In this document: positions 1 to 64,000 of the stretch, one piece after another
Position numbering within the stretch: the stretch's first letter is position 1
Layout: every line of letters begins with the position of its first letter
DNA from: Armatimonadota bacterium
GTDB lineage: Bacteria; Armatimonadota; UBA5829; DTLH01
DNA: 64,000 nt
Reading direction: 5' to 3'
Assembly (NCBI GenBank): GCA_029551395.1
Contig: JAKPFN010000089.1
Span: forward strand, 6,045 to 70,044
The notes under the pieces: model-generated
What the model was told of the DNA's origin: nothing
Seen by the model: only the letters and a program-made list of their open reading frames with translations
Databases searched by the model: none
Position numbers and translations under genes: made by a program

Positions 1-356
1 CCTACTTCTGGAAAGCTGCGGTCGATTACGCATGGTGGGGTGATGGAATGACCACGGCGCGGAGAGAAGGAGACTTTTCTTTCCCGTCTGAGCAGATGCT
101 GCTTTATGAGCACTCTGGCTGGCATTGGGGAGATGCCGGCAGAGGGCTTTCTGATGGCGTTACGCTTAACATGGTGTTTATAGACGGACATGCAGCCACC
201 AAGAGGCTTCGTGAAGCCTGTGGAGCAAAACCTCCCATGGCCAGTCCTCCAACAGGAGAGCCTGCTTGGTATAACTGCAATATGGAATCCGGCAGTCCAG
301 TCTACAACAAGGGCGCAAACTATGACCCGAACTTGTGGATGGACAATCTGCCGTAA
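1..356 (+). CDS. C-terminal fragment of a prepilin-type / DUF1559 ('H-X9-DG') protein, truncated at the window start
   Basis: ORF 48..356 is in frame with the window edge. 'GWHWGDAGRGLSDGVTLNMVFIDGHAATKRL...GEPAWYNCN...DNLP' is co-linear with the C-terminus of the full-length paralog at 13416..14240 ('[31 protein letters not shown]...GEPAWFNYN...DNLP'). Confidence 0.7.
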   Translation, partial: YFWKAAVDYAWWGDGMTTARREGDFSFPSEQMLLYEHSGWHWGDAGRGLSDGVTLNMVFIDGHAATKRLREACGAKPPMASPPTGEPAWYNCNMESGSPVYNKGANYDPNLWMDNLP

Positions 357-691
357 CGTAAATAGCGCCAATTAAGAAACGCGGGATACTGCAAAGATTG
401 GAGCACATTCATAAGGATGTAAGCCTGTCCACATCCAAACCTTGTGGTAATCCCGCATGCTCTCGGGGCGGAGGTTCATCCTCTGCCCTGAGAGTTGATA
501 TGTGTTGGCATCTTTTCTTTTTAAAAAACTGCCAGTTATAACTGCTTAACTCTTTTAATGTCTCCAATCTCATTCGTTGCTGCTTTTCTCGGAATTCTGC
601 CGCTGCCATCCTGAATGTCAATCTCTAATTGAAGGATTCTGTAGCATATTTATCCAAGTAGAAAATGGTTATCCTTGGGAGGTAATAACGA

Positions 692-1591
692 ATGAGATTG
701 GCTTTAGTAATTGCACTGATAGCAATATTCCTAACTTGTGTAGGTTGCAGCAAGCAGCAGGCCGAGCTTGGGACAAAAGAAAATCCTATCAAGATGGCTA
801 TGGTGCCGTCGCTCGATACGCAGAGATTATTGGTAAGCGGAAAACAGCTCGAGACGCTTCTTGAGAAAAGGACAGGCTACGAATTCGAGACTAGCGTACC
901 TACTACATACACTGCGGTTGTTGAAGCGATGTCTGTAGGTAAAGTGGATGTCGGTTGGCTTCCTCCGCTGTCTTACGTGCTTGCCCATGACAAATATGGC
1001 GTCGAGGCTATCCTTGTTGTGCAGCGGGATGGTTCTACAAACTACAATTCTGTTATCATCGCGCGCACAGATTCTAAAATCGACAAGCTGGAAGATTTGA
1101 AAGGAAAGAAATTTGCCTATGGCGATGTCCTTTCTACATCAGGTTATATCTATCCAAGACACCTTATCCGCACCAGTGGTTATAATCCCGATACTTTCTT
1201 CTCAAATGCGGTGCAACTTGGAAGACACGATGTGGTAATCGCTGCAGTCCTCAATGAACAGGTAGACGCAGGAGCAGTATACGGCGGGCCTGTCTCAGAC
1301 GCACGGGAGAATCTAGTCGAAGTTCAACCTGACATAATGAAGATAACCAAAATCATTGCCAGGTCAGAGGACATTCCCAATGACACAGTAAGCGTACGCA
1401 AAGGCCTCCCCAAGGAGATGGTGGATAAGATCCGAGATGCACTGATCGATATTGCAGAATCTGGTGAAGGAAAACGTATCATAACCGATCTTTATGGCAT
1501 AGATGGCCTCAAACCAGCAAAAGATTCCGACTATGACTGCGTCCGCCGGGTTGCTGAAGCAGAAAAAGTCGACTTGAGCAAACTGAAATAA
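692..1591 (+). CDS. phnD: Phosphonate/phosphite ABC transporter substrate-binding lipoprotein (PhnD-like)
   Basis: 299 aa with a lipoprotein signal ('LIAIFLTCVGCSKQQ'). PhnD-like periplasmic binding fold. Sits immediately upstream of the PhnC and PhnE homologs. Confidence 0.75.
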   Translation: MRLALVIALIAIFLTCVGCSKQQAELGTKENPIKMAMVPSLDTQRLLVSGKQLETLLEKRTGYEFETSVPTTYTAVVEAMSVGKVDVGWLPPLSYVLAHDKYGVEAILVVQRDGSTNYNSVIIARTDSKIDKLEDLKGKKFAYGDVLSTSGYIYPRHLIRTSGYNPDTFFSNAVQLGRHDVVIAAVLNEQVDAGAVYGGPVSDARENLVEVQPDIMKITKIIARSEDIPNDTVSVRKGLPKEMVDKIRDALIDIAESGEGKRIITDLYGIDGLKPAKDSDYDCVRRVAEAEKVDLSKLK

Positions 1592-1617
1592 AGGCACCGG
1601 AGCAATAAACTGATAGT

Positions 1618-2379
1618 ATGTCGTTAAAGATAGAGCACCTCACCAAGATTTACGACGATGGCACGGTTGCGCTCGATGACGTCTCCCTGGAAGTGCCTGA
1701 TGGGCAGTTTCTGGGGATTATCGGGCTTTCCGGGTCAGGTAAGAGCACGCTCATGCGGTGCATCAACAGGCTTATTGAACCTACTAGCGGCAGGATTTGG
1801 CTGGATGATGTCGAGGTTACTGCCGCTGACTCAAACGAACTTCGAAAAATCCGCCTGCACATAGGGATGATCTTCCAGCAGTTTAACCTGGTGAAGCGCG
1901 CATCCGTGCTTACAAATGTGTTAACAGGCAGGCTTGGATACCTTCCTGCTGGCACCGGGCTTTACCGCCGGTTTCCGAGCGAAGAAATCAAAAGGGCAGA
2001 GCGGAATCTCGCAAGAGTAGGTATTTCAGAGAAAGCTCTGCAAAGAGCAGATGCACTTTCTGGCGGTCAGCAGCAGCGAGTTGCAATAGCACGCGCATTG
2101 ATGCAGGAACCTGGAATCCTCCTTGCAGATGAACCTGTTGCAAGCCTTGATCCGGCTACTGCTCATTCTGTGCTCAAATACCTGGAGGAAATCAACCAAT
2201 CGGACGGCATAACAGTTATCTGCAATCTCCATTTTCTCAGCCTTACCAGAAGGTATGCTCACCGGGTAGTGGCGCTCAAGAGTGGGAAGATCGTTTTCGA
2301 TGGATCGCCGTCCGAAATCGATAACGCCAGGTTCCGTGAGATATACGGAGAGGATGCAGAGGAGGTAGAGGTGCGATGA
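1618..2379 (+). CDS. phnC: Phosphonate ABC transporter ATP-binding protein
   Basis: Walker A 'GLSGSGKST', ABC signature 'LSGGQQQRVAIARAL', Walker B 'ILLADEP'. 253 aa. Overlaps the downstream permease by 4 nt (translational coupling). Confidence 0.85.
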   Translation: MSLKIEHLTKIYDDGTVALDDVSLEVPDGQFLGIIGLSGSGKSTLMRCINRLIEPTSGRIWLDDVEVTAADSNELRKIRLHIGMIFQQFNLVKRASVLTNVLTGRLGYLPAGTGLYRRFPSEEIKRAERNLARVGISEKALQRADALSGGQQQRVAIARALMQEPGILLADEPVASLDPATAHSVLKYLEEINQSDGITVICNLHFLSLTRRYAHRVVALKSGKIVFDGSPSEIDNARFREIYGEDAEEVEVR

Positions 2380-3719
2380 CAATCATTCCGCAGCCCAAAA
2401 ACCGCCGCCGGGTGCTGATTGCATCGCTGCTTTCTATTATCCCTGGTCTTGGTCAGATATATCTAGGTGAAGTCCAGCGTGGACTGGTGCTACTGTTTGG
2501 GCTTCCGGCTCAGACTGCTATTTTTTGGGCCATAGGTGGACAATGGCTTGCTGCAACGACAGTGATAATCTGGGCATGGAACATTCTGGATGCCCGGAAG
2601 CTCGCTCGTGGAACAAAAGTGTCCCTTGCGGTTCCCATTCTCCTCTTAGTAGTCCTGAACCTTGCTGCAGGTTGGCATGTTACTAAAATCGATTTATATG
2701 AGTTAGCCACCGGAGTGCCTAACATGCGTAGAATCGGCGTTTCGCTGTTCCAACCTCAGTTTGTAGTAAGGGATGTAAGAGCATCGGCTGTTTACACTGT
2801 TCCAGGGCCGGATGTAACTAAACTCGGATACAGGTCTGAACCTGCTTCGGATGCTCCAAATATATCCGTTTCCCCTGATTCTGTTGTTAAGGGGCAGAAT
2901 GTTACAGTCTCAGGCAGGAAGTTTCCTTCAAACCAAAACGGTGTGCTTCGCATAAACGTAGGTTCAGACTGGCAGAAGATAAGCATCAAGACCGATTCCA
3001 ACGGCCGGTTCATATCTAAGTTCGTCAACCAGTCCACGGAGCCAGGGGATTATATAGTAGAAGCCATCATTGGGTTGCCGTTCAATCAGTGGCATCCATC
3101 TGAGACTCTTAAACTGACATCTAGATTGATGCTTGAGACGATCTTTCTGGCGCTTGTTGGAACAGCTATGTCTATTATAGTCACTGTCCCTTTGAGCTTT
3201 TTCGGCGCGAGAAATCTGATGAAAACAAGCCGCGCGGGAAGAATCGCTTATGCTGCTACAAGAGGATTGTTCAATGTGCTCAGGTCTATAGAGGTGCTTA
3301 TAATCGCCGTTATGCTTACGGCAGCGGTTGGGATAGGCCCATTTGCCGGAGTGCTTGCGCTTGCTATCCACGGCATAGGCGCTCTTGGCAAGCTGTATTC
3401 TGAGGCTATCGAAAGCATCGAGCAAGGCCCAATCGAAGCAATCACAGCAACAGGAGCATCAAAGCTGCAGGTCATAGCATTTGCCGTAGTTCCGCAGATT
3501 ATCCCACAGTTTATTTCATTTACGATGTACCGTTGGGATATAAATGTGAGAATGGCGACTGTCATAGGTTTGGTAGGCGGCGGCGGTATTGGTTATATTC
3601 TGATGCAGTATATCGGGCTTCTTCAGTGGAAAGAGGCTGCAACAGCAATATGGCTAATCGCAGCCGTAGTAATGTCTATGGACTACGCCAGCGCAGTAAT
3701 CCGCGAAAAGCTGCTGTAA
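2376..3719 (+). CDS. phnE: Phosphonate ABC transporter permease PhnE with an N-terminal ~250-aa extension (extra TM segments plus a predicted extracytoplasmic beta-rich domain)
   Basis: The C-terminal ~200 aa carry the PhnE signature ('EAIESIEQGPIEAITATGASKLQVIAFAVVPQIIPQFISFTMYRWDINVR'). N-terminus 'RRVLIASLLSIIPGLGQIYLGE' is TM2-like. Residues ~120-230 are hydrophilic and Ig-like ('NISVSPDSVVKGQNVTVSGRKF...'). Confidence 0.75.
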   Translation: MTIIPQPKNRRRVLIASLLSIIPGLGQIYLGEVQRGLVLLFGLPAQTAIFWAIGGQWLAATTVIIWAWNILDARKLARGTKVSLAVPILLLVVLNLAAGWHVTKIDLYELATGVPNMRRIGVSLFQPQFVVRDVRASAVYTVPGPDVTKLGYRSEPASDAPNISVSPDSVVKGQNVTVSGRKFPSNQNGVLRINVGSDWQKISIKTDSNGRFISKFVNQSTEPGDYIVEAIIGLPFNQWHPSETLKLTSRLMLETIFLALVGTAMSIIVTVPLSFFGARNLMKTSRAGRIAYAATRGLFNVLRSIEVLIIAVMLTAAVGIGPFAGVLALAIHGIGALGKLYSEAIESIEQGPIEAITATGASKLQVIAFAVVPQIIPQFISFTMYRWDINVRMATVIGLVGGGGIGYILMQYIGLLQWKEAATAIWLIAAVVMSMDYASAVIREKLL

Positions 3720-3854
3720 GCCAAGTCCAGTTGATGGGAAGGTATGAGTTGGGTTTACTCATCACTCATCACTCGTTACTTCCCCACTTTACACTCGCTT
3801 TGTTCAATTCTGTGTTACAATAGATAGGCAAAATAGCAATTAAGATACAGGCGG

Positions 3855-4277
3855 ATGCTTTGGGTAATGGCTGATTTTAATAAGATTGGGCTTCTTGTCG
3901 TTCGAGATAATAAGATTCTTCTGTGCCGCGAGCAGGACTTGGATGCGTTGATTCTACCAGGCGGAACGGTAGAAGGAAACGAAACATCCACAGAGTGTCT
4001 TGACAGGGAACTGCATGAAGAACTGGGCAGTGTGACGGTTGCAGACCTGACCTACATCGGCATTTATGATTTCGAAGCTGCATCCGACCCTCAGAAGACT
4101 GTCGAGATAAAGCTATACAAGGGAGAGCTTAAAGGCGAGCCTGTTCCAAACGGGGAAGTAGAGGAATTGGTCTGGTTTGGTCAGGATGCGGACTGGAACA
4201 GACTTTCTCCAATCCTCGTGCATAAAATCCTGCCTGATCTCATCAAACGGAAAATACTTGACTGGAGCCTTGTGTGA
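3855..4277 (+). CDS. NUDIX hydrolase
   Basis: Nudix box 'GGTVEGNETSTECLDRELHEELG' (GX5EX7REUXEEXGU pattern). 140 aa. The start may be the internal Met 'MADFNKIG'. Confidence 0.8.
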   Translation: MLWVMADFNKIGLLVVRDNKILLCREQDLDALILPGGTVEGNETSTECLDRELHEELGSVTVADLTYIGIYDFEAASDPQKTVEIKLYKGELKGEPVPNGEVEELVWFGQDADWNRLSPILVHKILPDLIKRKILDWSLV

Positions 4278-6151
4278 CTTCAGTAGAACTCCTCGCACCT
4301 GCAAAAGATCTGGAATGTGGAATTGCGGCGATAAACTGCGGCGCTGATGCAGTATACATAGGTGCTCCACGTTTCGGCGCAAGAGAGGCTGCAGGTAACA
4401 GTATGAGCGATATCGCAGCGCTCGCAGCCTACGCCCATAAATACTGGGCAAAGGTGTATGTCACCGTAAACACTCTGCTTCACGATGATGAAATCCCGGA
4501 AGCCCTCAGGTTGATTACCGACTTGTATGACATCGGCATCGATGGACTGATTATACAAGATACAGGGCTGCTGGAATGCGATCTTCCTCCGCTGCCGATA
4601 ATCGCAAGCACTCAAATGCACAACAACACTCCTGAGAAGGTGGAGTTTTTGGAGAAGGTAGGTCTGCATCGGGTTATCCTGGCGCGGGAACTAAGCCTTG
4701 ACCAGATCAGGGAGATACGCAAGCGGACCAACATAGAGCTTGAGGTCTTCGTTCACGGCGCGCTCTGCGTTTCTTACAGCGGGCAGTGCTATCTGAGTTA
4801 CGCTTTAGGCGGGCGAAGCGGCAACCGAGGCCAGTGCGCCCAGCCATGCCGGAAGCCATATGATCTGGCGGATAGCCAGGGCAATATCCTTGCGCGTAAC
4901 AAACACCTTCTATCGCTAAAAGACCTTAACCTATCCGAGCATTTGCGGGAACTGCTTGAAATCGGAGTCTCTTCTTTCAAAATCGAAGGTCGGTTGAAGG
5001 ATAAAACATATGTTGCCAATGTAGTTGCGTTCTATCGAGATAAGCTGGACCGAATTTTGGCTGACATGGGGAAGAAGCGGAGTTCATCAGGCACAAGCGT
5101 TATCGATTTCACCCCTGATCCTCAAAAAACATTCAACCGAGGTTACACTACATACTTCCTGCATGGCTGGAGCGAGCCTGTTGGGTCTATTGATACTCCC
5201 AAGATGGTAGGTGAAGCTGTTGGCAAGGTGACGACCATTGGTAAGCGGGATATAAAACTCGATCTGATTACCCAAATCCATCGTGGAGATGGGATTTGCT
5301 TCTTCGACCGAAACGGAGTCCTGGGAGGTTCTGTTGTCAACGATGTGCAGGGCAGTGTTATCATCCTTGACAAGCCGGATGGTATTGAAAAAGGATTGAT
5401 TCTTTACCGCAACCATGACCATGAGTTCTTAACCAGTCTTGCCAAGAGCAAGGCATATAGGCAAGTCAGAGTCAGCTTCACTCTTCGAGAATCTCCCGAC
5501 GGGCTGGTTCTTTCAGCAAAAGACGAAGATGGCAATAAGGCAGAGTTTTCGTATCAGTGCGAAAAAACAACGGCTGAGAAGCCGGACCAGGCAGTTGATA
5601 ACATCAAGAAACAATTGTCCAAGACCGGCGGGACTCACTTCACCTGCTCAGATGTCAAGATAGAGCTTTCTCAGGCATACTTTCTGCCTATTTGTGTGCT
5701 AAACACGCTGAGACGTGGAGTCTTAGAATCGCTCGAAGCAGTTCGGGAGCAAAACCGTCCGAAACCCATCGGGAAGATAGAAAAGAACGATTTTCCCTAT
5801 CCAGAAAAGCAATTGACCTACCTGGGGAATGTTCTAAACCACAAAGCCGAGGAGTTCTACAGACGGCATGGTGTGACAGCAATCGAACCAGCAGCGGAAT
5901 CTGGGCTTGACCTGACTGGCCGAAAGGTTATGACCACCCGGTACTGCATCAAGTATCAGCTTGGGATGTGTCCGCAGGATTCCGACGCCAATAAATGCTC
6001 TGAACCACTTTTTCTGATAGACTGCCAGGATGGACACCGGTTGCGGCTGCATTTCAACTGCCGGGAGTGTCAGATGGAGGTCTTCCTTGCCCCCACAACT
6101 TCTGCACAGGTTAAAAAGAAAGTTGCACAACACTCCCGGCGGCGAATATAA
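4274..6151 (+). CDS. U32 family peptidase (collagenase-like; RlhA/YdcP-type)
   Basis: N-terminal 'ELLAPAKDLECGIAAINCGADAVYIGAPRFGAR' is typical of peptidase U32. 625 aa with the U32 C-terminal domain and Cys-rich tail. Overlaps the NUDIX stop. Confidence 0.8.
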   Translation: MTSVELLAPAKDLECGIAAINCGADAVYIGAPRFGAREAAGNSMSDIAALAAYAHKYWAKVYVTVNTLLHDDEIPEALRLITDLYDIGIDGLIIQDTGLLECDLPPLPIIASTQMHNNTPEKVEFLEKVGLHRVILARELSLDQIREIRKRTNIELEVFVHGALCVSYSGQCYLSYALGGRSGNRGQCAQPCRKPYDLADSQGNILARNKHLLSLKDLNLSEHLRELLEIGVSSFKIEGRLKDKTYVANVVAFYRDKLDRILADMGKKRSSSGTSVIDFTPDPQKTFNRGYTTYFLHGWSEPVGSIDTPKMVGEAVGKVTTIGKRDIKLDLITQIHRGDGICFFDRNGVLGGSVVNDVQGSVIILDKPDGIEKGLILYRNHDHEFLTSLAKSKAYRQVRVSFTLRESPDGLVLSAKDEDGNKAEFSYQCEKTTAEKPDQAVDNIKKQLSKTGGTHFTCSDVKIELSQAYFLPICVLNTLRRGVLESLEAVREQNRPKPIGKIEKNDFPYPEKQLTYLGNVLNHKAEEFYRRHGVTAIEPAAESGLDLTGRKVMTTRYCIKYQLGMCPQDSDANKCSEPLFLIDCQDGHRLRLHFNCRECQMEVFLAPTTSAQVKKKVAQHSRRRI

Positions 6152-6184
6152 GAAAAGATCAAGTTACTCTTTTCAAGTTGCAGG

Positions 6185-7717
6185 CTAGTTTTCTTTGATC
6201 CTTGCCCTCACAGTCTCAAGGATCGCAAAGGCCATCCGGTCTACTTCACACCTGATCTCTTCAGCCCTGTCAATTAGCTTATCTCTTACTGCCTGGTCTG
6301 TTATGGATGAAACGTTTGCTTCAACGTTCAACATAGCGCCATCACAGGCAGCCTTGGCCATCAGCGCTCCGACTCCCGCATCCGATGTTGAATTGATATT
6401 GCCCTTCGCTGCTATAATCTGCAGTTGAGTCAAAAGCCCTTTTACCTCTTCCATTACAGACAAAGGCACCTCTGCTGCCTTTATGTAAGCCGATTGCAGC
6501 GCTGCCTCTCGTTTTTCAATCTCCTCAGGAGTCTCTGCAGGTGTTCTGATGGCCTTCATAACAGCATTAAATGCTTCAGCATCTGTTTGGATAGCGGCTG
6601 TCAGCCTGCCTCTGTATCTTTCTGTCTGGCTGAGCGCTTCTTTCAGCTCCTCAGACACGGCTAGATACTTCTTTCTACCTATAGTAAGCCTGCAGACCAT
6701 CGAACCTAATGCTGCAGCAAGCGCACCGGCAAGCGCAGCAACACTTCCGCCTCCAGGAGCAGGAGATTTAGACGCTACTTCGTCCAGAAACAGCGTCGGA
6801 ACGCTTTCAGCAGCCCCTCCTGCATACAGTTTATGTTCCAGTACCTGTTCTGGCTTGAAATCGTTCAACTGCAGGTGGAAAGCGGCTGTGTCAACTATCG
6901 CTTCAAACGGCACGAGACCGATTACCTCGCTGTCTGTTACAGAAACACCATACCGGGCTGCTTCCCGCTTTACAAAGTCGAATGCGTCGTGAATTGGAGT
7001 GCCTTTGTAGTTGGTCAGGTTCATCGAGACCTGAACACAGCCGCGCTCTCGGATGGCAAACCCGTTGGCTTTCACATAACGGAACCCACCGTCAAGGAAC
7101 CTCACTCTCCGGGCAATCTTTCTTGCCAGTTCCAGGTCATTGGTGTTCAGATATATGTTGTAAGCAATCAGGAAGTCCCGTACTCCGACTGCCGTAGCGC
7201 CTGCTGTTGGATGGATACGTGCTGGGCCAAAGTCCGGGCGGCGGGATGGATCAACGCCTATTACATCCCTCAAACCTTCAAACTGCCCTTCCCGGACATT
7301 AGCAAGGTTCTCTCTTTCCGGTCTCGTGGCGGCTTTTTCGTAAAGATAGATAGGTATTTCTAGCTTTTCAGCTATCTCCCGACCAACCTCTTTTGCCAGA
7401 TCGATACACTCTTCTACGCTCACACCTGATATCGGTATGAATGGTATAACATCTGTCGCCCCTATCCTTGGATGTTCTCCTGTGTGCTGGGTCAAGTCTA
7501 TCAGTTCCGCAGCTTTGGCACATCCTGCAAAGGCAGCCGATTTAACAGCTTCCGGTTCGCCTACAAAGGTCACGACAGCCCTGTTATGGTCTTTGTCCAT
7601 CTCCTTACCAAGGACTCGGATTCCCTCAACAGAAGCAATTGCCTCTACTATGGCATCGAGTACCTCAGGCCGCCTTCCTTCCGAGAAGTTAGGCACGCAT
7701 TCAACAATCCTTATCAT
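6185..7717 (-). CDS. Glutamate formimidoyltransferase / formimidoyltetrahydrofolate cyclodeaminase (bifunctional FTCD-like)
   Basis: N-terminus 'MIRIVECVPNFSEGRRPEVLDAIVEAI' is the formiminotransferase domain signature. C-terminal ~190 aa is cyclodeaminase-like and helical. 510 aa. Adjacent to hutI. Confidence 0.8.
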   Translation of the reverse strand: MIRIVECVPNFSEGRRPEVLDAIVEAIASVEGIRVLGKEMDKDHNRAVVTFVGEPEAVKSAAFAGCAKAAELIDLTQHTGEHPRIGATDVIPFIPISGVSVEECIDLAKEVGREIAEKLEIPIYLYEKAATRPERENLANVREGQFEGLRDVIGVDPSRRPDFGPARIHPTAGATAVGVRDFLIAYNIYLNTNDLELARKIARRVRFLDGGFRYVKANGFAIRERGCVQVSMNLTNYKGTPIHDAFDFVKREAARYGVSVTDSEVIGLVPFEAIVDTAAFHLQLNDFKPEQVLEHKLYAGGAAESVPTLFLDEVASKSPAPGGGSVAALAGALAAALGSMVCRLTIGRKKYLAVSEELKEALSQTERYRGRLTAAIQTDAEAFNAVMKAIRTPAETPEEIEKREAALQSAYIKAAEVPLSVMEEVKGLLTQLQIIAAKGNINSTSDAGVGALMAKAACDGAMLNVEANVSSITDQAVRDKLIDRAEEIRCEVDRMAFAILETVRARIKEN

Positions 7718-7753
7718 AAATCCTCCATTATGCAGCCATCAGCCGTGTCATAA

Positions 7754-8992
7754 TCAAGAGCTTAAGGCCACTTTCCCCTTCTTAACAACAGTATCAACCG
7801 GGTTTGTCCCAAAATGATAAGGGATTTCCCGATAATCAGGCACTTTAAGTATCAATATATCTGCTTGTTTTCCCGGCTCAAGCGTTCCTACCAGTTTATC
7901 TCTGCGAATAGCTTTTGCGGCATTTAAGGTGGCAGCAATCAGTGCTTCTTCCGGCGTCATCTTGAGCTTCAGGCAGGCCAGGCCGATTATAACCGGCATT
8001 CCCTCGATGGTACACGTTCCAGGATTGTGATCTGTAGCCAAAGCAACTGGCAGACCGTGTTCTATCATCTTCCTGGCAGGCGCATATTTTGAATCGAGGA
8101 AAAAGCTCGTTCCAGGAAGGAGAACGGGCACGACTCCGGTTTGCTTCATCGCTGCGATTCCCGAATCTGACACATACACCAGATGATCTGCCGATACCGC
8201 TCCCACTTCGGCTGCAAGTTCAGCGCCTCCGAGCGGAGTAATCTCGTCTGCATGGACTTTGGGAAGCATACCCATTTGCTTTGCTTTAAGCAAAATGCGG
8301 CGAGATTCCTCTATTGAGAACACTCCGGTCTCGGTGAAGACATCGCAGAACTCTGCAAGTGAAGTCTTGGCTGCTGCTGGGATCATTTTGTCCACTACCA
8401 GGTCCACATAGTCCTGATGGCGTTCCCGGTAATCTGGAGGCACTTCATGAGCGCCCATGAACGTAGGCACAAGCTCGACTGGTTGTGAATCTGCGGCCAA
8501 CCGGATAGCCTGGAGCATTTTCATCTCGCTCGATGTAGACAGTCCGTAGCCTGTTTTGACTTCCGCCGTAGTGGTACCCCAGCCAAGCATCCGGGCAAGC
8601 CGTTCCCTGGCAAATCCAGCAAGATCTTCGACTGATGCTTTCCGGGTAGCTTTGACAGTGGAATTAATGCCGCCGCCTCGTTTGGCGATCTCCATATATG
8701 GCATACCTTGCAGCCTGAGAGCGAATTCCTCTGCTCTGGAGCCTGCATAAACCAGGTGGGTGTGAGGGTCAACATACCCAGGGCAGACTACCTTGCCTGC
8801 AGCATCTATTACAGTCAGTCCGGTGGTTTTCTTCACGAGCGGCAGAACATCATCGGTCTTGCCAAGAGCAGCGATCTTCTCACCTTTTACAGCCACAGCA
8901 CCGTCTTTGATGACCTTCAGCTTCCATCCCTTACCCGGTGTAACGAGCTGGGCTGCATTCAGAATGAGCAGATCAGGTGTAAACATATCCAC
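7754..8992 (-). CDS. hutI: Imidazolonepropionase
   Basis: Amidohydrolase fold with HutI motifs ('VDPHTHLVYAGSRAEEF...MPYMEIAKRGGGINSTVKATR', 'HADEI', 'ATDHNPG'). 412 aa. Confidence 0.85.
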   Translation of the reverse strand: MDMFTPDLLILNAAQLVTPGKGWKLKVIKDGAVAVKGEKIAALGKTDDVLPLVKKTTGLTVIDAAGKVVCPGYVDPHTHLVYAGSRAEEFALRLQGMPYMEIAKRGGGINSTVKATRKASVEDLAGFARERLARMLGWGTTTAEVKTGYGLSTSSEMKMLQAIRLAADSQPVELVPTFMGAHEVPPDYRERHQDYVDLVVDKMIPAAAKTSLAEFCDVFTETGVFSIEESRRILLKAKQMGMLPKVHADEITPLGGAELAAEVGAVSADHLVYVSDSGIAAMKQTGVVPVLLPGTSFFLDSKYAPARKMIEHGLPVALATDHNPGTCTIEGMPVIIGLACLKLKMTPEEALIAATLNAAKAIRRDKLVGTLEPGKQADILILKVPDYREIPYHFGTNPVDTVVKKGKVALSS

Positions 8993-9199
8993 AGCTTATT
9001 CTCCATTGAACTCTGGGACAGGAAGGCTTGCAGCCAACCATTGACTTATTATAAAGCAAACCAGCCGGAGTATCAAAGAGATGGGAAGGGGACTGATCGC
9101 ACTACTTGATCGCCCTGGATAATTTTTGTTGATGTCTCCAGTGTAATTTGGTATACTCCATGTGGTAAGGGAAGCCTGTCAGGTTAGGTTTTTCCGATA

Positions 9200-9372
9200 T
9201 CACAATAAGGTAATATTGTTTTACAAAGGGGAGTAGCACCCGCCTTATGACGGGGGGCGAAATCAACATCCTGTTCTGCGGGAAGAAGCGCAGAGCTGGT
9301 TTCGTCCACAAACTCTAAGTTTGCAAGACCTTTGTCTTAAGCCATTTGCTTACGGACAAAGGTCTTTTTACT
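9200..9372 (+). promoter_or_regulatory. yybP-ykoY (Mn2+) riboswitch candidate in the TerC leader
   Basis: Near-invariant 'AAAGGGGAGUAGC' at ~9225..9237 and a second conserved-looking segment '...GUUUGCAAGACC' at ~9318..9330. Lies directly upstream of a TerC/Alx-family gene, which is the canonical genomic context for this riboswitch class. Followed by a terminator hairpin. Confidence 0.55.
9325..9372 (+). terminator. Intrinsic terminator-like hairpin (probable riboswitch expression platform)
   Basis: 'AAGACCTTTGTC' ... 'GACAAAGGTCTT' inverted repeat followed by 'TTTTA', ~40 nt upstream of the TerC start. Confidence 0.6.
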
Positions 9373-9409
9373 TATTTGGAGTGTCATAGGAGGAGCAAGC
9401 ACACTTAAG

Positions 9410-10372
9410 ATGGCAAACGAAATCTGCTGCTGGGTCGGGTTCAATATTTTTGTGCTGGCAATGCTGGCATTGGACCTCGGAGTATTTCACCGGAAGTCAC
9501 ACGAGGTATCTGTCAAAGAAGCGCTGATTTGGACGGGGGTATGGGTTGGACTCGCTTTACTGTTTAATGGCGGCCTTTTCTTCATACGCGGAAAGGAAGC
9601 AGCACTTACTTTCCTGACAGGTTATCTTATAGAAAAGTCTCTCAGCGTGGACAACGTATTTGTTTTCTACCTGATATTCACCTGCTGTGTGGTCCCAAAA
9701 GTTTACCAGCACAGAGTGTTATTCTGGGGTATTCTAGGTGCGCTCGTTATGCGTGCTATCCTGATTGCTACCGGAATAACGTTGATGAACACATTCCACT
9801 GGATTATCTATGTATTCGGCGCGTTTCTCATCATTACCGGTATAAAGATGGCTTTTTCCAAGGACAAAGAGATCGACCCGGGAAAGAATCCGGCGCTAAA
9901 ACTGTTCCGGCGATTGGTACCGACTACCAAAGAGTATCATAACGAAAAGTTTTTAACTCGTATAAACGGTAAATTATTCGCCACACCACTTCTTGCGGTT
10001 TTGGTGATGATAGAAACTACCGACCTGGTATTTGCTTTGGACTCCATCCCTGCGATTCTTGCCATTTCTACGGATTCGTTCATCGTGTATACATCCAATG
10101 TCTTTGCTATACTCGGTCTTCGGGCCTTGTTCTTTGCTTTAGCCGGTGTAGTGAATAAATTCGAGTATTTGCATTACGGCTTTTCTGTCATACTGGCTTT
10201 TGTCGGTGTAAAAATGGTGAGTGCGAATGTCATAAAAATCCCCATAGGCATATCGCTTGGAGTAATATCAAGCGTGCTTGTTGTGTCTATGGCAGCTTCG
10301 GTTATAGTTGCAAAGAGGAATCAACCTGTTATTGAACTGGATGAAAAGGTAGAAGTAGAATCTATTTTATAG
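9410..10372 (+). CDS. TerC/Alx family integral membrane protein (putative Mn2+/redox-linked exporter)
   Basis: 320 aa, multi-TM, TerC signature 'GYLIEKSLSVDNVFVFYLIF' and a second repeat 'ETTDLVFALDSIPAILAIS'. Confidence 0.85.
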   Translation: MANEICCWVGFNIFVLAMLALDLGVFHRKSHEVSVKEALIWTGVWVGLALLFNGGLFFIRGKEAALTFLTGYLIEKSLSVDNVFVFYLIFTCCVVPKVYQHRVLFWGILGALVMRAILIATGITLMNTFHWIIYVFGAFLIITGIKMAFSKDKEIDPGKNPALKLFRRLVPTTKEYHNEKFLTRINGKLFATPLLAVLVMIETTDLVFALDSIPAILAISTDSFIVYTSNVFAILGLRALFFALAGVVNKFEYLHYGFSVILAFVGVKMVSANVIKIPIGISLGVISSVLVVSMAASVIVAKRNQPVIELDEKVEVESIL

Positions 10373-10509
10373 AGCTGACATCCGTAGAATAATTTAGGGG
10401 ATTCCAGACATGCTGAAATTCCCTGGTAAACTGGTTTATTGCTTTCACTATAGGCTGTATGATTTCTATCAAGGCTCCTTTTTGGCAGGAGTCTAAATTG
10501 ATATACTGC

Positions 10510-11259
10510 CTACCATCGGTAATCGAACTGTACTGGCGAGTCTTTGGGCAGTGGGTAAGTATTTAACAGTTTTTCCTGCACAAATCTCGAGTGACCGTCG
10601 CAGAACAGCACATTAACGCCGCCCCTGTGCCGCTCACGAACCTGCTCTAATAAGAATTTATAGTTTCCGCCATAGAGGTCAGTCCAGGTACAGTCCATAA
10701 TGTATGCAACCCTAGAAGGCGTCCGGATCTCTGATTCTGTCGGTAATTTATCTGCCCACCAGTTCGGATTAGTAATATCCATTCCGGCCAAGGCAATGTT
10801 TATACCGTAATGGCACGGTATATAAGGGAAGCCATTTTTGCCGTTAGTATCATACCATACCCATCCACAGTCTCTGTCTGTTATTCTCTCCTCATTAGTT
10901 TGAATAGTACGTCGATCCTTGGGTACTTCTTCATATAAAATTCTAGGTGCAGATGGGCATCTATAAATGGCAAGGTTTTTCCCATACTTTTGAAGCAAAT
11001 ACGGCCAGGAATGCCATGTTCCATAAGGCCAACCTGCTGCCGGAAGGTAGCGGTCGTTCCAATCAGCATTGTAAGCTTTGAAAGCTAGACCCATCTGTCT
11101 TTGGTTAGATAAGCACTTAACGTCTCGTCCTTTTGATCGTGCCGCAGAAAATACCGGAAAGAGAATCGCTGCTAAAATTGCAATTATTGCGATTACGACA
11201 AGCAGCTCGATAAGTGTAAATCCGCGTTTGTTCATTTCTTCCCCTGTCCTTTTATTCAT
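10510..11259 (-). CDS. Prepilin-type N-terminal cleavage/methylation domain protein (DUF1559, H-X9-DG family)
   Basis: N-terminal '[30 protein letters not shown]' is the class III signal / pseudopilin helix. C-terminal '[11 protein letters not shown]' is the H-X9-DG-like motif. 249 aa. Confidence 0.8.
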
Positions 11260-11489
11260 ATATTATTGGTATGTCGAATGATGTATACGCGATCAGTTCA
11301 CAGCTTGCTTCCCAATTGTTCCATCAATCGCTTTATAACATGCCAATTATAGTTTGTCAACGTAAATAAGTGCGAAATACACGAACATGCTATACAAGAA
11401 CCACAAAGAGTTGACACAGTTGATGTAGGATACAACTTTAAAGTCAAGAATCAATGGTTAGTAAAAGGTTAATGAACACCAGACAGTCT

Positions 11490-12542
11490 TCATGGCCCAG
11501 TTTTTACTACCAGGCTATAGAGATTTTGCTGCAGGAGACCGCCCTGATCATCAGAAATCATGATGAGACTCCAGGTATTTCCTCCCAAATGAGGTCCTAG
11601 TGCCAGACCTTCGTAGTTGTCCAGCGGAAACCGTCTTTCCCAAAGCAACCGCTTGCCTACCGGTGTGTAGTCATTGCCTGAGAGGCCATTGTTGAGCTTT
11701 GATACATCTGCTGCGTTGTCAAATACAACTTCATAAAGCCTGATACGGAAGTCAGGGATACTCAGCGAGGCGAACTCTCTGATATCTGCTTCTCTCTCCA
11801 GAACGATAATCGTTCCATCAGGCAGCACAGCAAGGTCGGATACCCCGCTGCGTTCGCGGTTGTCAATTGGCGAGGTAGAGCGGATTGGATCCGTTATATA
11901 GGCCCACTGACCTACTGGTTCCAGGTTCTTGTTCAGCTTGATTAACCTTACTACTGTGCCCTGTTTAGTCGTGGAAGGCTCCCCATCTCCTTCCAGTGCT
12001 TCTTCATTCGCTGTCCAGAGTGCCCACTGTTTTGTCTCGAGTGCAAGCGATTCAAGTGAAAGGTTGTCTCGAACATTCTTCAGTACAGCAGGTAGGGGAT
12101 TTGAGATGCTCAACGTGCGGATTGAGTTAAGCGGCTCCGAACTTTTTGTTTTTAGACGATATTTCCTGATTACAGTCCCGGATTCATCGCTTGTATAGAT
12201 TGCTCCTTCAACTGCATCGTAAGCAATGCCTTCAAGGTCTCCGCCTTCGGCCAACTGCTGTTTGGAGGCGATTTTGGCCGATAGAATAGCGCCTGTAGAC
12301 ATGTTTAGCTCGACATGGATGCCATACAGTGTCCGTGACCTGTCTGAAACTGCGTAGTAAAGAAAAGTGTCCCGTTCTCCTGTTACCGGACCTGCGTATG
12401 TAAGGCCGCTCAATCCGATAACCTGCTCGCTGCCGGATATCTGAACGCTGCCAATGCCCTTGATTTCTGCTCCAAAGGCTGAGATTTGGCACAGTAAGAG
12501 TGTTATTGAAATAATACATACTATTATGCGTAGTCCTGGCAT
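11490..12542 (-). CDS. Secreted hypothetical protein (possible phytase-like/beta-propeller fold)
   Basis: 350 aa with an N-terminal signal peptide ('IVCIISITLLLCQISAFGA'). Beta-rich, no catalytic motif recognised with confidence. Confidence 0.35.
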   Translation of the reverse strand: MPGLRIIVCIISITLLLCQISAFGAEIKGIGSVQISGSEQVIGLSGLTYAGPVTGERDTFLYYAVSDRSRTLYGIHVELNMSTGAILSAKIASKQQLAEGGDLEGIAYDAVEGAIYTSDESGTVIRKYRLKTKSSEPLNSIRTLSISNPLPAVLKNVRDNLSLESLALETKQWALWTANEEALEGDGEPSTTKQGTVVRLIKLNKNLEPVGQWAYITDPIRSTSPIDNRERSGVSDLAVLPDGTIIVLEREADIREFASLSIPDFRIRLYEVVFDNAADVSKLNNGLSGNDYTPVGKRLLWERRFPLDNYEGLALGPHLGGNTWSLIMISDDQGGLLQQNLYSLVVKTGP

Positions 12543-12967
12543 TGCTCTACCTCCGGCAATCAGTATACAGTTAATATCAGGATATGTGGTAGCAGGTTTT
12601 TTCTTTTGTCATACCGAACATAACACTTCATGCACCTTAGGATGACGCTCAATACCTTTGAGGGTGATGGTTATACCGTCATGCTGAACTTGCTTCAGCA
12701 TCTCCTCACAAACATGGGACCTAGCATCAGGCTGCTCCATAAACATAAAATAATCGCTGCAAAATAGCTCCGTGTATCTGTTTTACTGCGGCTTTATGCC
12801 ACCGGTATAATTGCTGGGGTAATATTCCACACCCTCAATTTGTGAATTTCCCTTTATTTTTACCTAAACAGTGGAACATTCCCGACTTTTCATCAGTCAA
12901 TTAATCCGAGGGCCGTGTAGCTAACGTTCTTTAAAGTAAGAAATTTGCAAAACGGCTGAGTTGTCCG

Positions 12968-12997
12968 TTGACAGCGGTTTGGATTACGTGCTAGCAT
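12968..12997 (+). promoter_or_regulatory. Candidate sigma70-like promoter feeding a long (>400 nt) leader upstream of the DUF1559 gene
   Basis: 'TTGACA' followed after 17-18 nt by 'TAGCAT'. Speculative, as it lies in an ~870 bp ORF-free region. Confidence 0.2.
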
Positions 12998-13415
12998 ACA
13001 AATAGGGCTGGCGTCCGACCGCAGAGTCGGAGGCTGGTGTGCTCCGATTGCAAGCGGCATCTCATAAAAGGAGTACGTCGGCTAGGCCGGCAAAGGAGGT
13101 GAGGCCAGCGATTCGCGCAGGCAAGCTGACTCATTTATCCATAATTAATAGGCAAGATTTGCCTGACTTTTGCGCGACTACGTATAACCAGATCTGACCT
13201 CTCGGCAATTAGACAAGTTGTGGTATGGTATCTCCCTGGTGGCGGGGCTGAATAGACATCCGCGACTGTGTCCGACTGCTGTCTTTCTTTCAGAAAGAGT
13301 GAATTCCCTCGCTAGGATTTCAGAGCAGTGTCTGCGTACGTATCCACAGAAGTATTTCGATAAAATCAATCAAATCAACCGCACTGGTGTGCACATAAAT
13401 TAAGGAGGTAGTTCA

Positions 13416-14240
13416 ATGCTAGCTATCAACCGAAGGAAGAGCGGATTTACACTAATCGAGCTCCTGGTCGTCATTGCGATCATAGCTATCCTAGCAGCAA
13501 TCCTGTTCCCGGTTTTCGCAAGAGCTAGAGAGGCAGCAAGAAAATCTTCCTGCCAGAGCAATATGAAAGAGCTGGGTACGGCTGTAGCCCTGTATTTTGG
13601 TGACTATGATGCCATGCTCCCCAGTTCCATTCTTTATGGTGGTTCGGCAACTTGGAACACCAGCAACTTCATGAACTTTGCAATGGAAAGAGGCACATTG
13701 CCTCCAGATCCAAATGTTGGTTATGGTGTTAATGGAGTAGCGCAGTCTTGGCCGATGCTTCTTTACCCGCACATGAAGAACAAAGACATCGTGTGGTGCC
13801 CATCTGACCCTAACAAGAGTGAGGATCCAAGATCTAGAGTATCTTACTGGTATAAAGCTGCAATCGATGCTGCATGGTACGGCGGACCAGCTGGTAATGG
13901 CGCATTCTGCCGTAAGGAAGGCGATTTTGATTACCCTGCAGACCAGGTTATCTTCTATGAGGCCCGTGGTTGGCACTGGGGCGACACCAGCAAGGGATTC
14001 AAGAATGGTGTTACCTTGAATATGTGCTACATAGATGGACACGTGGCAGCCAAGAGAATCGCTGCCAGTGGTTATATGGGTATTTCCAATATTAACCAGC
14101 ATCTCGCATTGCCTGGCAGTTCAGCCGGTCAAGGTGAGCCTGCATGGTTCAACTACAACTATGAAGTTGCAAACACTTCTCAGCCTTACGTGGTTGGGCA
14201 GTTCTGGGATCCGCATATCTACGGAGACAACCTCCCGTAA
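13416..14240 (+). CDS. Prepilin-type N-terminal cleavage/methylation domain protein (DUF1559, H-X9-DG family)
   Basis: '[30 protein letters not shown]' N-terminus. 'GWHWGD...[13 protein letters not shown]' C-terminal motif. Strong RBS 'AAGGAGG' 7 nt upstream of the ATG. 274 aa. Confidence 0.85.
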
Positions 14241-14272
14241 AGCTATACTCGATATTCATAGTATAAGCTAAC

Positions 14273-14311
14273 AAGCGGACCTGCTTTACAAGCAGGTCCG
14301 CTTGTTTTTGT
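14273..14311 (+). terminator. Rho-independent terminator
   Basis: Perfect 14-bp stem 'AAGCGGACCTGCTT'-TAC-'AAGCAGGTCCGCTT' followed by 'GTTTTTGT', 30 nt after the DUF1559 stop. Confidence 0.8.
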
Positions 14312-14338
14312 ACCGCACTTGTTGCATAATGTGATGGT

Positions 14339-15697
14339 ATGATACACAATCATTATCACGGAACTTATGATGTAATAGTCGCAGGCGGAGGGATAGCCGG
14401 GCTTGCGGCTGCTGTTACTTCAGCCCGGCTTGGTAAGAAGACTCTGCTTATCGAGCGGTACGGCTTCCTCGGAGGTCTTGCGACTGCAGGTCTTGTCAAT
14501 CCGTTCATGACTCATCGGTCTTCCACTGGTCAGCCTCTTATTTCCGGGTTCTTTGACAACCTATGCTCCAGGCTAGAGGAATTCGGCGGCATTAAAGGTT
14601 CTACATTCGACTCTGAATCTATGAAATTTGCAGCGCAGGAGATGGCGCTGGATGCCGGAGTGCATCTTCTTCTTCATTCATGGGTGAAGGAAGCTGTTGT
14701 AGTAGACGGAGCCATCCGAGGGCTGCGTGTGGTAGACAAATCGGGTGAAGTCGAGTATTCAGCAGACAGAGTCATCGATGCCACAGGGGATGGGGACGTT
14801 GCAGTTTCGGCAGGCGCTTCTTATCAATCAGGCGGAGAGGATGGTTATCCGCAGGCAACTACGATGATGTTTGACGTTGGCGGTGTTGATCTTGCCGAAG
14901 CCCTTGCTTATGTCAAATCCAGACCCGACCAGTTCAGATTCCCGGTTCTATCACCTGATGTTGATCCTGTAAAACTATCCAAAGAAGTTATTTCTGTAGC
15001 TGGATATTATGACTTGGTTGCACGGGCTAGAGAGCGGGGCGAATACTCGCTTCCTGGCGATTTGATCTTCTACATCAGCCGCCCAAGGCCAGGGGAGGTT
15101 GTTTTTAACACTACGCATGTCGGTATGGTCGACGGCACTAAATCTCAAGACTTGACACGAGCTGAGATAGAAGGTCGAAGGCAAGCATCTGCACTTGTGA
15201 AGTTCGTTAGAAACTATATACCAGGTTTTAAGAATGCTTATCTGCTTAGGATGGCTGCTCAGATAGGTGTCAGAGAGACCAGGCGGATTATTGGTGAGTA
15301 TATCTTCAGTGCAGACGATGTAATAGAGGCTCGCAAACATCATGATGCAATCGCCAGACTTGCTTATCCGGTAGATGTCCATTCAGGTAAAGGTGAGGGA
15401 TATACAAGGGACGAAGAACAGTTGACCGGCCCGGTAGTTCCGCCTCCAGGCGATTGGTATGAGATTCCATATCGCTGCCTGGTTCCGCTTGAGATAGAAA
15501 ACCTGTTGGTAGCCGGCAGATGCGTGTCCAGCACTCAAGCAGGGCATGGGGCCATCAGGATAATGCCTTGTTGTGCTGCGATGGGCCAAGCTGCAGGCGC
15601 TGCGGCAGCCCTTTCTATCACCCAAAACGTTACCCCACGGAATCTTGATGTCAATCTCCTGCTAAAGGTATTGAGAGAACAAGGCGCTTTGGTATAA
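14339..15697 (+). CDS. FAD-dependent oxidoreductase
   Basis: Dinucleotide-binding motif 'DVIVAGGGIAGLAAAVTSARLG'. 452 aa. C-terminal 'GRCVSSTQAGHGAIRIM' is typical of the PF12831-type FAD oxidoreductases. Confidence 0.7.
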   Translation: MIHNHYHGTYDVIVAGGGIAGLAAAVTSARLGKKTLLIERYGFLGGLATAGLVNPFMTHRSSTGQPLISGFFDNLCSRLEEFGGIKGSTFDSESMKFAAQEMALDAGVHLLLHSWVKEAVVVDGAIRGLRVVDKSGEVEYSADRVIDATGDGDVAVSAGASYQSGGEDGYPQATTMMFDVGGVDLAEALAYVKSRPDQFRFPVLSPDVDPVKLSKEVISVAGYYDLVARARERGEYSLPGDLIFYISRPRPGEVVFNTTHVGMVDGTKSQDLTRAEIEGRRQASALVKFVRNYIPGFKNAYLLRMAAQIGVRETRRIIGEYIFSADDVIEARKHHDAIARLAYPVDVHSGKGEGYTRDEEQLTGPVVPPPGDWYEIPYRCLVPLEIENLLVAGRCVSSTQAGHGAIRIMPCCAAMGQAAGAAAALSITQNVTPRNLDVNLLLKVLREQGALV

Positions 15698-15748
15698 CCT
15701 TGGCTATGTCGAGTTGATTAGCAAGGTGTCTCAGGGTAGAATGGCAGT

Positions 15749-16957
15749 ATGAGACTGCTTACGGCCTTCTTGATTCCATTTCTGGTATTCCCGCTCGTTG
15801 GATGCAAGCCTGTTGGACAAATCCACGCATCACTTCAATATCACAACCTCGACTTTAGACTGGTAAAGAGCAAAATGACGATAACCGTCGGCGATGGCAG
15901 CATAGATGCTCGCAAGCTGATGGAGCAAGAGACTTATGTTGGCAGCATTACATGTGGGCGAGTAAAAGCCGAGTATCCTGAAGGATTGCAAGAAACAGCG
16001 CAGGAGCTTGCTCAGGAGTTCAACGAGTTTTACTCGGTAGTCGAACGACGATTTGGCATCAGTTGGGACTATAATCTGGTGATAAAGCTCATTAGAGTGC
16101 AGTCAGCGGGAAGAGGTTATCGCTATGCAGCCAAGTTTGGCAGAGACCGTTCGCTTACTTTCCCAGTACTAATCACGGAAAACGGCCAAGCACGATGGTG
16201 GACTCCCATTATCGCTCATGAACTGACCGAAGCAAGCCTGATTGCACCTGAAGACAGGTCTCAGTTGGTGCTTGCAGACCTGTATTCTGGCTCGTTCTGC
16301 ATTCCATCCGGGACAAGATGGTTTCGAGACGGCGTTTCCGACTACGTGCAGTATGCTTTCGATGACCGGCTGCCTCCGCCGTCAGTCTATGCCGAGTTGA
16401 ATATCGTTCGTAACAGGCTTCTTGACTGGTCGAACTGCCAAGGGCAGCCAAATTGGTATGATGCTTCTGCAGGGTTGATTTGTGAGATGGTAAACAGGTT
16501 CGGAGTGGATTCTGTTCGGAAAATGATGGAGGAGTTGTCCAAAGAGCCGGTTCCCGGCAGGAGAGGGATTGCCAGAGCGTTCAAAAGAGCTACAGGTGTT
16601 GATTTGGAGGAGTTTTTAACCGGTTATCAGACTCCGTGGGCTGGAATTGTGGTTAGAGATACTCGTCCGGTTGGCTCTGATGATAACCAGGTTCGTGTTC
16701 TGACGGTATATCCAGCGACTCCTGCCAGCAGGCGAGGTATTAGGGTAGGGGATGTTATCACGAACTTTGCAGGCGTACCTGTGCGTTCATCAGACGAGTT
16801 TGCAGATATTTTAGCCAAGCAAACAATCTGGCAGATGGTTCCTGTAGAGGTTAAACGCGATGATGAGAACATCCCGATGCGGCTAAAACTTATTCCAAGA
16901 CCGACAGATATCAATCAGTTTCTGATACTGTCAGGTGTGGAAAAGGCTGGACGTTGA
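15749..16957 (+). CDS. Lipoprotein with a C-terminal PDZ domain (putative peptidase-associated)
   Basis: Lipobox 'PLVGCKP'. C-terminal 'RRGIRVGDVITNFAGVPVRSSDEFADIL' is a PDZ fold. 'HELTE' is not a canonical HEXXH motif, so a protease role is unproven. Confidence 0.45.
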   Translation: MRLLTAFLIPFLVFPLVGCKPVGQIHASLQYHNLDFRLVKSKMTITVGDGSIDARKLMEQETYVGSITCGRVKAEYPEGLQETAQELAQEFNEFYSVVERRFGISWDYNLVIKLIRVQSAGRGYRYAAKFGRDRSLTFPVLITENGQARWWTPIIAHELTEASLIAPEDRSQLVLADLYSGSFCIPSGTRWFRDGVSDYVQYAFDDRLPPPSVYAELNIVRNRLLDWSNCQGQPNWYDASAGLICEMVNRFGVDSVRKMMEELSKEPVPGRRGIARAFKRATGVDLEEFLTGYQTPWAGIVVRDTRPVGSDDNQVRVLTVYPATPASRRGIRVGDVITNFAGVPVRSSDEFADILAKQTIWQMVPVEVKRDDENIPMRLKLIPRPTDINQFLILSGVEKAGR

Positions 16958-16977
16958 AGCCCAGCCTTGATATACGA

Positions 16978-17676
16978 TTATTCCTTCTTCAAAGCAGCCG
17001 ATACAACATATATCGCATCCTGGTTTTCACCCAGTTTGAGCGTAGACCTTAATTTGTCTGCATCGAATCCGCCCATTGGCACGCCAATCATTCCCAGAGC
17101 AACTTCTTCCAAAAGGACGTTCTGCGCAGAATGACCTGCCTCAACAAACGCCCATTCCTTTGCCTTGTCTTTACCGAACCTGCTTGCAGTGTTTGTGTAG
17201 TCAGCAACATAGACAAACAGCGCTGGTGCTGTCTGCATCTGAGGCTGTGAGCCAACATTAGTCCGCTGGTCGCCTTCCATCACAAGCTGCAGCTTATGCC
17301 CTTTGGGAATATATTCATACACACCTGCAGGAAGGTCTTTAACATTTCCTGCAAACAGATAAACACGCAGAGGGTAGGTTGCCACGGCTGATGGCGCTGT
17401 TCTTAAGCCCTTAGTCGGCTCGGTGATTCCCTGAGCAGCCCAGAGCAGTTGAGATACCTGCTGAAGAGTGACCGGCTCAGTTGAATAAGTCCGCACAGAC
17501 CGCCGCTTGGCAAGCGCTTCCTCAACCGAAACCTTGCCCTTGGTTTCCGGCGCAGGTAAAGAAGTAACTGACTGCTGTGCGGTAGCTTCCTTATCATCAG
17601 CCCGATTTATCTGAATCCCGACTAAAGAAAAGACCACAGTCATCAGGATCAGAATTAATGTTGAACGTATAACCAT
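16978..17676 (-). CDS. SagB/ThcOx-type nitroreductase-family dehydrogenase, membrane-anchored/secreted
   Basis: N-terminal TM/signal, then 'RRSVRTYSTEPVTLQQVSQLLWAAQG' and 'LRVYLFAGNVKDLPAGVYEYIP', typical of the SagB-type nitroreductase domain. 232 aa. Confidence 0.6.
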   Translation of the reverse strand: MVIRSTLILILMTVVFSLVGIQINRADDKEATAQQSVTSLPAPETKGKVSVEEALAKRRSVRTYSTEPVTLQQVSQLLWAAQGITEPTKGLRTAPSAVATYPLRVYLFAGNVKDLPAGVYEYIPKGHKLQLVMEGDQRTNVGSQPQMQTAPALFVYVADYTNTASRFGKDKAKEWAFVEAGHSAQNVLLEEVALGMIGVPMGGFDADKLRSTLKLGENQDAIYVVSAALKKE

Positions 17677-17700
17677 AATCCACCTCCGTTTTTGCTGTTC

Positions 17701-19476
17701 TTACTTGCATCGCCTGTAGTCAAGGCCGTCGGGTGTTGGTTTGACTATCCACCTTGTTCCTTTGACCATAAGCGACAGCGAACCGTCATCCAATACCCGT
17801 CCTGGGAACTCCCTTGGCTCATCCGGTTTCTGAATTATAAACAACACCAGGAACTCATATCTACCGGACTTGTCTGGAGTAATTGACAGTACCGGATGGG
17901 TATTTTCGTGGCGCGTTTTCCAGTCACTCAGCTTATATGCCCGCCGCTGAGTGTGCGACCAATCTTTCGGTTGGACGACGAATGCTTGTAAGGCTGCTTC
18001 GCTACATTTAATCGAAAATCCTCTGTCATGTGAGCCGGGATGGATTGTCAGAGCATCACTTCCGTGTAGTTGCCACTGTATTGGAAGCGGCCTGACCAGT
18101 TCCACTACGTCCCTTACAACAATCACATTCGGTTTAAGGAACAATATGGCACGCAGGACCTTGGTTGCATCATCATAGGCATTTGCACTGTCGCCTGCAG
18201 CGTAATCAGCATCACCAGATATGCGGGATTTCAACATCTTTCCGCTGGTTTCAGCGGTATGCCTATGCTGTCCTTTGCCGTTGATGAGAATCACGTTATG
18301 AGCCAGGCTGTCTCTATAGCGCTCGAAGTAATTTGGGTGTGCTCTCCAGCCGAGACCGGAATCGAGCGCCAATTCGCAGCCATGTCCGATGATCTCAAAG
18401 CTGTTTTGATCAAGATGATGGTAGCCCGGCCAGTAAGGTGAGCTTTTGAACGTAACCAGGTTGTCCGTCTCGCTCCATCCAGACCTCATTATCATCCAGC
18501 CGATCTTCCTGAAGTTCATACTTCCGATATTCTCTGCTTCAGGAGATGTAATCTCACCAGAATCTTCGTACCACAGCAAGTCCTGAGCCTGTATATAGCC
18601 TGTGCGAGGTGTGTTTGCCATTCCCCAACGGATAACAGGGTCCTGGAACCATCGAGCAAGCAGTTTGCTCAAAGGTCCGCGGGGGATATTCGATATAGAC
18701 AGAGGCAATGCCTGATCCATCTGCGTAATATGTGTTCCGCCGGGAGCAAGACAGTAGATGGCAAACCTGCGTGTCCGTTTTATTGCTTCGTGCTGCCTTA
18801 GGTCGCGTCCTGTGACTCTATAGAGTGCTTCAAAGAACGTGCAGACGTGAGTGAGCGCAAACTCCCATCTTGCAATGCCGCTTGGATGGCTGCCATCGGT
18901 TGGAAGGGCTTCTAGATAGGCTGTAATCCGCGAGATTGCCCGTTCCAGCCAGGATTCAGCCCTGTCATCTATGCCAAGCAGCACCATCGCAACCTGTCCT
19001 ATTGCGCTGTGCATGGTAGTAGACCAGTCGTCAAAGTCGTTTGCAGCCCAGCGGGTGGCTTTTGAAGCGCTTATCTCCGTCAGCCGTTGAGCCATATAAG
19101 CCAACCGCTTGCGGATGATTTTTGTCAGTTCTTCCGGTAAGGCTCCATCGAAGAAATCGAGCGCCCATGCGAATGCCCGTATACCGCTTGCAGTCTCAGG
19201 AGCAACATCATAGTAACCGTCGATGACCTCATGCCTGCCATCGGACCACCGAGGCCAGCTTAAAGCCTCCTCGAGCAGTCCGACAGCGTTATCGAGATAC
19301 GCATTGTCGCCAGTAAGATGCCATGCAACTCCAGCGGCAGGAATGACATTCTCAAGCCCTACTAACTTCCAGCCGATGTCAAAAAGCCGTGGGTCGACAT
19401 CGGCTGCTGCTGCAAGTGGAGAAGTGACGTCCTCCGGCCTGGACGCGGCAAGCTCCAGAACCGCATCATAGAGCAT
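17701..19476 (-). CDS. Heparinase II/III-like / alginate-lyase-superfamily protein
   Basis: 591 aa. N-terminal (alpha/alpha) toroid-like helical region plus a C-terminal beta-sandwich with His-rich segment 'GHGCELALDSGLGWRAHPNYFERYRDSLAHNVILINGKGQHRH'. The assignment is by architecture only. Confidence 0.45.
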   Translation of the reverse strand: MLYDAVLELAASRPEDVTSPLAAAADVDPRLFDIGWKLVGLENVIPAAGVAWHLTGDNAYLDNAVGLLEEALSWPRWSDGRHEVIDGYYDVAPETASGIRAFAWALDFFDGALPEELTKIIRKRLAYMAQRLTEISASKATRWAANDFDDWSTTMHSAIGQVAMVLLGIDDRAESWLERAISRITAYLEALPTDGSHPSGIARWEFALTHVCTFFEALYRVTGRDLRQHEAIKRTRRFAIYCLAPGGTHITQMDQALPLSISNIPRGPLSKLLARWFQDPVIRWGMANTPRTGYIQAQDLLWYEDSGEITSPEAENIGSMNFRKIGWMIMRSGWSETDNLVTFKSSPYWPGYHHLDQNSFEIIGHGCELALDSGLGWRAHPNYFERYRDSLAHNVILINGKGQHRHTAETSGKMLKSRISGDADYAAGDSANAYDDATKVLRAILFLKPNVIVVRDVVELVRPLPIQWQLHGSDALTIHPGSHDRGFSIKCSEAALQAFVVQPKDWSHTQRRAYKLSDWKTRHENTHPVLSITPDKSGRYEFLVLFIIQKPDEPREFPGRVLDDGSLSLMVKGTRWIVKPTPDGLDYRRCK

Positions 19477-19582
19477 CCGATACTGCGGATCAGAAAGCTG
19501 AGACTTTATTTTAGCCAGCTCTTCTCGGTTGGTCAGCAGTACAGGCCGGGATTGGGTATTTTGGACAGTCTGAGCGTTCAGC

Positions 19583-20308
19583 TTACCTCTCCAGGTCTAT
19601 TAGTTTGGTACGGCGGCCCCATACCAGGATGACGTCATTTTTCTCAATCACAGTAGACGGCTCAGGAGACATCATGAAGTTATCGCCTCTGTGCAGCCCT
19701 ATCAACCTCACACCTGCAGGAAGCTGTGACTGGAGTTTTAACACAGTCTGGTCAACCAGCCTCTCAGGTACCTTAATAGCCTCCACAGCATAGCCGTTCC
19801 CCATATCGACTTCGCCAACGACCTTTGGGTGAACGAGGTTTTCGGCCAACTGGTGGGCCATATCTATCTCCGGGAAGACAATCATGTCTGCTTCTATCTT
19901 CTCGAGGATTTTAGCGTGCTTGGATCGCATCGCTTTGGCTATGATGTAGTTTGCGCCGAGATCTTTCAGGTTCATGGTAACGGTGACGCTGTCTTCCATG
20001 TCTGAACCACGTCCGACGATGCATACATCGAAGTTCCGCACGCCAAGGGTTGCTAGTGCATCTTCGTCTGTCGCGTCCATTTCTATAGCCTGGGTCAGCT
20101 TATCGGCCAAATGTTGGATGATGACAGGGTCGGTGTCTACTCCAACAACTTCCTGTCCCAGTTCATAAAGCTTTGTTGCAACTGCTTCGCCGAAGTAACC
20201 GAGCCCGATGACCAGAAAGCTCTTCTTCGGCTTATCCAGCTTGTCCTTAACCAATGACAACATGTTCTTCCGCCAACCTTCTTCTAACGGGTTTCTCCCG
20301 TAAAGCAA
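19583..20308 (-). CDS. trkA: K+ uptake system NAD-binding regulatory subunit (TrkA/KtrA)
   Basis: Rossmann motif 'FLVIGLGYFGEAVATKL' (TrkA-N) and a C-terminal TrkA-C domain. The likely true start is the internal Met 'MLSLVKDK' (~20263), leaving a short overlap with trkH. Confidence 0.8.
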   Translation of the reverse strand: MLYGRNPLEEGWRKNMLSLVKDKLDKPKKSFLVIGLGYFGEAVATKLYELGQEVVGVDTDPVIIQHLADKLTQAIEMDATDEDALATLGVRNFDVCIVGRGSDMEDSVTVTMNLKDLGANYIIAKAMRSKHAKILEKIEADMIVFPEIDMAHQLAENLVHPKVVGEVDMGNGYAVEAIKVPERLVDQTVLKLQSQLPAGVRLIGLHRGDNFMMSPEPSTVIEKNDVILVWGRRTKLIDLER

Positions 20309-21674
20309 GCGCAGCGAACGCGGTAAGCGGTCCGATACGCCCTATATACATTACAAAAATTATTATCAACCTGCCCATAGTGCTGAGCGAGGGAGTTATA
20401 CCTGTTGTCAGCCCTACAGTGCCCCATGCTGAAATCGTTTCGAACTGTACATTCATAAAACTGGCCCGTCCGTTGGCATCAGCTACATCCACTTCTGTAA
20501 ATGTAAGTATAGTAGTTGCCGCAAGCACAAGAATCGCAGCCAGAATGGTGATTGTCAGCGCCCGGTAGACCTCTTCAGGCGGAATCCGTCTTCCAAATGC
20601 CTCCGTGTCGGTCTTACCTTTGGCAGCGCTGTATACTGCCAGCAGCATCAGCACGAAAGTCGTTGTTTTTATGCCTCCGCCGGTACCTCCAGGAGATGCT
20701 CCGATGAACATCAATATTCCCATTATAAACAGCGTAGTTGCATGTACCTGGCTGATGTTTATGGTGTTATAACCGGAAGTTCTTGCAGTTACTGACTGGA
20801 AGAACGATGCCAGAAGTTTGCCGCCTATAGGCATATTGCCTATCGTATCAGCATTGGTCCACTCGATTCCAAGTATAAGCACTGTTCCGACGACAAGCAG
20901 TGCGGCGGTAGTATACACTACGAGCTTTGCATGGGTCGTCAACCGGCGTTTTTTCTTCCTCTGTAACAATTCTTCGACTACCGGATAGCCCATACCTCCG
21001 ATGATAATTAACCCGGCGATAGTCAGGCTCACAACAGGGTCTTGGGCATAGTGAGTGATTCCTGAGAACTTGCCGTATATTACACCCATCAAATCGAATC
21101 CGGCGTTGCAGAATGCTGAAACAGCGTGGAAAATGCCGTAATAGATAGCCCGGACACCGTTTATGTTCGGGTCAAAGGCGAACCGAGTAATCAGTATCAG
21201 CGCGCCTATGGCTTCGATCATCAAAGCATAGATTGCAGTATTGCGGGTGAGCCGAATCATCCCTGACAGCCGATATTGCCCGTGTAATTCCTGCAGTTGT
21301 ATCCGCTGAGTGACTCCCAACTCTCTACCGAGAAGGATAGCCGCTGCTGTCGCTATAGTCATGTAACCCAATCCGCCCATCTGGATGAGCAGAAGTATTA
21401 CCATCTCTCCGAACATAGTAAATGCTGTCGATGTATCCACTACCACAAGCCCGGTCACGCATACGGCGCTTGTAGCTGTAAACAGGGCATCCAGCGGATG
21501 GACTCCACCGTCTACCCAGGCAATCGGCAGTGACAAAAGCAGCGTGCCGACGGCTATCAATATAGCAAAACTGAGCGCTATAATTGACGCCGGTCTAAGG
21601 GCCGATTTAGGTTTTCTATTGATGCTATCAAGTCTCACAGGTGGTATTTTACCAGAGTAACACAGTTGAGGCAA
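20247..21674 (-). CDS. trkH: TrkH/KtrB family potassium transporter
   Basis: 475 aa, about 10 TM segments, with repeated selectivity-filter-like 'GLGYMTIATA', 'NAGFDLMG', 'GGMGYPVV' and 'SGYNT' motifs characteristic of the TrkH/KtrB superfamily. Confidence 0.85.
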   Translation of the reverse strand: MPQLCYSGKIPPVRLDSINRKPKSALRPASIIALSFAILIAVGTLLLSLPIAWVDGGVHPLDALFTATSAVCVTGLVVVDTSTAFTMFGEMVILLLIQMGGLGYMTIATAAAILLGRELGVTQRIQLQELHGQYRLSGMIRLTRNTAIYALMIEAIGALILITRFAFDPNINGVRAIYYGIFHAVSAFCNAGFDLMGVIYGKFSGITHYAQDPVVSLTIAGLIIIGGMGYPVVEELLQRKKKRRLTTHAKLVVYTTAALLVVGTVLILGIEWTNADTIGNMPIGGKLLASFFQSVTARTSGYNTINISQVHATTLFIMGILMFIGASPGGTGGGIKTTTFVLMLLAVYSAAKGKTDTEAFGRRIPPEEVYRALTITILAAILVLAATTILTFTEVDVADANGRASFMNVQFETISAWGTVGLTTGITPSLSTMGRLIIIFVMYIGRIGPLTAFAALALREKPVRRRLAEEHVVIG

Positions 21675-22119
21675 ACGTTTTAATTAATGGAAGTGACGAG
21701 TTGCGAGTGATGAGTGATGAGGAGGGAAGTATCCCTGCAACAATTGCTGAATTTAATGGTTTTGGTAAAAACGAAATGGGCAGGAATTGAGCGTGATCTG
21801 AGCTTGGGATGGTGGCTTGTGAGCGTGGATTTCATTTCGTTTTGCATGTTTTTTATTGCACACCTTTCTTTTTGGCTCTTATTGTCTTCTGGGAGTCTGT
21901 TCCGGCCTGTTTTTATAGCCGTTTTCTGGAACGAACTCCCCAATTTGAGCACAAAAATGGCTGTTTGAGTTTGTTCCGACGTTTTTTTATTTATCGATTT
22001 TAGCCTGCGTTTCTGGATGTTTCAGAATTTACTGTTCATAATTATAATACAACAACTCGGCCAAAAAGTACAGAAAAAGTGGGGATATTTCTGGGATATT
22101 TATGGGAACGGATGTTTGC

Positions 22120-22250
22120 AAGAGGGTATGAGGTATGAGTGGGCTGTTACGTAGAGATTCTGCGTAATGCTGTTAGCTTGAGATATGGTAGTTGTTCGGG
22201 TTAGATTAATGCAGATTGAGGAATGCGGAATGAATATGAGGGATTGGGGA
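22120..22250 (-). repeat. Copy (reverse orientation) of the dispersed 'CTCATACCTCATACCC / ATTCCGCATTCC' intergenic repeat family
   Basis: The reverse complement of 'GGGTATGAGGTATGAGTGGGCTGTTACG' matches 'ACAGCCACTCATACCTCATACCC' at ~60571, and 'GAATGCGGAATG' matches the ATTCCGCATTC arm. Confidence 0.55.
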
Positions 22251-22300
22251 TAAGTATCCCTGAGATACCCGCCCCGGATGAATATCCGGGGCGATCAGAT
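22247..22300. repeat. Isolated copy of the palindromic 'GGATATCC..GAGATRC..CGCCCCGGATGAATATCCGGGGCGATC' repeat
   Basis: Same ~48-nt unit as the tandem array at 22926..23400. Contains an 8-bp GC-rich hairpin 'CCCCGGAT-GAAT-ATCCGGGG'. Confidence 0.7.
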
Positions 22301-22413
22301 GAAGGGATTCAACGATCTTGAAGGGAATAAATATCCGATGGTACCAATTAATGAAGCAGTAATTGATCAGACAAACTATCGGTTCTGGTCAGGATTCTTC
22401 GATCTGGTAGACA

Positions 22414-22917
22414 TTGAGAGTTGGATTCTGGGGAACATTTTCCGAAACGACGAGGCGCTATATGTTAACTCATAAGGACATTTTGCAGGCTGAGCAAATC
22501 CGCAATAGTCAAGTAAAGCGTATATATGAATCATCCGAGTTATGGTACAGTAACAAACAAAACCAGGAGGCATTGGATGAGTGGAGAAAAGCCTGCAACG
22601 ATTATCATAATACGACATTAGCGATCGATTACCTGTGGTCCGATGAGACTCGAATGAAGATCAAAAGCGGTGACAGAGAAACTATCGATGATGTTTTGCT
22701 GTTTCTTGAAGTCGATCCCTGGTTCTTTCGGTCGGGATATCTGAAAGAATGGCTGATCGATAACCTGATGCATGCACCGCTTACCGAAGAGGATAAAGTC
22801 AGGATACGACAGATTATCATCGCCGTTGCAGGTGGCCGGAACAGAAGGGAGTTCAGGCGGTTTTGTAAGCTGGCAACAAGAGTGACATCCTCCGAATTCG
22901 AAGCCACCATTGCGTAG
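22414..22917 (+). CDS. Hypothetical protein (the true start is probably the internal Met 'MLTHKD' near 22462), preceded by a small overlapping ORF (22299..22475)
   Basis: Only an ORF. No recognisable motifs. Flanked on both sides by copies of the palindromic repeat. Confidence 0.3.
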   Translation: MRVGFWGTFSETTRRYMLTHKDILQAEQIRNSQVKRIYESSELWYSNKQNQEALDEWRKACNDYHNTTLAIDYLWSDETRMKIKSGDRETIDDVLLFLEVDPWFFRSGYLKEWLIDNLMHAPLTEEDKVRIRQIIIAVAGGRNRREFRRFCKLATRVTSSEFEATIA

Positions 22918-22925
22918 TTGGCGGA

Positions 22926-23400
22926 GAAGCAAGACCCAGGCGGAAAGTTTTCATATCTGCTTCGATACCTGAAGGAGCATCCAACTCATTAAAGAGATTA
23001 GGATGGATATCCCTGAGATGTGCGCCCCGGATGAATATCCGGGCCGATCGGAGACAATTTTGTTGAATTACATTGCTTTCCACACGGGGACGGGTTGGAG
23101 GTTGGAGATTGGAGATGGATATCTCCGAGATGCCCGCCCCGGATGGATATCCGGGCCGATCGGGAAGCAAGACCCAGGCGGAAAGTTTTCATATCTGCTT
23201 CGATACCTGAAGGAGCATCCAACTCATTAAAGAGATTAGGATGGATATCCCTGAGATGTGCGCCCCGGATGGATATCCGGGCCGATCGGATTACATCGCT
23301 TTCCGCACGGAGAGGGGTTGGAGGTTGGGGATAGATATCCCCGAGATGCCCGCCCCGGATGGATATCCGGGCCGATCGGAAACCATTAGACACTGAAGCG
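22926..23400. repeat. Tandem array: a ~240-bp unit duplicated twice, with four copies of a ~48-nt palindromic repeat
   Basis: 'GAAGCAAGACCCAGGCGGAAAGTTTTCATATCTGCTTCGATACCTGAAGGAGCATCCAACTCATTAAAGAGATTAGGATGGATATCCCTGAGATGTGCGCCCCGGATG' occurs at 22926 and again at 23166. The core repeat '...GGATATCCNNGAGATGYSCGCCCCGGATGGATATCCGGGCCGATCGG' is present at ~23003, 23113, 23243 and 23340. Confidence 0.85.
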
Positions 23401-23710
23401 AAATTGCATCACACAGATGCGGTTAAACACGTTTCAACAAAGATGCCTGTGCAAATGATGTAACCAGTGTGACAACAGGCTCGTCATATTAACTGAAAGC
23501 ATCTGAATCGGGCCTGAAAGAGATGCTCATTGTGCGGGAAACCTTGATGCCGGTCCATAACTCGCAGACTCAACAGCGTCCGGTCTGCACACGATGATGG
23601 AACGTAATCACTGAATATAAACGGCCTGTTAATGGAACACTTGGCTGGCAGGCACGTCTTAGTAACCTAGAAGGGAATTACTGGCAGCCCGTGCAAAGGA
23701 GGCATCTGAA

Positions 23711-24712
23711 ATGAAACGAAGATCGACAATACTGATCGCAGCCGCCGCAGTGCTCACAATGGCAGTAATGCCGGCGAGTGCGGCATCTCTTGCAACAAAA
23801 GCTCTGAAAGGAGCGGCCATTGGTTATGCGGTCAACCAGTCGGCGGGCACGCTAAACAAGTTCATCAATACAATAACCTTGAATAACGGCGTATCTCACA
23901 AAATGGATACAAAAGTTGTTCCGATCCTGTCTGTTGGCGATAAAGGCTATGTGGGCGGCGCTCAGGTAGCGGGACCAGCCAGCCTGGTCAAGGAAGTCAA
24001 GGCCGTTTTTCAGTATGAACAGAACATCGATCGCGGGCGCTATCGGATCAAAGTGCTCGTACCAAGTTCCAGTATAAATCCACTGCAACTAAAGCGGGTA
24101 GAGAAGGTTGGTGTTACAGCCATAATCGATGTCTCGCTGGCAGGTGGGCTTAAGAAAGAGTATTACAGCGCGAAAGTGGGCGCTGGCGATGCGATTCGAG
24201 CCGGGGCGATAGCCGTCGGTGTAAAAGCAGCCGCAGGACCTATCAACAGTGCCATCAACGCTGTTACGATCAACAAAGGAGTATCCACGGCTGTTGTTCC
24301 GATGGCGAGTGTCGGCGAGAAGGCATATGTCGGCGGAGTCCAGATTTCAGGCTCTGCAAATACCGTCAAGAGTGTTCAGGTGGCATGGATATATGAAGAC
24401 CTGTTCTCCAGCGGTAAGTTCAGAGTGAAGGTAATCGTTCCTTCAAACTCTATAAACCCGCTCAAGATCAAGAGAGTCGATGGAGTTGGTATAACGGCGA
24501 TCATCGATACAAGCATCGCTGATCAGCAGGAATACAATTACGACAAAAAACGCGCCAGCAATACCTATAAACCAAAGGACAATCGTTACTATAACGACAA
24601 AGACCGTCACGACAACGGCAAGCATAAAGGCTGGTATATAGGCGAGCATAAGGGCTGGGACAAGCAGAAAGACAAAGATAAAGACAAGAACAAGAACAAG
24701 AAAAAGAAGTAA
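23711..24712 (+). CDS. Secreted protein with an internal ~150-aa tandem domain duplication and a Lys/Asp-rich low-complexity C-terminal tail
   Basis: Signal peptide 'ILIAAAAVLTMAVMPASAAS'. The two halves align ('GVSHKMDTKVVPILSVGDKGYVGGAQVAG...YRIKVLVPSSSINPLQLKRVEKVGVTAIIDVS' and 'GVSTAVVPMASVGEKAYVGGVQISG...FRVKVIVPSNSINPLKIKRVDGVGITAIIDTS'). Tail 'KDKDKDKNKNKKKK'. Confidence 0.55.
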   Translation: MKRRSTILIAAAAVLTMAVMPASAASLATKALKGAAIGYAVNQSAGTLNKFINTITLNNGVSHKMDTKVVPILSVGDKGYVGGAQVAGPASLVKEVKAVFQYEQNIDRGRYRIKVLVPSSSINPLQLKRVEKVGVTAIIDVSLAGGLKKEYYSAKVGAGDAIRAGAIAVGVKAAAGPINSAINAVTINKGVSTAVVPMASVGEKAYVGGVQISGSANTVKSVQVAWIYEDLFSSGKFRVKVIVPSNSINPLKIKRVDGVGITAIIDTSIADQQEYNYDKKRASNTYKPKDNRYYNDKDRHDNGKHKGWYIGEHKGWDKQKDKDKDKNKNKKKK

Positions 24713-24840
24713 CGGCAGAATGATCGGCTGCCTGCTCTATATAAGCGAAGACCGATGCTGATTGAATCACGCTGGAATGCCTCCGGCAGTTTACATACAG
24801 CTTCTCAAGGAAGAAGACTAGATAATCTAGTTGTCCACGG

Positions 24841-25242
24841 ATGGACATTAGAAAGGTAACTACTCGAATGAAAACTAAAAGAGCCGGTATTTTGATTATA
24901 CTTGGGCTTTTCGTGACTACTCTATTTGCTCCGATGGCTGCATTTGCCAGCAGCGAGGGCCGACGCAACACTGCTATTGCAGTCACCGCTGCTACTCTTT
25001 ACAGCCTCATAAAGGGCAAAGATACCCAGGGACTGGCGCTTGGCGCAGGCTCCTACTATGCGTGGAAAAGATACAATGATGCACGCCAGCAAGAGGCAAA
25101 GAAACAGTCCTATAAATATGGGTACAGACGAGATTCAAAAAACAACTATAAGCGGGATTATAAAGCCGGCAAGTACTCCAAGAAGTATTCTCCAAAGCAT
25201 TCCGGCAAGCACAGTAACTATCGCAGTTACTCGAAACGCTAA
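24841..25242 (+). CDS. Small secreted protein with a Gly-zipper-like segment and a Lys/Tyr/Arg-rich basic tail
   Basis: Probable start at 'MKTKRAGILIILGLFVTTLFAPMAAFA' (signal peptide). 'GLALGAGSYYAWKRY'. Tail 'YKYGYRRDSKNNYKRDYKAGKYSKKYSPKHSGKHSNYRSYSKR'. Confidence 0.45.
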   Translation: MDIRKVTTRMKTKRAGILIILGLFVTTLFAPMAAFASSEGRRNTAIAVTAATLYSLIKGKDTQGLALGAGSYYAWKRYNDARQQEAKKQSYKYGYRRDSKNNYKRDYKAGKYSKKYSPKHSGKHSNYRSYSKR

Positions 25243-25330
25243 TATAGACTAATTAAAACGGGGCGGTGAGAACTCTCACTGCCCCTTTATTATGTACGAA
25301 ATTAAGCAGAATCTCTCTACTTTCGTCGTG

Positions 25331-25795
25331 CTAGAGCGTTCCAGGCCGAGATACTTCGCCTAGAATAAAGAAAACCACGCCTATGATCAGCCAGAAAAGT
25401 ACCGAGATGATAACAATTTCAGCAGTGTAGGTATAAGACTGATCGTAATTGATGTCGCAGAAATAGTCGAGCGTAAACGTAACCACCAGCCAGAAAGCAA
25501 CTATGCCTCCAACCAACCCTATTATGCCGCTAATTATCCACATCGGAACTTGAAAAGCAAGGGATCCGACTACGGCTATAACTCCGGTGGCGTAGAGAGT
25601 CTTCTTGTTATCTGGCTTAGGGTCTACGAGCAGCTTCATTGAGATAAATGCTACCGGGGCTGCGATAATGATCTTCAGCAAAATACCCATCGACAGCCCT
25701 TCAAATATTGCTCCTAATATATTCCCCGGACTTAAAAGCATGATCATTCCCTCATGCCAGGATACTTCGTCAAGGACTACACAATTTTCCTGCAA
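25331..25795 (-). CDS. Hypothetical integral membrane protein (~4 TM)
   Basis: 154 aa, hydrophobic helices ('IIAAPVAFISMKLLV', 'VIAVVGSLAFQVPMWIISGIIGLVGGIVAFWLVV', 'IVIISVLFWLIIGVVFFILG'). Confidence 0.45.
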   Translation of the reverse strand: MQENCVVLDEVSWHEGMIMLLSPGNILGAIFEGLSMGILLKIIIAAPVAFISMKLLVDPKPDNKKTLYATGVIAVVGSLAFQVPMWIISGIIGLVGGIVAFWLVVTFTLDYFCDINYDQSYTYTAEIVIISVLFWLIIGVVFFILGEVSRPGTL

Positions 25796-26002
25796 GAAAT
25801 GATTGGCGGTTTATATAAAACACCATGTAGACAAATATATAGAAGGCTTAGGCTGAGAATAAGCAGTGTTTTATCTCGTCATTCATCACTCGCAACTCTC
25901 CATCAATTTGACTCAGCATCTTTCAGGGAGTATAATCCAATCAGTACAGGGAGTTATTCTCAGGATTATTGACTTGTTCAGCCGCCATACCCTCGGCGGC
26001 TG

Positions 26003-27430
26003 TTGGTTTTAATAGCCTTCGGATGTAGAAAGTGCAGCTCTGTGATGTTACGTAAGAAATGGATTTGGATCGCCGCTATCGGACTTGTAACAGCGGCGGC
26101 TGCCTATGCTCAAGGTGAACATGCTGAACATGCTTCAGCAGAGACTATGGTCCTTCCGGTTCTTACTGCACTTGCCGTTATTCTGGTAGCAGCTAAACTT
26201 GGGGCCGATATCTTCGCCCGGATAGGCCAGCCTCCTGTGCTGGGAGAATTGGTAGTTGGAGTCGTTCTCGGCAACCTGACCTTGGTTGGGTTAAATAACT
26301 TCAACTACATCGTAGAGAACCAGATTATCGAAATATTGGCTGAGATAGGTGTAATCCTGCTGCTTTTCCAGGTTGGGCTTGAGTCCAAGGTCGATGAGAT
26401 GCTTTCAGTAGGGCTTTCTTCTCTGTTGGTGGCGACGATTGGGGTAGTTGCACCGTTCACTCTCGGCTGGGGCATAGCACTGATTTTTCTGCCGGATGCT
26501 TCTATCTATGTTCACATGTTTATCGGTGCAACGCTGTGCGCTACCAGTGTCGGGATTACCGCGCGGGTGTTCAAAGACCTTGGCAAGGTTCATCTGAAGG
26601 AAGCGAAGATAGTCCTTGGCGCTGCAGTAATAGACGATGTCCAGGGGTTGATCATCCTGGCAGTGGTCAGCGGGATCATAGTTGCAGCGAACTCAGGATT
26701 GGAGTTGTCAGCACTTGGGATTTCTATGATACTGATCAAGGCTGTTGTATTCCTTGTAGGCAGTATTATTCTTGGACAGTTCCTGGCACCTCGCGTGTTT
26801 GGTATAGCCTCCGCACTCAGGGCTAGAGGAATTCTGCTGGCTGTTTCGCTGGCATTCTGCTTCCTTATGTCATGGATTGCTGGCCGGATAGAGCTTGCCC
26901 CGATTGTCGGCGCGTTTACTGCTGGCCTCTTGCTTGAAGAGGTCCATTACAAAGATTTGTTGAGACAAGGTGAGGCTAAGCTCAACGATCTTATAGAGCC
27001 GATTGCCGCGTTTCTTGTTCCAGTGTTCTTTGTCCACATGGGGATGAAAGTCCATCTTACAAGCTTTGCAAACGTTAAAGTGCTTGGATTTGCGGCTGCA
27101 CTGACTGCTGTAGCCATCATAGGCAAGCAGTTCTGCAGCTTTGGCGTCATCGGTCGGGGAATAGACAGGCTGACAGTAGGGCTGGGGATGATACCCAGAG
27201 GAGAAGTGGGCCTTATATTTGCTGGTATTGGCACGACTATGGTTATAAATAAGCTACCGGTAGTCTCTCCTGATACTTATTCTGCGATTGTCGTTATGGT
27301 TATCGTCACTACGCTCATCACACCGCCGCTTCTTCGCTGGTCACTGGGAAGAATCAGTGATGAAGGGCATCATGAGGTGTCCAAGCTGCGGAAAATCCGC
27401 ACAGAACGCCCTCGCAAGGTCATTTACTGA
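26003..27430 (+). CDS. Cation:proton antiporter (CPA2 / Na+-H+ exchanger family)
   Basis: Multi-TM protein with the Na_H_exchanger-type motif 'GQPPVLGELVVGVVLG' and a conserved 'RGEVGLIFAGIG' region. The likely start is the internal Met 'MLRKKWIWIAAIGL' (~26045). Confidence 0.75.
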   Translation: MVLIAFGCRKCSSVMLRKKWIWIAAIGLVTAAAAYAQGEHAEHASAETMVLPVLTALAVILVAAKLGADIFARIGQPPVLGELVVGVVLGNLTLVGLNNFNYIVENQIIEILAEIGVILLLFQVGLESKVDEMLSVGLSSLLVATIGVVAPFTLGWGIALIFLPDASIYVHMFIGATLCATSVGITARVFKDLGKVHLKEAKIVLGAAVIDDVQGLIILAVVSGIIVAANSGLELSALGISMILIKAVVFLVGSIILGQFLAPRVFGIASALRARGILLAVSLAFCFLMSWIAGRIELAPIVGAFTAGLLLEEVHYKDLLRQGEAKLNDLIEPIAAFLVPVFFVHMGMKVHLTSFANVKVLGFAAALTAVAIIGKQFCSFGVIGRGIDRLTVGLGMIPRGEVGLIFAGIGTTMVINKLPVVSPDTYSAIVVMVIVTTLITPPLLRWSLGRISDEGHHEVSKLRKIRTERPRKVIY

Positions 27431-27432
27431 CC

Positions 27433-28455
27433 TTAAAATACTTTGTTCCCGCAGAGTGATTTTACCTGCTGCATTACGGTTGCAAAAGTATCAAGTGTAA
27501 GCGCCTGCGGGCCGTCGCAAAGCGCCTTTGAAGGTTCCGGATGCACTTCCACCAATAGTCCGTCTGCTCCAGCCGCTGCTGCAGCACAGCAGAGCGACGG
27601 CACATAAGCCCTGTTTCCTGCTGCATGGCTTGGGTCGACCAATACAGGCAGATGGGAGATCGATTTTACTACCGGAATAGCCAGGATGTCGAGAGTATAC
27701 CGCGTGTAAGCCCGGTCAAGAGGATGAACCCCGCGCTCGCATAGGATAACCTTTGAGTTTCCCTGGCAAAGGATGTATTCCGCTGCCAGAAGCCATTCAT
27801 CTATTGTTGCCCCAGGGCCGCGCTTTAATAGCACAGGGACATCCATCCGTCCGACAGCACTTAAAAGCGAGTAGTTCTGCATATTGCGAGCGCCGATTTG
27901 CAGGATGTCCGCGTATTCTGCGATAAGTTCAGCATCGTGCTGGTCCATTATCTCGGTGACTGTCACCATGCCTGTGGCTTCTCCTGCTTCTTTGAGCAGC
28001 TTGAGTCCTTCTACACCCAATCCCTGGAAGGCGTATGGTGATGTTCTGGGCTTGAACGCGCCGCCTCTCAAGAGCTTCGCGCCGGACTTTTCCACAGATT
28101 CCGCAGTCTGCATCAACTGGTCGCGGTTTTCAATGGCACATGGCCCTGCTGCGACGGTAAAAGTGGGCGCTCCTATCTTCACACCCTTGATTTCCACAAC
28201 GCTATCCACAGGGTTGAATTCTCTGGAGGCAAGTTTATAAGCACGGCTGACCTGAGTGACGTGACCGACTCCGGCAAGGCTGTTTAACACTTCCGTAAGA
28301 GTATCCCGTACATCATGAGAGATAGAGCTTGTAATACCGATGGCAACACGCTCGCCTCCGGGGAGTGTCATCGCACGGAGTCCGTATTCAGCAATAGTCT
28401 CTACGACGCGCTCGATATCAGCCTGAGTCGCATCGCTTCGCATAGCAACAATCAT
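27433..28455 (-). CDS. 3-deoxy-7-phosphoheptulonate (DAHP) synthase, class I-beta, with an N-terminal ferredoxin-like regulatory domain
   Basis: N-terminus 'MIVAMRSDATQADIERVVETIAEYGLRAMTLPGGERVAIG' is the FL/ACT-like domain. 'GAFKPRTSPYAFQGLGVEGLKLLKE' and 'PVLVDPSHAAG' are typical of DAHPS/KDO8PS-fold enzymes. 340 aa. Confidence 0.8.
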   Translation of the reverse strand: MIVAMRSDATQADIERVVETIAEYGLRAMTLPGGERVAIGITSSISHDVRDTLTEVLNSLAGVGHVTQVSRAYKLASREFNPVDSVVEIKGVKIGAPTFTVAAGPCAIENRDQLMQTAESVEKSGAKLLRGGAFKPRTSPYAFQGLGVEGLKLLKEAGEATGMVTVTEIMDQHDAELIAEYADILQIGARNMQNYSLLSAVGRMDVPVLLKRGPGATIDEWLLAAEYILCQGNSKVILCERGVHPLDRAYTRYTLDILAIPVVKSISHLPVLVDPSHAAGNRAYVPSLCCAAAAAGADGLLVEVHPEPSKALCDGPQALTLDTFATVMQQVKSLCGNKVF

Positions 28456-28605
28456 CTTTTTTCAGTCCTCTTTCAGGTCGCCGGCAGCAGCCGAAGTTCA
28501 CACCCTTGTTGATAAGCCTGTGGATAACTCAGATTTCTGTTCTCCACAGTGCTTTTCACAGGTTTTTCCACAAAAACCGGCTCAGTTTCCACTATAGTAT
28601 ACAAT

Positions 28606-28966
28606 AAAAGGCCATTAAGTGCGGAACCTTTCAAGTGCGGAATCTTTCAAGTGCGGAATGCGGAATACGGAGTGCGGAATGAAGGGAGAGTTACGAGTGA
28701 TGAGGGATGAGCGGCTGTTAAGTAGCGGCTGGTTCGTAGATTTATCAGCTTGAGCTGTAGTGGTTGTTTGGGATCAAGAGATCCCTCGGTTGCTATTTCG
28801 GAGATGGATTGCAAATCCATCCCCAGTTAGACCCATCCTCATCTGGAGTTACTTGTCCGGGGGGAAATGTAAATTCCCCCGAGCTTGTTTCTCGACTCGT
28901 CACTTATCACTCGCGACTCATCACTTTCCCCTAATTCCGCACTCCGCACTCCACATTCCGCACTTG
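28606..28966. repeat. Composite intergenic element with ~90-bp imperfect terminal inverted repeats and a palindrome-rich centre
   Basis: Left arm: 4x 'AAGTGCGGAAT'-like units plus 'GTTACGAGTGATGAGGGATGAGC'. Right arm is the reverse complement: 'GCTCGTCACTTATCACTCGCGACTCATCAC...ATTCCGCACTCCGCACTCCACATTCCGCAC'. The centre carries 'GATGGATTGCAAATCCATC' and 'GGGGGAAATGTAAATTCCCCC' hairpins. Abuts the stop codon of the 28967..30472 gene. Confidence 0.8.
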
Positions 28967-30472
28967 CTACGGTCTCAGGTAGCGAAGGTAGGTGTAGGTT
29001 ATCGTGTGCTTTTGACCTGGTGGGACGTTTATCTGGCATCTCATAGAGCTTTTAGGGTTCAGGCCGTCTGAGCTTTGCGGCTGGGACTGCACTTCTGCGT
29101 TATCAGTGACTTCCGTTACCTTGCCCTGGACTGACCAGGTTACTTCTACCTCAGATGTCTCGTTTCTAAGGTTTTCCACAATCAGTTGCCCCTGGCTGAC
29201 TACAGGAATATACTCCCGGCTGGATATGACCTGAGTTGGCTGCCGCTCAAGTTCCATTTCTTTGACGGCTGTTCTGATATCTGTAGTGGTTGTCAGTTTG
29301 AGTCTGCCTTCAGCCTTGGGAGAGATATACTTCATATAATCCTGGCTTACCGGTTTACCGTTCTGGACTACCATCACAGGGCCTGTTGTAAGCGGGGCAT
29401 CCAGGGTGTTTTTGATGGCAACGTGCTGATATACCTCTTTGCCTGAGTCAACATCCCACGTGAAAACAACCCGATACGGCACAGTACCGGTCATAATAGT
29501 TGTCATGACAACATCTCCGATTGCCAGGTCCAGTTCCTGTTTGTCATAGAAGTAGAGCGACTGCAGTCCTTCCACTGGAATATTGCTGATGGGAGTTCCT
29601 GTTACGGCTGTTTCATCTTCTTTATACAGCATATCTGCAGACCTGCTGTTACTTATGGCCTGTGATGGTCCTGCTACTGATGGAGGCATTGCTGACAGTA
29701 CAGCCGCTCCTAGTGAGTGAGCAGTCAGAGGGTCCAACTGGTTCTTCAGTGCGAAATTTGGCACTCCAACTACAAAGAGAATATTGCAGTCATCTAAGTC
29801 CTCTACTGTGTTGGTTATGGTGGCTTTCAGAGTTATCCGAGCTTCCTTTGGACTGATAAGATCGAGTGTGTAGGTAGGTGTCCAGTTGATGCCCTGCTGG
29901 AGATACCCCATCCGCACGGTCACATCGTTAACAGGCTTGGAATTGTCTACCTGTATGAGCAGCGGTTGCCCCAGGATACGTGCTGTTTTGACATCTTTTA
30001 TCTGGACGACTTTGACATCCTTACCGGATTTTACTAGTATGAGATCGTTCATCACACCCAGCAGTTCGCCTTCAGTGACGACTTCAGGGGTTGTCAGGCT
30101 GATCTGCACTCCCGTATAGTCTCCAAGCGTCTGCACGAGTTCATTCGGAGACTCAAACTTGATCATGTTTTTGCTGGTAGAGCGGATAGTGTTGACAGCC
30201 GTACCGTTTTCGAGAGTGTAGAACCAGAAAGTACCTGCTGTGGCTCGTGGGATGTAGTCGGTCATGCACCAGCCATCTATCAGGTGCGCTCTACCTTCTC
30301 TGAGGAAGAAGCCGTAACCGTCTTTGAATATGGCTACAGTCTTCGTTTTTGTTTTGAACGTGTTTCCGGGCAAGGCAGCCGCAGACTTACCTTCAGCTCC
30401 GTAGCTTAATACAGCCAGTGTTGATAGAGCCAGAATTATTGCAGTACAGGTCAAAAACCAGAACTTTTTCAT
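28967..30472 (-). CDS. Secreted hypothetical protein
   Basis: 501 aa with signal peptide 'MKKFWFLTCTAIILALSTLAVLSYGAEG'. Beta-rich. No motif recognised with confidence. Confidence 0.4.
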   Translation of the reverse strand: MKKFWFLTCTAIILALSTLAVLSYGAEGKSAAALPGNTFKTKTKTVAIFKDGYGFFLREGRAHLIDGWCMTDYIPRATAGTFWFYTLENGTAVNTIRSTSKNMIKFESPNELVQTLGDYTGVQISLTTPEVVTEGELLGVMNDLILVKSGKDVKVVQIKDVKTARILGQPLLIQVDNSKPVNDVTVRMGYLQQGINWTPTYTLDLISPKEARITLKATITNTVEDLDDCNILFVVGVPNFALKNQLDPLTAHSLGAAVLSAMPPSVAGPSQAISNSRSADMLYKEDETAVTGTPISNIPVEGLQSLYFYDKQELDLAIGDVVMTTIMTGTVPYRVVFTWDVDSGKEVYQHVAIKNTLDAPLTTGPVMVVQNGKPVSQDYMKYISPKAEGRLKLTTTTDIRTAVKEMELERQPTQVISSREYIPVVSQGQLIVENLRNETSEVEVTWSVQGKVTEVTDNAEVQSQPQSSDGLNPKSSMRCQINVPPGQKHTITYTYLRYLRP

Positions 30473-30535
30473 CAGAGTCCTCCTCTAGTGTTTTGTCACT
30501 AGAGTTAGACCTGTTGAATAGCTGTTTCCTTCAAA

Positions 30536-33500
30536 TCAATCCGACGCTTGCCGGCATTTATAATTACAGTAAATGCAGTGAGGGCCTTTTTTCTCCGGGA
30601 ACTTTCCTTTGATCATATCTTGAGCGGTTTTGTTGATAAGATCATACACGTGTTGAGTCAACTCCGGTGTTACTTTCATTGAAGAGTCGCTCCCATTGCC
30701 AAGGTCGATCAACACTGCATCCGACAGCTTCACTCCCAGGCATTTTTCCACTGCCAGAGCATACAGTCCGACCTGCATCCGGTAGGTTTCCTTATCAACA
30801 CCTGCTCCAGTTTTGTAATCAGCCACAACCCAGCCTGAATCAGATTTGAACAACAGGTCTATCCGTCCCAATAGGTTGAATCCATCGAACCTTGCTGAAA
30901 ACGGCACCTCCTGCATCCTTTCCTGGGCTGATTTGATTTTCTCTAGCCAAGGAGAGGAAAGGAGTTTGTCACATGCGGATATAATAAGGCCGCGAAGCAC
31001 AGGATTTTGATGTTTTACTAGATCGTTAACCTGAGTTTTGATGTCTTGACTGAAGTCAACGGCTGCAAGCACGTCATGCACAGCCGTACCAAGGTCCAGG
31101 GCAGAATAACTCACAGTTTCATCAGGCAGTTCCTGCTCCTTTGTTGTCTGGTCTTCGACTCCAAGCACCCATTGGAGATAATACCTCCGTGGGCACTCCA
31201 GATATGCAAGCAATCGGCTGACTGTTAACCTCAGTGAGTCTTCTCCTGATGCACTACACTCAGCAATACACCGTTTGACGATATCCAGACAGTCAGTTTT
31301 CGATGGTATGCTCTTGCCAAACATCAGTTCATCACGATATAGTTCGAGCGCAGGGGGAAATCGTTTTACGGCCGTAATATCTGCAGACGACCCTGTATTG
31401 AGCAACACAGGAACATCTCCCGCTGCAAGGTTCCCTATACCATTCACAGGACTGGAGTCTATGTCAAATGCCTTTTCAACCCATCCTGCCCAACTGCTTA
31501 TTTCGCTGTAAGTCTTTTTCTCGATTTTTCTGCCCTTGTAGTCGCAGTAGCCGCTGATGATAAGAAGCTCCTCAGCCCTTGTTGCCGCAACATAAAGCAG
31601 CCGCTTCTCTTCTCTGATATCCTTGTTCTTGAGCGAGTCAGAGACTGATTTGTAAGCGTCTGTCTCTACCCATTCATCTGTAAGCGGGTTTTTGAGCCTG
31701 CATGCAATTCCAGTATTCTTGCCGACTTTAAATGGTGACCTGTCACTATCCCTTGGTTCCCTTGAACAGTCTGCAACTATCACAACAGGCGCTTGCAGCC
31801 CTTTTGCTTTATGGACGGTCATCAACCTGACTACGGAACTGTCTTCGGTCTCAGTGGCAGCCTCGCTTTCCCGCTCTCCAACAACCATCATGTTCTCTAT
31901 GTAGCGGATAAAATCAGCAAGCGAGAACAACCGGCTTGTTTCAAAGCCCTGTGCAATATCCAGAAGCTTCCCAATGTTGGCGAACTTTCTTTTGCCGCTT
32001 ACCGAAGCCAGTAATTTGAGGTCATACTGTGTATCAGATATTGCCTTGTCCAACAGGCGGGTAATCCTGCTGTCTGAACGTATGCTGTGGAGTTCCGCAA
32101 GAGTCTGCCAGAACTTAGCCAGCTTCTCCCGGTCTGTTTCATTGAGTTCTTTAATCTGTTCTAACTGAGATAGTCCTGAGTATAGCTTCCCGATGTTCCT
32201 GTTTCTTGCCGGAAGATAACTCTCGTCTTCCGAAATCTCATCGAATTCAACCTCATTGTGGCTGCGGGTAAGCCACCAGAGCGCGTCATCCGAGATTGAG
32301 ACCATCGGAGACCGCAGCACTCCGGCCATTGCCACATCATCCATAGGGTTTTCGACCACGCGAAGCAGGTTGAGAATATCCTGGACCTCATGAGTCGAAT
32401 AAAACCCTCTTCCGCTGACTACATAACAGTCTATTCCAGCTTCATTCAGCACTCTTTCATAAAGCGGGATAGATTTAGTCGCGCGGAACAGGAGCATTAT
32501 GTCGCCAGGTTTAAGGTCTCGCGGCTTGCCATTCTCGTCTTTCTTCTTTGTTACCTGGAACGGCTTGTCTCCGTTTATTCCAAGCAGTTGGTTTATCCTG
32601 TTGGCTATGGCCCTTGCTTCCTGAAGCCTGCACTCGTCGGTTGAACCGTTCTTTTGGATGAATAACAGTTCTACATCAGTCCCAGGTCTATCATGGAACA
32701 AGCCTTTTGCCTCTAGTTCTTCAAACTCGAAGTCCTGGTCTTCTTCCCAGAGACGAGCAAACAACCAGTTGACGAACCCGATTATGTCAGGCCGGCTGCG
32801 GAAGTTCTCCTGAAACGCAAGCCCGACTCCTTTGCCCTTTTTGATTGCATCATGGTGCTCTCTGAAGACATCGACATCGCTGTGAATGAACCCAAATATG
32901 CTCTGCTTAATGTCTCCTACAGTAAAGAATCTGTCAGGTTGAGTTACTGCCTGCACAATGCTCTTTTGCAGGGAGTTTGTGTCCTGAAACTCGTCCATTA
33001 CCACGAATTTGAACTTGTTCAGGTAGTCTTCTGCAATCTGGGTGCACGTGCCGTCCGGCTTGATTAGCAGATCCCTTGCAGTAAGAAGCAGGTCATCGAA
33101 ATCTAGCGCTCCGACTCTCTTTTTTGCCTCCCAGTAGGCGCATCTGAAGTCCTGAGTGACCTTCTTCAGGCAGTTTACATAGTAGTTTGCCATCGGTTGG
33201 ATCAGCGTATCCAGGAACTGCTTTGCCGTTTCCTTTGCAGGCTTCACGTAATTCTCTTTGACTTCCTTGCTTCCCACATTTCCCGGCACGAAGTTGGCTA
33301 TGTATGTCAGTTCGTTAAATACATCCCAGTCGAATGTCAGGAAGTATTTTTCAGGGTCAGAGATGAGGAGCCAGCAGGATGCTTCCATCATCTTGGACTT
33401 CAGAGGCTCGTATTTTTGTGCGAATTCTTTCAACCGCTCAGCAAACGCATCCGTCAGTTTTCCTGAATAGAGTTGAGCTAGAAGCTGTTCGATGATTTCA

Positions 33501-34132
33501 AAATACTGGTCTGCAAGAGCCTGAGGGTTAGCAGATACAAGTTGAGCATGGCCTATGTCCGATACCTCTTTGCCCAGGCTTGCCAGATGACTGTGCAGCT
33601 TCTTTACACCATGTTTGATGCTGTCTTTACCGAATGCGTAAGCCAGGTCGAGATACTCTTTGGTTCCTTTTTCGTATTCAATTGCAATCAGTTCTTCTAG
33701 AACGTTGTCTTTTATAGTCTCAGCTTCGGCATCTGCAAGCAGAGAGAACTTAGGGTCTACTCCTGCTTCAAAAGAGTTTTCTCTCAACAACCGTGAAGCA
33801 AACGAGTGAATTGTCCCTATGTAAGCTGATTCCACGCTCCGGCGGGCTTCTTCGAACCTCGGGTCTTTCGTGTCTTCGTAATGCTTTTCGAACCGCTGGA
33901 CTATCCGTTCCTTCATCTCTTTCGCTGCTTTTTCTGTGAAGGTAACGGTCAGGATTTCGTCCACTTTAGCCAGACGATTCTCTACAATCCGGCAGAACCG
34001 TTCAACGAGCACCGCTGTCTTGCCTGAGCCTGCTCCTGCAGAGACCGATACATTCCTGTCCAGCGTTTCGATTGCTTCCTGCTGACTTCTTGTGAACTTA
34101 AGCGTGCTCATTGGCGTCCTCCTCGGCATCAT
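30536..34132 (-). CDS. addA: ATP-dependent helicase/nuclease subunit A (AddA/UvrD-like helicase with a C-terminal RecB-family nuclease)
   Basis: 1198 aa. N-terminus 'FTRSQQEAIETLDRNVSVSAGAGSGKTAVLVERF' (UvrD helicase motif I). C-terminal PD-(D/E)XK nuclease 'GRIDLLFKSDSGWVVADYKTG', followed by a Cys cluster 'CIYCNYKC'. Confidence 0.85.
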   Translation of the reverse strand: MMPRRTPMSTLKFTRSQQEAIETLDRNVSVSAGAGSGKTAVLVERFCRIVENRLAKVDEILTVTFTEKAAKEMKERIVQRFEKHYEDTKDPRFEEARRSVESAYIGTIHSFASRLLRENSFEAGVDPKFSLLADAEAETIKDNVLEELIAIEYEKGTKEYLDLAYAFGKDSIKHGVKKLHSHLASLGKEVSDIGHAQLVSANPQALADQYFEIIEQLLAQLYSGKLTDAFAERLKEFAQKYEPLKSKMMEASCWLLISDPEKYFLTFDWDVFNELTYIANFVPGNVGSKEVKENYVKPAKETAKQFLDTLIQPMANYYVNCLKKVTQDFRCAYWEAKKRVGALDFDDLLLTARDLLIKPDGTCTQIAEDYLNKFKFVVMDEFQDTNSLQKSIVQAVTQPDRFFTVGDIKQSIFGFIHSDVDVFREHHDAIKKGKGVGLAFQENFRSRPDIIGFVNWLFARLWEEDQDFEFEELEAKGLFHDRPGTDVELLFIQKNGSTDECRLQEARAIANRINQLLGINGDKPFQVTKKKDENGKPRDLKPGDIMLLFRATKSIPLYERVLNEAGIDCYVVSGRGFYSTHEVQDILNLLRVVENPMDDVAMAGVLRSPMVSISDDALWWLTRSHNEVEFDEISEDESYLPARNRNIGKLYSGLSQLEQIKELNETDREKLAKFWQTLAELHSIRSDSRITRLLDKAISDTQYDLKLLASVSGKRKFANIGKLLDIAQGFETSRLFSLADFIRYIENMMVVGERESEAATETEDSSVVRLMTVHKAKGLQAPVVIVADCSREPRDSDRSPFKVGKNTGIACRLKNPLTDEWVETDAYKSVSDSLKNKDIREEKRLLYVAATRAEELLIISGYCDYKGRKIEKKTYSEISSWAGWVEKAFDIDSSPVNGIGNLAAGDVPVLLNTGSSADITAVKRFPPALELYRDELMFGKSIPSKTDCLDIVKRCIAECSASGEDSLRLTVSRLLAYLECPRRYYLQWVLGVEDQTTKEQELPDETVSYSALDLGTAVHDVLAAVDFSQDIKTQVNDLVKHQNPVLRGLIISACDKLLSSPWLEKIKSAQERMQEVPFSARFDGFNLLGRIDLLFKSDSGWVVADYKTGAGVDKETYRMQVGLYALAVEKCLGVKLSDAVLIDLGNGSDSSMKVTPELTQHVYDLINKTAQDMIKGKFPEKKGPHCIYCNYKCRQASD

Positions 34133-37100
34133 CTTTCACTAGCGCAGCCTTCTGTAGAATCTGGCTGTAATCATCAGTCCTGCAGACACATTTGAATGAG
34201 CAGTAGTCTTTGCAGTCTTTTGGAGCCACGGGGATTTTGCCTGCCCTTATATCCTCAGCAATGCTTATAATGAACTGTTTGCACTGCTTGAGCATAGCAT
34301 CGAAGTCCTGCTCCGACATAGTCCTGTTCTTCTTTTTAATGCCAGAGGCGTCAACGTAGTAGCCATCTGGTTCCCATTTACTAAGTAGACGATACTCTGC
34401 ACCAAGCGCATTGATGTCAAATAGTTGTTCCAGCGCCAGCGCATAAACCATCGCCTGAAGTGTCAACCCTTTTTCGAAGTCAGTGATTTTATTGGATTTC
34501 TTGAACTTATAATCGATAACCAGTCCACCGTCTGAGCAGACATCCACCCTGTCGATCTTCCCTCGTATCTTGACTTTGCAGCCGTTTTCGTTTGTTATCT
34601 CAAGCGGTTTGTCTGTTGAATGGGGATCCCGGTTTCTGTCAGGCATGGGCGGGCTTCCGAACTCTAGCTCGAAGTATGCTGGGATGAGCTGTTCTGGGCC
34701 ATGCTCGATTTCTCCTGTCAGATAGCGTTTCAAATACATCCTCAGAGTGTGACGCTGCAGTTCTAGTTCGTGGGCAGGCAGATGCAGCAGCTTTGAGTTC
34801 TTCTCGATTTCTTCCTGCAAAATCTCAAAAGCTGAATTTATAGTCTGAACGCGGTCGAGTATCCTCAGGTTGAAATCATTGCCATGTTTGGCCTGAAGCT
34901 CGGTCAGCAGCCGGTAGAGCACTTTATGGAGTATCCCGCCGATGTCCAGCGCACCTACTTTGTCTCGTATAGCCTCCAGCCCAAGTATCCTTTGGCAAAA
35001 ATGCATAAACGGGCAGGCTGCGTATGATTCAAGCTCAGTGCATTGGTAAGCCCGGTTGTCATTTGCAAGGTGGTTCAGTATCTTCCGGCAGGTAATGACA
35101 GCTTCTTTATCCCAGCAGTTCTGGAATACCGGGTTAAATCTGCTCGGTTGAGACTCAAGAAATGAGTTATAAGCAGCAAGCGCCGTATCAGCCTGCTCGC
35201 AAGGAATATGCGAAAGCCGATAGACAACAGACCGTTCCAGCCTCGCTATCGTTTCGACCTTCTCGACCGGCGGGATCATATCCGTCACGTCTCTTCCAAT
35301 CGTTACCACATTGCCGTTGAAGAGCTTTCGGACTTCATCCAGGTAGAACGACGGCAGGCTGTCTGTTGCAGTTTCATCAGCGGCGGGATAAGTCAGATAC
35401 AGCTTCTCTCTTGCTGCTGCGGCGGCTGAGAAAAACAGGTGCCGTTCTGTTCCCTGCTGAGGCAGCCGTTCTCTCAATGGGTGTAAAAGATAACGGTTCA
35501 ATACTCTCCGCTCTCGGTCTCTAAGGAAAGACTCCTCCTGAATCTGCCTTGGGAAGACTTTCTCCAGCATTCCAACTACAAACACTGCCCGGAACTTCTG
35601 CCCGCCAAGCCCTGTGACGGAAAGCATCTTTACAGCATCTTGAGTCTTTCCCCGCAGCCTGTAGGTGTCTCTTGATATAGAGCTTTTCAGCAGCCCGAGG
35701 AACTGTGTGGGATTGAGCTTTCTTCTCAGGAGTCTTTCCGTTTGCAGCAGGTCTTGCAGGATGCCTTCAACAGCCCGCGCAGCCGATGAAAACTGCGCCT
35801 GGCTCTCATCATCAGATTTCTGCCTGAACACAGCCGTCAGCTTTTTAACGGCGTTGATGCATTCTTCCACACCCTTGGCTTTTTGTAATTCCTTTTCGAA
35901 CTCAGCAACAGGTCCCAGCACCTTCTTTCTCAGTGCCAGCATAGTATCGGATTCTTCCCACTGTTTGAACCAGTTGTCTCTGCCTTGTAGTATCCCGGCT
36001 TGCTTTGCATCTACTTCCATCTTGCAGGCTGCTGCGAGGTCAGAGTCCATCAGTTCTGATTTGAGTATACGGAAGACATCTGCGCGTCTCCATCCGCCTG
36101 TTATCAGGTCTATGCAGGTTACAAGAAGTTTTGCATAAGCTGTTTCGGCCAAATTCTGTCTGCCAGGTTCCACTGGAATGCCTGAATAGATAAACTCCCG
36201 CTCTATCCGCGCTCTGTAAGTCTCAATTTGCCGCGCAACGATGGCAATATCTCCATATTTAAGCCTCTGATCTCTGGTCAGCCGGCGGATTTCATCCCCA
36301 ATAAGCTCGATTTCTATACCTGGAGTGCCGCCTTCGATGATAGTGACGCTTGCATCCGACGAGATTCTGGCAGGTTCGCGGGAAAAGATATTTGACCTCA
36401 GGTGTTCGATCGCTGTCTGTGGCTGTTCTTGCTGCTTTAGCACAGTCTCGGAAGTCTCGTTAAGCTCAAGAACGAACTTTCGGGTGTCCTCGACCGGCTT
36501 AAAAACTTCCGGTCTGCCTTCAGAGTATGTAAGAGTGACTAAGATTTCACTTACATCCTTTGATGCTTTTTGGAGAAACTCTCGCTGCACGGGCTGAAGG
36601 TCGTTGAAGCCGTCAAACACTATACATTTCAGCTCGCTGAGGTAGTTTTCGTTTTCGAGGACTTCCAGAGCACGCCACATAAGTCCTTCCCGGTCATGCA
36701 GCGCGTTAGCCTCCAGGATTTCTTTCTGATACTGCCAGTAAAGCCGGGAAAGCTCCTGCAGCTTGCGAGAAGATGCCGGAGTGAGTTCACGCGATGCTCT
36801 TTTTATCGCTTCATCAAGCTCATCAGGCTTAACCAGTGATATTTTCAGCTCTCCGATAATTTCACCAAGCGCATCTACAAACCCTGGGAACTCACTGGCT
36901 CTCTTGAAATAGTCAAGATTTGCCTGCTCTACCAGGTTCTGGAGCATAACAGACTTTTGGATGTCTGAGATAAGCTGGCTTGCGAACCCAGCGCGTGAGA
37001 TGAACTCCCTTGTCAAATTGTAAAAGGTAGTGACGACATTCCCGAGGATTCCTGAAATGCCTGCCTGGTCCATAATGCAGTTTTCGACCTGCCGGGCCAT

Positions 37101-37250
37101 CTCTACAGTAGGGACAACGTATCTGACTTCGCGGTTCCACCTGATTGGATCGTATCTGAGGATTCTTTGCACGGCATAGGTGGTCTTTCCACTTCCAACA
37201 TCTCCGGTTACAAGCTCAACAGCCAACTCCCTGCCTCCCATCCAAAGCAT
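34098..37250 (-). CDS. addB: Helicase-nuclease subunit B (AddB; inactive helicase-like N-terminus, RecB-type nuclease with an Fe-S staple)
   Basis: 1050 aa. Walker A 'GDVGSGKTTYAV'. C-terminal nuclease 'GKIDRVDVCSDGGLVIDYKFK' with Cys residues 'CPFMHFC' ... 'CKDYCSFKCVC' that fit the AddB iron-staple pattern. Overlaps addA by ~35 nt. Confidence 0.8.
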   Translation of the reverse strand: MLWMGGRELAVELVTGDVGSGKTTYAVQRILRYDPIRWNREVRYVVPTVEMARQVENCIMDQAGISGILGNVVTTFYNLTREFISRAGFASQLISDIQKSVMLQNLVEQANLDYFKRASEFPGFVDALGEIIGELKISLVKPDELDEAIKRASRELTPASSRKLQELSRLYWQYQKEILEANALHDREGLMWRALEVLENENYLSELKCIVFDGFNDLQPVQREFLQKASKDVSEILVTLTYSEGRPEVFKPVEDTRKFVLELNETSETVLKQQEQPQTAIEHLRSNIFSREPARISSDASVTIIEGGTPGIEIELIGDEIRRLTRDQRLKYGDIAIVARQIETYRARIEREFIYSGIPVEPGRQNLAETAYAKLLVTCIDLITGGWRRADVFRILKSELMDSDLAAACKMEVDAKQAGILQGRDNWFKQWEESDTMLALRKKVLGPVAEFEKELQKAKGVEECINAVKKLTAVFRQKSDDESQAQFSSAARAVEGILQDLLQTERLLRRKLNPTQFLGLLKSSISRDTYRLRGKTQDAVKMLSVTGLGGQKFRAVFVVGMLEKVFPRQIQEESFLRDRERRVLNRYLLHPLRERLPQQGTERHLFFSAAAAAREKLYLTYPAADETATDSLPSFYLDEVRKLFNGNVVTIGRDVTDMIPPVEKVETIARLERSVVYRLSHIPCEQADTALAAYNSFLESQPSRFNPVFQNCWDKEAVITCRKILNHLANDNRAYQCTELESYAACPFMHFCQRILGLEAIRDKVGALDIGGILHKVLYRLLTELQAKHGNDFNLRILDRVQTINSAFEILQEEIEKNSKLLHLPAHELELQRHTLRMYLKRYLTGEIEHGPEQLIPAYFELEFGSPPMPDRNRDPHSTDKPLEITNENGCKVKIRGKIDRVDVCSDGGLVIDYKFKKSNKITDFEKGLTLQAMVYALALEQLFDINALGAEYRLLSKWEPDGYYVDASGIKKKNRTMSEQDFDAMLKQCKQFIISIAEDIRAGKIPVAPKDCKDYCSFKCVCRTDDYSQILQKAALVKDDAEEDANEHA

Positions 37251-37386
37251 GTAGATGCATATTTCTTCTATAAAAGGTTGCTTGCTTCCTTGTTAATAAG
37301 GATATAATCTAAATGGTTGACTGCCAAGTTCAATGGTCAACCTGGTCAAATGGTTTTGCAAAGATTGAAGTATTTGGAGGATTGTA

Positions 37387-38148
37387 ATGGCACGAAGGTT
37401 CGAAGGTAAGGTAGCACTTGTAACCGGCGGCGCGGCTGGATTAGGTTTGGCAACAGCGCTTGCGTTTGCCAGAGAAGGAGCATCTGTAGTTATTGCTGAT
37501 GTGAAGGAAGAAGCAGGTCAGGCTGCTGTTCAGAAGATAACAGACACTGGGGGTAAAGCGATTTTCGTCAAAACAGATGTTTCTCGGGCTGAGGAAGTTA
37601 AAATGCTCATAGACAAGACTGTTGAGACATTCGGACGGCTCGATTGCGCTTTCAATAACGCAGGAATCGAAGGCAAGTCTGCATCAACAGCCGATTGCAC
37701 GGAAGAAAACTGGGACCGAGTGATAAACATCAACTTGAAAGGTCTGTGGCTGTGCATGAAATACGAAATCCCTCAGATGCTCAAACAGGGCGGCGGTGCT
37801 ATTGTGAACATGTCTTCCGTTGCAGGTCTTGTTGGATTTGAAGGTATGCCTGCCTATTGTGCTTCCAAAGGCGGAGTCATACAACTTACCAAAACTGCTG
37901 CCCTGGAATATGCTCGCAATGGAATCAGAGTCAACGCAGTGTGTCCGGGAGGCATCGAGACTGAGATGATAGAGCGCGTCGCTACCACAAGCCCGGAGAT
38001 GAAGCAGAACTTGATTAATATGCATCCTGTTGGCCGGTTGGGAAGGCCGGAAGAAGTGGCTGACGTTGTTCTGTGGCTGTGCTCTGATGAGTCGTCGTTT
38101 GTTACAGGTTATCCCGTTGCTATCGACGGCGGATTTGTTGCGCGGTAG
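37387..38148 (+). CDS. SDR family NAD(P)-dependent oxidoreductase
   Basis: 'KVALVTGGAAGLGLATALAFAREGASVV' (TGxxxGxG) and the catalytic 'YCASKGGVIQLTK' (YxxxK). 253 aa. Confidence 0.85.
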   Translation: MARRFEGKVALVTGGAAGLGLATALAFAREGASVVIADVKEEAGQAAVQKITDTGGKAIFVKTDVSRAEEVKMLIDKTVETFGRLDCAFNNAGIEGKSASTADCTEENWDRVININLKGLWLCMKYEIPQMLKQGGGAIVNMSSVAGLVGFEGMPAYCASKGGVIQLTKTAALEYARNGIRVNAVCPGGIETEMIERVATTSPEMKQNLINMHPVGRLGRPEEVADVVLWLCSDESSFVTGYPVAIDGGFVAR

Positions 38149-38216
38149 TTGTCCGTACTTCCCCGTATTGTCCATCCTGGCTGATTCTGCTATCCTGCCA
38201 GCGGAGGATTGAGCTT

Positions 38217-40295
38217 ATGCCGAAAGTCGATGTCAGAGAGAAACAGATTTACGTTGACGATACACCTGTTCCGATTATCTCCGGAGAGGTCCATTACTGG
38301 AGGCTGTCCCCGGACAGGTGGAGAGAGATACTTGAGCGGGTTCGGGAGATGGGGCTTCAGACCGTGGCAACCTATGTCTGTTGGGAATACCACGAGTATG
38401 AGCGCGGGAAGTTCGATTTTACAGGTGAAACAGAGCCTCAGCGGAACCTTGTAGCGTTTCTGGATCTGTTACAGGAAATGGGATTCTGGATAATCATCCG
38501 TCCCGGGCCTTATATCTACTCGGAATGGAAGAACGGAGGAGTGCCGGACTATATCGCACCGTTCCACAGGCTGTCAAACGAGTATCAGTCCGCTGCAAAG
38601 GTGTGGATGGAAGCAGTATCGCAGGTGCTGAAACCTTATCTTGTAACGAATGGCGGAAGAATCTTCCTGTTTCAGCCTGATAACGAGATAGACCTGTTTA
38701 CCCACTGGTTTGAAGATGAAATGGGCTTCAGGGGCAAGCCAGGTTTGTTCCAGCAGTTCCTCAAGGAGCGGTATGACACGGTTGATAAGCTGAACAAGGC
38801 TTGGGATAAGAATTACGAGTCGATAGACCAGGCAGAACCGGTCTCACGGGCGCACTTTATCCTAGATAGAGGCCACAGGGTAGCATTGCTCGACTACTGG
38901 AGGTTCGAACATTATCTGGTAGCTAAAGCTGTCAAATGGCATGTCGATACCTACCGCAAGTTTGGCATTGATGTCCCTATGTATCACAACTACTACTACG
39001 GCGGCGACGTGCAGAACCATCGTGAGATTGCCAAAGTGGTGGACTTCGTCGGAATAGATGTCTATCCCGGCAATGAGTTCGAACTGGAAGGCTATCCAAA
39101 GTCCCACAGCCTTTATATGAATATGCTCCGTTATCAGAGATCGATCTCGCCTATTCCATATATCGCAGAATTCGAGGCTGGTGTCTGGCATGGGCTTCAT
39201 GAAATGGCCGGAATCATTACTCCTAACCATTACAGGATAATGTGCATATCTGCTCTGGCTGCTGGTATGGCAGGCTGGAACTGGTACATGCTGGTCAACC
39301 GGGATAACTGGTACTTCTGCCCGATACAGGAGTGGGGAAGGATCAGGGGAGAGCTTTTCGAAGTCTTCCAGCGCATTACAAGCAACTATAATGAGATGAA
39401 CCCGCCGAAGCTAGATAAAATGACAGACACAACAGTGCTTATGGATCCGCTGCATATAGCTTCAATGCGGCATCTGCATACTGACCTTGTCCTTAAAGCG
39501 CTTTACGAAGCTGACATCGAGCATGAGACCTGGGACCCTGAGACAATGCGGTTCGAAAGGCCTCTTATGTTCTATTCAGGAGACCAGTGGCTTGCCAAAG
39601 CTGACCAGGAGAAGCTGCTGAAGTATGTCGAAAATGGCGGCAATCTCGTCTGCTTCAAGAACTATCCCAGGCTGGACGAGAATCAGCAGCCGTTGAATAT
39701 GCTTGGTATACTCGAACCAGCCCGTGTGCTTTCTCCGCTTGGTAAGCAATTGATAGTGACTCTTGGCGAGGAAACAGCACAGGCCGATGGAGCGGTTTTT
39801 GAATATGATGCAGTCAACCAGCAGGGGATTGAGTGGATTACTGCTGAACAGACTCTTGGCCCGCTTCAGGCAGTCGAAAACAGCGATATTCTGGCAATCA
39901 ACTACCAGGGGAAGAAGTTCACAGTTGGCTATGTGGAGCAGCGAGGAAAGGGGAAAATAGTCGTAATCGGGCTTGATCCCAATCCTGAACTGGTGCTGGC
40001 CGTCCACAGGTTCCTCGATGTTCCAACTTATGCCTGCGCAGATGCATCAGGAGTCCATACGTCGCTGCTCCGGGGTGATGATGCGTGGTATTTGGCAGCA
40101 TCGAACCTGGCTAAAGAGGAGAGAAAATCTCTGGTTGCTCTGGAAGGGCCTGGTACGCCTATAGGAGCCTGCCTTGTTACGGATATGTGGACAGGCGAGG
40201 TCGATGAGGTTGACATCGATGGCAGTATCCTCATTTCCCTCAATGGAAAAAGCGGAAATGTGTGGAAAATCGAGGTGAAAAACAGCGAAACATAA
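38217..40295 (+). CDS. Beta-galactosidase, glycoside hydrolase family 35-like
   Basis: N-terminal TIM-barrel region 'PIISGEVHYWRLSPDRWREILERVREMGLQTVATYVCWEYHEYERGKFDFTG...IIIRPGPYIYSEWKNGGVPDY' matches the GH35 consensus (HY.R...W...GLN...TYV.WN.HE...G.YDF.G...RPGPYICAEW..GG.P). 692 aa. No signal peptide. Confidence 0.7.
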   Translation: MPKVDVREKQIYVDDTPVPIISGEVHYWRLSPDRWREILERVREMGLQTVATYVCWEYHEYERGKFDFTGETEPQRNLVAFLDLLQEMGFWIIIRPGPYIYSEWKNGGVPDYIAPFHRLSNEYQSAAKVWMEAVSQVLKPYLVTNGGRIFLFQPDNEIDLFTHWFEDEMGFRGKPGLFQQFLKERYDTVDKLNKAWDKNYESIDQAEPVSRAHFILDRGHRVALLDYWRFEHYLVAKAVKWHVDTYRKFGIDVPMYHNYYYGGDVQNHREIAKVVDFVGIDVYPGNEFELEGYPKSHSLYMNMLRYQRSISPIPYIAEFEAGVWHGLHEMAGIITPNHYRIMCISALAAGMAGWNWYMLVNRDNWYFCPIQEWGRIRGELFEVFQRITSNYNEMNPPKLDKMTDTTVLMDPLHIASMRHLHTDLVLKALYEADIEHETWDPETMRFERPLMFYSGDQWLAKADQEKLLKYVENGGNLVCFKNYPRLDENQQPLNMLGILEPARVLSPLGKQLIVTLGEETAQADGAVFEYDAVNQQGIEWITAEQTLGPLQAVENSDILAINYQGKKFTVGYVEQRGKGKIVVIGLDPNPELVLAVHRFLDVPTYACADASGVHTSLLRGDDAWYLAASNLAKEERKSLVALEGPGTPIGACLVTDMWTGEVDEVDIDGSILISLNGKSGNVWKIEVKNSET

Positions 40296-40395
40296 AAAAC
40301 TTGAGACAGCGTGACACCTGAGGTCATACAAGGCCGATGCGTTTTAGCCATATTTAAGCTAGGGAAAGAGTAATATGGCATAGTATTCCGGTGCA

Positions 40396-40644
40396 ATGTA
40401 CCGGGTAAAGGAGGCATTGGTGATGACCTTTCAGGATATGACAATCACAGCTAAGGTCAAAGCGGCGTTAGCGCAGGCCGAAGATGTGAGCGCTATGGAT
40501 ATAGATGTAAATGTTAAGAATGGTGTTGTTACGCTCAAGGGCAATGTCAGCCGTGATGCCCATGACCGGGCAATTCAGGTAGCCAGGGGTGTAGACGGTG
40601 TAGTATCCGTCGAGGACAATCTCAACATAACATCATCAGCTTAA
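40396..40644 (+). CDS. BON domain-containing protein
   Basis: 'ITAKVKAALAQAEDVSAMDIDVNVKNGVVTLKGNVSRDAHDRAIQVARGVDGVVSVEDNL' is a classical BON domain. About 75 aa from Met 'MTFQDM'. Confidence 0.8.
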   Translation: MYRVKEALVMTFQDMTITAKVKAALAQAEDVSAMDIDVNVKNGVVTLKGNVSRDAHDRAIQVARGVDGVVSVEDNLNITSSA

Positions 40645-40653
40645 CGTGATAGA

Positions 40654-40700
40654 CAGGCCGCCCGATTGCAGCACAATCTGGCGGCCTTAATTGTTTTCTC
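40654..40700 (+). terminator. Rho-independent terminator after the BON gene
   Basis: 'AGGCCGCC'...'GGCGGCCT' stem followed by 'TAATTGTTTTCTC'. Confidence 0.6.
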
Positions 40701-40749
40701 TAACTCTTAGATTGCCTGGGATGTGTATCCCAGGTGCAGGTTTGGCGGT

Positions 40750-40945
40750 TATTCATCCGCCTATCTCTCGGGAGGGATTTGCCGTCTCTCGGGAGGAATT
40801 TGCCGTCTCTCGGGAGGAATTTGCAATTCCTCCCGGACATATTGCTGAGGGATCTGTGATCCCGGATGATTAACAAAAATACCAAGGAACGGGATTGCAA
40901 ATCCCTCTTTTGCTCTTCCGGGCTAAATTGCAAATTTAGCCCGAG
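40750..40945. repeat. Left arm of a ~200-bp imperfect inverted repeat bounding the 41-47.8 kb operon
   Basis: 'CCTCCCGGACATATTGCTGAGGGATCTGTGATCCCGGATGATTAAC(A)AAAATACCAAGGAACGGGATTGCAAATCCCT...CCGGGCTAAATTGCAAATTTAGCCCGAG' is the reverse complement of 47849..~48000. Contains 3 tandem 'TCTCGGGAGG(G/A)ATTTGC' units and the palindromes 'GGGATTGCAAATCCC' and 'CCGGGCTAAATTGCAAATTTAGCCCGG'. Confidence 0.85.
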
Positions 40946-41018
40946 TGTGAGTCGGCGCCACCATTATCGATCTTAGTCAGCTAAATTTTTCGGTTTTTGT
41001 CCATGCGGGTAGAATCGA

Positions 41019-41047
41019 GTTGACATCTGCTGCCGATAATAATATAT
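41019..41047 (+). promoter_or_regulatory. Candidate sigma70-type promoter for the NuoE/NuoF-GltD operon (followed by a ~315 nt leader)
   Basis: 'TTGACA'-17 nt-'TATATT' ('ttgacatctgctgccgataataatatatt'). Confidence 0.4.
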
Positions 41048-41232
41048 TGAAAGTACTAAGGAGCCGTCTTGTGAGGCAGGTTGACCTGTTCAACCTTCTC
41101 ATAAGATGACAAAACTGACCAAGAAGGAATAGGCAAAGGCAGCCTATAGCCGAGTGGCTGGTTGTTCTTGCAGTGTTGCACGGGACATAAAACCAATATC
41201 TTGGACCAATACCGCCTGCAGTAATCTCAGCA

Positions 41233-42261
41233 ATGGGGCTGAGCCGGATGGCAGACTCAGGTCTTAGACCTCAAACAACCTGCAAAGACACCGCAAAGCA
41301 TTTGTTTTGCACCAACCAGCCATATTCGACATTCCTGGCAGCGCAGCAAGGAGTAGAAGAAATGGTCTTAAATGTAGAGCCTTCGTGCAAGACATGCACC
41401 TGCCACGAGGAAGTGGATTTATCGCATGTCGAGAAGATTCTGGCCAAATACAACAATGACCGAGCCGAATTACTCTCGATTCTTGAGGAGGTTCAGGCCG
41501 ATTATGGCTATCTCCCGCAGAATGCACTTCGAATGGTGGCTGAAAGAACAGGCTCCTCGATGGTCGACGTTTTCGGCGTCGCCACTTTCTACCGCGCATT
41601 CAACCTCAAACCCCGAGGCAAACACTGCATCTCTGTGTGCATGGGAACAGCCTGTCATGTTAAAGGTGCGCCGAATGTAGTAAAAGAGTTCGAGCGTCAG
41701 CTTGGAATCTCTGTTGGCGAAACTACCCCAGACAACGAATTTACGCTTGAAACAGTCAATTGCCTTGGAGCAAGCGCACTGGGGCCAATCGTAATGGTTG
41801 ACGGGCATTATTTCTCCCATGTCACTCCCGCAAAAGTAAAGTGGCTCCTGTCAATGGTTCGTGCAGGACTTGATAAGGTCGATGTAAAGACTGATAGCCG
41901 GATAATCCACCTGGATGTGCTGTGTCCTCACTGCAATCAAAGTCTGATGGATTCTGTGCATCCAATAGACGGCTGCCCATCCATCCATACGACCATAACC
42001 TTTAACGGGGTTAGCGGTCATGCAAGATTGTCATCTCTTTATGGAAGTTACTCCATTCAATCAGAGCCTGATGCACCTGTGGGAACTACAGTTGACTTTT
42101 TCTGCCCATCGTGCAATAAAAAACTTACGACGACATCCAGATGTCCCGAATGTGGTGAGTTGATGGCATTGATGAGAGTAAGTGGGGGCGGTGTAGTACA
42201 AATCTGCACGCAGCGTGGATGTAAAGGGCATATACTAGACCTGAGTGAAATCGATATCTAA
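41233..42261 (+). CDS. NuoE/HoxE/HydC-like thioredoxin-fold [2Fe-2S] subunit with a C-terminal zinc-ribbon-like extension
   Basis: 'LSILEEVQADYGYLPQNALRMVAERTGSSMVDVFGVATFYRAFNLKPRGKHCISVCMGTACHVKGA...VNCLGASALGPIVMVDG' is the NuoE-family 2Fe-2S module. The C-terminal ~130 aa carry CxxC pairs ('CPHCNQ', 'CPSCNK', 'CPECGE'). The likely true start is ATG ~41363, with RBS 'AAGGAG' and Met 'MVLNVEPS'. Confidence 0.75.
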   Translation: MGLSRMADSGLRPQTTCKDTAKHLFCTNQPYSTFLAAQQGVEEMVLNVEPSCKTCTCHEEVDLSHVEKILAKYNNDRAELLSILEEVQADYGYLPQNALRMVAERTGSSMVDVFGVATFYRAFNLKPRGKHCISVCMGTACHVKGAPNVVKEFERQLGISVGETTPDNEFTLETVNCLGASALGPIVMVDGHYFSHVTPAKVKWLLSMVRAGLDKVDVKTDSRIIHLDVLCPHCNQSLMDSVHPIDGCPSIHTTITFNGVSGHARLSSLYGSYSIQSEPDAPVGTTVDFFCPSCNKKLTTTSRCPECGELMALMRVSGGGVVQICTQRGCKGHILDLSEIDI

Positions 42262-42314
42262 CAGCCACGGTGAAATAGTCAAGCTTTATTGGGCATAAGA
42301 AGGAATGGATAAGA

Positions 42315-45300
42315 TTGATGGAAAGACTGACTTCCGTTGAGGAGTTTCGGACACTGCAGAGTCGCGTCATTGCAGCTTTAGACCCTACAGTTCCTACCAT
42401 AGTTATCCCGGCCGGCACTTGCGGACAGGCTAGCGGTGCGAGTGATCTGATCAGAGTCGCAAAACGTTATCTCTTGGAAAAACGTTTAACTGATAAGGTT
42501 CGCTTGCGCATCACTGGATGTCATGGGTTCTGCGAAATGGAACCTTCCGTGCTTATCGAACCGCAAAAAACATTCTACCCTCGGGTAAGCATGAGAGATG
42601 TCTCCCGGATCATAGATGCCGCTGTAGAGGGAAAGGTGATCGAAGAACTCCTTTTTGTAGATCCAACGACCGGGGAACGGATTCGCAAGCAAAGTGATAT
42701 CCCATTTTTCAAAAAACAGTTCCGTTTGTTGATGGAAAGAAATGAGCGGGTAGACCCAAGACGGATTTTGGACTATATAGAGTCTGGTGGATATACAGCG
42801 CTGGCAGAGGTACTTGCAGAACGTGATCCTGAATGGGTTGTGTCCGAGGTCAAAGCGTCTGGACTGAGAGGCCGCGGCGGAGCTGGATTTCCTACGGGGA
42901 TTAAATGGGAAATGCTGGCAAAGCAGCCGAGCGATAAAGGCAAATTCATCGTGTGTAATGCTGATGAAGGCGACCCAGGAGCCTACATGGACCGCAGTAT
43001 CCTCGAAGGCAACCCACACAGCATCATTGAAGGGATGATCATTGGAGCTTTTGCGACTGGTGCGACTGATGGGATCATATATGTGTGCTGCGAGTTTCCT
43101 CTGGCTATTAAACATATTGGTATGGCATTGGAACAGGCGTATGAACTCGGGCTGCTGGGTGAAAACATTTTAGGCGCCGGTTTCTCCTTTAATATGACTA
43201 TGGTTAAAGGCGCTGGGGCATTCGTCTGCGGCGAAGAAACCGCCATGATCCACTCTATCGAAGGTTATACCGGCGAGCCAAGGCAAAGACCTCCATTTCC
43301 CATCCAAAAAGGAATAAACGGCAAGCCTACTGCCATTAATAATGTCGAGACATGGGCCAATATCCCGATTATCATCAGGGATGGCGCAAAAGCTTATGCC
43401 AGTATCGGCACTCCAAACAATTCCGGTACAAAAATCTTTAGCTTGGTCGGCAAGGTCAAACACACCGGGCTTGTTGAGATGCCTATGGGTACCACAATCG
43501 GAGAGATTGTATATAACGTAGGCGGTGGAGCTGTTGGCAACAGCGAAATCAAGGCTGTGCAGACTGGCGGGCCTTCAGGTGGATGTATTCCAGCAAGCAG
43601 CTTCGATCTTCCTGTAGATTATGATACGCTGGCTAAGTTCGGTTCGATTATGGGGTCTGGCGGCATGATCGTCATGGATGAAGATACGTGTATGGTCGAT
43701 GTTGCCAAATACTTCATGAACTTCCTGAAGAATGAGTCCTGCGGCAAGTGCTTTACCTGCCGTAAAGGCACTCAGCGGATGTATGAACTGCTGGAAGATA
43801 TTACTCTGGGAGCAGGTACTCCTGAAAGTATAGCTCTTTTGGAAGAACTTGCGTATGTAGTCAAAGACACGACGATGTGCGGTCTAGGGCAGTCGGCATC
43901 GAATTCCGTTTTGAGTTCGCTTAGGCATTTCCGCAATGAATATGAACAGCATGTAGTTGAAGGAAAATGCCCCTCTTATGTATGCAAGGATTTGGTAGGG
44001 GTGCCTTGTCAGACTGCCTGTCCGGTAGGGACTGAAATCTGGCGGTATATTGCGCAGATAGAGCACAAAAATTATGTAGATGCGTATAAAACAATACGTG
44101 AGTCTAACCCATTTCCATCGGTATGTGCTCGAGTGTGCAATCATCCGTGTGAAGACAGATGCAAATCCGGCACAAGCGGCGGGCAGCCAATCAATATCAG
44201 GGCTTTGACGAGGTTCGTTACCGATAATGTCGACCCAGGCGTTTATAAACCGGTAATTGAGCCACAGTTTGGAGATAAACATCCTCAGGTTGCTGTTGTT
44301 GGCGGAGGGCCAGCCGGACTGACAGCCGCGCATTATCTTTCTTTGAAAGGCTGCAAGGTTACTATCTTCGAGCAGGAATCTGAGCTTGGAGGAATGCTTC
44401 TTTCCGTAATACCGGAATACAAGCTGCCAGGAGAGGTTCTAAAATCGGAGATTGCCTCTTTGCTTAACGATAACATCACGCTCAAATACGGCACAGTGCT
44501 TGGGCGAGACATCACTGTTGATGGCTTGTTGAAAGACAACTTCGATGCTGTGTTCCTGAGTTTCGGTGCTCATAATAGTTCTGGGCTGCAATCGGACATT
44601 AAGGATATTCAAGGCGTTTATCCATTGCTGGATTATGTTAAGTCGGTAAATCTGAGAGGCGAAAACCTTGCTATTGGTAAGGTTGGCATCATTGGAGGAA
44701 GCGTTTCTGCTATTGATGCTGCCCGGACAGCCATCAGGTCGGCTAAAGCTGAGAGCGTAACGGTCTTTTATCAAGGGACGCGCGAAGATATGCTGGCAGC
44801 GAAAGATGAAATCGATGCTGCCATCGAAGAAGGTGTCAGTATTGAAACTCTGGTGTCTGTTGAAGAGATCCTCTCTCAAGACGGCAAGTTGGCAGGGGCC
44901 AGGATAGTTAAAAGCAGACTTGGAGACTTCGATTCGGATGGCCGAAGAAGACTTAAGCCGATTGCAGGGAGTGAACAAAAGGTAGATTTGGACACTCTCA
45001 TCATAACCGCATCGGAATCTCCAGATGTGGAATGTTTGCTGAGTAATAGTCATCTAAGCATCGATCTCAATGCTGACGGGACTATAAAAGTGGATGTTGG
45101 AACACTTGCTGCCAGTATTCCCGGTGTCTTTGCTGGAGGTGATATAACCGGCCAGGTTAGCGTCATCGATGCAATCGCAGCAGGAAAAAGAGCTGCTGAG
45201 TCTATTAGCTGTTACCTGCAAGGTAAAGTATATAAACCATCAACTGGTATCCAACTGCCGCAGGTTTTTATAGAACCAAACAGATCTGAAGAAGATGCAA

Positions 45301-45467
45301 GCGGACAAAGCGCCCGGGTCAAGCTTCCAAAGATCGATGTCAGTGAGCGACGTGGAAACTTCAAGGAAGTCGAGATTTCGCTTACACCGGAAAACGCTCT
45401 AAAAGAAGCCGGAAGATGCCTGAGGTGTGATCTGGACTTCTTCAAGTGCAAAGAGTGCCAGGAGTAA
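42315..45467 (+). CDS. Fusion protein: NuoF-like NADH-binding FMN/[4Fe-4S] flavoprotein module + GltD/NfnB-like [4Fe-4S]x2 FAD/NAD(P)H oxidoreductase module
   Basis: N-terminal half: 'GLRGRGGAGFPTGIKWE' (NuoF NADH/FMN site), 'ESCGKCFTCRKGTQRM' (NuoF 4Fe-4S), SLBB-like region. C-terminal half: 'CPSYVCKDLVGVPCQTACPVGTEIWRY...VCARVCNHPCEDRCK' (GltD/DPD-type N-terminal Fe-S domain), 'VAVVGGGPAGLTAAHYL' (FAD), 'VGIIGGSVSAIDAARTA' (NAD(P)H), 'GVFAGGDI'. 1050 aa. The start is more likely ATG 42318. Confidence 0.8.
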   Translation: MMERLTSVEEFRTLQSRVIAALDPTVPTIVIPAGTCGQASGASDLIRVAKRYLLEKRLTDKVRLRITGCHGFCEMEPSVLIEPQKTFYPRVSMRDVSRIIDAAVEGKVIEELLFVDPTTGERIRKQSDIPFFKKQFRLLMERNERVDPRRILDYIESGGYTALAEVLAERDPEWVVSEVKASGLRGRGGAGFPTGIKWEMLAKQPSDKGKFIVCNADEGDPGAYMDRSILEGNPHSIIEGMIIGAFATGATDGIIYVCCEFPLAIKHIGMALEQAYELGLLGENILGAGFSFNMTMVKGAGAFVCGEETAMIHSIEGYTGEPRQRPPFPIQKGINGKPTAINNVETWANIPIIIRDGAKAYASIGTPNNSGTKIFSLVGKVKHTGLVEMPMGTTIGEIVYNVGGGAVGNSEIKAVQTGGPSGGCIPASSFDLPVDYDTLAKFGSIMGSGGMIVMDEDTCMVDVAKYFMNFLKNESCGKCFTCRKGTQRMYELLEDITLGAGTPESIALLEELAYVVKDTTMCGLGQSASNSVLSSLRHFRNEYEQHVVEGKCPSYVCKDLVGVPCQTACPVGTEIWRYIAQIEHKNYVDAYKTIRESNPFPSVCARVCNHPCEDRCKSGTSGGQPINIRALTRFVTDNVDPGVYKPVIEPQFGDKHPQVAVVGGGPAGLTAAHYLSLKGCKVTIFEQESELGGMLLSVIPEYKLPGEVLKSEIASLLNDNITLKYGTVLGRDITVDGLLKDNFDAVFLSFGAHNSSGLQSDIKDIQGVYPLLDYVKSVNLRGENLAIGKVGIIGGSVSAIDAARTAIRSAKAESVTVFYQGTREDMLAAKDEIDAAIEEGVSIETLVSVEEILSQDGKLAGARIVKSRLGDFDSDGRRRLKPIAGSEQKVDLDTLIITASESPDVECLLSNSHLSIDLNADGTIKVDVGTLAASIPGVFAGGDITGQVSVIDAIAAGKRAAESISCYLQGKVYKPSTGIQLPQVFIEPNRSEEDASGQSARVKLPKIDVSERRGNFKEVEISLTPENALKEAGRCLRCDLDFFKCKECQE

Positions 45468-46153
45468 TGAGTATGGTCAACTTTGTTTTAAACGGTTTGC
45501 CTGTTAGTGTTGAGAAAGGATCGACAATACTGGAAGCCGCGCAGTTTTATGGTTTTCCTATTCCAACGTTATGTCACATGGAAGGACTTTCGCCGTACGG
45601 TGCGTGCCGTCTTTGCGTAGTAGAGATAGGCGAAGGACCAAGGGCCAAGCTTGTTACATCCTGTACTTATCCGGTTGAGGAAGGCCTGAAGGTGCGAACT
45701 GCCTCAGAGAGAGTGATTAAAGCACGGAGGATGGTCATAGAGCTTCTTTTGGCTTCGTGCCCGCAGTCTAAAACAATACAAGACCTTGCCTCCGCGCATG
45801 GAGTGAGACAGCAGCGCTTCAGGCAGGAATATGAAGACTGCATACTGTGCGGACGCTGCATACGGATGTGCAAAGAACAGATGATGGCAAAAGCTATAGG
45901 TTTCAGGGGCCGTGGCGAAGGAAGGTCCATCGGTACTCCCTTTGATATGAAGAGTGAACAGTGCAGGCAGTGTGGCGGCTGCATCTATGTATGCCCTGCC
46001 TGCCAGTTGAGATGCACTTACACCGAGCCGGAGAAAGCGGTGTGCGGTGGATGCGCGAATCTGACACCTCCTTGTGTCGAGAAAGATTCGTTTGATGATA
46101 TGATGTGTTATATGAACCCATGTGTAGCTTGTGAAATCAAGAAGGACCTGTAA
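45446..46153 (+). CDS. Ferredoxin subunit: 2Fe-2S (NuoG/HydA N-terminal type) + two [4Fe-4S] motifs
   Basis: 'VNFVLNGLPVSVEKGSTILEAAQFYGFPIPTLCH...GACRLCVVEI' (Fer2_4-like 2Fe-2S), 'CILCGRCIRMC' and 'CRQCGGCIYVCPAC' (4Fe-4S). The start is probably the internal Met 'MSMVNF' overlapping the upstream stop. Confidence 0.75.
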   Translation: MQRVPGVMSMVNFVLNGLPVSVEKGSTILEAAQFYGFPIPTLCHMEGLSPYGACRLCVVEIGEGPRAKLVTSCTYPVEEGLKVRTASERVIKARRMVIELLLASCPQSKTIQDLASAHGVRQQRFRQEYEDCILCGRCIRMCKEQMMAKAIGFRGRGEGRSIGTPFDMKSEQCRQCGGCIYVCPACQLRCTYTEPEKAVCGGCANLTPPCVEKDSFDDMMCYMNPCVACEIKKDL

Positions 46154-47756
46154 GGAGTCAAATGATATGGCGACAGCTTTCTCGAGGGTGAATGCTTCAG
46201 CAGCGACCCTTACCAAGAATCGAACTGAAGGATCAGTATCTTCCATCTCAGGTATGTGCGTGACCTGCGTAGATGGCTGCATCGGTATGTGCGAGATTGG
46301 AAAGTCCGCATACAGGGGCCATGAGGTTATTTATCCGCAGCCGTTTGGTGTTATTACGACTGCTGCTGAAAAGACCTACCCTGTTGACTACTCGCATTTT
46401 AACATAATGGGCACCGCAGTCGGGGCTGTTGGTATTGAGGCCGATAGTGACAAGGCTATATTCCCGAACGTTGACCTTTCGGTCCGATTCGGTCATGACG
46501 GCGGCATTAAGTTCAAACTGCCAATGATTATCCCTGGAATTGGCTCAACGAATATCGCCAAGAATAACTGGGAAGGATTAGCGATCGGTTCGGCGCTTGC
46601 AGGAACAGGTCTGACTATCGGTGAGAATGTTGTAGGTATGGATCCGCAGTCCGTAATCAAAAACGGACGTGTGGTTGATACCGTAGACCTGAAGCGCAGG
46701 GTCAAACTCTTCAAAGACTACCAGCGGGATGGCTGGGGAGAGATAGTTGTTCAGGCTAATGTAGAGGATACAAGGCTTGGAGGCCAGGAATACGCTATAC
46801 AGGAGCTCGGCGTTAGAGTTGTTGAGATGAAATGGGGCCAGGGCGCAAAGGACATCGGCGGCGAGGTCAAAATAAACGACCTGAAGAAGGCCCAACTGCT
46901 TTACGAGCGCGGTTATGTAGTCATACCGAATCCGACTGACCCGAATGTGATTAAAGCATTCGAGCAAGGCGCTTTCAAGGAGTTCGAGCGGCACTCGAGA
47001 GTCGGAATGATCTCTGAAGAGAGCTTTGCAAAGAGGGTGGAGGAACTGCGTAAGGCTGGTGCGAAGTATATCTTCCTGAAGACCGGTGCTTACAGACCTG
47101 CAGACCTTGCCAGAGCTATTGCATGGGCATCCAAATATAAGCTTGACCTGCTGACAGTTGATGGCGCAGGCGGTGGAACCGGTATGAGTCCGTGGAGGAT
47201 GATGAACGAGTGGGGAGTCCCGCCGGTTGAGCTTCATTCATTGCTTTATCAGTTTGCCAAGCGGCTTGCGGACAAGGGGAGGTATCTCCCGGCTTTTGCT
47301 GTTGCAGGTGGATTCACCTTCGAAGACCAGATATTCAAAGGTCTGGCAATGGGCGCTCCATTCGTGAAGCTGGTTGGAATGGCCCGAGGTCCTATTGCCT
47401 CTGCAATGGTAGGAAAGACCATCGGCAGAAGTATGGATGACGGTCAGCTTCCGGTGTATGTGGAGCGATTCGGCACGACCAGGGATGAGATTTTCGTCAC
47501 GGCAGCACATCTCAGGCAGGAACTTGGAGATGATGAGTTCGAAAAGCTGCCTACTGGTGCTCTTGGGCTTTACACCTATTATGAAAGGCTTGCCCAGGGA
47601 CTCCGCCAGTTGATGTGTGGAAGCCGGAAGTTCGCACTGGAGCACATCAGCCGAAACGATATTGCTGCTCTCACCCCGGAGGCATCAAAGGTCAGTGGTA
47701 TCCAGTACATAATGCACGTTGACGAGGACGAGGTAGACCAAATCCTCGACGCGTAG
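46131..47756 (+). CDS. Glutamate synthase large-subunit FMN-binding central domain ('GltB domain 2', PF01645-like) as a stand-alone subunit
   Basis: 541 aa. N-terminal Cys cluster 'CVTCVDGCIGMCE'. TIM-barrel FMN region 'KFKLPMIIPGIGSTN...GENVVGMDPQ', 'LLTVDGAGGGTGMSPWRMMNEWGVP', 'FAVAGGFTFEDQIFKGLAMGAPFVKLVGMARG'. No glutamine amidotransferase domain in the cluster. Confidence 0.7.
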   Translation: MKSRRTCKESNDMATAFSRVNASAATLTKNRTEGSVSSISGMCVTCVDGCIGMCEIGKSAYRGHEVIYPQPFGVITTAAEKTYPVDYSHFNIMGTAVGAVGIEADSDKAIFPNVDLSVRFGHDGGIKFKLPMIIPGIGSTNIAKNNWEGLAIGSALAGTGLTIGENVVGMDPQSVIKNGRVVDTVDLKRRVKLFKDYQRDGWGEIVVQANVEDTRLGGQEYAIQELGVRVVEMKWGQGAKDIGGEVKINDLKKAQLLYERGYVVIPNPTDPNVIKAFEQGAFKEFERHSRVGMISEESFAKRVEELRKAGAKYIFLKTGAYRPADLARAIAWASKYKLDLLTVDGAGGGTGMSPWRMMNEWGVPPVELHSLLYQFAKRLADKGRYLPAFAVAGGFTFEDQIFKGLAMGAPFVKLVGMARGPIASAMVGKTIGRSMDDGQLPVYVERFGTTRDEIFVTAAHLRQELGDDEFEKLPTGALGLYTYYERLAQGLRQLMCGSRKFALEHISRNDIAALTPEASKVSGIQYIMHVDEDEVDQILDA

Positions 47757-47783
47757 TGCGATTCGTAGGGGTAAATAAAGAAG

Positions 47784-47816
47784 GGAGGCAGTTCAAAAAG
47801 GATTGCCTCCCTTTTA
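47784..47816 (+). terminator. Rho-independent terminator of the four-gene operon
   Basis: 'GGGAGGCAG'-TTCAAAAAGGAT-'TGCCTCCC' followed by 'TTTTAATTA', ~30 nt after the stop. Confidence 0.7.
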
Positions 47817-47848
47817 ATTATCAATGTGCAGTAATTTGAAGAATAACC

Positions 47849-48060
47849 TCGGGCTAAATTTGCAAATTTAGCCCGGAATAGTGGATTAGGGATTTGCAAT
47901 CCCGTTCCTTGGTATTTTAGTTAATCATCCGGGATCACAGATCCCTCAGCAATATGTCCGGGAGGGATTGCAAATCCCTCCCGAGAGATGAATCCCTCCC
48001 GAGAGTGTCCCTCCCGAGATAAGGTTCGTCTGGGAGGCTAGGAATCCCCTCACGAGATAG
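47849..48060. repeat. Right arm of the ~200-bp inverted repeat (reverse complement of 40750..40945)
   Basis: 'CTCGGGCTAAATTTGCAAATTTAGCCCGG...GGGATTTGCAATCCCGTTCCTTGGTATTTTAGTTAATCATCCGGGATCACAGATCCCTCAGCAATATGTCCGGGAGG' plus degenerate 'CCCTCCCGAGAG' tandem units. Confidence 0.85.
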
Positions 48061-48099
48061 GAGTGAGGATTCATTCCGAGTGAGTAGAGAGTATTCTGT

Positions 48100-48390
48100 C
48101 TACCACTGTTCCGGCAGCATCATCAGTATAAACAATCCGACCAAACCACCTACCAGCCCCAATATTCCTCCCAACACGCCATCGTAACCTTTACTTCGCG
48201 CATAGTAAATGCAACCTCGAATAAAGATAATATCTACAGCAATCAGTAGTGCAACCACAATGGGTATTAGTGTATCGACATCGATTATCTCGCTTAGAAA
48301 AGCAAAGAGGATTAACACCCCAAGCCACATTAGAAGCGCCAGTTTAATGTTCGAGTTTGCGGTTTTTTTGTCTTCGTTCATGGAAGTCAC
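48100..48390 (-). CDS. Small hypothetical membrane protein (2 TM)
   Basis: 96 aa: 'LALLMWLGVLILFAFLSEII' and 'LGGILGLVGGLVGLFILMMLP'. Confidence 0.4.
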   Translation of the reverse strand: MTSMNEDKKTANSNIKLALLMWLGVLILFAFLSEIIDVDTLIPIVVALLIAVDIIFIRGCIYYARSKGYDGVLGGILGLVGGLVGLFILMMLPEQW

Positions 48391-48568
48391 CTCGCGAGGT
48401 ACTGTATCACAATGCTTGCCTGTAGTTTGGATTATTTTAGAATAATGCTAAATTAATGTCTACGTTTTCTTCTCCAAATGCTGAGGGTAACACATTACGG
48501 TGCGATTCCTGTTTTGGAATAGTTGTGTAGTGCACAACAATGTCAATTTGACCGGGAGGGATGAATAA

Positions 48569-48961
48569 TTGGAGAAGAAAACTAGCTACCTGATTATTGG
48601 AATGGCAGCTGGTGCAGCAGTTGGAGCCGGTACAGCAATGTTATTAACACCAATGAGTGGTAAAGAGGCAAGGGAAAAAGCCAGACAAAAAGCCCAGGGA
48701 GCTTATAGCTCTGCCAGGCAGCAGGTCTCGTCTGCAACTCAGATGATTGGCCGAAAAGGCGGCTCTATGAGAGCAGTCGATTTGAATAAGGCCGGAAAAG
48801 AGGAATTGATGCAGATAGAGGGCATTGGACCGGATATGGCTGAAAGTATCATTGCTTACCGCAGTCAGCATGGCGGGTTCGGATCGCTGGATGAACTGGA
48901 GAATGCTGTTGGCGCAAGTGTCGTATCGACTTTTAACCTCAAAGGCAAGTTCCATATATAA
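48569..48961 (+). CDS. ComEA-like helix-hairpin-helix DNA-binding protein with a YtxH-like N-terminus
   Basis: 'LNKAGKEELMQIEGIGPDMAESIIAYRSQHGGFGSLDELENAVG' is a tandem HhH (ComEA-type). The N-terminal 'LIIGMAAGAAVGAGTAMLLTP' is an amphipathic/TM segment. Confidence 0.65.
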   Translation: MEKKTSYLIIGMAAGAAVGAGTAMLLTPMSGKEAREKARQKAQGAYSSARQQVSSATQMIGRKGGSMRAVDLNKAGKEELMQIEGIGPDMAESIIAYRSQHGGFGSLDELENAVGASVVSTFNLKGKFHI

Positions 48962-49117
48962 AATCTCCGTATGCTAATGCCCGAGTTGCACAACTCGGGC
49001 TATTTTAGTTTGCCTTCTGGAATATATTATCAGTTAAAGCATTTTATTACTCATTATTCGTTACTTTCCCTTGGCTTTCCCCTCAGGTTATGCGGTATAA
49101 TACAGGCAGGAGAATTA

Positions 49118-50302
49118 ATGTTTATGCGTAGAATCCAACCACTATTCGTTTTCTTACTACTCTTTGTATTCACTGCAATCGCCTGTGCTGCTCCCAAGAA
49201 TGTAATCCTGTTTATCGGTGATGGGATGGGTCATGCTCATATTGCTGCTGCAAGGATAAGCACACTCGGCCAGGGAGGCCGGCTTACAATAGAGAAAATG
49301 CCGGTTACAGGGATGCATACAACACATTCAGCAAATGCTCTGGTGACAGATTCTGCTGCCGGAGCTACAGCGCTTGCTTGTGGAGTCAAGACAAACAACT
49401 ATACAGTAAGCAAATCTCCTGACGGCAGACGCGTAAGATCGATACTTGAAGCTTCAAGAACCATTGGAAAAGCTACAGGCGTTGTGACTACGACTTCAGT
49501 TACTGATGCCACACCCGCGGCCTTTACCTCTCATGTCGATGAAAGAGGAATGCAGCCGGAAATAGCCGGTCAGCAACTCGATGTAAATATCGATGTATTG
49601 ATGGGCGGCGGTAGAGCCTATTTTCTGCCTGAAGGCGACGATGGCTACCGTTCAGATTCAAGAAATCTGCTCTCTGAAGCAGCTGCAAAAGGTTATATCG
49701 TTGTTACAACAGCCGAAGAACTGAACAAAGTAAATAGTGGGAGAGTTTTAGGCTTATTTGCAATGGAGAAGCTGACTACACAGTCCCCTGAGCCTTCGCT
49801 TTCCGAGATGACCAAAAAAGCAATCCAGATACTCTCTCAGGACACGGACGGATTCTTTCTGATGGTTGAAGGTGGGCAAATAGACTCATACGCACACCGC
49901 AATGATCTTGATGGAATGGTCCGGCAGCTTATCGAGTTCGATAAAGCCGTTGCTGAAGGATTGAGCTTTGCACAGCAGAATGGCGATACGCTGGTTGTTG
50001 TTACTGCAGACCATGAAACAGGCGGGCTGACGCTGCTTTCTGACGATGAAGGTAATTTAGGACCATCCTGGTCCACAGGCGGACACAGCGGAATTATGGT
50101 TCCGGTTTTTGCATTCGGCCCAGAGTCCCAGCGCTTTACCGGGCTTATGGATAATACTGATATTAGTAAAAAGATTGGCGCTGTCTGGGGAGTAAAAGTT
50201 GGGTTGTTTGATGTGTCCGATGATGATAAAACAGCCGACTCGGTCCGTATAAAACACGAATACTCCAAGTCGGCTGCAGTAGCTGCTTCATCTACACGCT
50301 AA
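49118..50302 (+). CDS. Alkaline phosphatase (PhoA family), secreted
   Basis: Start chosen at 'MFMRRIQPLFVFLLLFVFTAIACA' (signal peptide) with RBS 'AGGAGAA'. The track ORF starts further upstream at 48971. Motifs: 'ILFIGDGMGH', 'DSAAGATALACGVKT', 'VVTADHETGG', 'GGHSG'. Confidence 0.85.
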   Translation: MFMRRIQPLFVFLLLFVFTAIACAAPKNVILFIGDGMGHAHIAAARISTLGQGGRLTIEKMPVTGMHTTHSANALVTDSAAGATALACGVKTNNYTVSKSPDGRRVRSILEASRTIGKATGVVTTTSVTDATPAAFTSHVDERGMQPEIAGQQLDVNIDVLMGGGRAYFLPEGDDGYRSDSRNLLSEAAAKGYIVVTTAEELNKVNSGRVLGLFAMEKLTTQSPEPSLSEMTKKAIQILSQDTDGFFLMVEGGQIDSYAHRNDLDGMVRQLIEFDKAVAEGLSFAQQNGDTLVVVTADHETGGLTLLSDDEGNLGPSWSTGGHSGIMVPVFAFGPESQRFTGLMDNTDISKKIGAVWGVKVGLFDVSDDDKTADSVRIKHEYSKSAAVAASSTR

Positions 50303-50304
50303 AT

Positions 50305-53300
50305 CTAGTTCTCAGCAGATGTTTCTGCCGTTTCTTTTTTTTCGACGGTATTCTGCTTTGGAGCAGTCTTTCGTCTGGATGTATAACGTCGCCGTGGTTT
50401 TTTGCCGTTTCCGTTGTCTGAGTCAGGTGCTATCTGTTGAACAGGTTCAACAACTGGCTCAGCAACGGGTTCAGACACAACGACCGGCTCAGGTGTTTCT
50501 GCCGGTTCTTTGGATGTCTTTGACGCACGCCGTCCGCGCCGCTTCTGTTTGACTTCCGGTTCCGCAGTAGAAACTGTATCTTCAACAACTACCGGTGCAG
50601 GTTCTACGGCTGCGGTAGCAGTCTCTTCGACAACTGGCGATGCCTTTCTGCTGCGCCGCTTCGGCTTCTTCTCTTCCATTACCGGCTCTTCTGCTTTTAC
50701 AGGTGGTTCTTCGGCAGGAGTCGGCTCAGCAGCAATTGCCTGTTCCTGTGCTGTTTCCACTACATCGGGAGCCTGCTTCACACTACGCCTTTGATGCCGT
50801 CTGGAAGTCCGCTTCCGCTCAGCCGATGGTTCATCCGACACGGCCTCCGCTTTTGGTGAAGCTGCAATCTCAGCCTCTACTTCTTCAGGTTTTACAGGCT
50901 GCTCCTCAGGAATATTCGCACCTTTGGACTTTGTCCGATGCCTGCGCTGCTTTTTAGACGATGATGCTGCAGATGTCTCAGTCTCATTGGCTGCAGTTGT
51001 TGGAGAAGCTTCAATTGTCTCTACTGCTTCACCTTCAGCCGGTTGAGATTTCTGCGCCTCCTGAGTTTCAGCAGCTTCAGTGTGAGAGCGCTTGGACCGT
51101 CTGCCGCGCTTCCGCTTCTTCTCTGCCTGTTGAGCCAACTTTTCCAGTTCTTCCTTTGCAGCACGTTCTGCGAACTCATGCTCCAGTTCAGCCAGGATTT
51201 TTATCATCTGCTCGACAGTTTCGATGTCGCCGCGTCCAGGCGGTATCGGAAGCGGTTCAGGTTGTGTTGATTCCTTATTAGCCTTTCTGCGCTGCGGTTT
51301 ACATGCAGCACCCAAAATGAGCTGTATCGTATGCTTGCCTCCACCAAGTTCGATGTTCGAGTCATAACGGTCTCTGCCATCGACAAGGACTCTGCAGGGT
51401 GCTGGCCCTTTTGGCGGAATGAACTCAGCAATGACACCGGACGGAACTGAGATAAGCAGTGTAAGCCCTCGCCTGACAGTCTGCCATTCTACCGAAACAG
51501 GGCCTGAAGCAGTCTGAACGGTGCCTTTGGCCCATTCAAGCCCTGATGGATGCGGTTCTATCCGCACTCTTTTCGGTTCACCTGTCGGTTTTATGCCCAG
51601 CACGTGTGCAGGAAGCTGATACGCAGGCCCGCTGGACGCTGCATAGCATCGGCAGTCCCCATTTTCAGGATTAAAATGCTCCCAGAACGTCGTAGCGCCC
51701 TCGGAGAGCATTTTACCCCATTTTTCTTTGATTACATCTACTGCTTGTGCAGCAAATCCACTTCTGGACAATGCTTCTACAAGGTAGGATGTAAAATATG
51801 GTGTCGATATCGGCGGCAGACCTTTCTCATCCAGCATCTGCCTGAAGATAGACGACTTCTGGTAGTGGTCTGCGACATCAAACAGTGCAGCAAGTATGTT
51901 TGTCTGCCTTGAATAATGCTCCTGAAGCTTGCCATCTACTCTTGCATCCGCGAAAAGCCCACGGTCACGTGACCAGAAGAACTTGGATATGGCCATTCTC
52001 AGCGCAGAAGCCATTCCGGCCCATTCTTCAGCCTCATTTCTCTTGTGCAGCGCTTCAGCAATCCAGCAGGCTGCACGCAGCGCGCCTAAATACAGGCAGT
52101 TCAGCGCTGCGACTTCACCTCGGCGGTCAATCTCAGCCCAGTCGATAAACAAATCACCTCGGACACGAGACAACAGCCCGTCTGAGTCCGTAAACTGACC
52201 AATCCACTTCAGCCATTTGACAACATTCGGGTAAAGTTCTGCCAGAAGACTCAGGTCTTCGCTCTGCGCATAATATTCCCACAGGCTCATGACCCATAGA
52301 GCAGCAAAGTCAGGGAAAAGCTCTCTTGTGGCGCTGGGGAACATTGCAAAGATAGCGCCGTCACCTTCCTGCGATGCTGCTATATGCCTGAGTCCCTGTT
52401 TCATGAGTTTTGTGTCGCCGAACGCATAGTAAGCGGCACGTGAAGCCACCGAAGCATTGTCCCACCATTGGGTGCGTTCTCTCCAAGGGCTGTCGGTGTA
52501 AGTGTCCTGCATAGACAACCGGGCGGTTTCAGCAGCAGTCCGCCAGATACGGTTCAGTTCTTCATCGCTGCATTCAAAGTTACCCTGCCACTCGACCGGA
52601 TATGATGTCTCATGAACGCGAACATGGCTTATCGAAACTGGTTTCGGACAATTTCTAAGGTCTAATTGAACATAGCGGAAAGCTCGCTGTTCGAAGCTGG
52701 TCCATGTCTGTTTGCCATTACGCAGGATTAATCGGTCGGTGTAGCGTATATCTCCGCGGTTTGGTATTACCTTGCCATCCTGAAGCACTTCGCTGTAGCC
52801 GATGTCCACTATTCCGCCGTTAGACCGGGTGAACTCTAGTTCGATGCTTCCAAATACCTCGCGTCCAAAGTCCAGCACTAGGGATATACCTTCGGGATTA
52901 GGCACAGTTATAGCTGCAGCATCATCATTAGCGCTAATCAGCCTCTCAGGCTTAAACACTCGTCCTTTTTTGAGTGGCTTGAGGTCTTCTTCAGCCATGA
53001 ATGCTGGCATATCTGGAGGTTGAATACCTTCCGGCAGCGGCGGGCAGTTATAGATGGAATACACAGAGTCAGGGTAGACAAGTTGTTCGCGAAGATGCGG
53101 AATTTCACGGGGAACAAGCTTGTAGAAAGGCCGCATCTGGGATTTGCCGAGCACTATAGCCTGCGGCCACTTGGCGTCTTTGAACTTCACCTTGGTCCAA
53201 TTCTGCGGCTCCAAATTTGCATCATAAACTTCTTGCCAACCAAGGCGGCGGCTCATACGGGTTCCGGCTGCTGTCCATTCTGATGCAGGCAGAACACGCC

Positions 53301-53724
53301 AAGTCTCATCTGTTATAATTTTCTCGCTTGCGCCTTCCCATTCGATATCCGCTTCGCAAATCAGTCCGGGCCTGCCGGGGATATAGCTGTAGGTACCTTG
53401 TCCTATATGATGGACAAGGACGGCGATTACATTCTGGCCTTTGACCAGGAAATCTGCAATGTTGTATATATCGTAGCTCTGCCGGTGCGGATCCGACCTT
53501 ACCGGACCGCGCCCCACGAAAACGCCATTTATAAAAAGCTTGTATCGGCTGTCTGCAGAAATCCGTAGTTTAGCATCTACGGGCCTGGCAGGCAACTTGA
53601 AGGCTTTTCTTGCATGGAGGTAGAAGTTGCGGGGACGGCTGTCGCCCTCACACCATACCCAATTGGCGGTCCAGTCGTCTTTTCTTACGAACCGGCTGCG
53701 TCTAGCAACCACTGATTTATCCAT
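50305..53724 (-). CDS. GH78 alpha-L-rhamnosidase-like protein (six-hairpin glycosidase core) fused to a ~330-aa Arg/Lys/Glu/Pro-rich intrinsically disordered C-terminal tail
   Basis: 1139 aa with no signal peptide. Rhamnosidase N-terminal domain ('RISADSRYKLFINGVFVGRGP'), six-hairpin motif 'QDTYTDSPWRERTQWWDNASVASRAAYYAFGD'. The tail has clusters 'KRKRGRRSKRS', 'KKQRRHRTKSK', 'RKRTSRRHQRRS', 'KKPKRRSRK', 'KQKRRGRRASK', 'KKPRRRYTSRRK' interspersed with acidic/PVxEPV stretches. Confidence 0.65.
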   Translation of the reverse strand: MDKSVVARRSRFVRKDDWTANWVWCEGDSRPRNFYLHARKAFKLPARPVDAKLRISADSRYKLFINGVFVGRGPVRSDPHRQSYDIYNIADFLVKGQNVIAVLVHHIGQGTYSYIPGRPGLICEADIEWEGASEKIITDETWRVLPASEWTAAGTRMSRRLGWQEVYDANLEPQNWTKVKFKDAKWPQAIVLGKSQMRPFYKLVPREIPHLREQLVYPDSVYSIYNCPPLPEGIQPPDMPAFMAEEDLKPLKKGRVFKPERLISANDDAAAITVPNPEGISLVLDFGREVFGSIELEFTRSNGGIVDIGYSEVLQDGKVIPNRGDIRYTDRLILRNGKQTWTSFEQRAFRYVQLDLRNCPKPVSISHVRVHETSYPVEWQGNFECSDEELNRIWRTAAETARLSMQDTYTDSPWRERTQWWDNASVASRAAYYAFGDTKLMKQGLRHIAASQEGDGAIFAMFPSATRELFPDFAALWVMSLWEYYAQSEDLSLLAELYPNVVKWLKWIGQFTDSDGLLSRVRGDLFIDWAEIDRRGEVAALNCLYLGALRAACWIAEALHKRNEAEEWAGMASALRMAISKFFWSRDRGLFADARVDGKLQEHYSRQTNILAALFDVADHYQKSSIFRQMLDEKGLPPISTPYFTSYLVEALSRSGFAAQAVDVIKEKWGKMLSEGATTFWEHFNPENGDCRCYAASSGPAYQLPAHVLGIKPTGEPKRVRIEPHPSGLEWAKGTVQTASGPVSVEWQTVRRGLTLLISVPSGVIAEFIPPKGPAPCRVLVDGRDRYDSNIELGGGKHTIQLILGAACKPQRRKANKESTQPEPLPIPPGRGDIETVEQMIKILAELEHEFAERAAKEELEKLAQQAEKKRKRGRRSKRSHTEAAETQEAQKSQPAEGEAVETIEASPTTAANETETSAASSSKKQRRHRTKSKGANIPEEQPVKPEEVEAEIAASPKAEAVSDEPSAERKRTSRRHQRRSVKQAPDVVETAQEQAIAAEPTPAEEPPVKAEEPVMEEKKPKRRSRKASPVVEETATAAVEPAPVVVEDTVSTAEPEVKQKRRGRRASKTSKEPAETPEPVVVSEPVAEPVVEPVQQIAPDSDNGNGKKPRRRYTSRRKTAPKQNTVEKKETAETSAEN

Positions 53725-53845
53725 TGAACCTCATAATCTCGCTCGGCCCAGTTATGATTATGTCACAAATCCCTGCAGAACGCAAGAGAGCTTACGCGTT
53801 TTTCAACGGTTTTCCAGCCTAATCTGCCTTGAGCTATAAGGAATT

Positions 53846-55228
53846 ATGACCGTAATATTCCGCACGTCAACTGGTTTTAATGATATGATACTAACAGCTA
53901 TTCTCCAGTTTGAAAGGAAGCACTGTATGGGTCGTAAGCGGGTGGATATGTTAATCATCGCAGTAGTATTTATTGCAGTACTTGCTGTCATTGGTGCAAT
54001 CTGGTTTATAAATTCGAACCGGATGCCTGAAATCAAACTGCCTACACCAGTAATGCCTTCTCCAAATGCTTATGATTACTACACCAGTGCAGGAAACCTG
54101 ATTGTAGACAGCAAGAAAATCGATGAAATAGTTTATGAGCAAACATTTTCAAGAACAAGAACTTCCCCTAAAGTCTACAGTCTGGCGGAAAAGGAAGCTT
54201 TACTTGCCAATAATGAACCGGCATTGCAGATGATGCGCGATGGCTTTGATTATGAGTGCATGGCACCAGTAAGAAGGTCTTTTGATGCTCTGTTTCCGGA
54301 ATTCCGGCATTTTCAGAACTTGGGCAGACTTTTGTATATTGAGTCGCAGATAAAGTCTGCAAAGGGAGACTATGCTGGTGCAATGGATAGCTGTCTCGAC
54401 GGCATATACTTTGGAGTCAATGCCCCTAGCGGAGGGTCACGTATTCACAGGCTCGTTGGTATATCAAACCAGAAAATTGTACGTGAAGATGCCTGGAAAC
54501 TACTGGAGCAGATGGATGCTGGAGAGTGCAGGGCAGCAGCCGGAAGATTGGAGCATATAGTCTCCAAACAACGACCATTCGCTGAAGTATTAGAAGAAGA
54601 GAAATGGTTTGGAATTGGGGCTTTTCAGGAAGCTGTGCAGAAAGAAACAATGGGAGATTTCATCAGTAGTGCTATATATGATGATAATTCGCTCAGGTCA
54701 CGCATTGTGTGGAACATTAGAGCGCTCAAAACCAGCAAGCAGAAGGTTATCCGAAACTACTCAGACTATATGGACCAATTGATCGAGAACGCAAAGAAAC
54801 CTTACGCGCTGCACCTTCCCGACCCACCAACTCCTGATGACCCGGTAAACTCTGTTCTAGCTCCAGTTCTTAACAGGGCCAGATTTTCGGATGAGTTAAA
54901 CCAGCTTCAGAATGAGTTGCTCCTTCTTAAGCTTGCGATTCGGGCTTACAAACTTGATAATGGAAGGTATCCTGCATCACTTTCTGACCTTACGCCTGAT
55001 TATATCAAGTCCATCCCCAGGGACAGGTTTGTTCTGAAGGGGCCAATCAGATACAAACAGCAAGGCAGCAGTTATGTGCTCTACAGTGTTGGCCCTGATG
55101 GAAAAGACGATGGCGGCAAGCCCATAGATAACATAAAAAGCCCGTCAAGACCTAACGCTGATGAACTAAGGTATCATGTCGAAGATAAAAGCAAAGGCGA
55201 TATAGTAGCAGGTATTAATTTAAAGTAA
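53846..55228 (+). CDS. Membrane-anchored hypothetical protein with a C-terminal T2SS GspG-like (pseudopilin globular) domain
   Basis: Likely start 'MGRKRVDMLIIAVVFIAVLAVIGAIWFI' (single N-terminal TM). C-terminal 'LAIRAYKLDNGRYPASLSDL...DRFVLKGPIRYKQQGSSYVLYSVGPDGKDDGG' resembles the GspG C-terminal consensus (nGrYP...DPWG.PY.Y...Y.L.S.G.DG..GG). Confidence 0.5.
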   Translation: MTVIFRTSTGFNDMILTAILQFERKHCMGRKRVDMLIIAVVFIAVLAVIGAIWFINSNRMPEIKLPTPVMPSPNAYDYYTSAGNLIVDSKKIDEIVYEQTFSRTRTSPKVYSLAEKEALLANNEPALQMMRDGFDYECMAPVRRSFDALFPEFRHFQNLGRLLYIESQIKSAKGDYAGAMDSCLDGIYFGVNAPSGGSRIHRLVGISNQKIVREDAWKLLEQMDAGECRAAAGRLEHIVSKQRPFAEVLEEEKWFGIGAFQEAVQKETMGDFISSAIYDDNSLRSRIVWNIRALKTSKQKVIRNYSDYMDQLIENAKKPYALHLPDPPTPDDPVNSVLAPVLNRARFSDELNQLQNELLLLKLAIRAYKLDNGRYPASLSDLTPDYIKSIPRDRFVLKGPIRYKQQGSSYVLYSVGPDGKDDGGKPIDNIKSPSRPNADELRYHVEDKSKGDIVAGINLK

Positions 55229-55229
55229 A

Positions 55230-55262
55230 AGTTACGAGTGGCGAGTGATGAGTAACGAGAAA
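55230..55262 (+). repeat. Copy of the 'GTTACGAGTG(G/A)CGAGTGATGAGTAACGAG' dispersed repeat
   Basis: 'AGTTACGAGTGGCGAGTGATGAGTAACGAG' matches copies at ~21691, 28690 and 60503, and in reverse at 3758 and 25875. Confidence 0.7.
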
Positions 55263-55935
55263 AGCTCAATGTTAAAGTGATTATAAATCCCTCTTGTCTG
55301 GTTTGAGCTAAAAGGAACTATGACAAGTAATATTCGTCAAAAACACTGTAGGTGAGTAAACCTCAGTGTATCAACTTCGTTATTACTGGTGAAGGTGAAA
55401 GCGGAATCGCCCTGCCGCAGACCTTGCTGGGTTTCCCAGCACATCTCTCAATACCGATACTGTTTTGGATGCGGAAGAAACTATGTGGAAGGGCATGGAT
55501 ATGACATATCCCCGTAGTTCTTCCAGCAGCCCCATTCACAAGTCAGAGTAAATGCCTGCCTGGTGCTTAGTACTGCAAACTAAGCGGGTACAATTTAATG
55601 GTCTTTGGTTGTAGTGTAACAATCAATCTGAGGTCGATGTTACGCTGCAATAACAAATACCAAGCTGGACTCTCAAGTAACGAATCTGAGTCTTTTTACT
55701 GCATAATTGCAGCATCATTGCACGAAAGTCTATGGATAAGCATTTTTAAGTTGTGACTGGCAAGCGTGTTGATGTGCTGTTTTGCTCGATAATTTGACAG
55801 GTTTCGTTTCAATATCTATGAAGAACGCAACTTGACACTGAATAGGCCTTCCTATATACTTGAGCCAGTATTATTACCTGGTTTGGAAGGCCTGGAAGAG
55901 GCGCTTTGTGTTCTCTGACGGGAGGTTTATTTATC

Positions 55936-57222
55936 TTGGACAAGTTATTCATAACAGGCGGCGTCCAGATGAGGGGCACCATCAGGGCAAGCGGCAGTAA
56001 AAACGGCACACTGGCTATTCTCGCTGCCACTCTGCTTGCAAAGGGACAAACTATTCTAAAGAATGTCCCAAGAATTGGCGATATCTATACTATGGTTGAC
56101 ATGCTCCGCGCTCTGGGCGCGGACTGTTATATAAACGGTGAGAACGTAATTACTATTGATGCCACTGAGCTTAGATCCTCAGAGGCTCCTTATGACCTGG
56201 TGAAGAAGATGAGAGCATCTTTCACGGTGCTTGGGCCGCTTCTTGCCAGAATGGGCTACGCTAAAGTAGCCATGCCAGGCGGGTGCGATATCGGTGCGCG
56301 TCCGATTGACTTCCATGTAAAAGGTATCCAGGCGCTTGGCGCACATGTAGAGACCGGCCACGGATATGTTGAAGCTGAAGCTGACAAGTTGACAGGTTCA
56401 GAAATATATCTGGACTTCCCAAGTGCAGGTGCAACCCAGCATATAATGACTGCTGCATGCCTTGCAGAAGGTGTTACTGTAATCCAGAATGCGGCTATGG
56501 AACCTGAGATAGTCGATCTGGCTGACTACCTGACTGCAATGGGCGCTAAAATCGAAGGCGCTGGGACGACCACTGTCCGAGTTGAAGGCGTCAAGGAACT
56601 CATTGCGGTAGAACATTCGGTGATCCCTGACAGAATGGAAGCCGGAACCTATGCGGTTGCAGCAGCTATGACTCAGGGTGATGTTAGAATAGAAAGTGCG
56701 GCGCCAAAGCATATGGAACCGTTCCTCTTGAAGCTTAGAGAGACCGGCGCTGTCGTCACAACGGGAGAAGACTGGGTCAGAGTCCGGGCTAATTCCAGAC
56801 CTCTGGCAACGGATGTCGTTACTATGCCTCATCCAGGATTCCCGACAGACATGCAGCAGCCGTTTGTAGCATTGCTTTCTCTTGCTCAGGGAACTTCTAT
56901 CGTGACAGAGAATGTCTACGAGCGCAGGTTCAGGTATGTAAGCGAACTTCAGAGAATGGGCGCAGACATCAAGCAGGATGGCCGCACGGCTGTTGTCAAA
57001 GGTGTTGAAAAGCTTTCCGGAGCTCCTGTTACTGCCACAGATTTAAGAGCCGGAGCCGCTTTGGTAGTTGCCGCATTGGCTGCAGAAGGGGACTCTGAAA
57101 TCTCAGGTATCGAGCATATAGACCGTGGCTATGAAGGCCTGGTAGACAAACTGATAACTCTCGGTGCGCAGGTAATTCGCGCCGATTCTGAAAGAAAGGG
57201 AAGTGCTCTGTGTTCAGTCTAG
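55936..57222 (+). CDS. murA: UDP-N-acetylglucosamine 1-carboxyvinyltransferase
   Basis: TTG start after RBS 'GGAGG'. '[35 protein letters not shown]', active-site region '[16 protein letters not shown]'. About 428 aa. Confidence 0.85.
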
Positions 57223-58229
57223 TCCCGGAACTTGGGATTGATCTGGGAACTGCTAATATTGTCGTTTTTCTTAAAGGCAAAGGAATAGTCCTCCGCGAAC
57301 CGAGTGTGGTTGCCATGTCCACGGTAACCAAAAAAGTCCTCGCTGTTGGTGAGGAAGCTCGCTTGATGATAGGCCGTACCCCAGGTAACATCATTGCTAT
57401 CCGCCCAATGAGTGAGGGCGTAATCGCCGATTACACCACTACGCAGAAGATGCTCGAATACCTTATTGGCAAAGTATGCGGTCGGAAGCGCATGTTCAAG
57501 CCTAAGGTGCTTGTGTGCGTACCGTCCGGGGTGACGAGTGTCGAAAAGCGCGCAGTCATTCAAGCCGCCAGAAGCGCCGGGGCAGGGGAGGCTTATCCCA
57601 TAGAAGAACCTATGGCTGCAGCCATCGGGGCAGGACTCCCTATATCGACTCCTGGCGGGAATATGGTAGTTGATATCGGTGGAGGAACGACGGATATTGC
57701 CGTTATTTCACTTGGTGGAATAGTCGTTTCGCGGTCAATCAGGCTTGGCAGCAACAAGATGGACGAAGTCATCGCCAGACATGTTAAGAATAAGTATAAC
57801 CTGATGATAGGTGAGCGGACGGCAGAGGAAATCAAAGTCAAAATAGGTTCAGCCTATCCGCTGCAGACGGAGATGACGCTTGAGGTCAGAGGCCGGGATA
57901 TGGTTGCCGGACTGCCTAAGACCGTTGAAGTAACATCAGAAGAAATCAGGGTCGCGCTCTCTGAGCCAGTGAGCATGATTATTGACCGGGTGAAGCATGT
58001 ACTGGAGTTGACCCCACCGGAGTTGTCATCGGACATAATAGAACGGGGCATGATGCTTACAGGTGGCGGAGCGCTGCTGCGCGGTCTGGACAGACTGCTT
58101 GCGATAGAGACCAATATACCAATACATATAGCTGAGGACCCGCTTTCATGCGTGGCGCTTGGCACGGGCAAGGGACTCGATGGGTATGATGAGATACGTG
58201 ATAACTTCACGTTGACCGGAGTCGAGTAA
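57210..58229 (+). CDS. mreB: Rod shape-determining protein MreB
   Basis: '[27 protein letters not shown]', '[21 protein letters not shown]', '[15 protein letters not shown]' are actin-like ATPase motifs. 339 aa. Overlaps the murA 3' end. Confidence 0.9.
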
Positions 58230-58237
58230 CCTTTGGT

Positions 58238-58735
58238 ATGAAATATCTGCTGTTGGTGGTTGGAATAATCGGGATTGGCGCGTTGTGTTTCGCTGCAGGC
58301 GAAAAAGTTGGCATCGCGCGATTTTCTGATGTACCTGCTGACCATTGGGCAGCCGATGCAGTTACCGAACTTGCTGATCAGGGCGTTCTTCAAGGCTATC
58401 CAGATGGAACATTCAATGGAGAACGGGCTGTAACCCGGTATGAACTTGCGGTAACGCTTGCGCGGTTTGCAGAGTTTATGAATGCGGGTAGAAATCCATT
58501 AGTTCAGCCTGATAGCACAAAGTCCGGATCGATTATACCGGAGGAGTGTCCATCTTGGGCACAGGACTCCGTCTTATTTTTATCGGAGAACTCAATATTG
58601 CCAGTGGATTCTCCGATAATAACGGACGGTAAGAAGTTTGCGACTGGTGAGGACGTCGCTCAGTCGCTTTCATCATTGGCAGCACGGTTCATAGAGCTGG
58701 AAGTTGCCGATCCCGGGCCTGAGGATATTGAATAG
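58238..58735 (+). CDS. S-layer homology (SLH) domain protein
   Basis: 'FSDVPADHWAADAVTELADQGVLQGYPDGTFNGERAVTRYELAVTLARF' is a canonical SLH motif. N-terminal signal/TM. 165 aa. Confidence 0.7.
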   Translation: MKYLLLVVGIIGIGALCFAAGEKVGIARFSDVPADHWAADAVTELADQGVLQGYPDGTFNGERAVTRYELAVTLARFAEFMNAGRNPLVQPDSTKSGSIIPEECPSWAQDSVLFLSENSILPVDSPIITDGKKFATGEDVAQSLSSLAARFIELEVADPGPEDIE

Positions 58736-59091
58736 TGTTTCCTGGCCTGACTGAAGGAATCGGGAAGATGGCAATTACAACATCTCAGACAACTGAAGAG
58801 GTTGTGGTCAAGGTTATAGGGGATCTGGACCTTACGACTGTTGGTGAATTTCAAGCAGTTGTTGATAAGGCGTTGGATGCCAAAGATAACCGACGGCTGG
58901 TTATTGACCTGAGAGAGACGGATTACATCGATTCGGCAGGTTTGGAACAGCTTTTGGTCGTGAACCGGAAGTTGATACCAAAAGGCGACCGCATTCTTGT
59001 GCGAGTTGAGCCTGGTAAACAGCCGCAGTCGGTGCTTTCCATAACCGGATTTGGCGCCGTAATGGATATCGAACCTCTGCCGGGAACTTAG
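58735..59091 (+). CDS. STAS domain anti-sigma factor antagonist (SpoIIAA-like)
   Basis: 'VVKVIGDLDLTTVGEFQAVVDKAL...RLVIDLRETDYIDSAGLEQLLVVNRKL' is the STAS fold with the conserved phospho-acceptor region 'DSAGL'. The likely start is Met 'MAITTSQ'. Confidence 0.75.
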   Translation: MFPGLTEGIGKMAITTSQTTEEVVVKVIGDLDLTTVGEFQAVVDKALDAKDNRRLVIDLRETDYIDSAGLEQLLVVNRKLIPKGDRILVRVEPGKQPQSVLSITGFGAVMDIEPLPGT

Positions 59092-59126
59092 TGATAACTA
59101 AAACTCGATTTATGTTTATATAATAA

Positions 59127-59156
59127 GAAGACCGACCATATAAAGGCCGGTCTTTT
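59127..59156. terminator. Bidirectional terminator hairpin between the convergent STAS gene (+) and hemL (-)
   Basis: 'AAGACCGACC-ATATAAA-GGCCGGTCTT' flanked by A/T runs on both sides ('TTTTAGTTTATTT'). Confidence 0.55.
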
Positions 59157-59159
59157 AGT

Positions 59160-60464
59160 TTATTTCATCTCAGCAAATACTTCTTTTGCCGCTGCCAGCG
59201 TAGAGTCTGTATCATCGGCGCTGTGAGCAGTTGATACAAATGCTGCCTCAAACTGCGATGGTGCAAAGTAGAACCCCCGTTCCAGCATCCCGTTGAAAAA
59301 TGCTGCATAGCGCGATGTATTCGATTTCTTAGCTGATGCGTAGTCCGTTACATCAGAAGATGTAAAGAAAATGGTAGACATCGAACCTATCTGATTGCCA
59401 TGCGTCTGGACACCAGCAGATGCTGCTGCATCGAGCAGTCCAAGAGCCAGTCTTTTGCCTTTTTCCTCAAGCTGTTCATAGACGCCAGGTTCCTTCAGCA
59501 TTTTGAGTGTTTCAATGCCTGCTGCAACGGCAAGAGGATTGCCGGAGAGCGTTCCGGCCTGATACACAGGTCCTGACGGGGCTACAAACTCCATAATATC
59601 TTTTCTGCCGCCGTAAGCGCCCATCGGAAGCCCACCGCCTATGATTTTACCCATCGTAGTCAGGTCTGGAATAACTCCCAGCCGTTCCTGCGCTCCACCA
59701 TAAGCGAGCCTGAAGCCTGTAATGACTTCATCGAAGATAAGCACGATGCCGTTGTCATCCGCAATCTGCCGTAGAGCTTCCAAAAACCCCTGTTTCGGCA
59801 ATACTACGCCCATATTTCCTGCTACAGGCTCTACTATGATGCACGCTGTATTTTTACTATGAAGTGCAACGGCTGCACGGACTGCTTCTATGTTGTTATA
59901 GGGGACTGTTATGGTATCTATGGTCAGATTAGGAGGCACACCAGCGCTGTCCGGCATACCGAGAGTGGCAATACCTGATCCGGCTTTTGCTAAGAGGCTG
60001 TCGCTGTGACCGTGATAGCAGCCTTCGAATTTGATGATCTTATCGCGCCTGGTAAACCCTCGCGCAAGTCTGATGGCGCTCATTACGGCTTCTGTGCCGG
60101 AACTGACCAGCCTGACCATCTCGACTGACGGGACAGCATCTACAATCATTTCTGCTAGCGTCACCTCAGCGGCAGTTGCGGCTCCAAACGTGGTCCCGGT
60201 CTCTGCAGCAGCTTTGATTGCGGTGACAATCCGGGGATGAGCGTGCCCGAAGATGAGCGGCCCCCATGAACAAACATAATCAACATACGAATTGCCGTCT
60301 TCGTCGACGATCCTCGAGCCATGACCTTCTTTTATAAAAGCAGGTTGGCTGCCAACGGACTTAAACGCGCGAACCGGGCTGTTAACCCCACCCGGAATGA
60401 GTTTCTCTGCTTTCTCGAATAGTATTTTTGAGTTTGATATATCCAATTGTTTCACCAGGGGCAA
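59160..60464 (-). CDS. hemL: Glutamate-1-semialdehyde 2,1-aminomutase
   Basis: 434 aa class-III aminotransferase with 'FDEVITGFR' and 'YGGRKDIMEFVAPSGPVYQAGTLSGNPLAVAAG', typical of HemL. Confidence 0.9.
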   Translation of the reverse strand: MPLVKQLDISNSKILFEKAEKLIPGGVNSPVRAFKSVGSQPAFIKEGHGSRIVDEDGNSYVDYVCSWGPLIFGHAHPRIVTAIKAAAETGTTFGAATAAEVTLAEMIVDAVPSVEMVRLVSSGTEAVMSAIRLARGFTRRDKIIKFEGCYHGHSDSLLAKAGSGIATLGMPDSAGVPPNLTIDTITVPYNNIEAVRAAVALHSKNTACIIVEPVAGNMGVVLPKQGFLEALRQIADDNGIVLIFDEVITGFRLAYGGAQERLGVIPDLTTMGKIIGGGLPMGAYGGRKDIMEFVAPSGPVYQAGTLSGNPLAVAAGIETLKMLKEPGVYEQLEEKGKRLALGLLDAAASAGVQTHGNQIGSMSTIFFTSSDVTDYASAKKSNTSRYAAFFNGMLERGFYFAPSQFEAAFVSTAHSADDTDSTLAAAKEVFAEMK

Positions 60465-60502
60465 GTATAACAGCGCCCCGAAACCAGTGTCAAACGCAGG
60501 GA

Positions 60503-60640
60503 AGTTACGAGTGATGAGTGATGAGTAACGAGTAGGGGACTTGGCTCAAAATAACAAAGTAACGAACCGTTTCTACTTAACAGCCACTCATACCTCATAC
60601 CCAAGATTCCGCATTCCGCACTCCGAACTCCGCATTTAAA
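60503..60640 (+). repeat. Copy of the dispersed intergenic repeat element (GTTACGAGTGATGAGTGATGAGTAACGAG ... CCACTCATACCTCATACCC ... ATTCCGCATTCCGCACTCCGAACTCCGC)
   Basis: Direct sequence match to arms of the 28606..28966 element and to the reverse-oriented copy at 22120..22250. Confidence 0.75.
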
Positions 60641-60704
60641 CGCTCTAAGTGGGGTATAATAGACTCATCTTTTAAAAGCTTTTGATTCTACCTGGAGGCA
60701 TAAA

Positions 60705-60923
60705 TTGATTGATTTGGATCAGGAGTTCTTCGAAATACAGCGTGCTGTGGCGCATCTTGACCTTGGGCTGAAGGCTTATCGGGCTGCAACGCAGGATCAG
60801 ATAGATGCATCCCGGCTTCTTGAATCCATCAAAACCGAACTCGATAAGCTGGTTGAGAGCGCTCAAGCTGCACGAGATAAGGTCCATTCCAGCCTGAGCG
60901 AACCGATAAAGGCTGAAGGATAA
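60705..60923 (+). CDS. Small hypothetical helical protein (72 aa)
   Basis: ORF with a plausible RBS context ('GGAGGCATAAATTG'). Predicted all-helical. No motif. Confidence 0.3.
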   Translation: MIDLDQEFFEIQRAVAHLDLGLKAYRAATQDQIDASRLLESIKTELDKLVESAQAARDKVHSSLSEPIKAEG

Positions 60924-60933
60924 ACAGACTGCG

Positions 60934-61581
60934 ATGCAAATAATCGCTGTGAGCGATATGCACGGCGATCTCAGAACCGTCAAAGAACTGGTATCGAAAT
61001 TCAACCCGGATATGCTGCTTTGCTGTGGCGACTGGGGTAATCCAGGTGAAGTCCACAGTGATGATATCTCGTGGCTTGTCCAGCAGACTCATGTGCTGAC
61101 GGTATTCGGCAATCATGATGACATCTCTCTGCTTTCCAGCCTTCATAACCGGGATGGTTCGCCGATTCTGCTCCAAAACGGCGAGGTCAGGCAGGCAGGT
61201 CAGATAACGATTACCGGGATCAACGGTATATGGGCCAAATCTCATCGCCAGCCCTGGTATATAACTGATGAGGAAGTTGTGGATGCTGCCGAAAAAGCGG
61301 GACATACAGATATTTTCATCACCCACGGATGTGCCATAGGGCTTGCAGACCTGTTCCCCTGGGGCAGACGCGGCGGACAGAGGTGTTTTCTGGATGCTTT
61401 CAAGTTAATCCAGCCAAATGTGTACATCTGTGGACACCTGCACGTCCAGCAAATCAAACAACTAAAGGATGGCCGCACGGCAGCAAATGTTGGCAATACT
61501 GCTCAAGGTGAATACCTGTCAATCGAGACCAATTCCGGGCATTGGACAGTTAAGGTAAGGAAGTTGGGGGAAGAAGAGTGA
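60934..61581 (+). CDS. Metallophosphoesterase (calcineurin-like phosphoesterase)
   Basis: 'IIAVSDMHGDL', 'CCGDWGN', 'GNHD', 'ITHGCAIG', 'CGHLH' are the five metallophosphatase motifs. 215 aa. Confidence 0.8.
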   Translation: MQIIAVSDMHGDLRTVKELVSKFNPDMLLCCGDWGNPGEVHSDDISWLVQQTHVLTVFGNHDDISLLSSLHNRDGSPILLQNGEVRQAGQITITGINGIWAKSHRQPWYITDEEVVDAAEKAGHTDIFITHGCAIGLADLFPWGRRGGQRCFLDAFKLIQPNVYICGHLHVQQIKQLKDGRTAANVGNTAQGEYLSIETNSGHWTVKVRKLGEEE

Positions 61582-61611
61582 AAAACACTCATCTCCCCTT
61601 ATTATTCGGAG

Positions 61612-62259
61612 TTAAAACATTCTTGGAGACCAACTAAGGTTAAACATATAACCGTCTCTGCTAGCTCCAGAGTTGTTGCGTATGTAGCCAGCTGCTAATT
61701 CCAAGTTGTTCCTAAGGTGTATTACTAATCCGATGCTGGCAGCGTTTTCATCTCCTGCTGTGTAATCAGCTTGTAGAGTCAAGTGTTTGCTGAGGCTTCT
61801 ATCGTAGCCTAACATCGGCCTGATATGGTCTTCTGTGTCGATAAATCCCGCATGGAGTCTTCCGAGTCCCATTGGAATACAACCAACGATATACGGTTGA
61901 GAATCTTCTCCGCTTCGGATGTTTTGTATGCCCAATGCAACAATTGGTGTACCTTCATGCCATGCTATAGCCGATTTTATATTCCACACACCAATAGAGG
62001 TCCCATTGTCCATTACATCGTAACCTATCTCGATTCCGCTTAACAACCCAAACTGCAGTTGAAAAGCAGTCTCTGTATTATCTGCATCGGGTTTGGAACA
62101 TGCTATACACTTAGATGCTATGCCCCGATCGAGCACATCAGCAGTCGGGATAATCAGAAGTCCCGAAGGAGCCGCACATACTGATGCAACTGTAAGCAGA
62201 AACACGATCAAATTGATTTTGATGTACAACACAATTATCCCCCTTAGTGTTATATTCAC
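61612..62259 (-). CDS. Secreted hypothetical protein (possible small outer-membrane beta-barrel)
   Basis: Signal peptide 'IVFLLTVASVCAAPSG'. 215 aa. Alternating beta-strand pattern. C-terminal aromatic residue 'F'. Confidence 0.35.
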   Translation of the reverse strand: MNITLRGIIVLYIKINLIVFLLTVASVCAAPSGLLIIPTADVLDRGIASKCIACSKPDADNTETAFQLQFGLLSGIEIGYDVMDNGTSIGVWNIKSAIAWHEGTPIVALGIQNIRSGEDSQPYIVGCIPMGLGRLHAGFIDTEDHIRPMLGYDRSLSKHLTLQADYTAGDENAASIGLVIHLRNNLELAAGYIRNNSGASRDGYMFNLSWSPRMF

Positions 62260-62423
62260 ATTGCATGACAGTAAGTATCAGTATCAGACCTTAGGGACTA
62301 CATATATCTATGATTCCCTTCAATGAGATACCATATACCTACCATGCATAATGTTAGATCGTGGTACTAATTCTACACTTCGTGCTACTAATCCTGCTTT
62401 ATTTAAGGAAAATATTAGTGTAG

Positions 62424-62466
62424 GCAAAAAATAAAAACGCACCGACAGAGTAATCCATCGGTGCGT
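62424..62466 (-). terminator. Rho-independent terminator downstream of prfA (minus strand)
   Basis: Stem 'ACGCACCG'/'CGGTGCGT' with a 14-nt loop. On the minus strand it is followed by 'TTTTTATTTTTT'. Confidence 0.65.
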
Positions 62467-62489
62467 TGTGGAATCGGTCTTAAGAAGTC

Positions 62490-63572
62490 TTATTCGCCGT
62501 TGTCGCTGCCTGCAGCCTGGAGCCGGTCGGCCTGGTCTGCGCTTATCAGGTGATCTATCATCTCCTGTATGTCGCCATCCATGTAAGTGTCCAACCGGTA
62601 GAGGCTGAAGTTGACCCGGTGGTCGGTGACTCGGCCCTGCGGGAAGTTATATGTCCTGCTTTTGTCGCTTCTATCACCGGAGCGGACCATAAGCCTTCTG
62701 GCAGAGGTTTCCTTTTCCTGCTGAAGCTGCCGTTCACGCTCAAGCAGGTGAGAGCGGAGCATCATCATCGCCCGTTCTTTGTTCTGCAGTTGAGAACGCT
62801 CATCCTGGCACTGCACCACAATACCTGTAGGCTTGTGAGTGATTCTGACAGCGGTTTCGTTCTTCTGAACGTTCTGACCGCCTGCACTCGATGACCTGTA
62901 GGTGTCTATCTCAAGGTCATCCGGATTGATTTGAACGTCTATCTCTTCTGCTTCAGGCATAACAGCGACCGTAGCAGCAGATGTGTGTATGCGCCCGCTG
63001 GATTCTGTCGCAGGCACTCGCTGGACTCGATGCACGCCCGATTCAAACTTGAGTGCGCTGTAAGCGCCGCGGCCTTTGATTAGGAGCACTGCCTCTTTGT
63101 AACCGCCTATACCGTTAGTTGTGGCAGACAGCAGTTCAGCCGACCAACCGCGCCGTTCTGCATAACGCTCATACATTCTCAAAAGGTCGCCTGCAAAGAG
63201 TGCGGCTTCGTCACCGCCTGTTCCGGCTCGGATCTCCATAATAACATTCTTCTCGTCATTCGGGTCCTTCGGCAGGAGCATGACTTTCAACTCCTGCTCT
63301 AGTCCGGGCAGTTGCTCTTTGAGGTCATCCAGCTCAGATTGCGCCAGACGCCGCATTTCGTCATCGAGCGGCTCGCCCAGCAGTTCTTCCGTATCGCGGA
63401 TTTGCTTTCGAATATTTTTATATTCTCTATATTTAGCTACTATCTCGGACAAGTCGGAATGCGCCTTGGCAATGCGTTGATATTCACGAGGGTCGGATGT
63501 AACATCCGGCTCGCTCAACTTAACGCCAAGGTCATCGTACCTGTCTTCAACTTCCTGTAGTTTCTCAAACAT
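62490..63572 (-). CDS. prfA: Peptide chain release factor 1
   Basis: '[22 protein letters not shown]' (PxT anticodon-like tripeptide of RF1), '[45 protein letters not shown]' (GGQ motif). 360 aa. Confidence 0.9.
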
Positions 63573-63620
63573 TTTAACCTATGAATAACGAGCTGCGAGC
63601 GGATATGAATCTGTCGGACA

Positions 63621-64000
63621 TCAGGTTGTTTCCACCTGCTGTTCGCTGCTCGTTTCAGCCTCCTCCTCTGCCTGACGCACGCTTTGGAACGATACAAGAG
63701 CCACCTCTACCATCTCATCCGTTGGTTCCTGCGTTGTGACCCGCTGCAAGAGAAGCCCAGGAGTGAGGATAAGCCTCATTAACGTCGAGTTCTTCCTGCT
63801 GCCTGCGAATTTGATTACTTCATAAGCTATGGCAGCCACAACCGGCAAAAGCGGGAGTTTGTAGGCAAACCTCTGCCATGTTCCTTCCCAGGGCAATGCT
63901 GAGAACACAACAATGCTTACCAGGATGACAACAAGCAGAAAACTTGTTCCGCATCTCACATGGACCGTCGTGTGTTTTTGAATATTCTCGACGGTCATCT
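63621..64000 (-). CDS. Hypothetical membrane protein, C-terminal part (gene start lies beyond the window end)
   Basis: The ORF runs to the window edge. Hydrophobic segments 'SFLLVVILVSIVVFSAL' and 'LLPVVAAIAYEVIKFA'. Possibly a DUF1385-type protein as often found next to prfA, but unverified. Confidence 0.3.
   Translation of the reverse strand, partial: MTVENIQKHTTVHVRCGTSFLLVVILVSIVVFSALPWEGTWQRFAYKLPLLPVVAAIAYEVIKFAGSRKNSTLMRLILTPGLLLQRVTTQEPTDEMVEVALVSFQSVRQAEEEAETSSEQQVETT

Follow-up and report, generated by a model that had tools for sequence, protein, structure and literature searches.

Heptanucleotides are the most over-represented class of long SSRs in many bacteria, where they occupy intergenic DNA, sometimes as inverted pairs, and their function is unknown (PMC4679880, PMC4692102). 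The TAACTGA repeats of marine Beggiatoaceae, some Cyanobacteria and Bacteroidetes were described by MacGregor 2015, who argued for a translational role (PMC4679880), and GGGAATC and GGGGAYT heptamers were described in Xanthomonas and Nostoc by Rehm et al. 2015 (PMC4692102). Contiguous heptads can also be protein-binding sites: on pSM19035, runs of 7-10 contiguous WATCACW heptads that overlap promoters are bound by the RHH protein omega (ParB) (PMC9499535).

Here we analyze a family of tandem heptads in a 64-kb stretch of DNA from the metagenome-assembled genome (MAG) of an uncultured Armatimonadota bacterium (the window, by which we mean the whole stretch analyzed). A preliminary description of this DNA had listed two recurrent motifs, GTTACGAGTGATGAG and ATTCCGCAYTCC, and both do recur at the positions it gave. 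With at most 2 mismatches, GTTACGAGTGATGAG has 10 matches in the window, where shuffles predict 0.14, and ATTCCGCAYTCC, with at most 1 mismatch, has 8, where they predict 0.63; at the scale of the 64-kb window, both are strongly enriched over shuffled sequence. The ATTCCGCAYTCC match at 4312(-), which falls within a gene, looks like a chance occurrence. A profile constructed from the seven units recovered precisely these seven across the 64 kb (E 7.7e-10 to 9.2e-07), with no other significant match. Tandem Repeats Finder reported period-7 arrays at 3757, 21705, 22125, 28652, 28936, 60509, 60587 and 60606, and an autocorrelation scan found 5-6 period-7 arrays compared with 0-0.2 in shuffles and no more than 3 for each other period; by these two methods, no tandem period other than 7 nt is clearly enriched in the window.

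Both motifs prove to be versions of a single theme: they are tandem heptads of the form 5'-GAGTNNN-3', read on opposite strands. What we call inner arrays (GTTACGAGTGATGAG type) consist of GAGTGAT, GAGTAAC, GAGTTAC and GAGTTGC heptads, and the outer arrays, in which ATTCCGCAYTCC is read as its reverse complement, combine GAGTGCG and GAATGCG. As both motifs reduce to opposite-strand GAGTNNN heptads, the family falls in the bacterial heptanucleotide tandem repeat class. The preliminary description was right that the motifs are real repeats, but it missed both their heptad nature and their unity.

The copies lie between genes, as had been claimed. Non-coding DNA makes up 12.5% of the window in our ORF-based gene map, and all seven units are inside that share; all 11 arrays (7 + 4) are outside the mapped genes apart from a 2-nt overlap with one stop codon. 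The probability that six independent loci would all be non-coding by chance is ~4e-6. We found no further copy in 14 kb of flanking sequence taken from same-species contigs, bringing the sequence examined from the source genome to 78 kb (the 64-kb window plus 14 kb of flanks). The coordinates of the arrays and neighboring features are collected in Table 1.

Table 1. Heptad arrays, composite copies and adjoining promoter-like sites in the window.
Feature	Position	Strand	Detail
GTTACGAGTGATGAG matches	3758/3765(-), 21700/21707(+), 25882(-), 28690(+), 55231/55238(+), 60504/60511(+)		at most 2 mismatches
ATTCCGCAYTCC matches	4312(-), 22220(-), 28655/28669(-), 28934/28941(+), 60606/60613(+)		at most 1 mismatch
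Mini-palindrome GGGAAG-GTATGAG..loop..(ACTCATC)2-ACTCGTTA-CTTCCC	3736..3786	-	z -2.35
Solo unit AAGTGAC GAGTTGC GAGTGAT GAGTGAT	21688..21722	+
Copy C, rearranged: (GGTATGA)x2, core, 1.5 TGCGGAA units direct, then GGGGATAAGTATCCC hairpin	22124..22260	+
Solo unit	25869..25905	-	found by profile
Copy A left outer arm: 16-mer AAGTGCGGAATCTTTC x2.7, then (TGCGGAA) x4.3	28608..28681	+
Copy A left inner array GAGTTAC GAGTGAT GAGGGAT GAGCGGC	28682..28715	+
Copy A core	28716..28893	+	homology with copies B and C over its initial ~75 nt
Copy A right inner heptad array, inverted	28894..28933	-
Copy A right outer array (TCCGCAC/ATTCCGC) x4.1	28934..28966	+
Solo unit	55227..55259	+	overlaps last two stop-codon bases of 53846-55228(+)
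hemL promoter-like site TTGACA-18-TATACT	60464..60493	-	11/12 consensus, with TG; abuts copy B
Copy B inner heptad array GGGAAGT TACGAGT GATGAGT GATGAGT AACGAGT	60499..60533	+	profile E 7.7e-10
Copy B non-tandem core, GGCTGTTAAGTAG..GGTTCGT..TTGAGCC on - strand	60540..60583	-	common to copies A and C
Copy B degenerate inverted partner array CCACTCATACCTCATACCC	60584..60602	+	Tandem Repeats Finder, folding
Copy B outer array (ATTCCGC) x4.4	60604..60636	+	reverse complement of GAGTGCG/GAATGCG
Promoter-like sites 2-14 nt past units			25869: TTGACT-17-TATAAT 11/12; 60499: TTGACA-18-TATACT 11/12, TG; 21688: TTGCCT-17-TAAAAT 9/12, TG

The seven ~35-nt units align with 13 invariant columns, and have in common both the order of their variants (GGGAAGT-TRCGAGT-GATGAGT) and the G-rich flank GGGAAGT. 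Three composite loci (copies A, B and C) also have in common a ~75-110-nt non-repetitive core, with a mean column identity of 64% and the landmarks GGCTGTTAAGTAG..GGTTCGT..TTGAGC... In its full form, the element consists of an outer (GARTGCG)n array, a short G-rich linker, an inner (GAGT-GAT/AAC/TAC)n array, the ~75-110-nt core, and then the inner and outer arrays again in inverted form. A unit order and flank common to the units point to copying from one source rather than independent local slippage, and together with the core they show that the copies are of common descent.

Copy A is the complete nested palindrome, with inverted arms of ~65 nt and an RNA fold z of -11.2 relative to shuffles. 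The terminal inverted repeats by which MITEs are recognized are present in this copy and incomplete in copies B and C, and among the composite loci and the interval 21730-22120 only copy A is strongly structured. Its core holds three small hairpins (28772-28787, 28800-28824 and 28858-28881) of a kind seen in a second repeat family, which recur at other places in the window. Copy B, the locus originally flagged, is an inverted-orientation element without one outer arm: a 44-nt unique stretch separates its inner array from CCACTCATACCTCATACCC, and its outer array reads ATTCCGC ATTCCGC ACTCCGA ACTCCGC. Folding of copy B was no better than that of shuffles on either strand (z -0.73 and -0.59); within it, CCACTCATACCTCATACCC pairs imperfectly with 60499-60533 as a weak inner hairpin (z -2.48, - strand). 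Short extragenic imperfect palindromes, the form that defines REP and REPIN sequences, are seen in the 50-nt mini-palindrome at 3736-3786 and in this inner hairpin. Of the three solo arms (21688, 25869 and 55227), those at 25869 and 55227 lack palindromic symmetry, and the latter has a fold z of -0.58.

We think it probable, though well short of certain, that the arrays are non-coding STRR/LSSR-type heptanucleotide repeats, organized as REP/MITE-like palindromes, which have spread by copying and persist in harmless sites. The arms would have arisen through replication slippage of 7-nt units. Whole units would then have spread by copy-and-paste or recombination, as their common order, flank and core suggest, through an enzyme that is not encoded in the window. 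Copies would survive only where they do no harm, either directly past stop codons or immediately ahead of -35 boxes. For the host, any consequence is probably structural, exerted through hairpins, cruciforms or promoter spacing: copy A, which lies between two co-directional genes, would fold into a long hairpin or cruciform, and copy B would fill the spacer between two divergent promoters.

If slippage alone were responsible, the arrays would be independent local microsatellites, possibly hypermutable contingency loci that switch their neighbors, and there would be no dispersed family. The unit length is known to be prone to slippage in bacteria (Mrazek 2007, summarized in PMC4679880), and heptad sequences are unlike between related lineages. 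However, a common variant order and flank and a 75-110-nt core common to three loci are at odds with independent origins, and the arrays are short, at 4-5 units. Same-species assemblies also speak against this reading. Identical sequences are present in independent assemblies from other samples, so the repeats are not an assembly artifact. Across eight same-species contigs (99.6-99.9% identity, one at 98.8%) that cover five of the seven loci, heptad number was unchanged, and the sole indel near a unit, at 3782, altered the C-run flank by a single base. As heptad numbers are constant among strains, the arrays are not hypervariable. Variation would be expected of simple repeats prone to slippage, so this constancy also counts against the slippage step in our preferred reading. 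We consider an origin as separate microsatellites highly improbable.

The likeness of the family to heptad repeats elsewhere is close in arrangement and looser in sequence. Like the STRRs of heterocystous cyanobacteria and the heptanucleotide long SSRs of Mrazek 2007, it consists of short, intergenic, head-to-tail arrays of 7-nt units with a patchy distribution. In the sequence examined, dispersed arrays of related units number 7 + 4 in 64 kb and 0 in the 14-kb flanks. It differs from STRRs in its Armatimonadota host, its GAGTNNN heptad and its composite palindromes with a unique core, and whereas STRRs are used for strain fingerprinting, we saw no copy-number polymorphism among strains. Like the TAACTGA repeats, the arrays are intergenic (theirs of 2-6 units), are mixed with related heptads, have stop codons in the unit and recur as the same heptad in distant phyla without an evident transfer mechanism; TAAC-TGA and TAAC-GAG are related. 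Most TAACTGA arrays of 'Maribeggiatoa', however, lie a few nt before start codons in one orientation (PMC4679880), and none do so here. The GGGAATC/GGGGAYT repeats resemble the family in being intergenic, in combining conserved and variable unit positions and in including some inverted pairs able to form stem-loops, but they are G-rich, form G-quadruplexes and vary in length between related species, whereas the arrays described here lack G-tracts and are stable among strains.

A mobile-element parallel may lie in Nostoc punctiforme, which reportedly has MITE-like elements containing tandem heptamers and inserted small dispersed repeats (SDR), with insertion polymorphism said to be evidence of their mobility in Nostoc. 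Those elements would be like copy A in that heptads are nested in inverted-repeat elements and small hairpins are inserted (three in copy A); they are unlike it in phylum and in sequence. Correia elements are miniature, palindromic, short, extragenic and dispersed. In the same way, the family resembles REP and REPIN sequences in comprising short, extragenic, imperfect palindromes that are dispersed and lie next to promoters or past stop codons (PMC3116915). It differs from REP, REPIN and Correia elements in having arms made of tandem heptads, in the lack of a RAYT or transposase in the window and in the lack of a target-site duplication. The earlier reading as a REP/MITE family thus stands as far as dispersal, intergenic location, inverted arms and common core and unit order go, but overlooked the heptads.

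Signs of transposition were sought in several ways. Pfam scans of 48 ORFs from the window turned up neither a transposase nor a RAYT or RHH protein. On the two sides of copy A (..GGCCATT / GCTACGG..) there is no direct repeat indicative of target-site duplication, and neither copy A nor copy B had a BLAST match among plasmids. We found no empty site: the relatives that could be compared are either too similar, in that the same-species contigs all carry the elements, or non-syntenic at these sites (81-93% protein identity for hemL/MreB; 56-60% for relatives of the 28967-30472 product). CRISPR was considered and rejected, as the units are contiguous 7-mers without spacers.

A 19-mer from the core, used in a metagenome scan, was found in this species only, apart from two chance matches. 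Five to six relatives at genus or family level had no period-7 arrays in the sampled loci, which comprised 8-21 kb around the same genes (HemL 81-84%, MreB 88-90% identity). Armatimonadota MAGs provide the best named matches of MreB (100% identity), HemL and the product of 28967-30472. One relative, Armatimonadota E14_maxbin.151 (L194), has an analogous element made of other heptads, (GAGTTAG)n ... (CTAAACT)n, and several other heptad arrays elsewhere. This element begins 4 nt past the stop codon of the ortholog of a gene flanking copy A (product 60% identity) and folds weakly (z -1.6). Aligned with copy A, it is alike in architecture and unconvincing in sequence homology; two other relatives lack an element of this type.

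Within the window, the units occupy mixed positions and orientations relative to flanking genes. The genes beside them are functionally unrelated (hemL and genes for a Na+/H+ exchanger, a NUDIX hydrolase and TrkH), and the genes of the window are of a housekeeping kind (phosphonate ABC transporter, TerC, TrkAH, DAHP synthase, AddAB, murA-mreB, hemL and RF-1). Three loci begin 0-17 nt past a stop codon: the mini-palindrome at 3736-3786 starts 17 nt past that of 2376-3719(+), the unit at 55227 overlaps one, and copy A, at 28966 (0 nt), has its right end immediately next to the stop codon (28967-28969) of gene 28967-30472(-), whose product has a weak DUF4139 match. Rho-independent terminators or stabilizers of mRNA 3' ends, roles proposed for some REP sequences, might be expected in such places, and the L194 element lies similarly close behind a stop codon; moreover, copy A and the mini-palindrome at 3736 form hairpins. 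Nevertheless, we judge this reading very unlikely. In a terminator scan, no unit was called and none had a hairpin followed by a U-tract, so that copies do not coincide with predicted termination sites, a point that the preliminary description had proposed to check. The sole call within copy A was one of its small internal hairpins, on the + strand, opposite to the flanking genes. In addition, 4 of the 7 loci are between divergent genes or upstream of genes, and the unit at 55227 is unstructured.

The remaining units are in spacers upstream of genes, mostly between divergent pairs (21688, 25869 and copy B). Read in the ACTCATC direction, 3 of the 5 solo units have, at most 16 nt further on, a sigma-70-like site matching at least 9 of 12 consensus positions (P ~1e-4, from a base rate of 2.3% for such sites in the intergenic DNA of the window); these sites are consensus matches rather than mapped promoters. 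Six sites in the window match at least 11 of 12 positions, and two of them (25908 and 60493) abut a unit. The CTCTCC end of the unit at 25869 is 2-3 nt before the TTGACT-17-TATAAT site at 25908-25936(+), the GGGAAG end of copy B and the -35 box of the hemL promoter-like site are 5 nt apart, and, as read from the sequence, TTTACA and an extended -10 come after the unit at 3754-3786. At the other end of copy B, a perfect TATAAT at 60655-60660 is 18 nt past the outer array and upstream of a 72-aa ORF (60705-60923). With promoter-like sites flanking both ends, copy B exactly fills the spacer between two divergent promoter-like sites. The adjacency of solo units to promoter-like sites would not be expected under a purely neutral model and hints at some function.

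One such function would be that of cis-acting DNA sites, with heptad arrays beside promoters bound cooperatively by a small repressor or centromere-binding protein. The promoter-like sites abutting the units and the TATAAT past copy B fit this idea. So does the main unit, which in the frame of omega reads CATCACT and matches the ATCAC core of WATCACW, a match that was noticed after the fact. Like omega sites, which overlap promoters, the arrays comprise at least 4 contiguous 7-bp repeats, direct or inverted, as the omega system requires (PMC9499535), and some are at promoter-like sites. The omega sites, however, are three plasmid sites beside the gene of their binder, whereas here there are many chromosomal sites and no RHH gene nearby; neither an RHH gene nor any other small DNA-binding gene adjoins any array. 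The likeness to omega is a resemblance in how the arrays might work, and is not evidence of membership. Further points weigh against DNA sites: half of the copies are off promoters, past stop codons or in a composite element; the neighboring genes have no function in common; one of the consensus-based promoter calls, at 21674, may be inside the TrkH ORF; and GAGT arrays of other phyla showed no promoter association (3 vs 1 of 82). Adjacency to -35 boxes would also follow if, in a compact genome, insertion sites were under purifying selection. We therefore regard a role of the arrays as regulatory or centromere-like DNA sites as unlikely.

The preliminary description had also suggested a conserved regulatory RNA, and an sRNA in the interval 21730-22120. 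Searches of Rfam returned nothing at the repeats, either at gathering thresholds or at E<=1; the only match in the window at E<=1 was a Mn-riboswitch-like sequence at 9216-9324, unrelated to the repeats. A tRNA/tmRNA search found none in the window. Fold z values of 0.07 and -1.57 lend no support to an sRNA at 21730-22120, and the mixed orientation and position of the units, together with the shuffle-like folding of the flagged copy, disagree with a conserved regulatory RNA.

More broadly, action at the RNA level could involve a structured RNA or sRNA, GAG-N4 sites for a multimeric RNA-binding protein (HutP/TRAP-like, or akin to the post-transcriptional regulator that has been proposed for TAACTGA repeats in Beggiatoaceae), or stops in three frames. 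HutP recognizes NAG triplets at 7-nt spacing. GAGTGAT and GAGTAAC put a TGA or TAA every 7 nt, so that stops occur in all three frames within 21 nt, and the unit at 55227, which has that very orientation, begins inside the preceding gene's stop codon. As RNA, copy A would fold into a highly stable hairpin, and for TAACTGA heptads just before start codons MacGregor 2015 argued for a translational role (PMC4679880). On the other hand, units occur in both orientations relative to flanking genes, and several are upstream of predicted promoters and so may not be transcribed with the gene. Most solo units, like the flagged copy, fold no better than shuffles, there is no Rfam match, and the GARTGCG arrays contain no stop codons. 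Taken together, we find it very improbable that the arrays act as RNA.

To look beyond this genome, we scanned 185,579 species genomes with the 16-mer GTWRCGAGTGATGAGT and found at least 118 loci. Among the matches listed, 59 loci have further in-phase GAGT (~2% expected by chance), 32 of them at least 2, and about half of the matches listed are chance matches. Among those listed, the loci with in-phase GAGT represent at least 10 phyla other than Armatimonadota, with members in Cyanobacteriota, Nitrospinota, Bacteroidota, Acidobacteriota, Chloroflexota, Fibrobacterota, Nitrospirota, Planctomycetota, Desulfobacterota and Gammaproteobacteria; because this sample was chosen by query heptads, it describes a distribution and is not a census. 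In 834 kb of listed loci from other phyla, there were 141 period-7 arrays compared with at most 43 for any other period. Other heptads were present beside the GAGT type in these listed matches (GTCCAAA, CAGCTGT and the cyanobacterial TTGGTCA), often as inverted pairs, and one listed Anabaena contig has a GAGTGAT array adjoining the classic TTGGTCA repeat. Arrays among the matches listed are depleted from long ORFs (42% vs 86% for random positions). On viral contigs, 5 of 56 matches had periodic context, which is about what chance would give. The claim that the family is lineage-specific therefore holds for the core, found only in this species, and for the array-free loci of relatives, but not for GAGTNNN arrays as such, given their presence in at least 10 other phyla.

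It is conceivable, but we think quite doubtful, that GAGTNNN arrays form one class in at least 11 phyla, with a conserved GAGT-R-A-Y (RTYACTC), a common mechanism that makes or maintains them, and possibly a use as protein-binding platforms. A candidate for this common mechanism, by analogy with omega on WATCACW, is a conserved small protein that binds contiguous 7-bp heptads cooperatively. If true, such binding would explain the position of units against -35 boxes in this genome.

The origin and function of over-represented bacterial heptanucleotide repeats have stayed unexplained for 35 years, and our analysis extends the phenomenon to Armatimonadota. What is new here is that seemingly different motifs are GAGTNNN variants built into nested palindromes with a unique core, that the arrays are stable among strains, which speaks against simple slippage-driven hypervariability, and that several units abut strong promoter-like sites. 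For genome annotation, these loci are to be treated as repeats and not as sRNA or riboswitch candidates. As the same heptads occur in many phyla, and rarely on viral contigs, a systematic cross-phylum census would be worthwhile.

In addition to the intergenic GAGTNNN heptad arrays that form its main repeat family, the window contains a second dispersed family of small hairpins centred on TGCA (see Table for coordinates). We counted eight TGCA-centred palindromes in comparison to 0.5 expected. Four hairpins make up a module of ~140 nt that is present in two inverted copies (40800-40945 and 47850-47985), each flanked by a short tandem repeat, and one hairpin of this family lies inside copy A, the complete composite GAGTNNN element at 28608-28966. 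A third repeat, a double-hairpin unit of ~50 nt, sits inside a tandem duplication of ~240 bp (region 22925-23400) and adjoins a different heptad array. Repeats make up most of the 2-kb stretch 21675-23710, and the 167-aa ORF at 22414-22917 had no match in Pfam.

Table. Repeats and putative regulatory sites in the window and in two other contigs
Feature	Position	Strand	Remarks
Second family, CGGG-N6-ATT(T)GCAAAT-N6-CCCG	28800, 40811, 40919, 47850, 47959		small hairpins
Second family, regions	40764-40945, 47850-48019, also 28800-28824
21-mer tandem, TCTCTCGGGAGGAATTTGCCG	40764-40824		2.9 copies
18-mer tandem	47973-48019
Third repeat, GGGGATAAGTATCCCTGAGATRCCCGCCCCGGATGRATATCCGGGSCGATCRG	22246-22298, 23003-23053, 23117-23163, 23240-23290, 23329-23380		5 copies
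(GGTTGGA)n	23092-23118
hemL promoter-like site, TTGACA-18-TATACT with TG	within 60453-60493	-	11/12; ends at 60464
Strong promoter-like site, TTGACT-17-TATAAT	25908-26010 region	+
Mn2+ riboswitch-like match	9216-9324	+
Analogous composite element (L194)	7504-7742		Armatimonadota E14_maxbin.151, JAUSEB010000191.1
(CCCCTGA)n into (CCCTAAA)n (L033)	2559-2615		Candidatus Viridilinea halotolerans, RSAS01000526.1

Promoter-like sites were also found next to genes. Translation of the 431-aa HemL starts at 60455, just past the end of the hemL promoter-like site, and this spacing suggests that the hemL mRNA is leaderless or nearly leaderless. About 45 nt beyond the strong plus-strand site lies a GC-rich hairpin and its U-tract (25979-26002 plus TTGGTTTT), right at the listed start of a Na+/H+ exchanger ORF, and this arrangement could represent a short leader, an attenuator or a small transcript. 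As the Pfam match of the exchanger begins only at residue 64, its true start may lie downstream of the listed one. The match to the Mn2+ (yybP-ykoY) riboswitch was sub-threshold (24.8 bits against a gathering cutoff of 45, E 0.008). A TerC-family gene (9410-10372) starts 86 nt downstream of it and, given that TerC genes are one of the usual settings of this riboswitch, the match may be a divergent real one.

GAGTNNN heptad arrays occur in genomes of at least ten phyla among the genome-contig matches listed (L002-L119), and are rare in viral contigs. Among these matches, the commonest heptads were GAGTGAT, GAGTAAC, GAGTGAC, GAGTAAT and GAGTACT, inverted pairs making hairpins were frequent, and some MAGs (Anaerolineae ACE_CHL13, Nitrospinota J063 and Pyrinomonadaceae SMAG_U3181) were matched on several contigs each. 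The L033 contig, from a Chloroflexota MAG, carries GAGTGAC arrays together with two different heptads that run straight into one another. The reverse complement of the second is TTTAGGG, the plant-type telomere heptamer, and this telomere-like array may reflect contamination or may be one more variant of the heptads.

The L194 locus of a related MAG contains a composite element built from heptads that differ from those of the window, with the layout (GAGTTAG/GAATTAG)n, core hairpin, (CTAAACT)n(CTCAACC)n. This element begins 4 nt past the stop codon of a gene orthologous to the window gene at 28967-30472, the neighbor of copy A. Either it is an old element that has undergone sequence turnover, or it was inserted convergently at a site of the same type.
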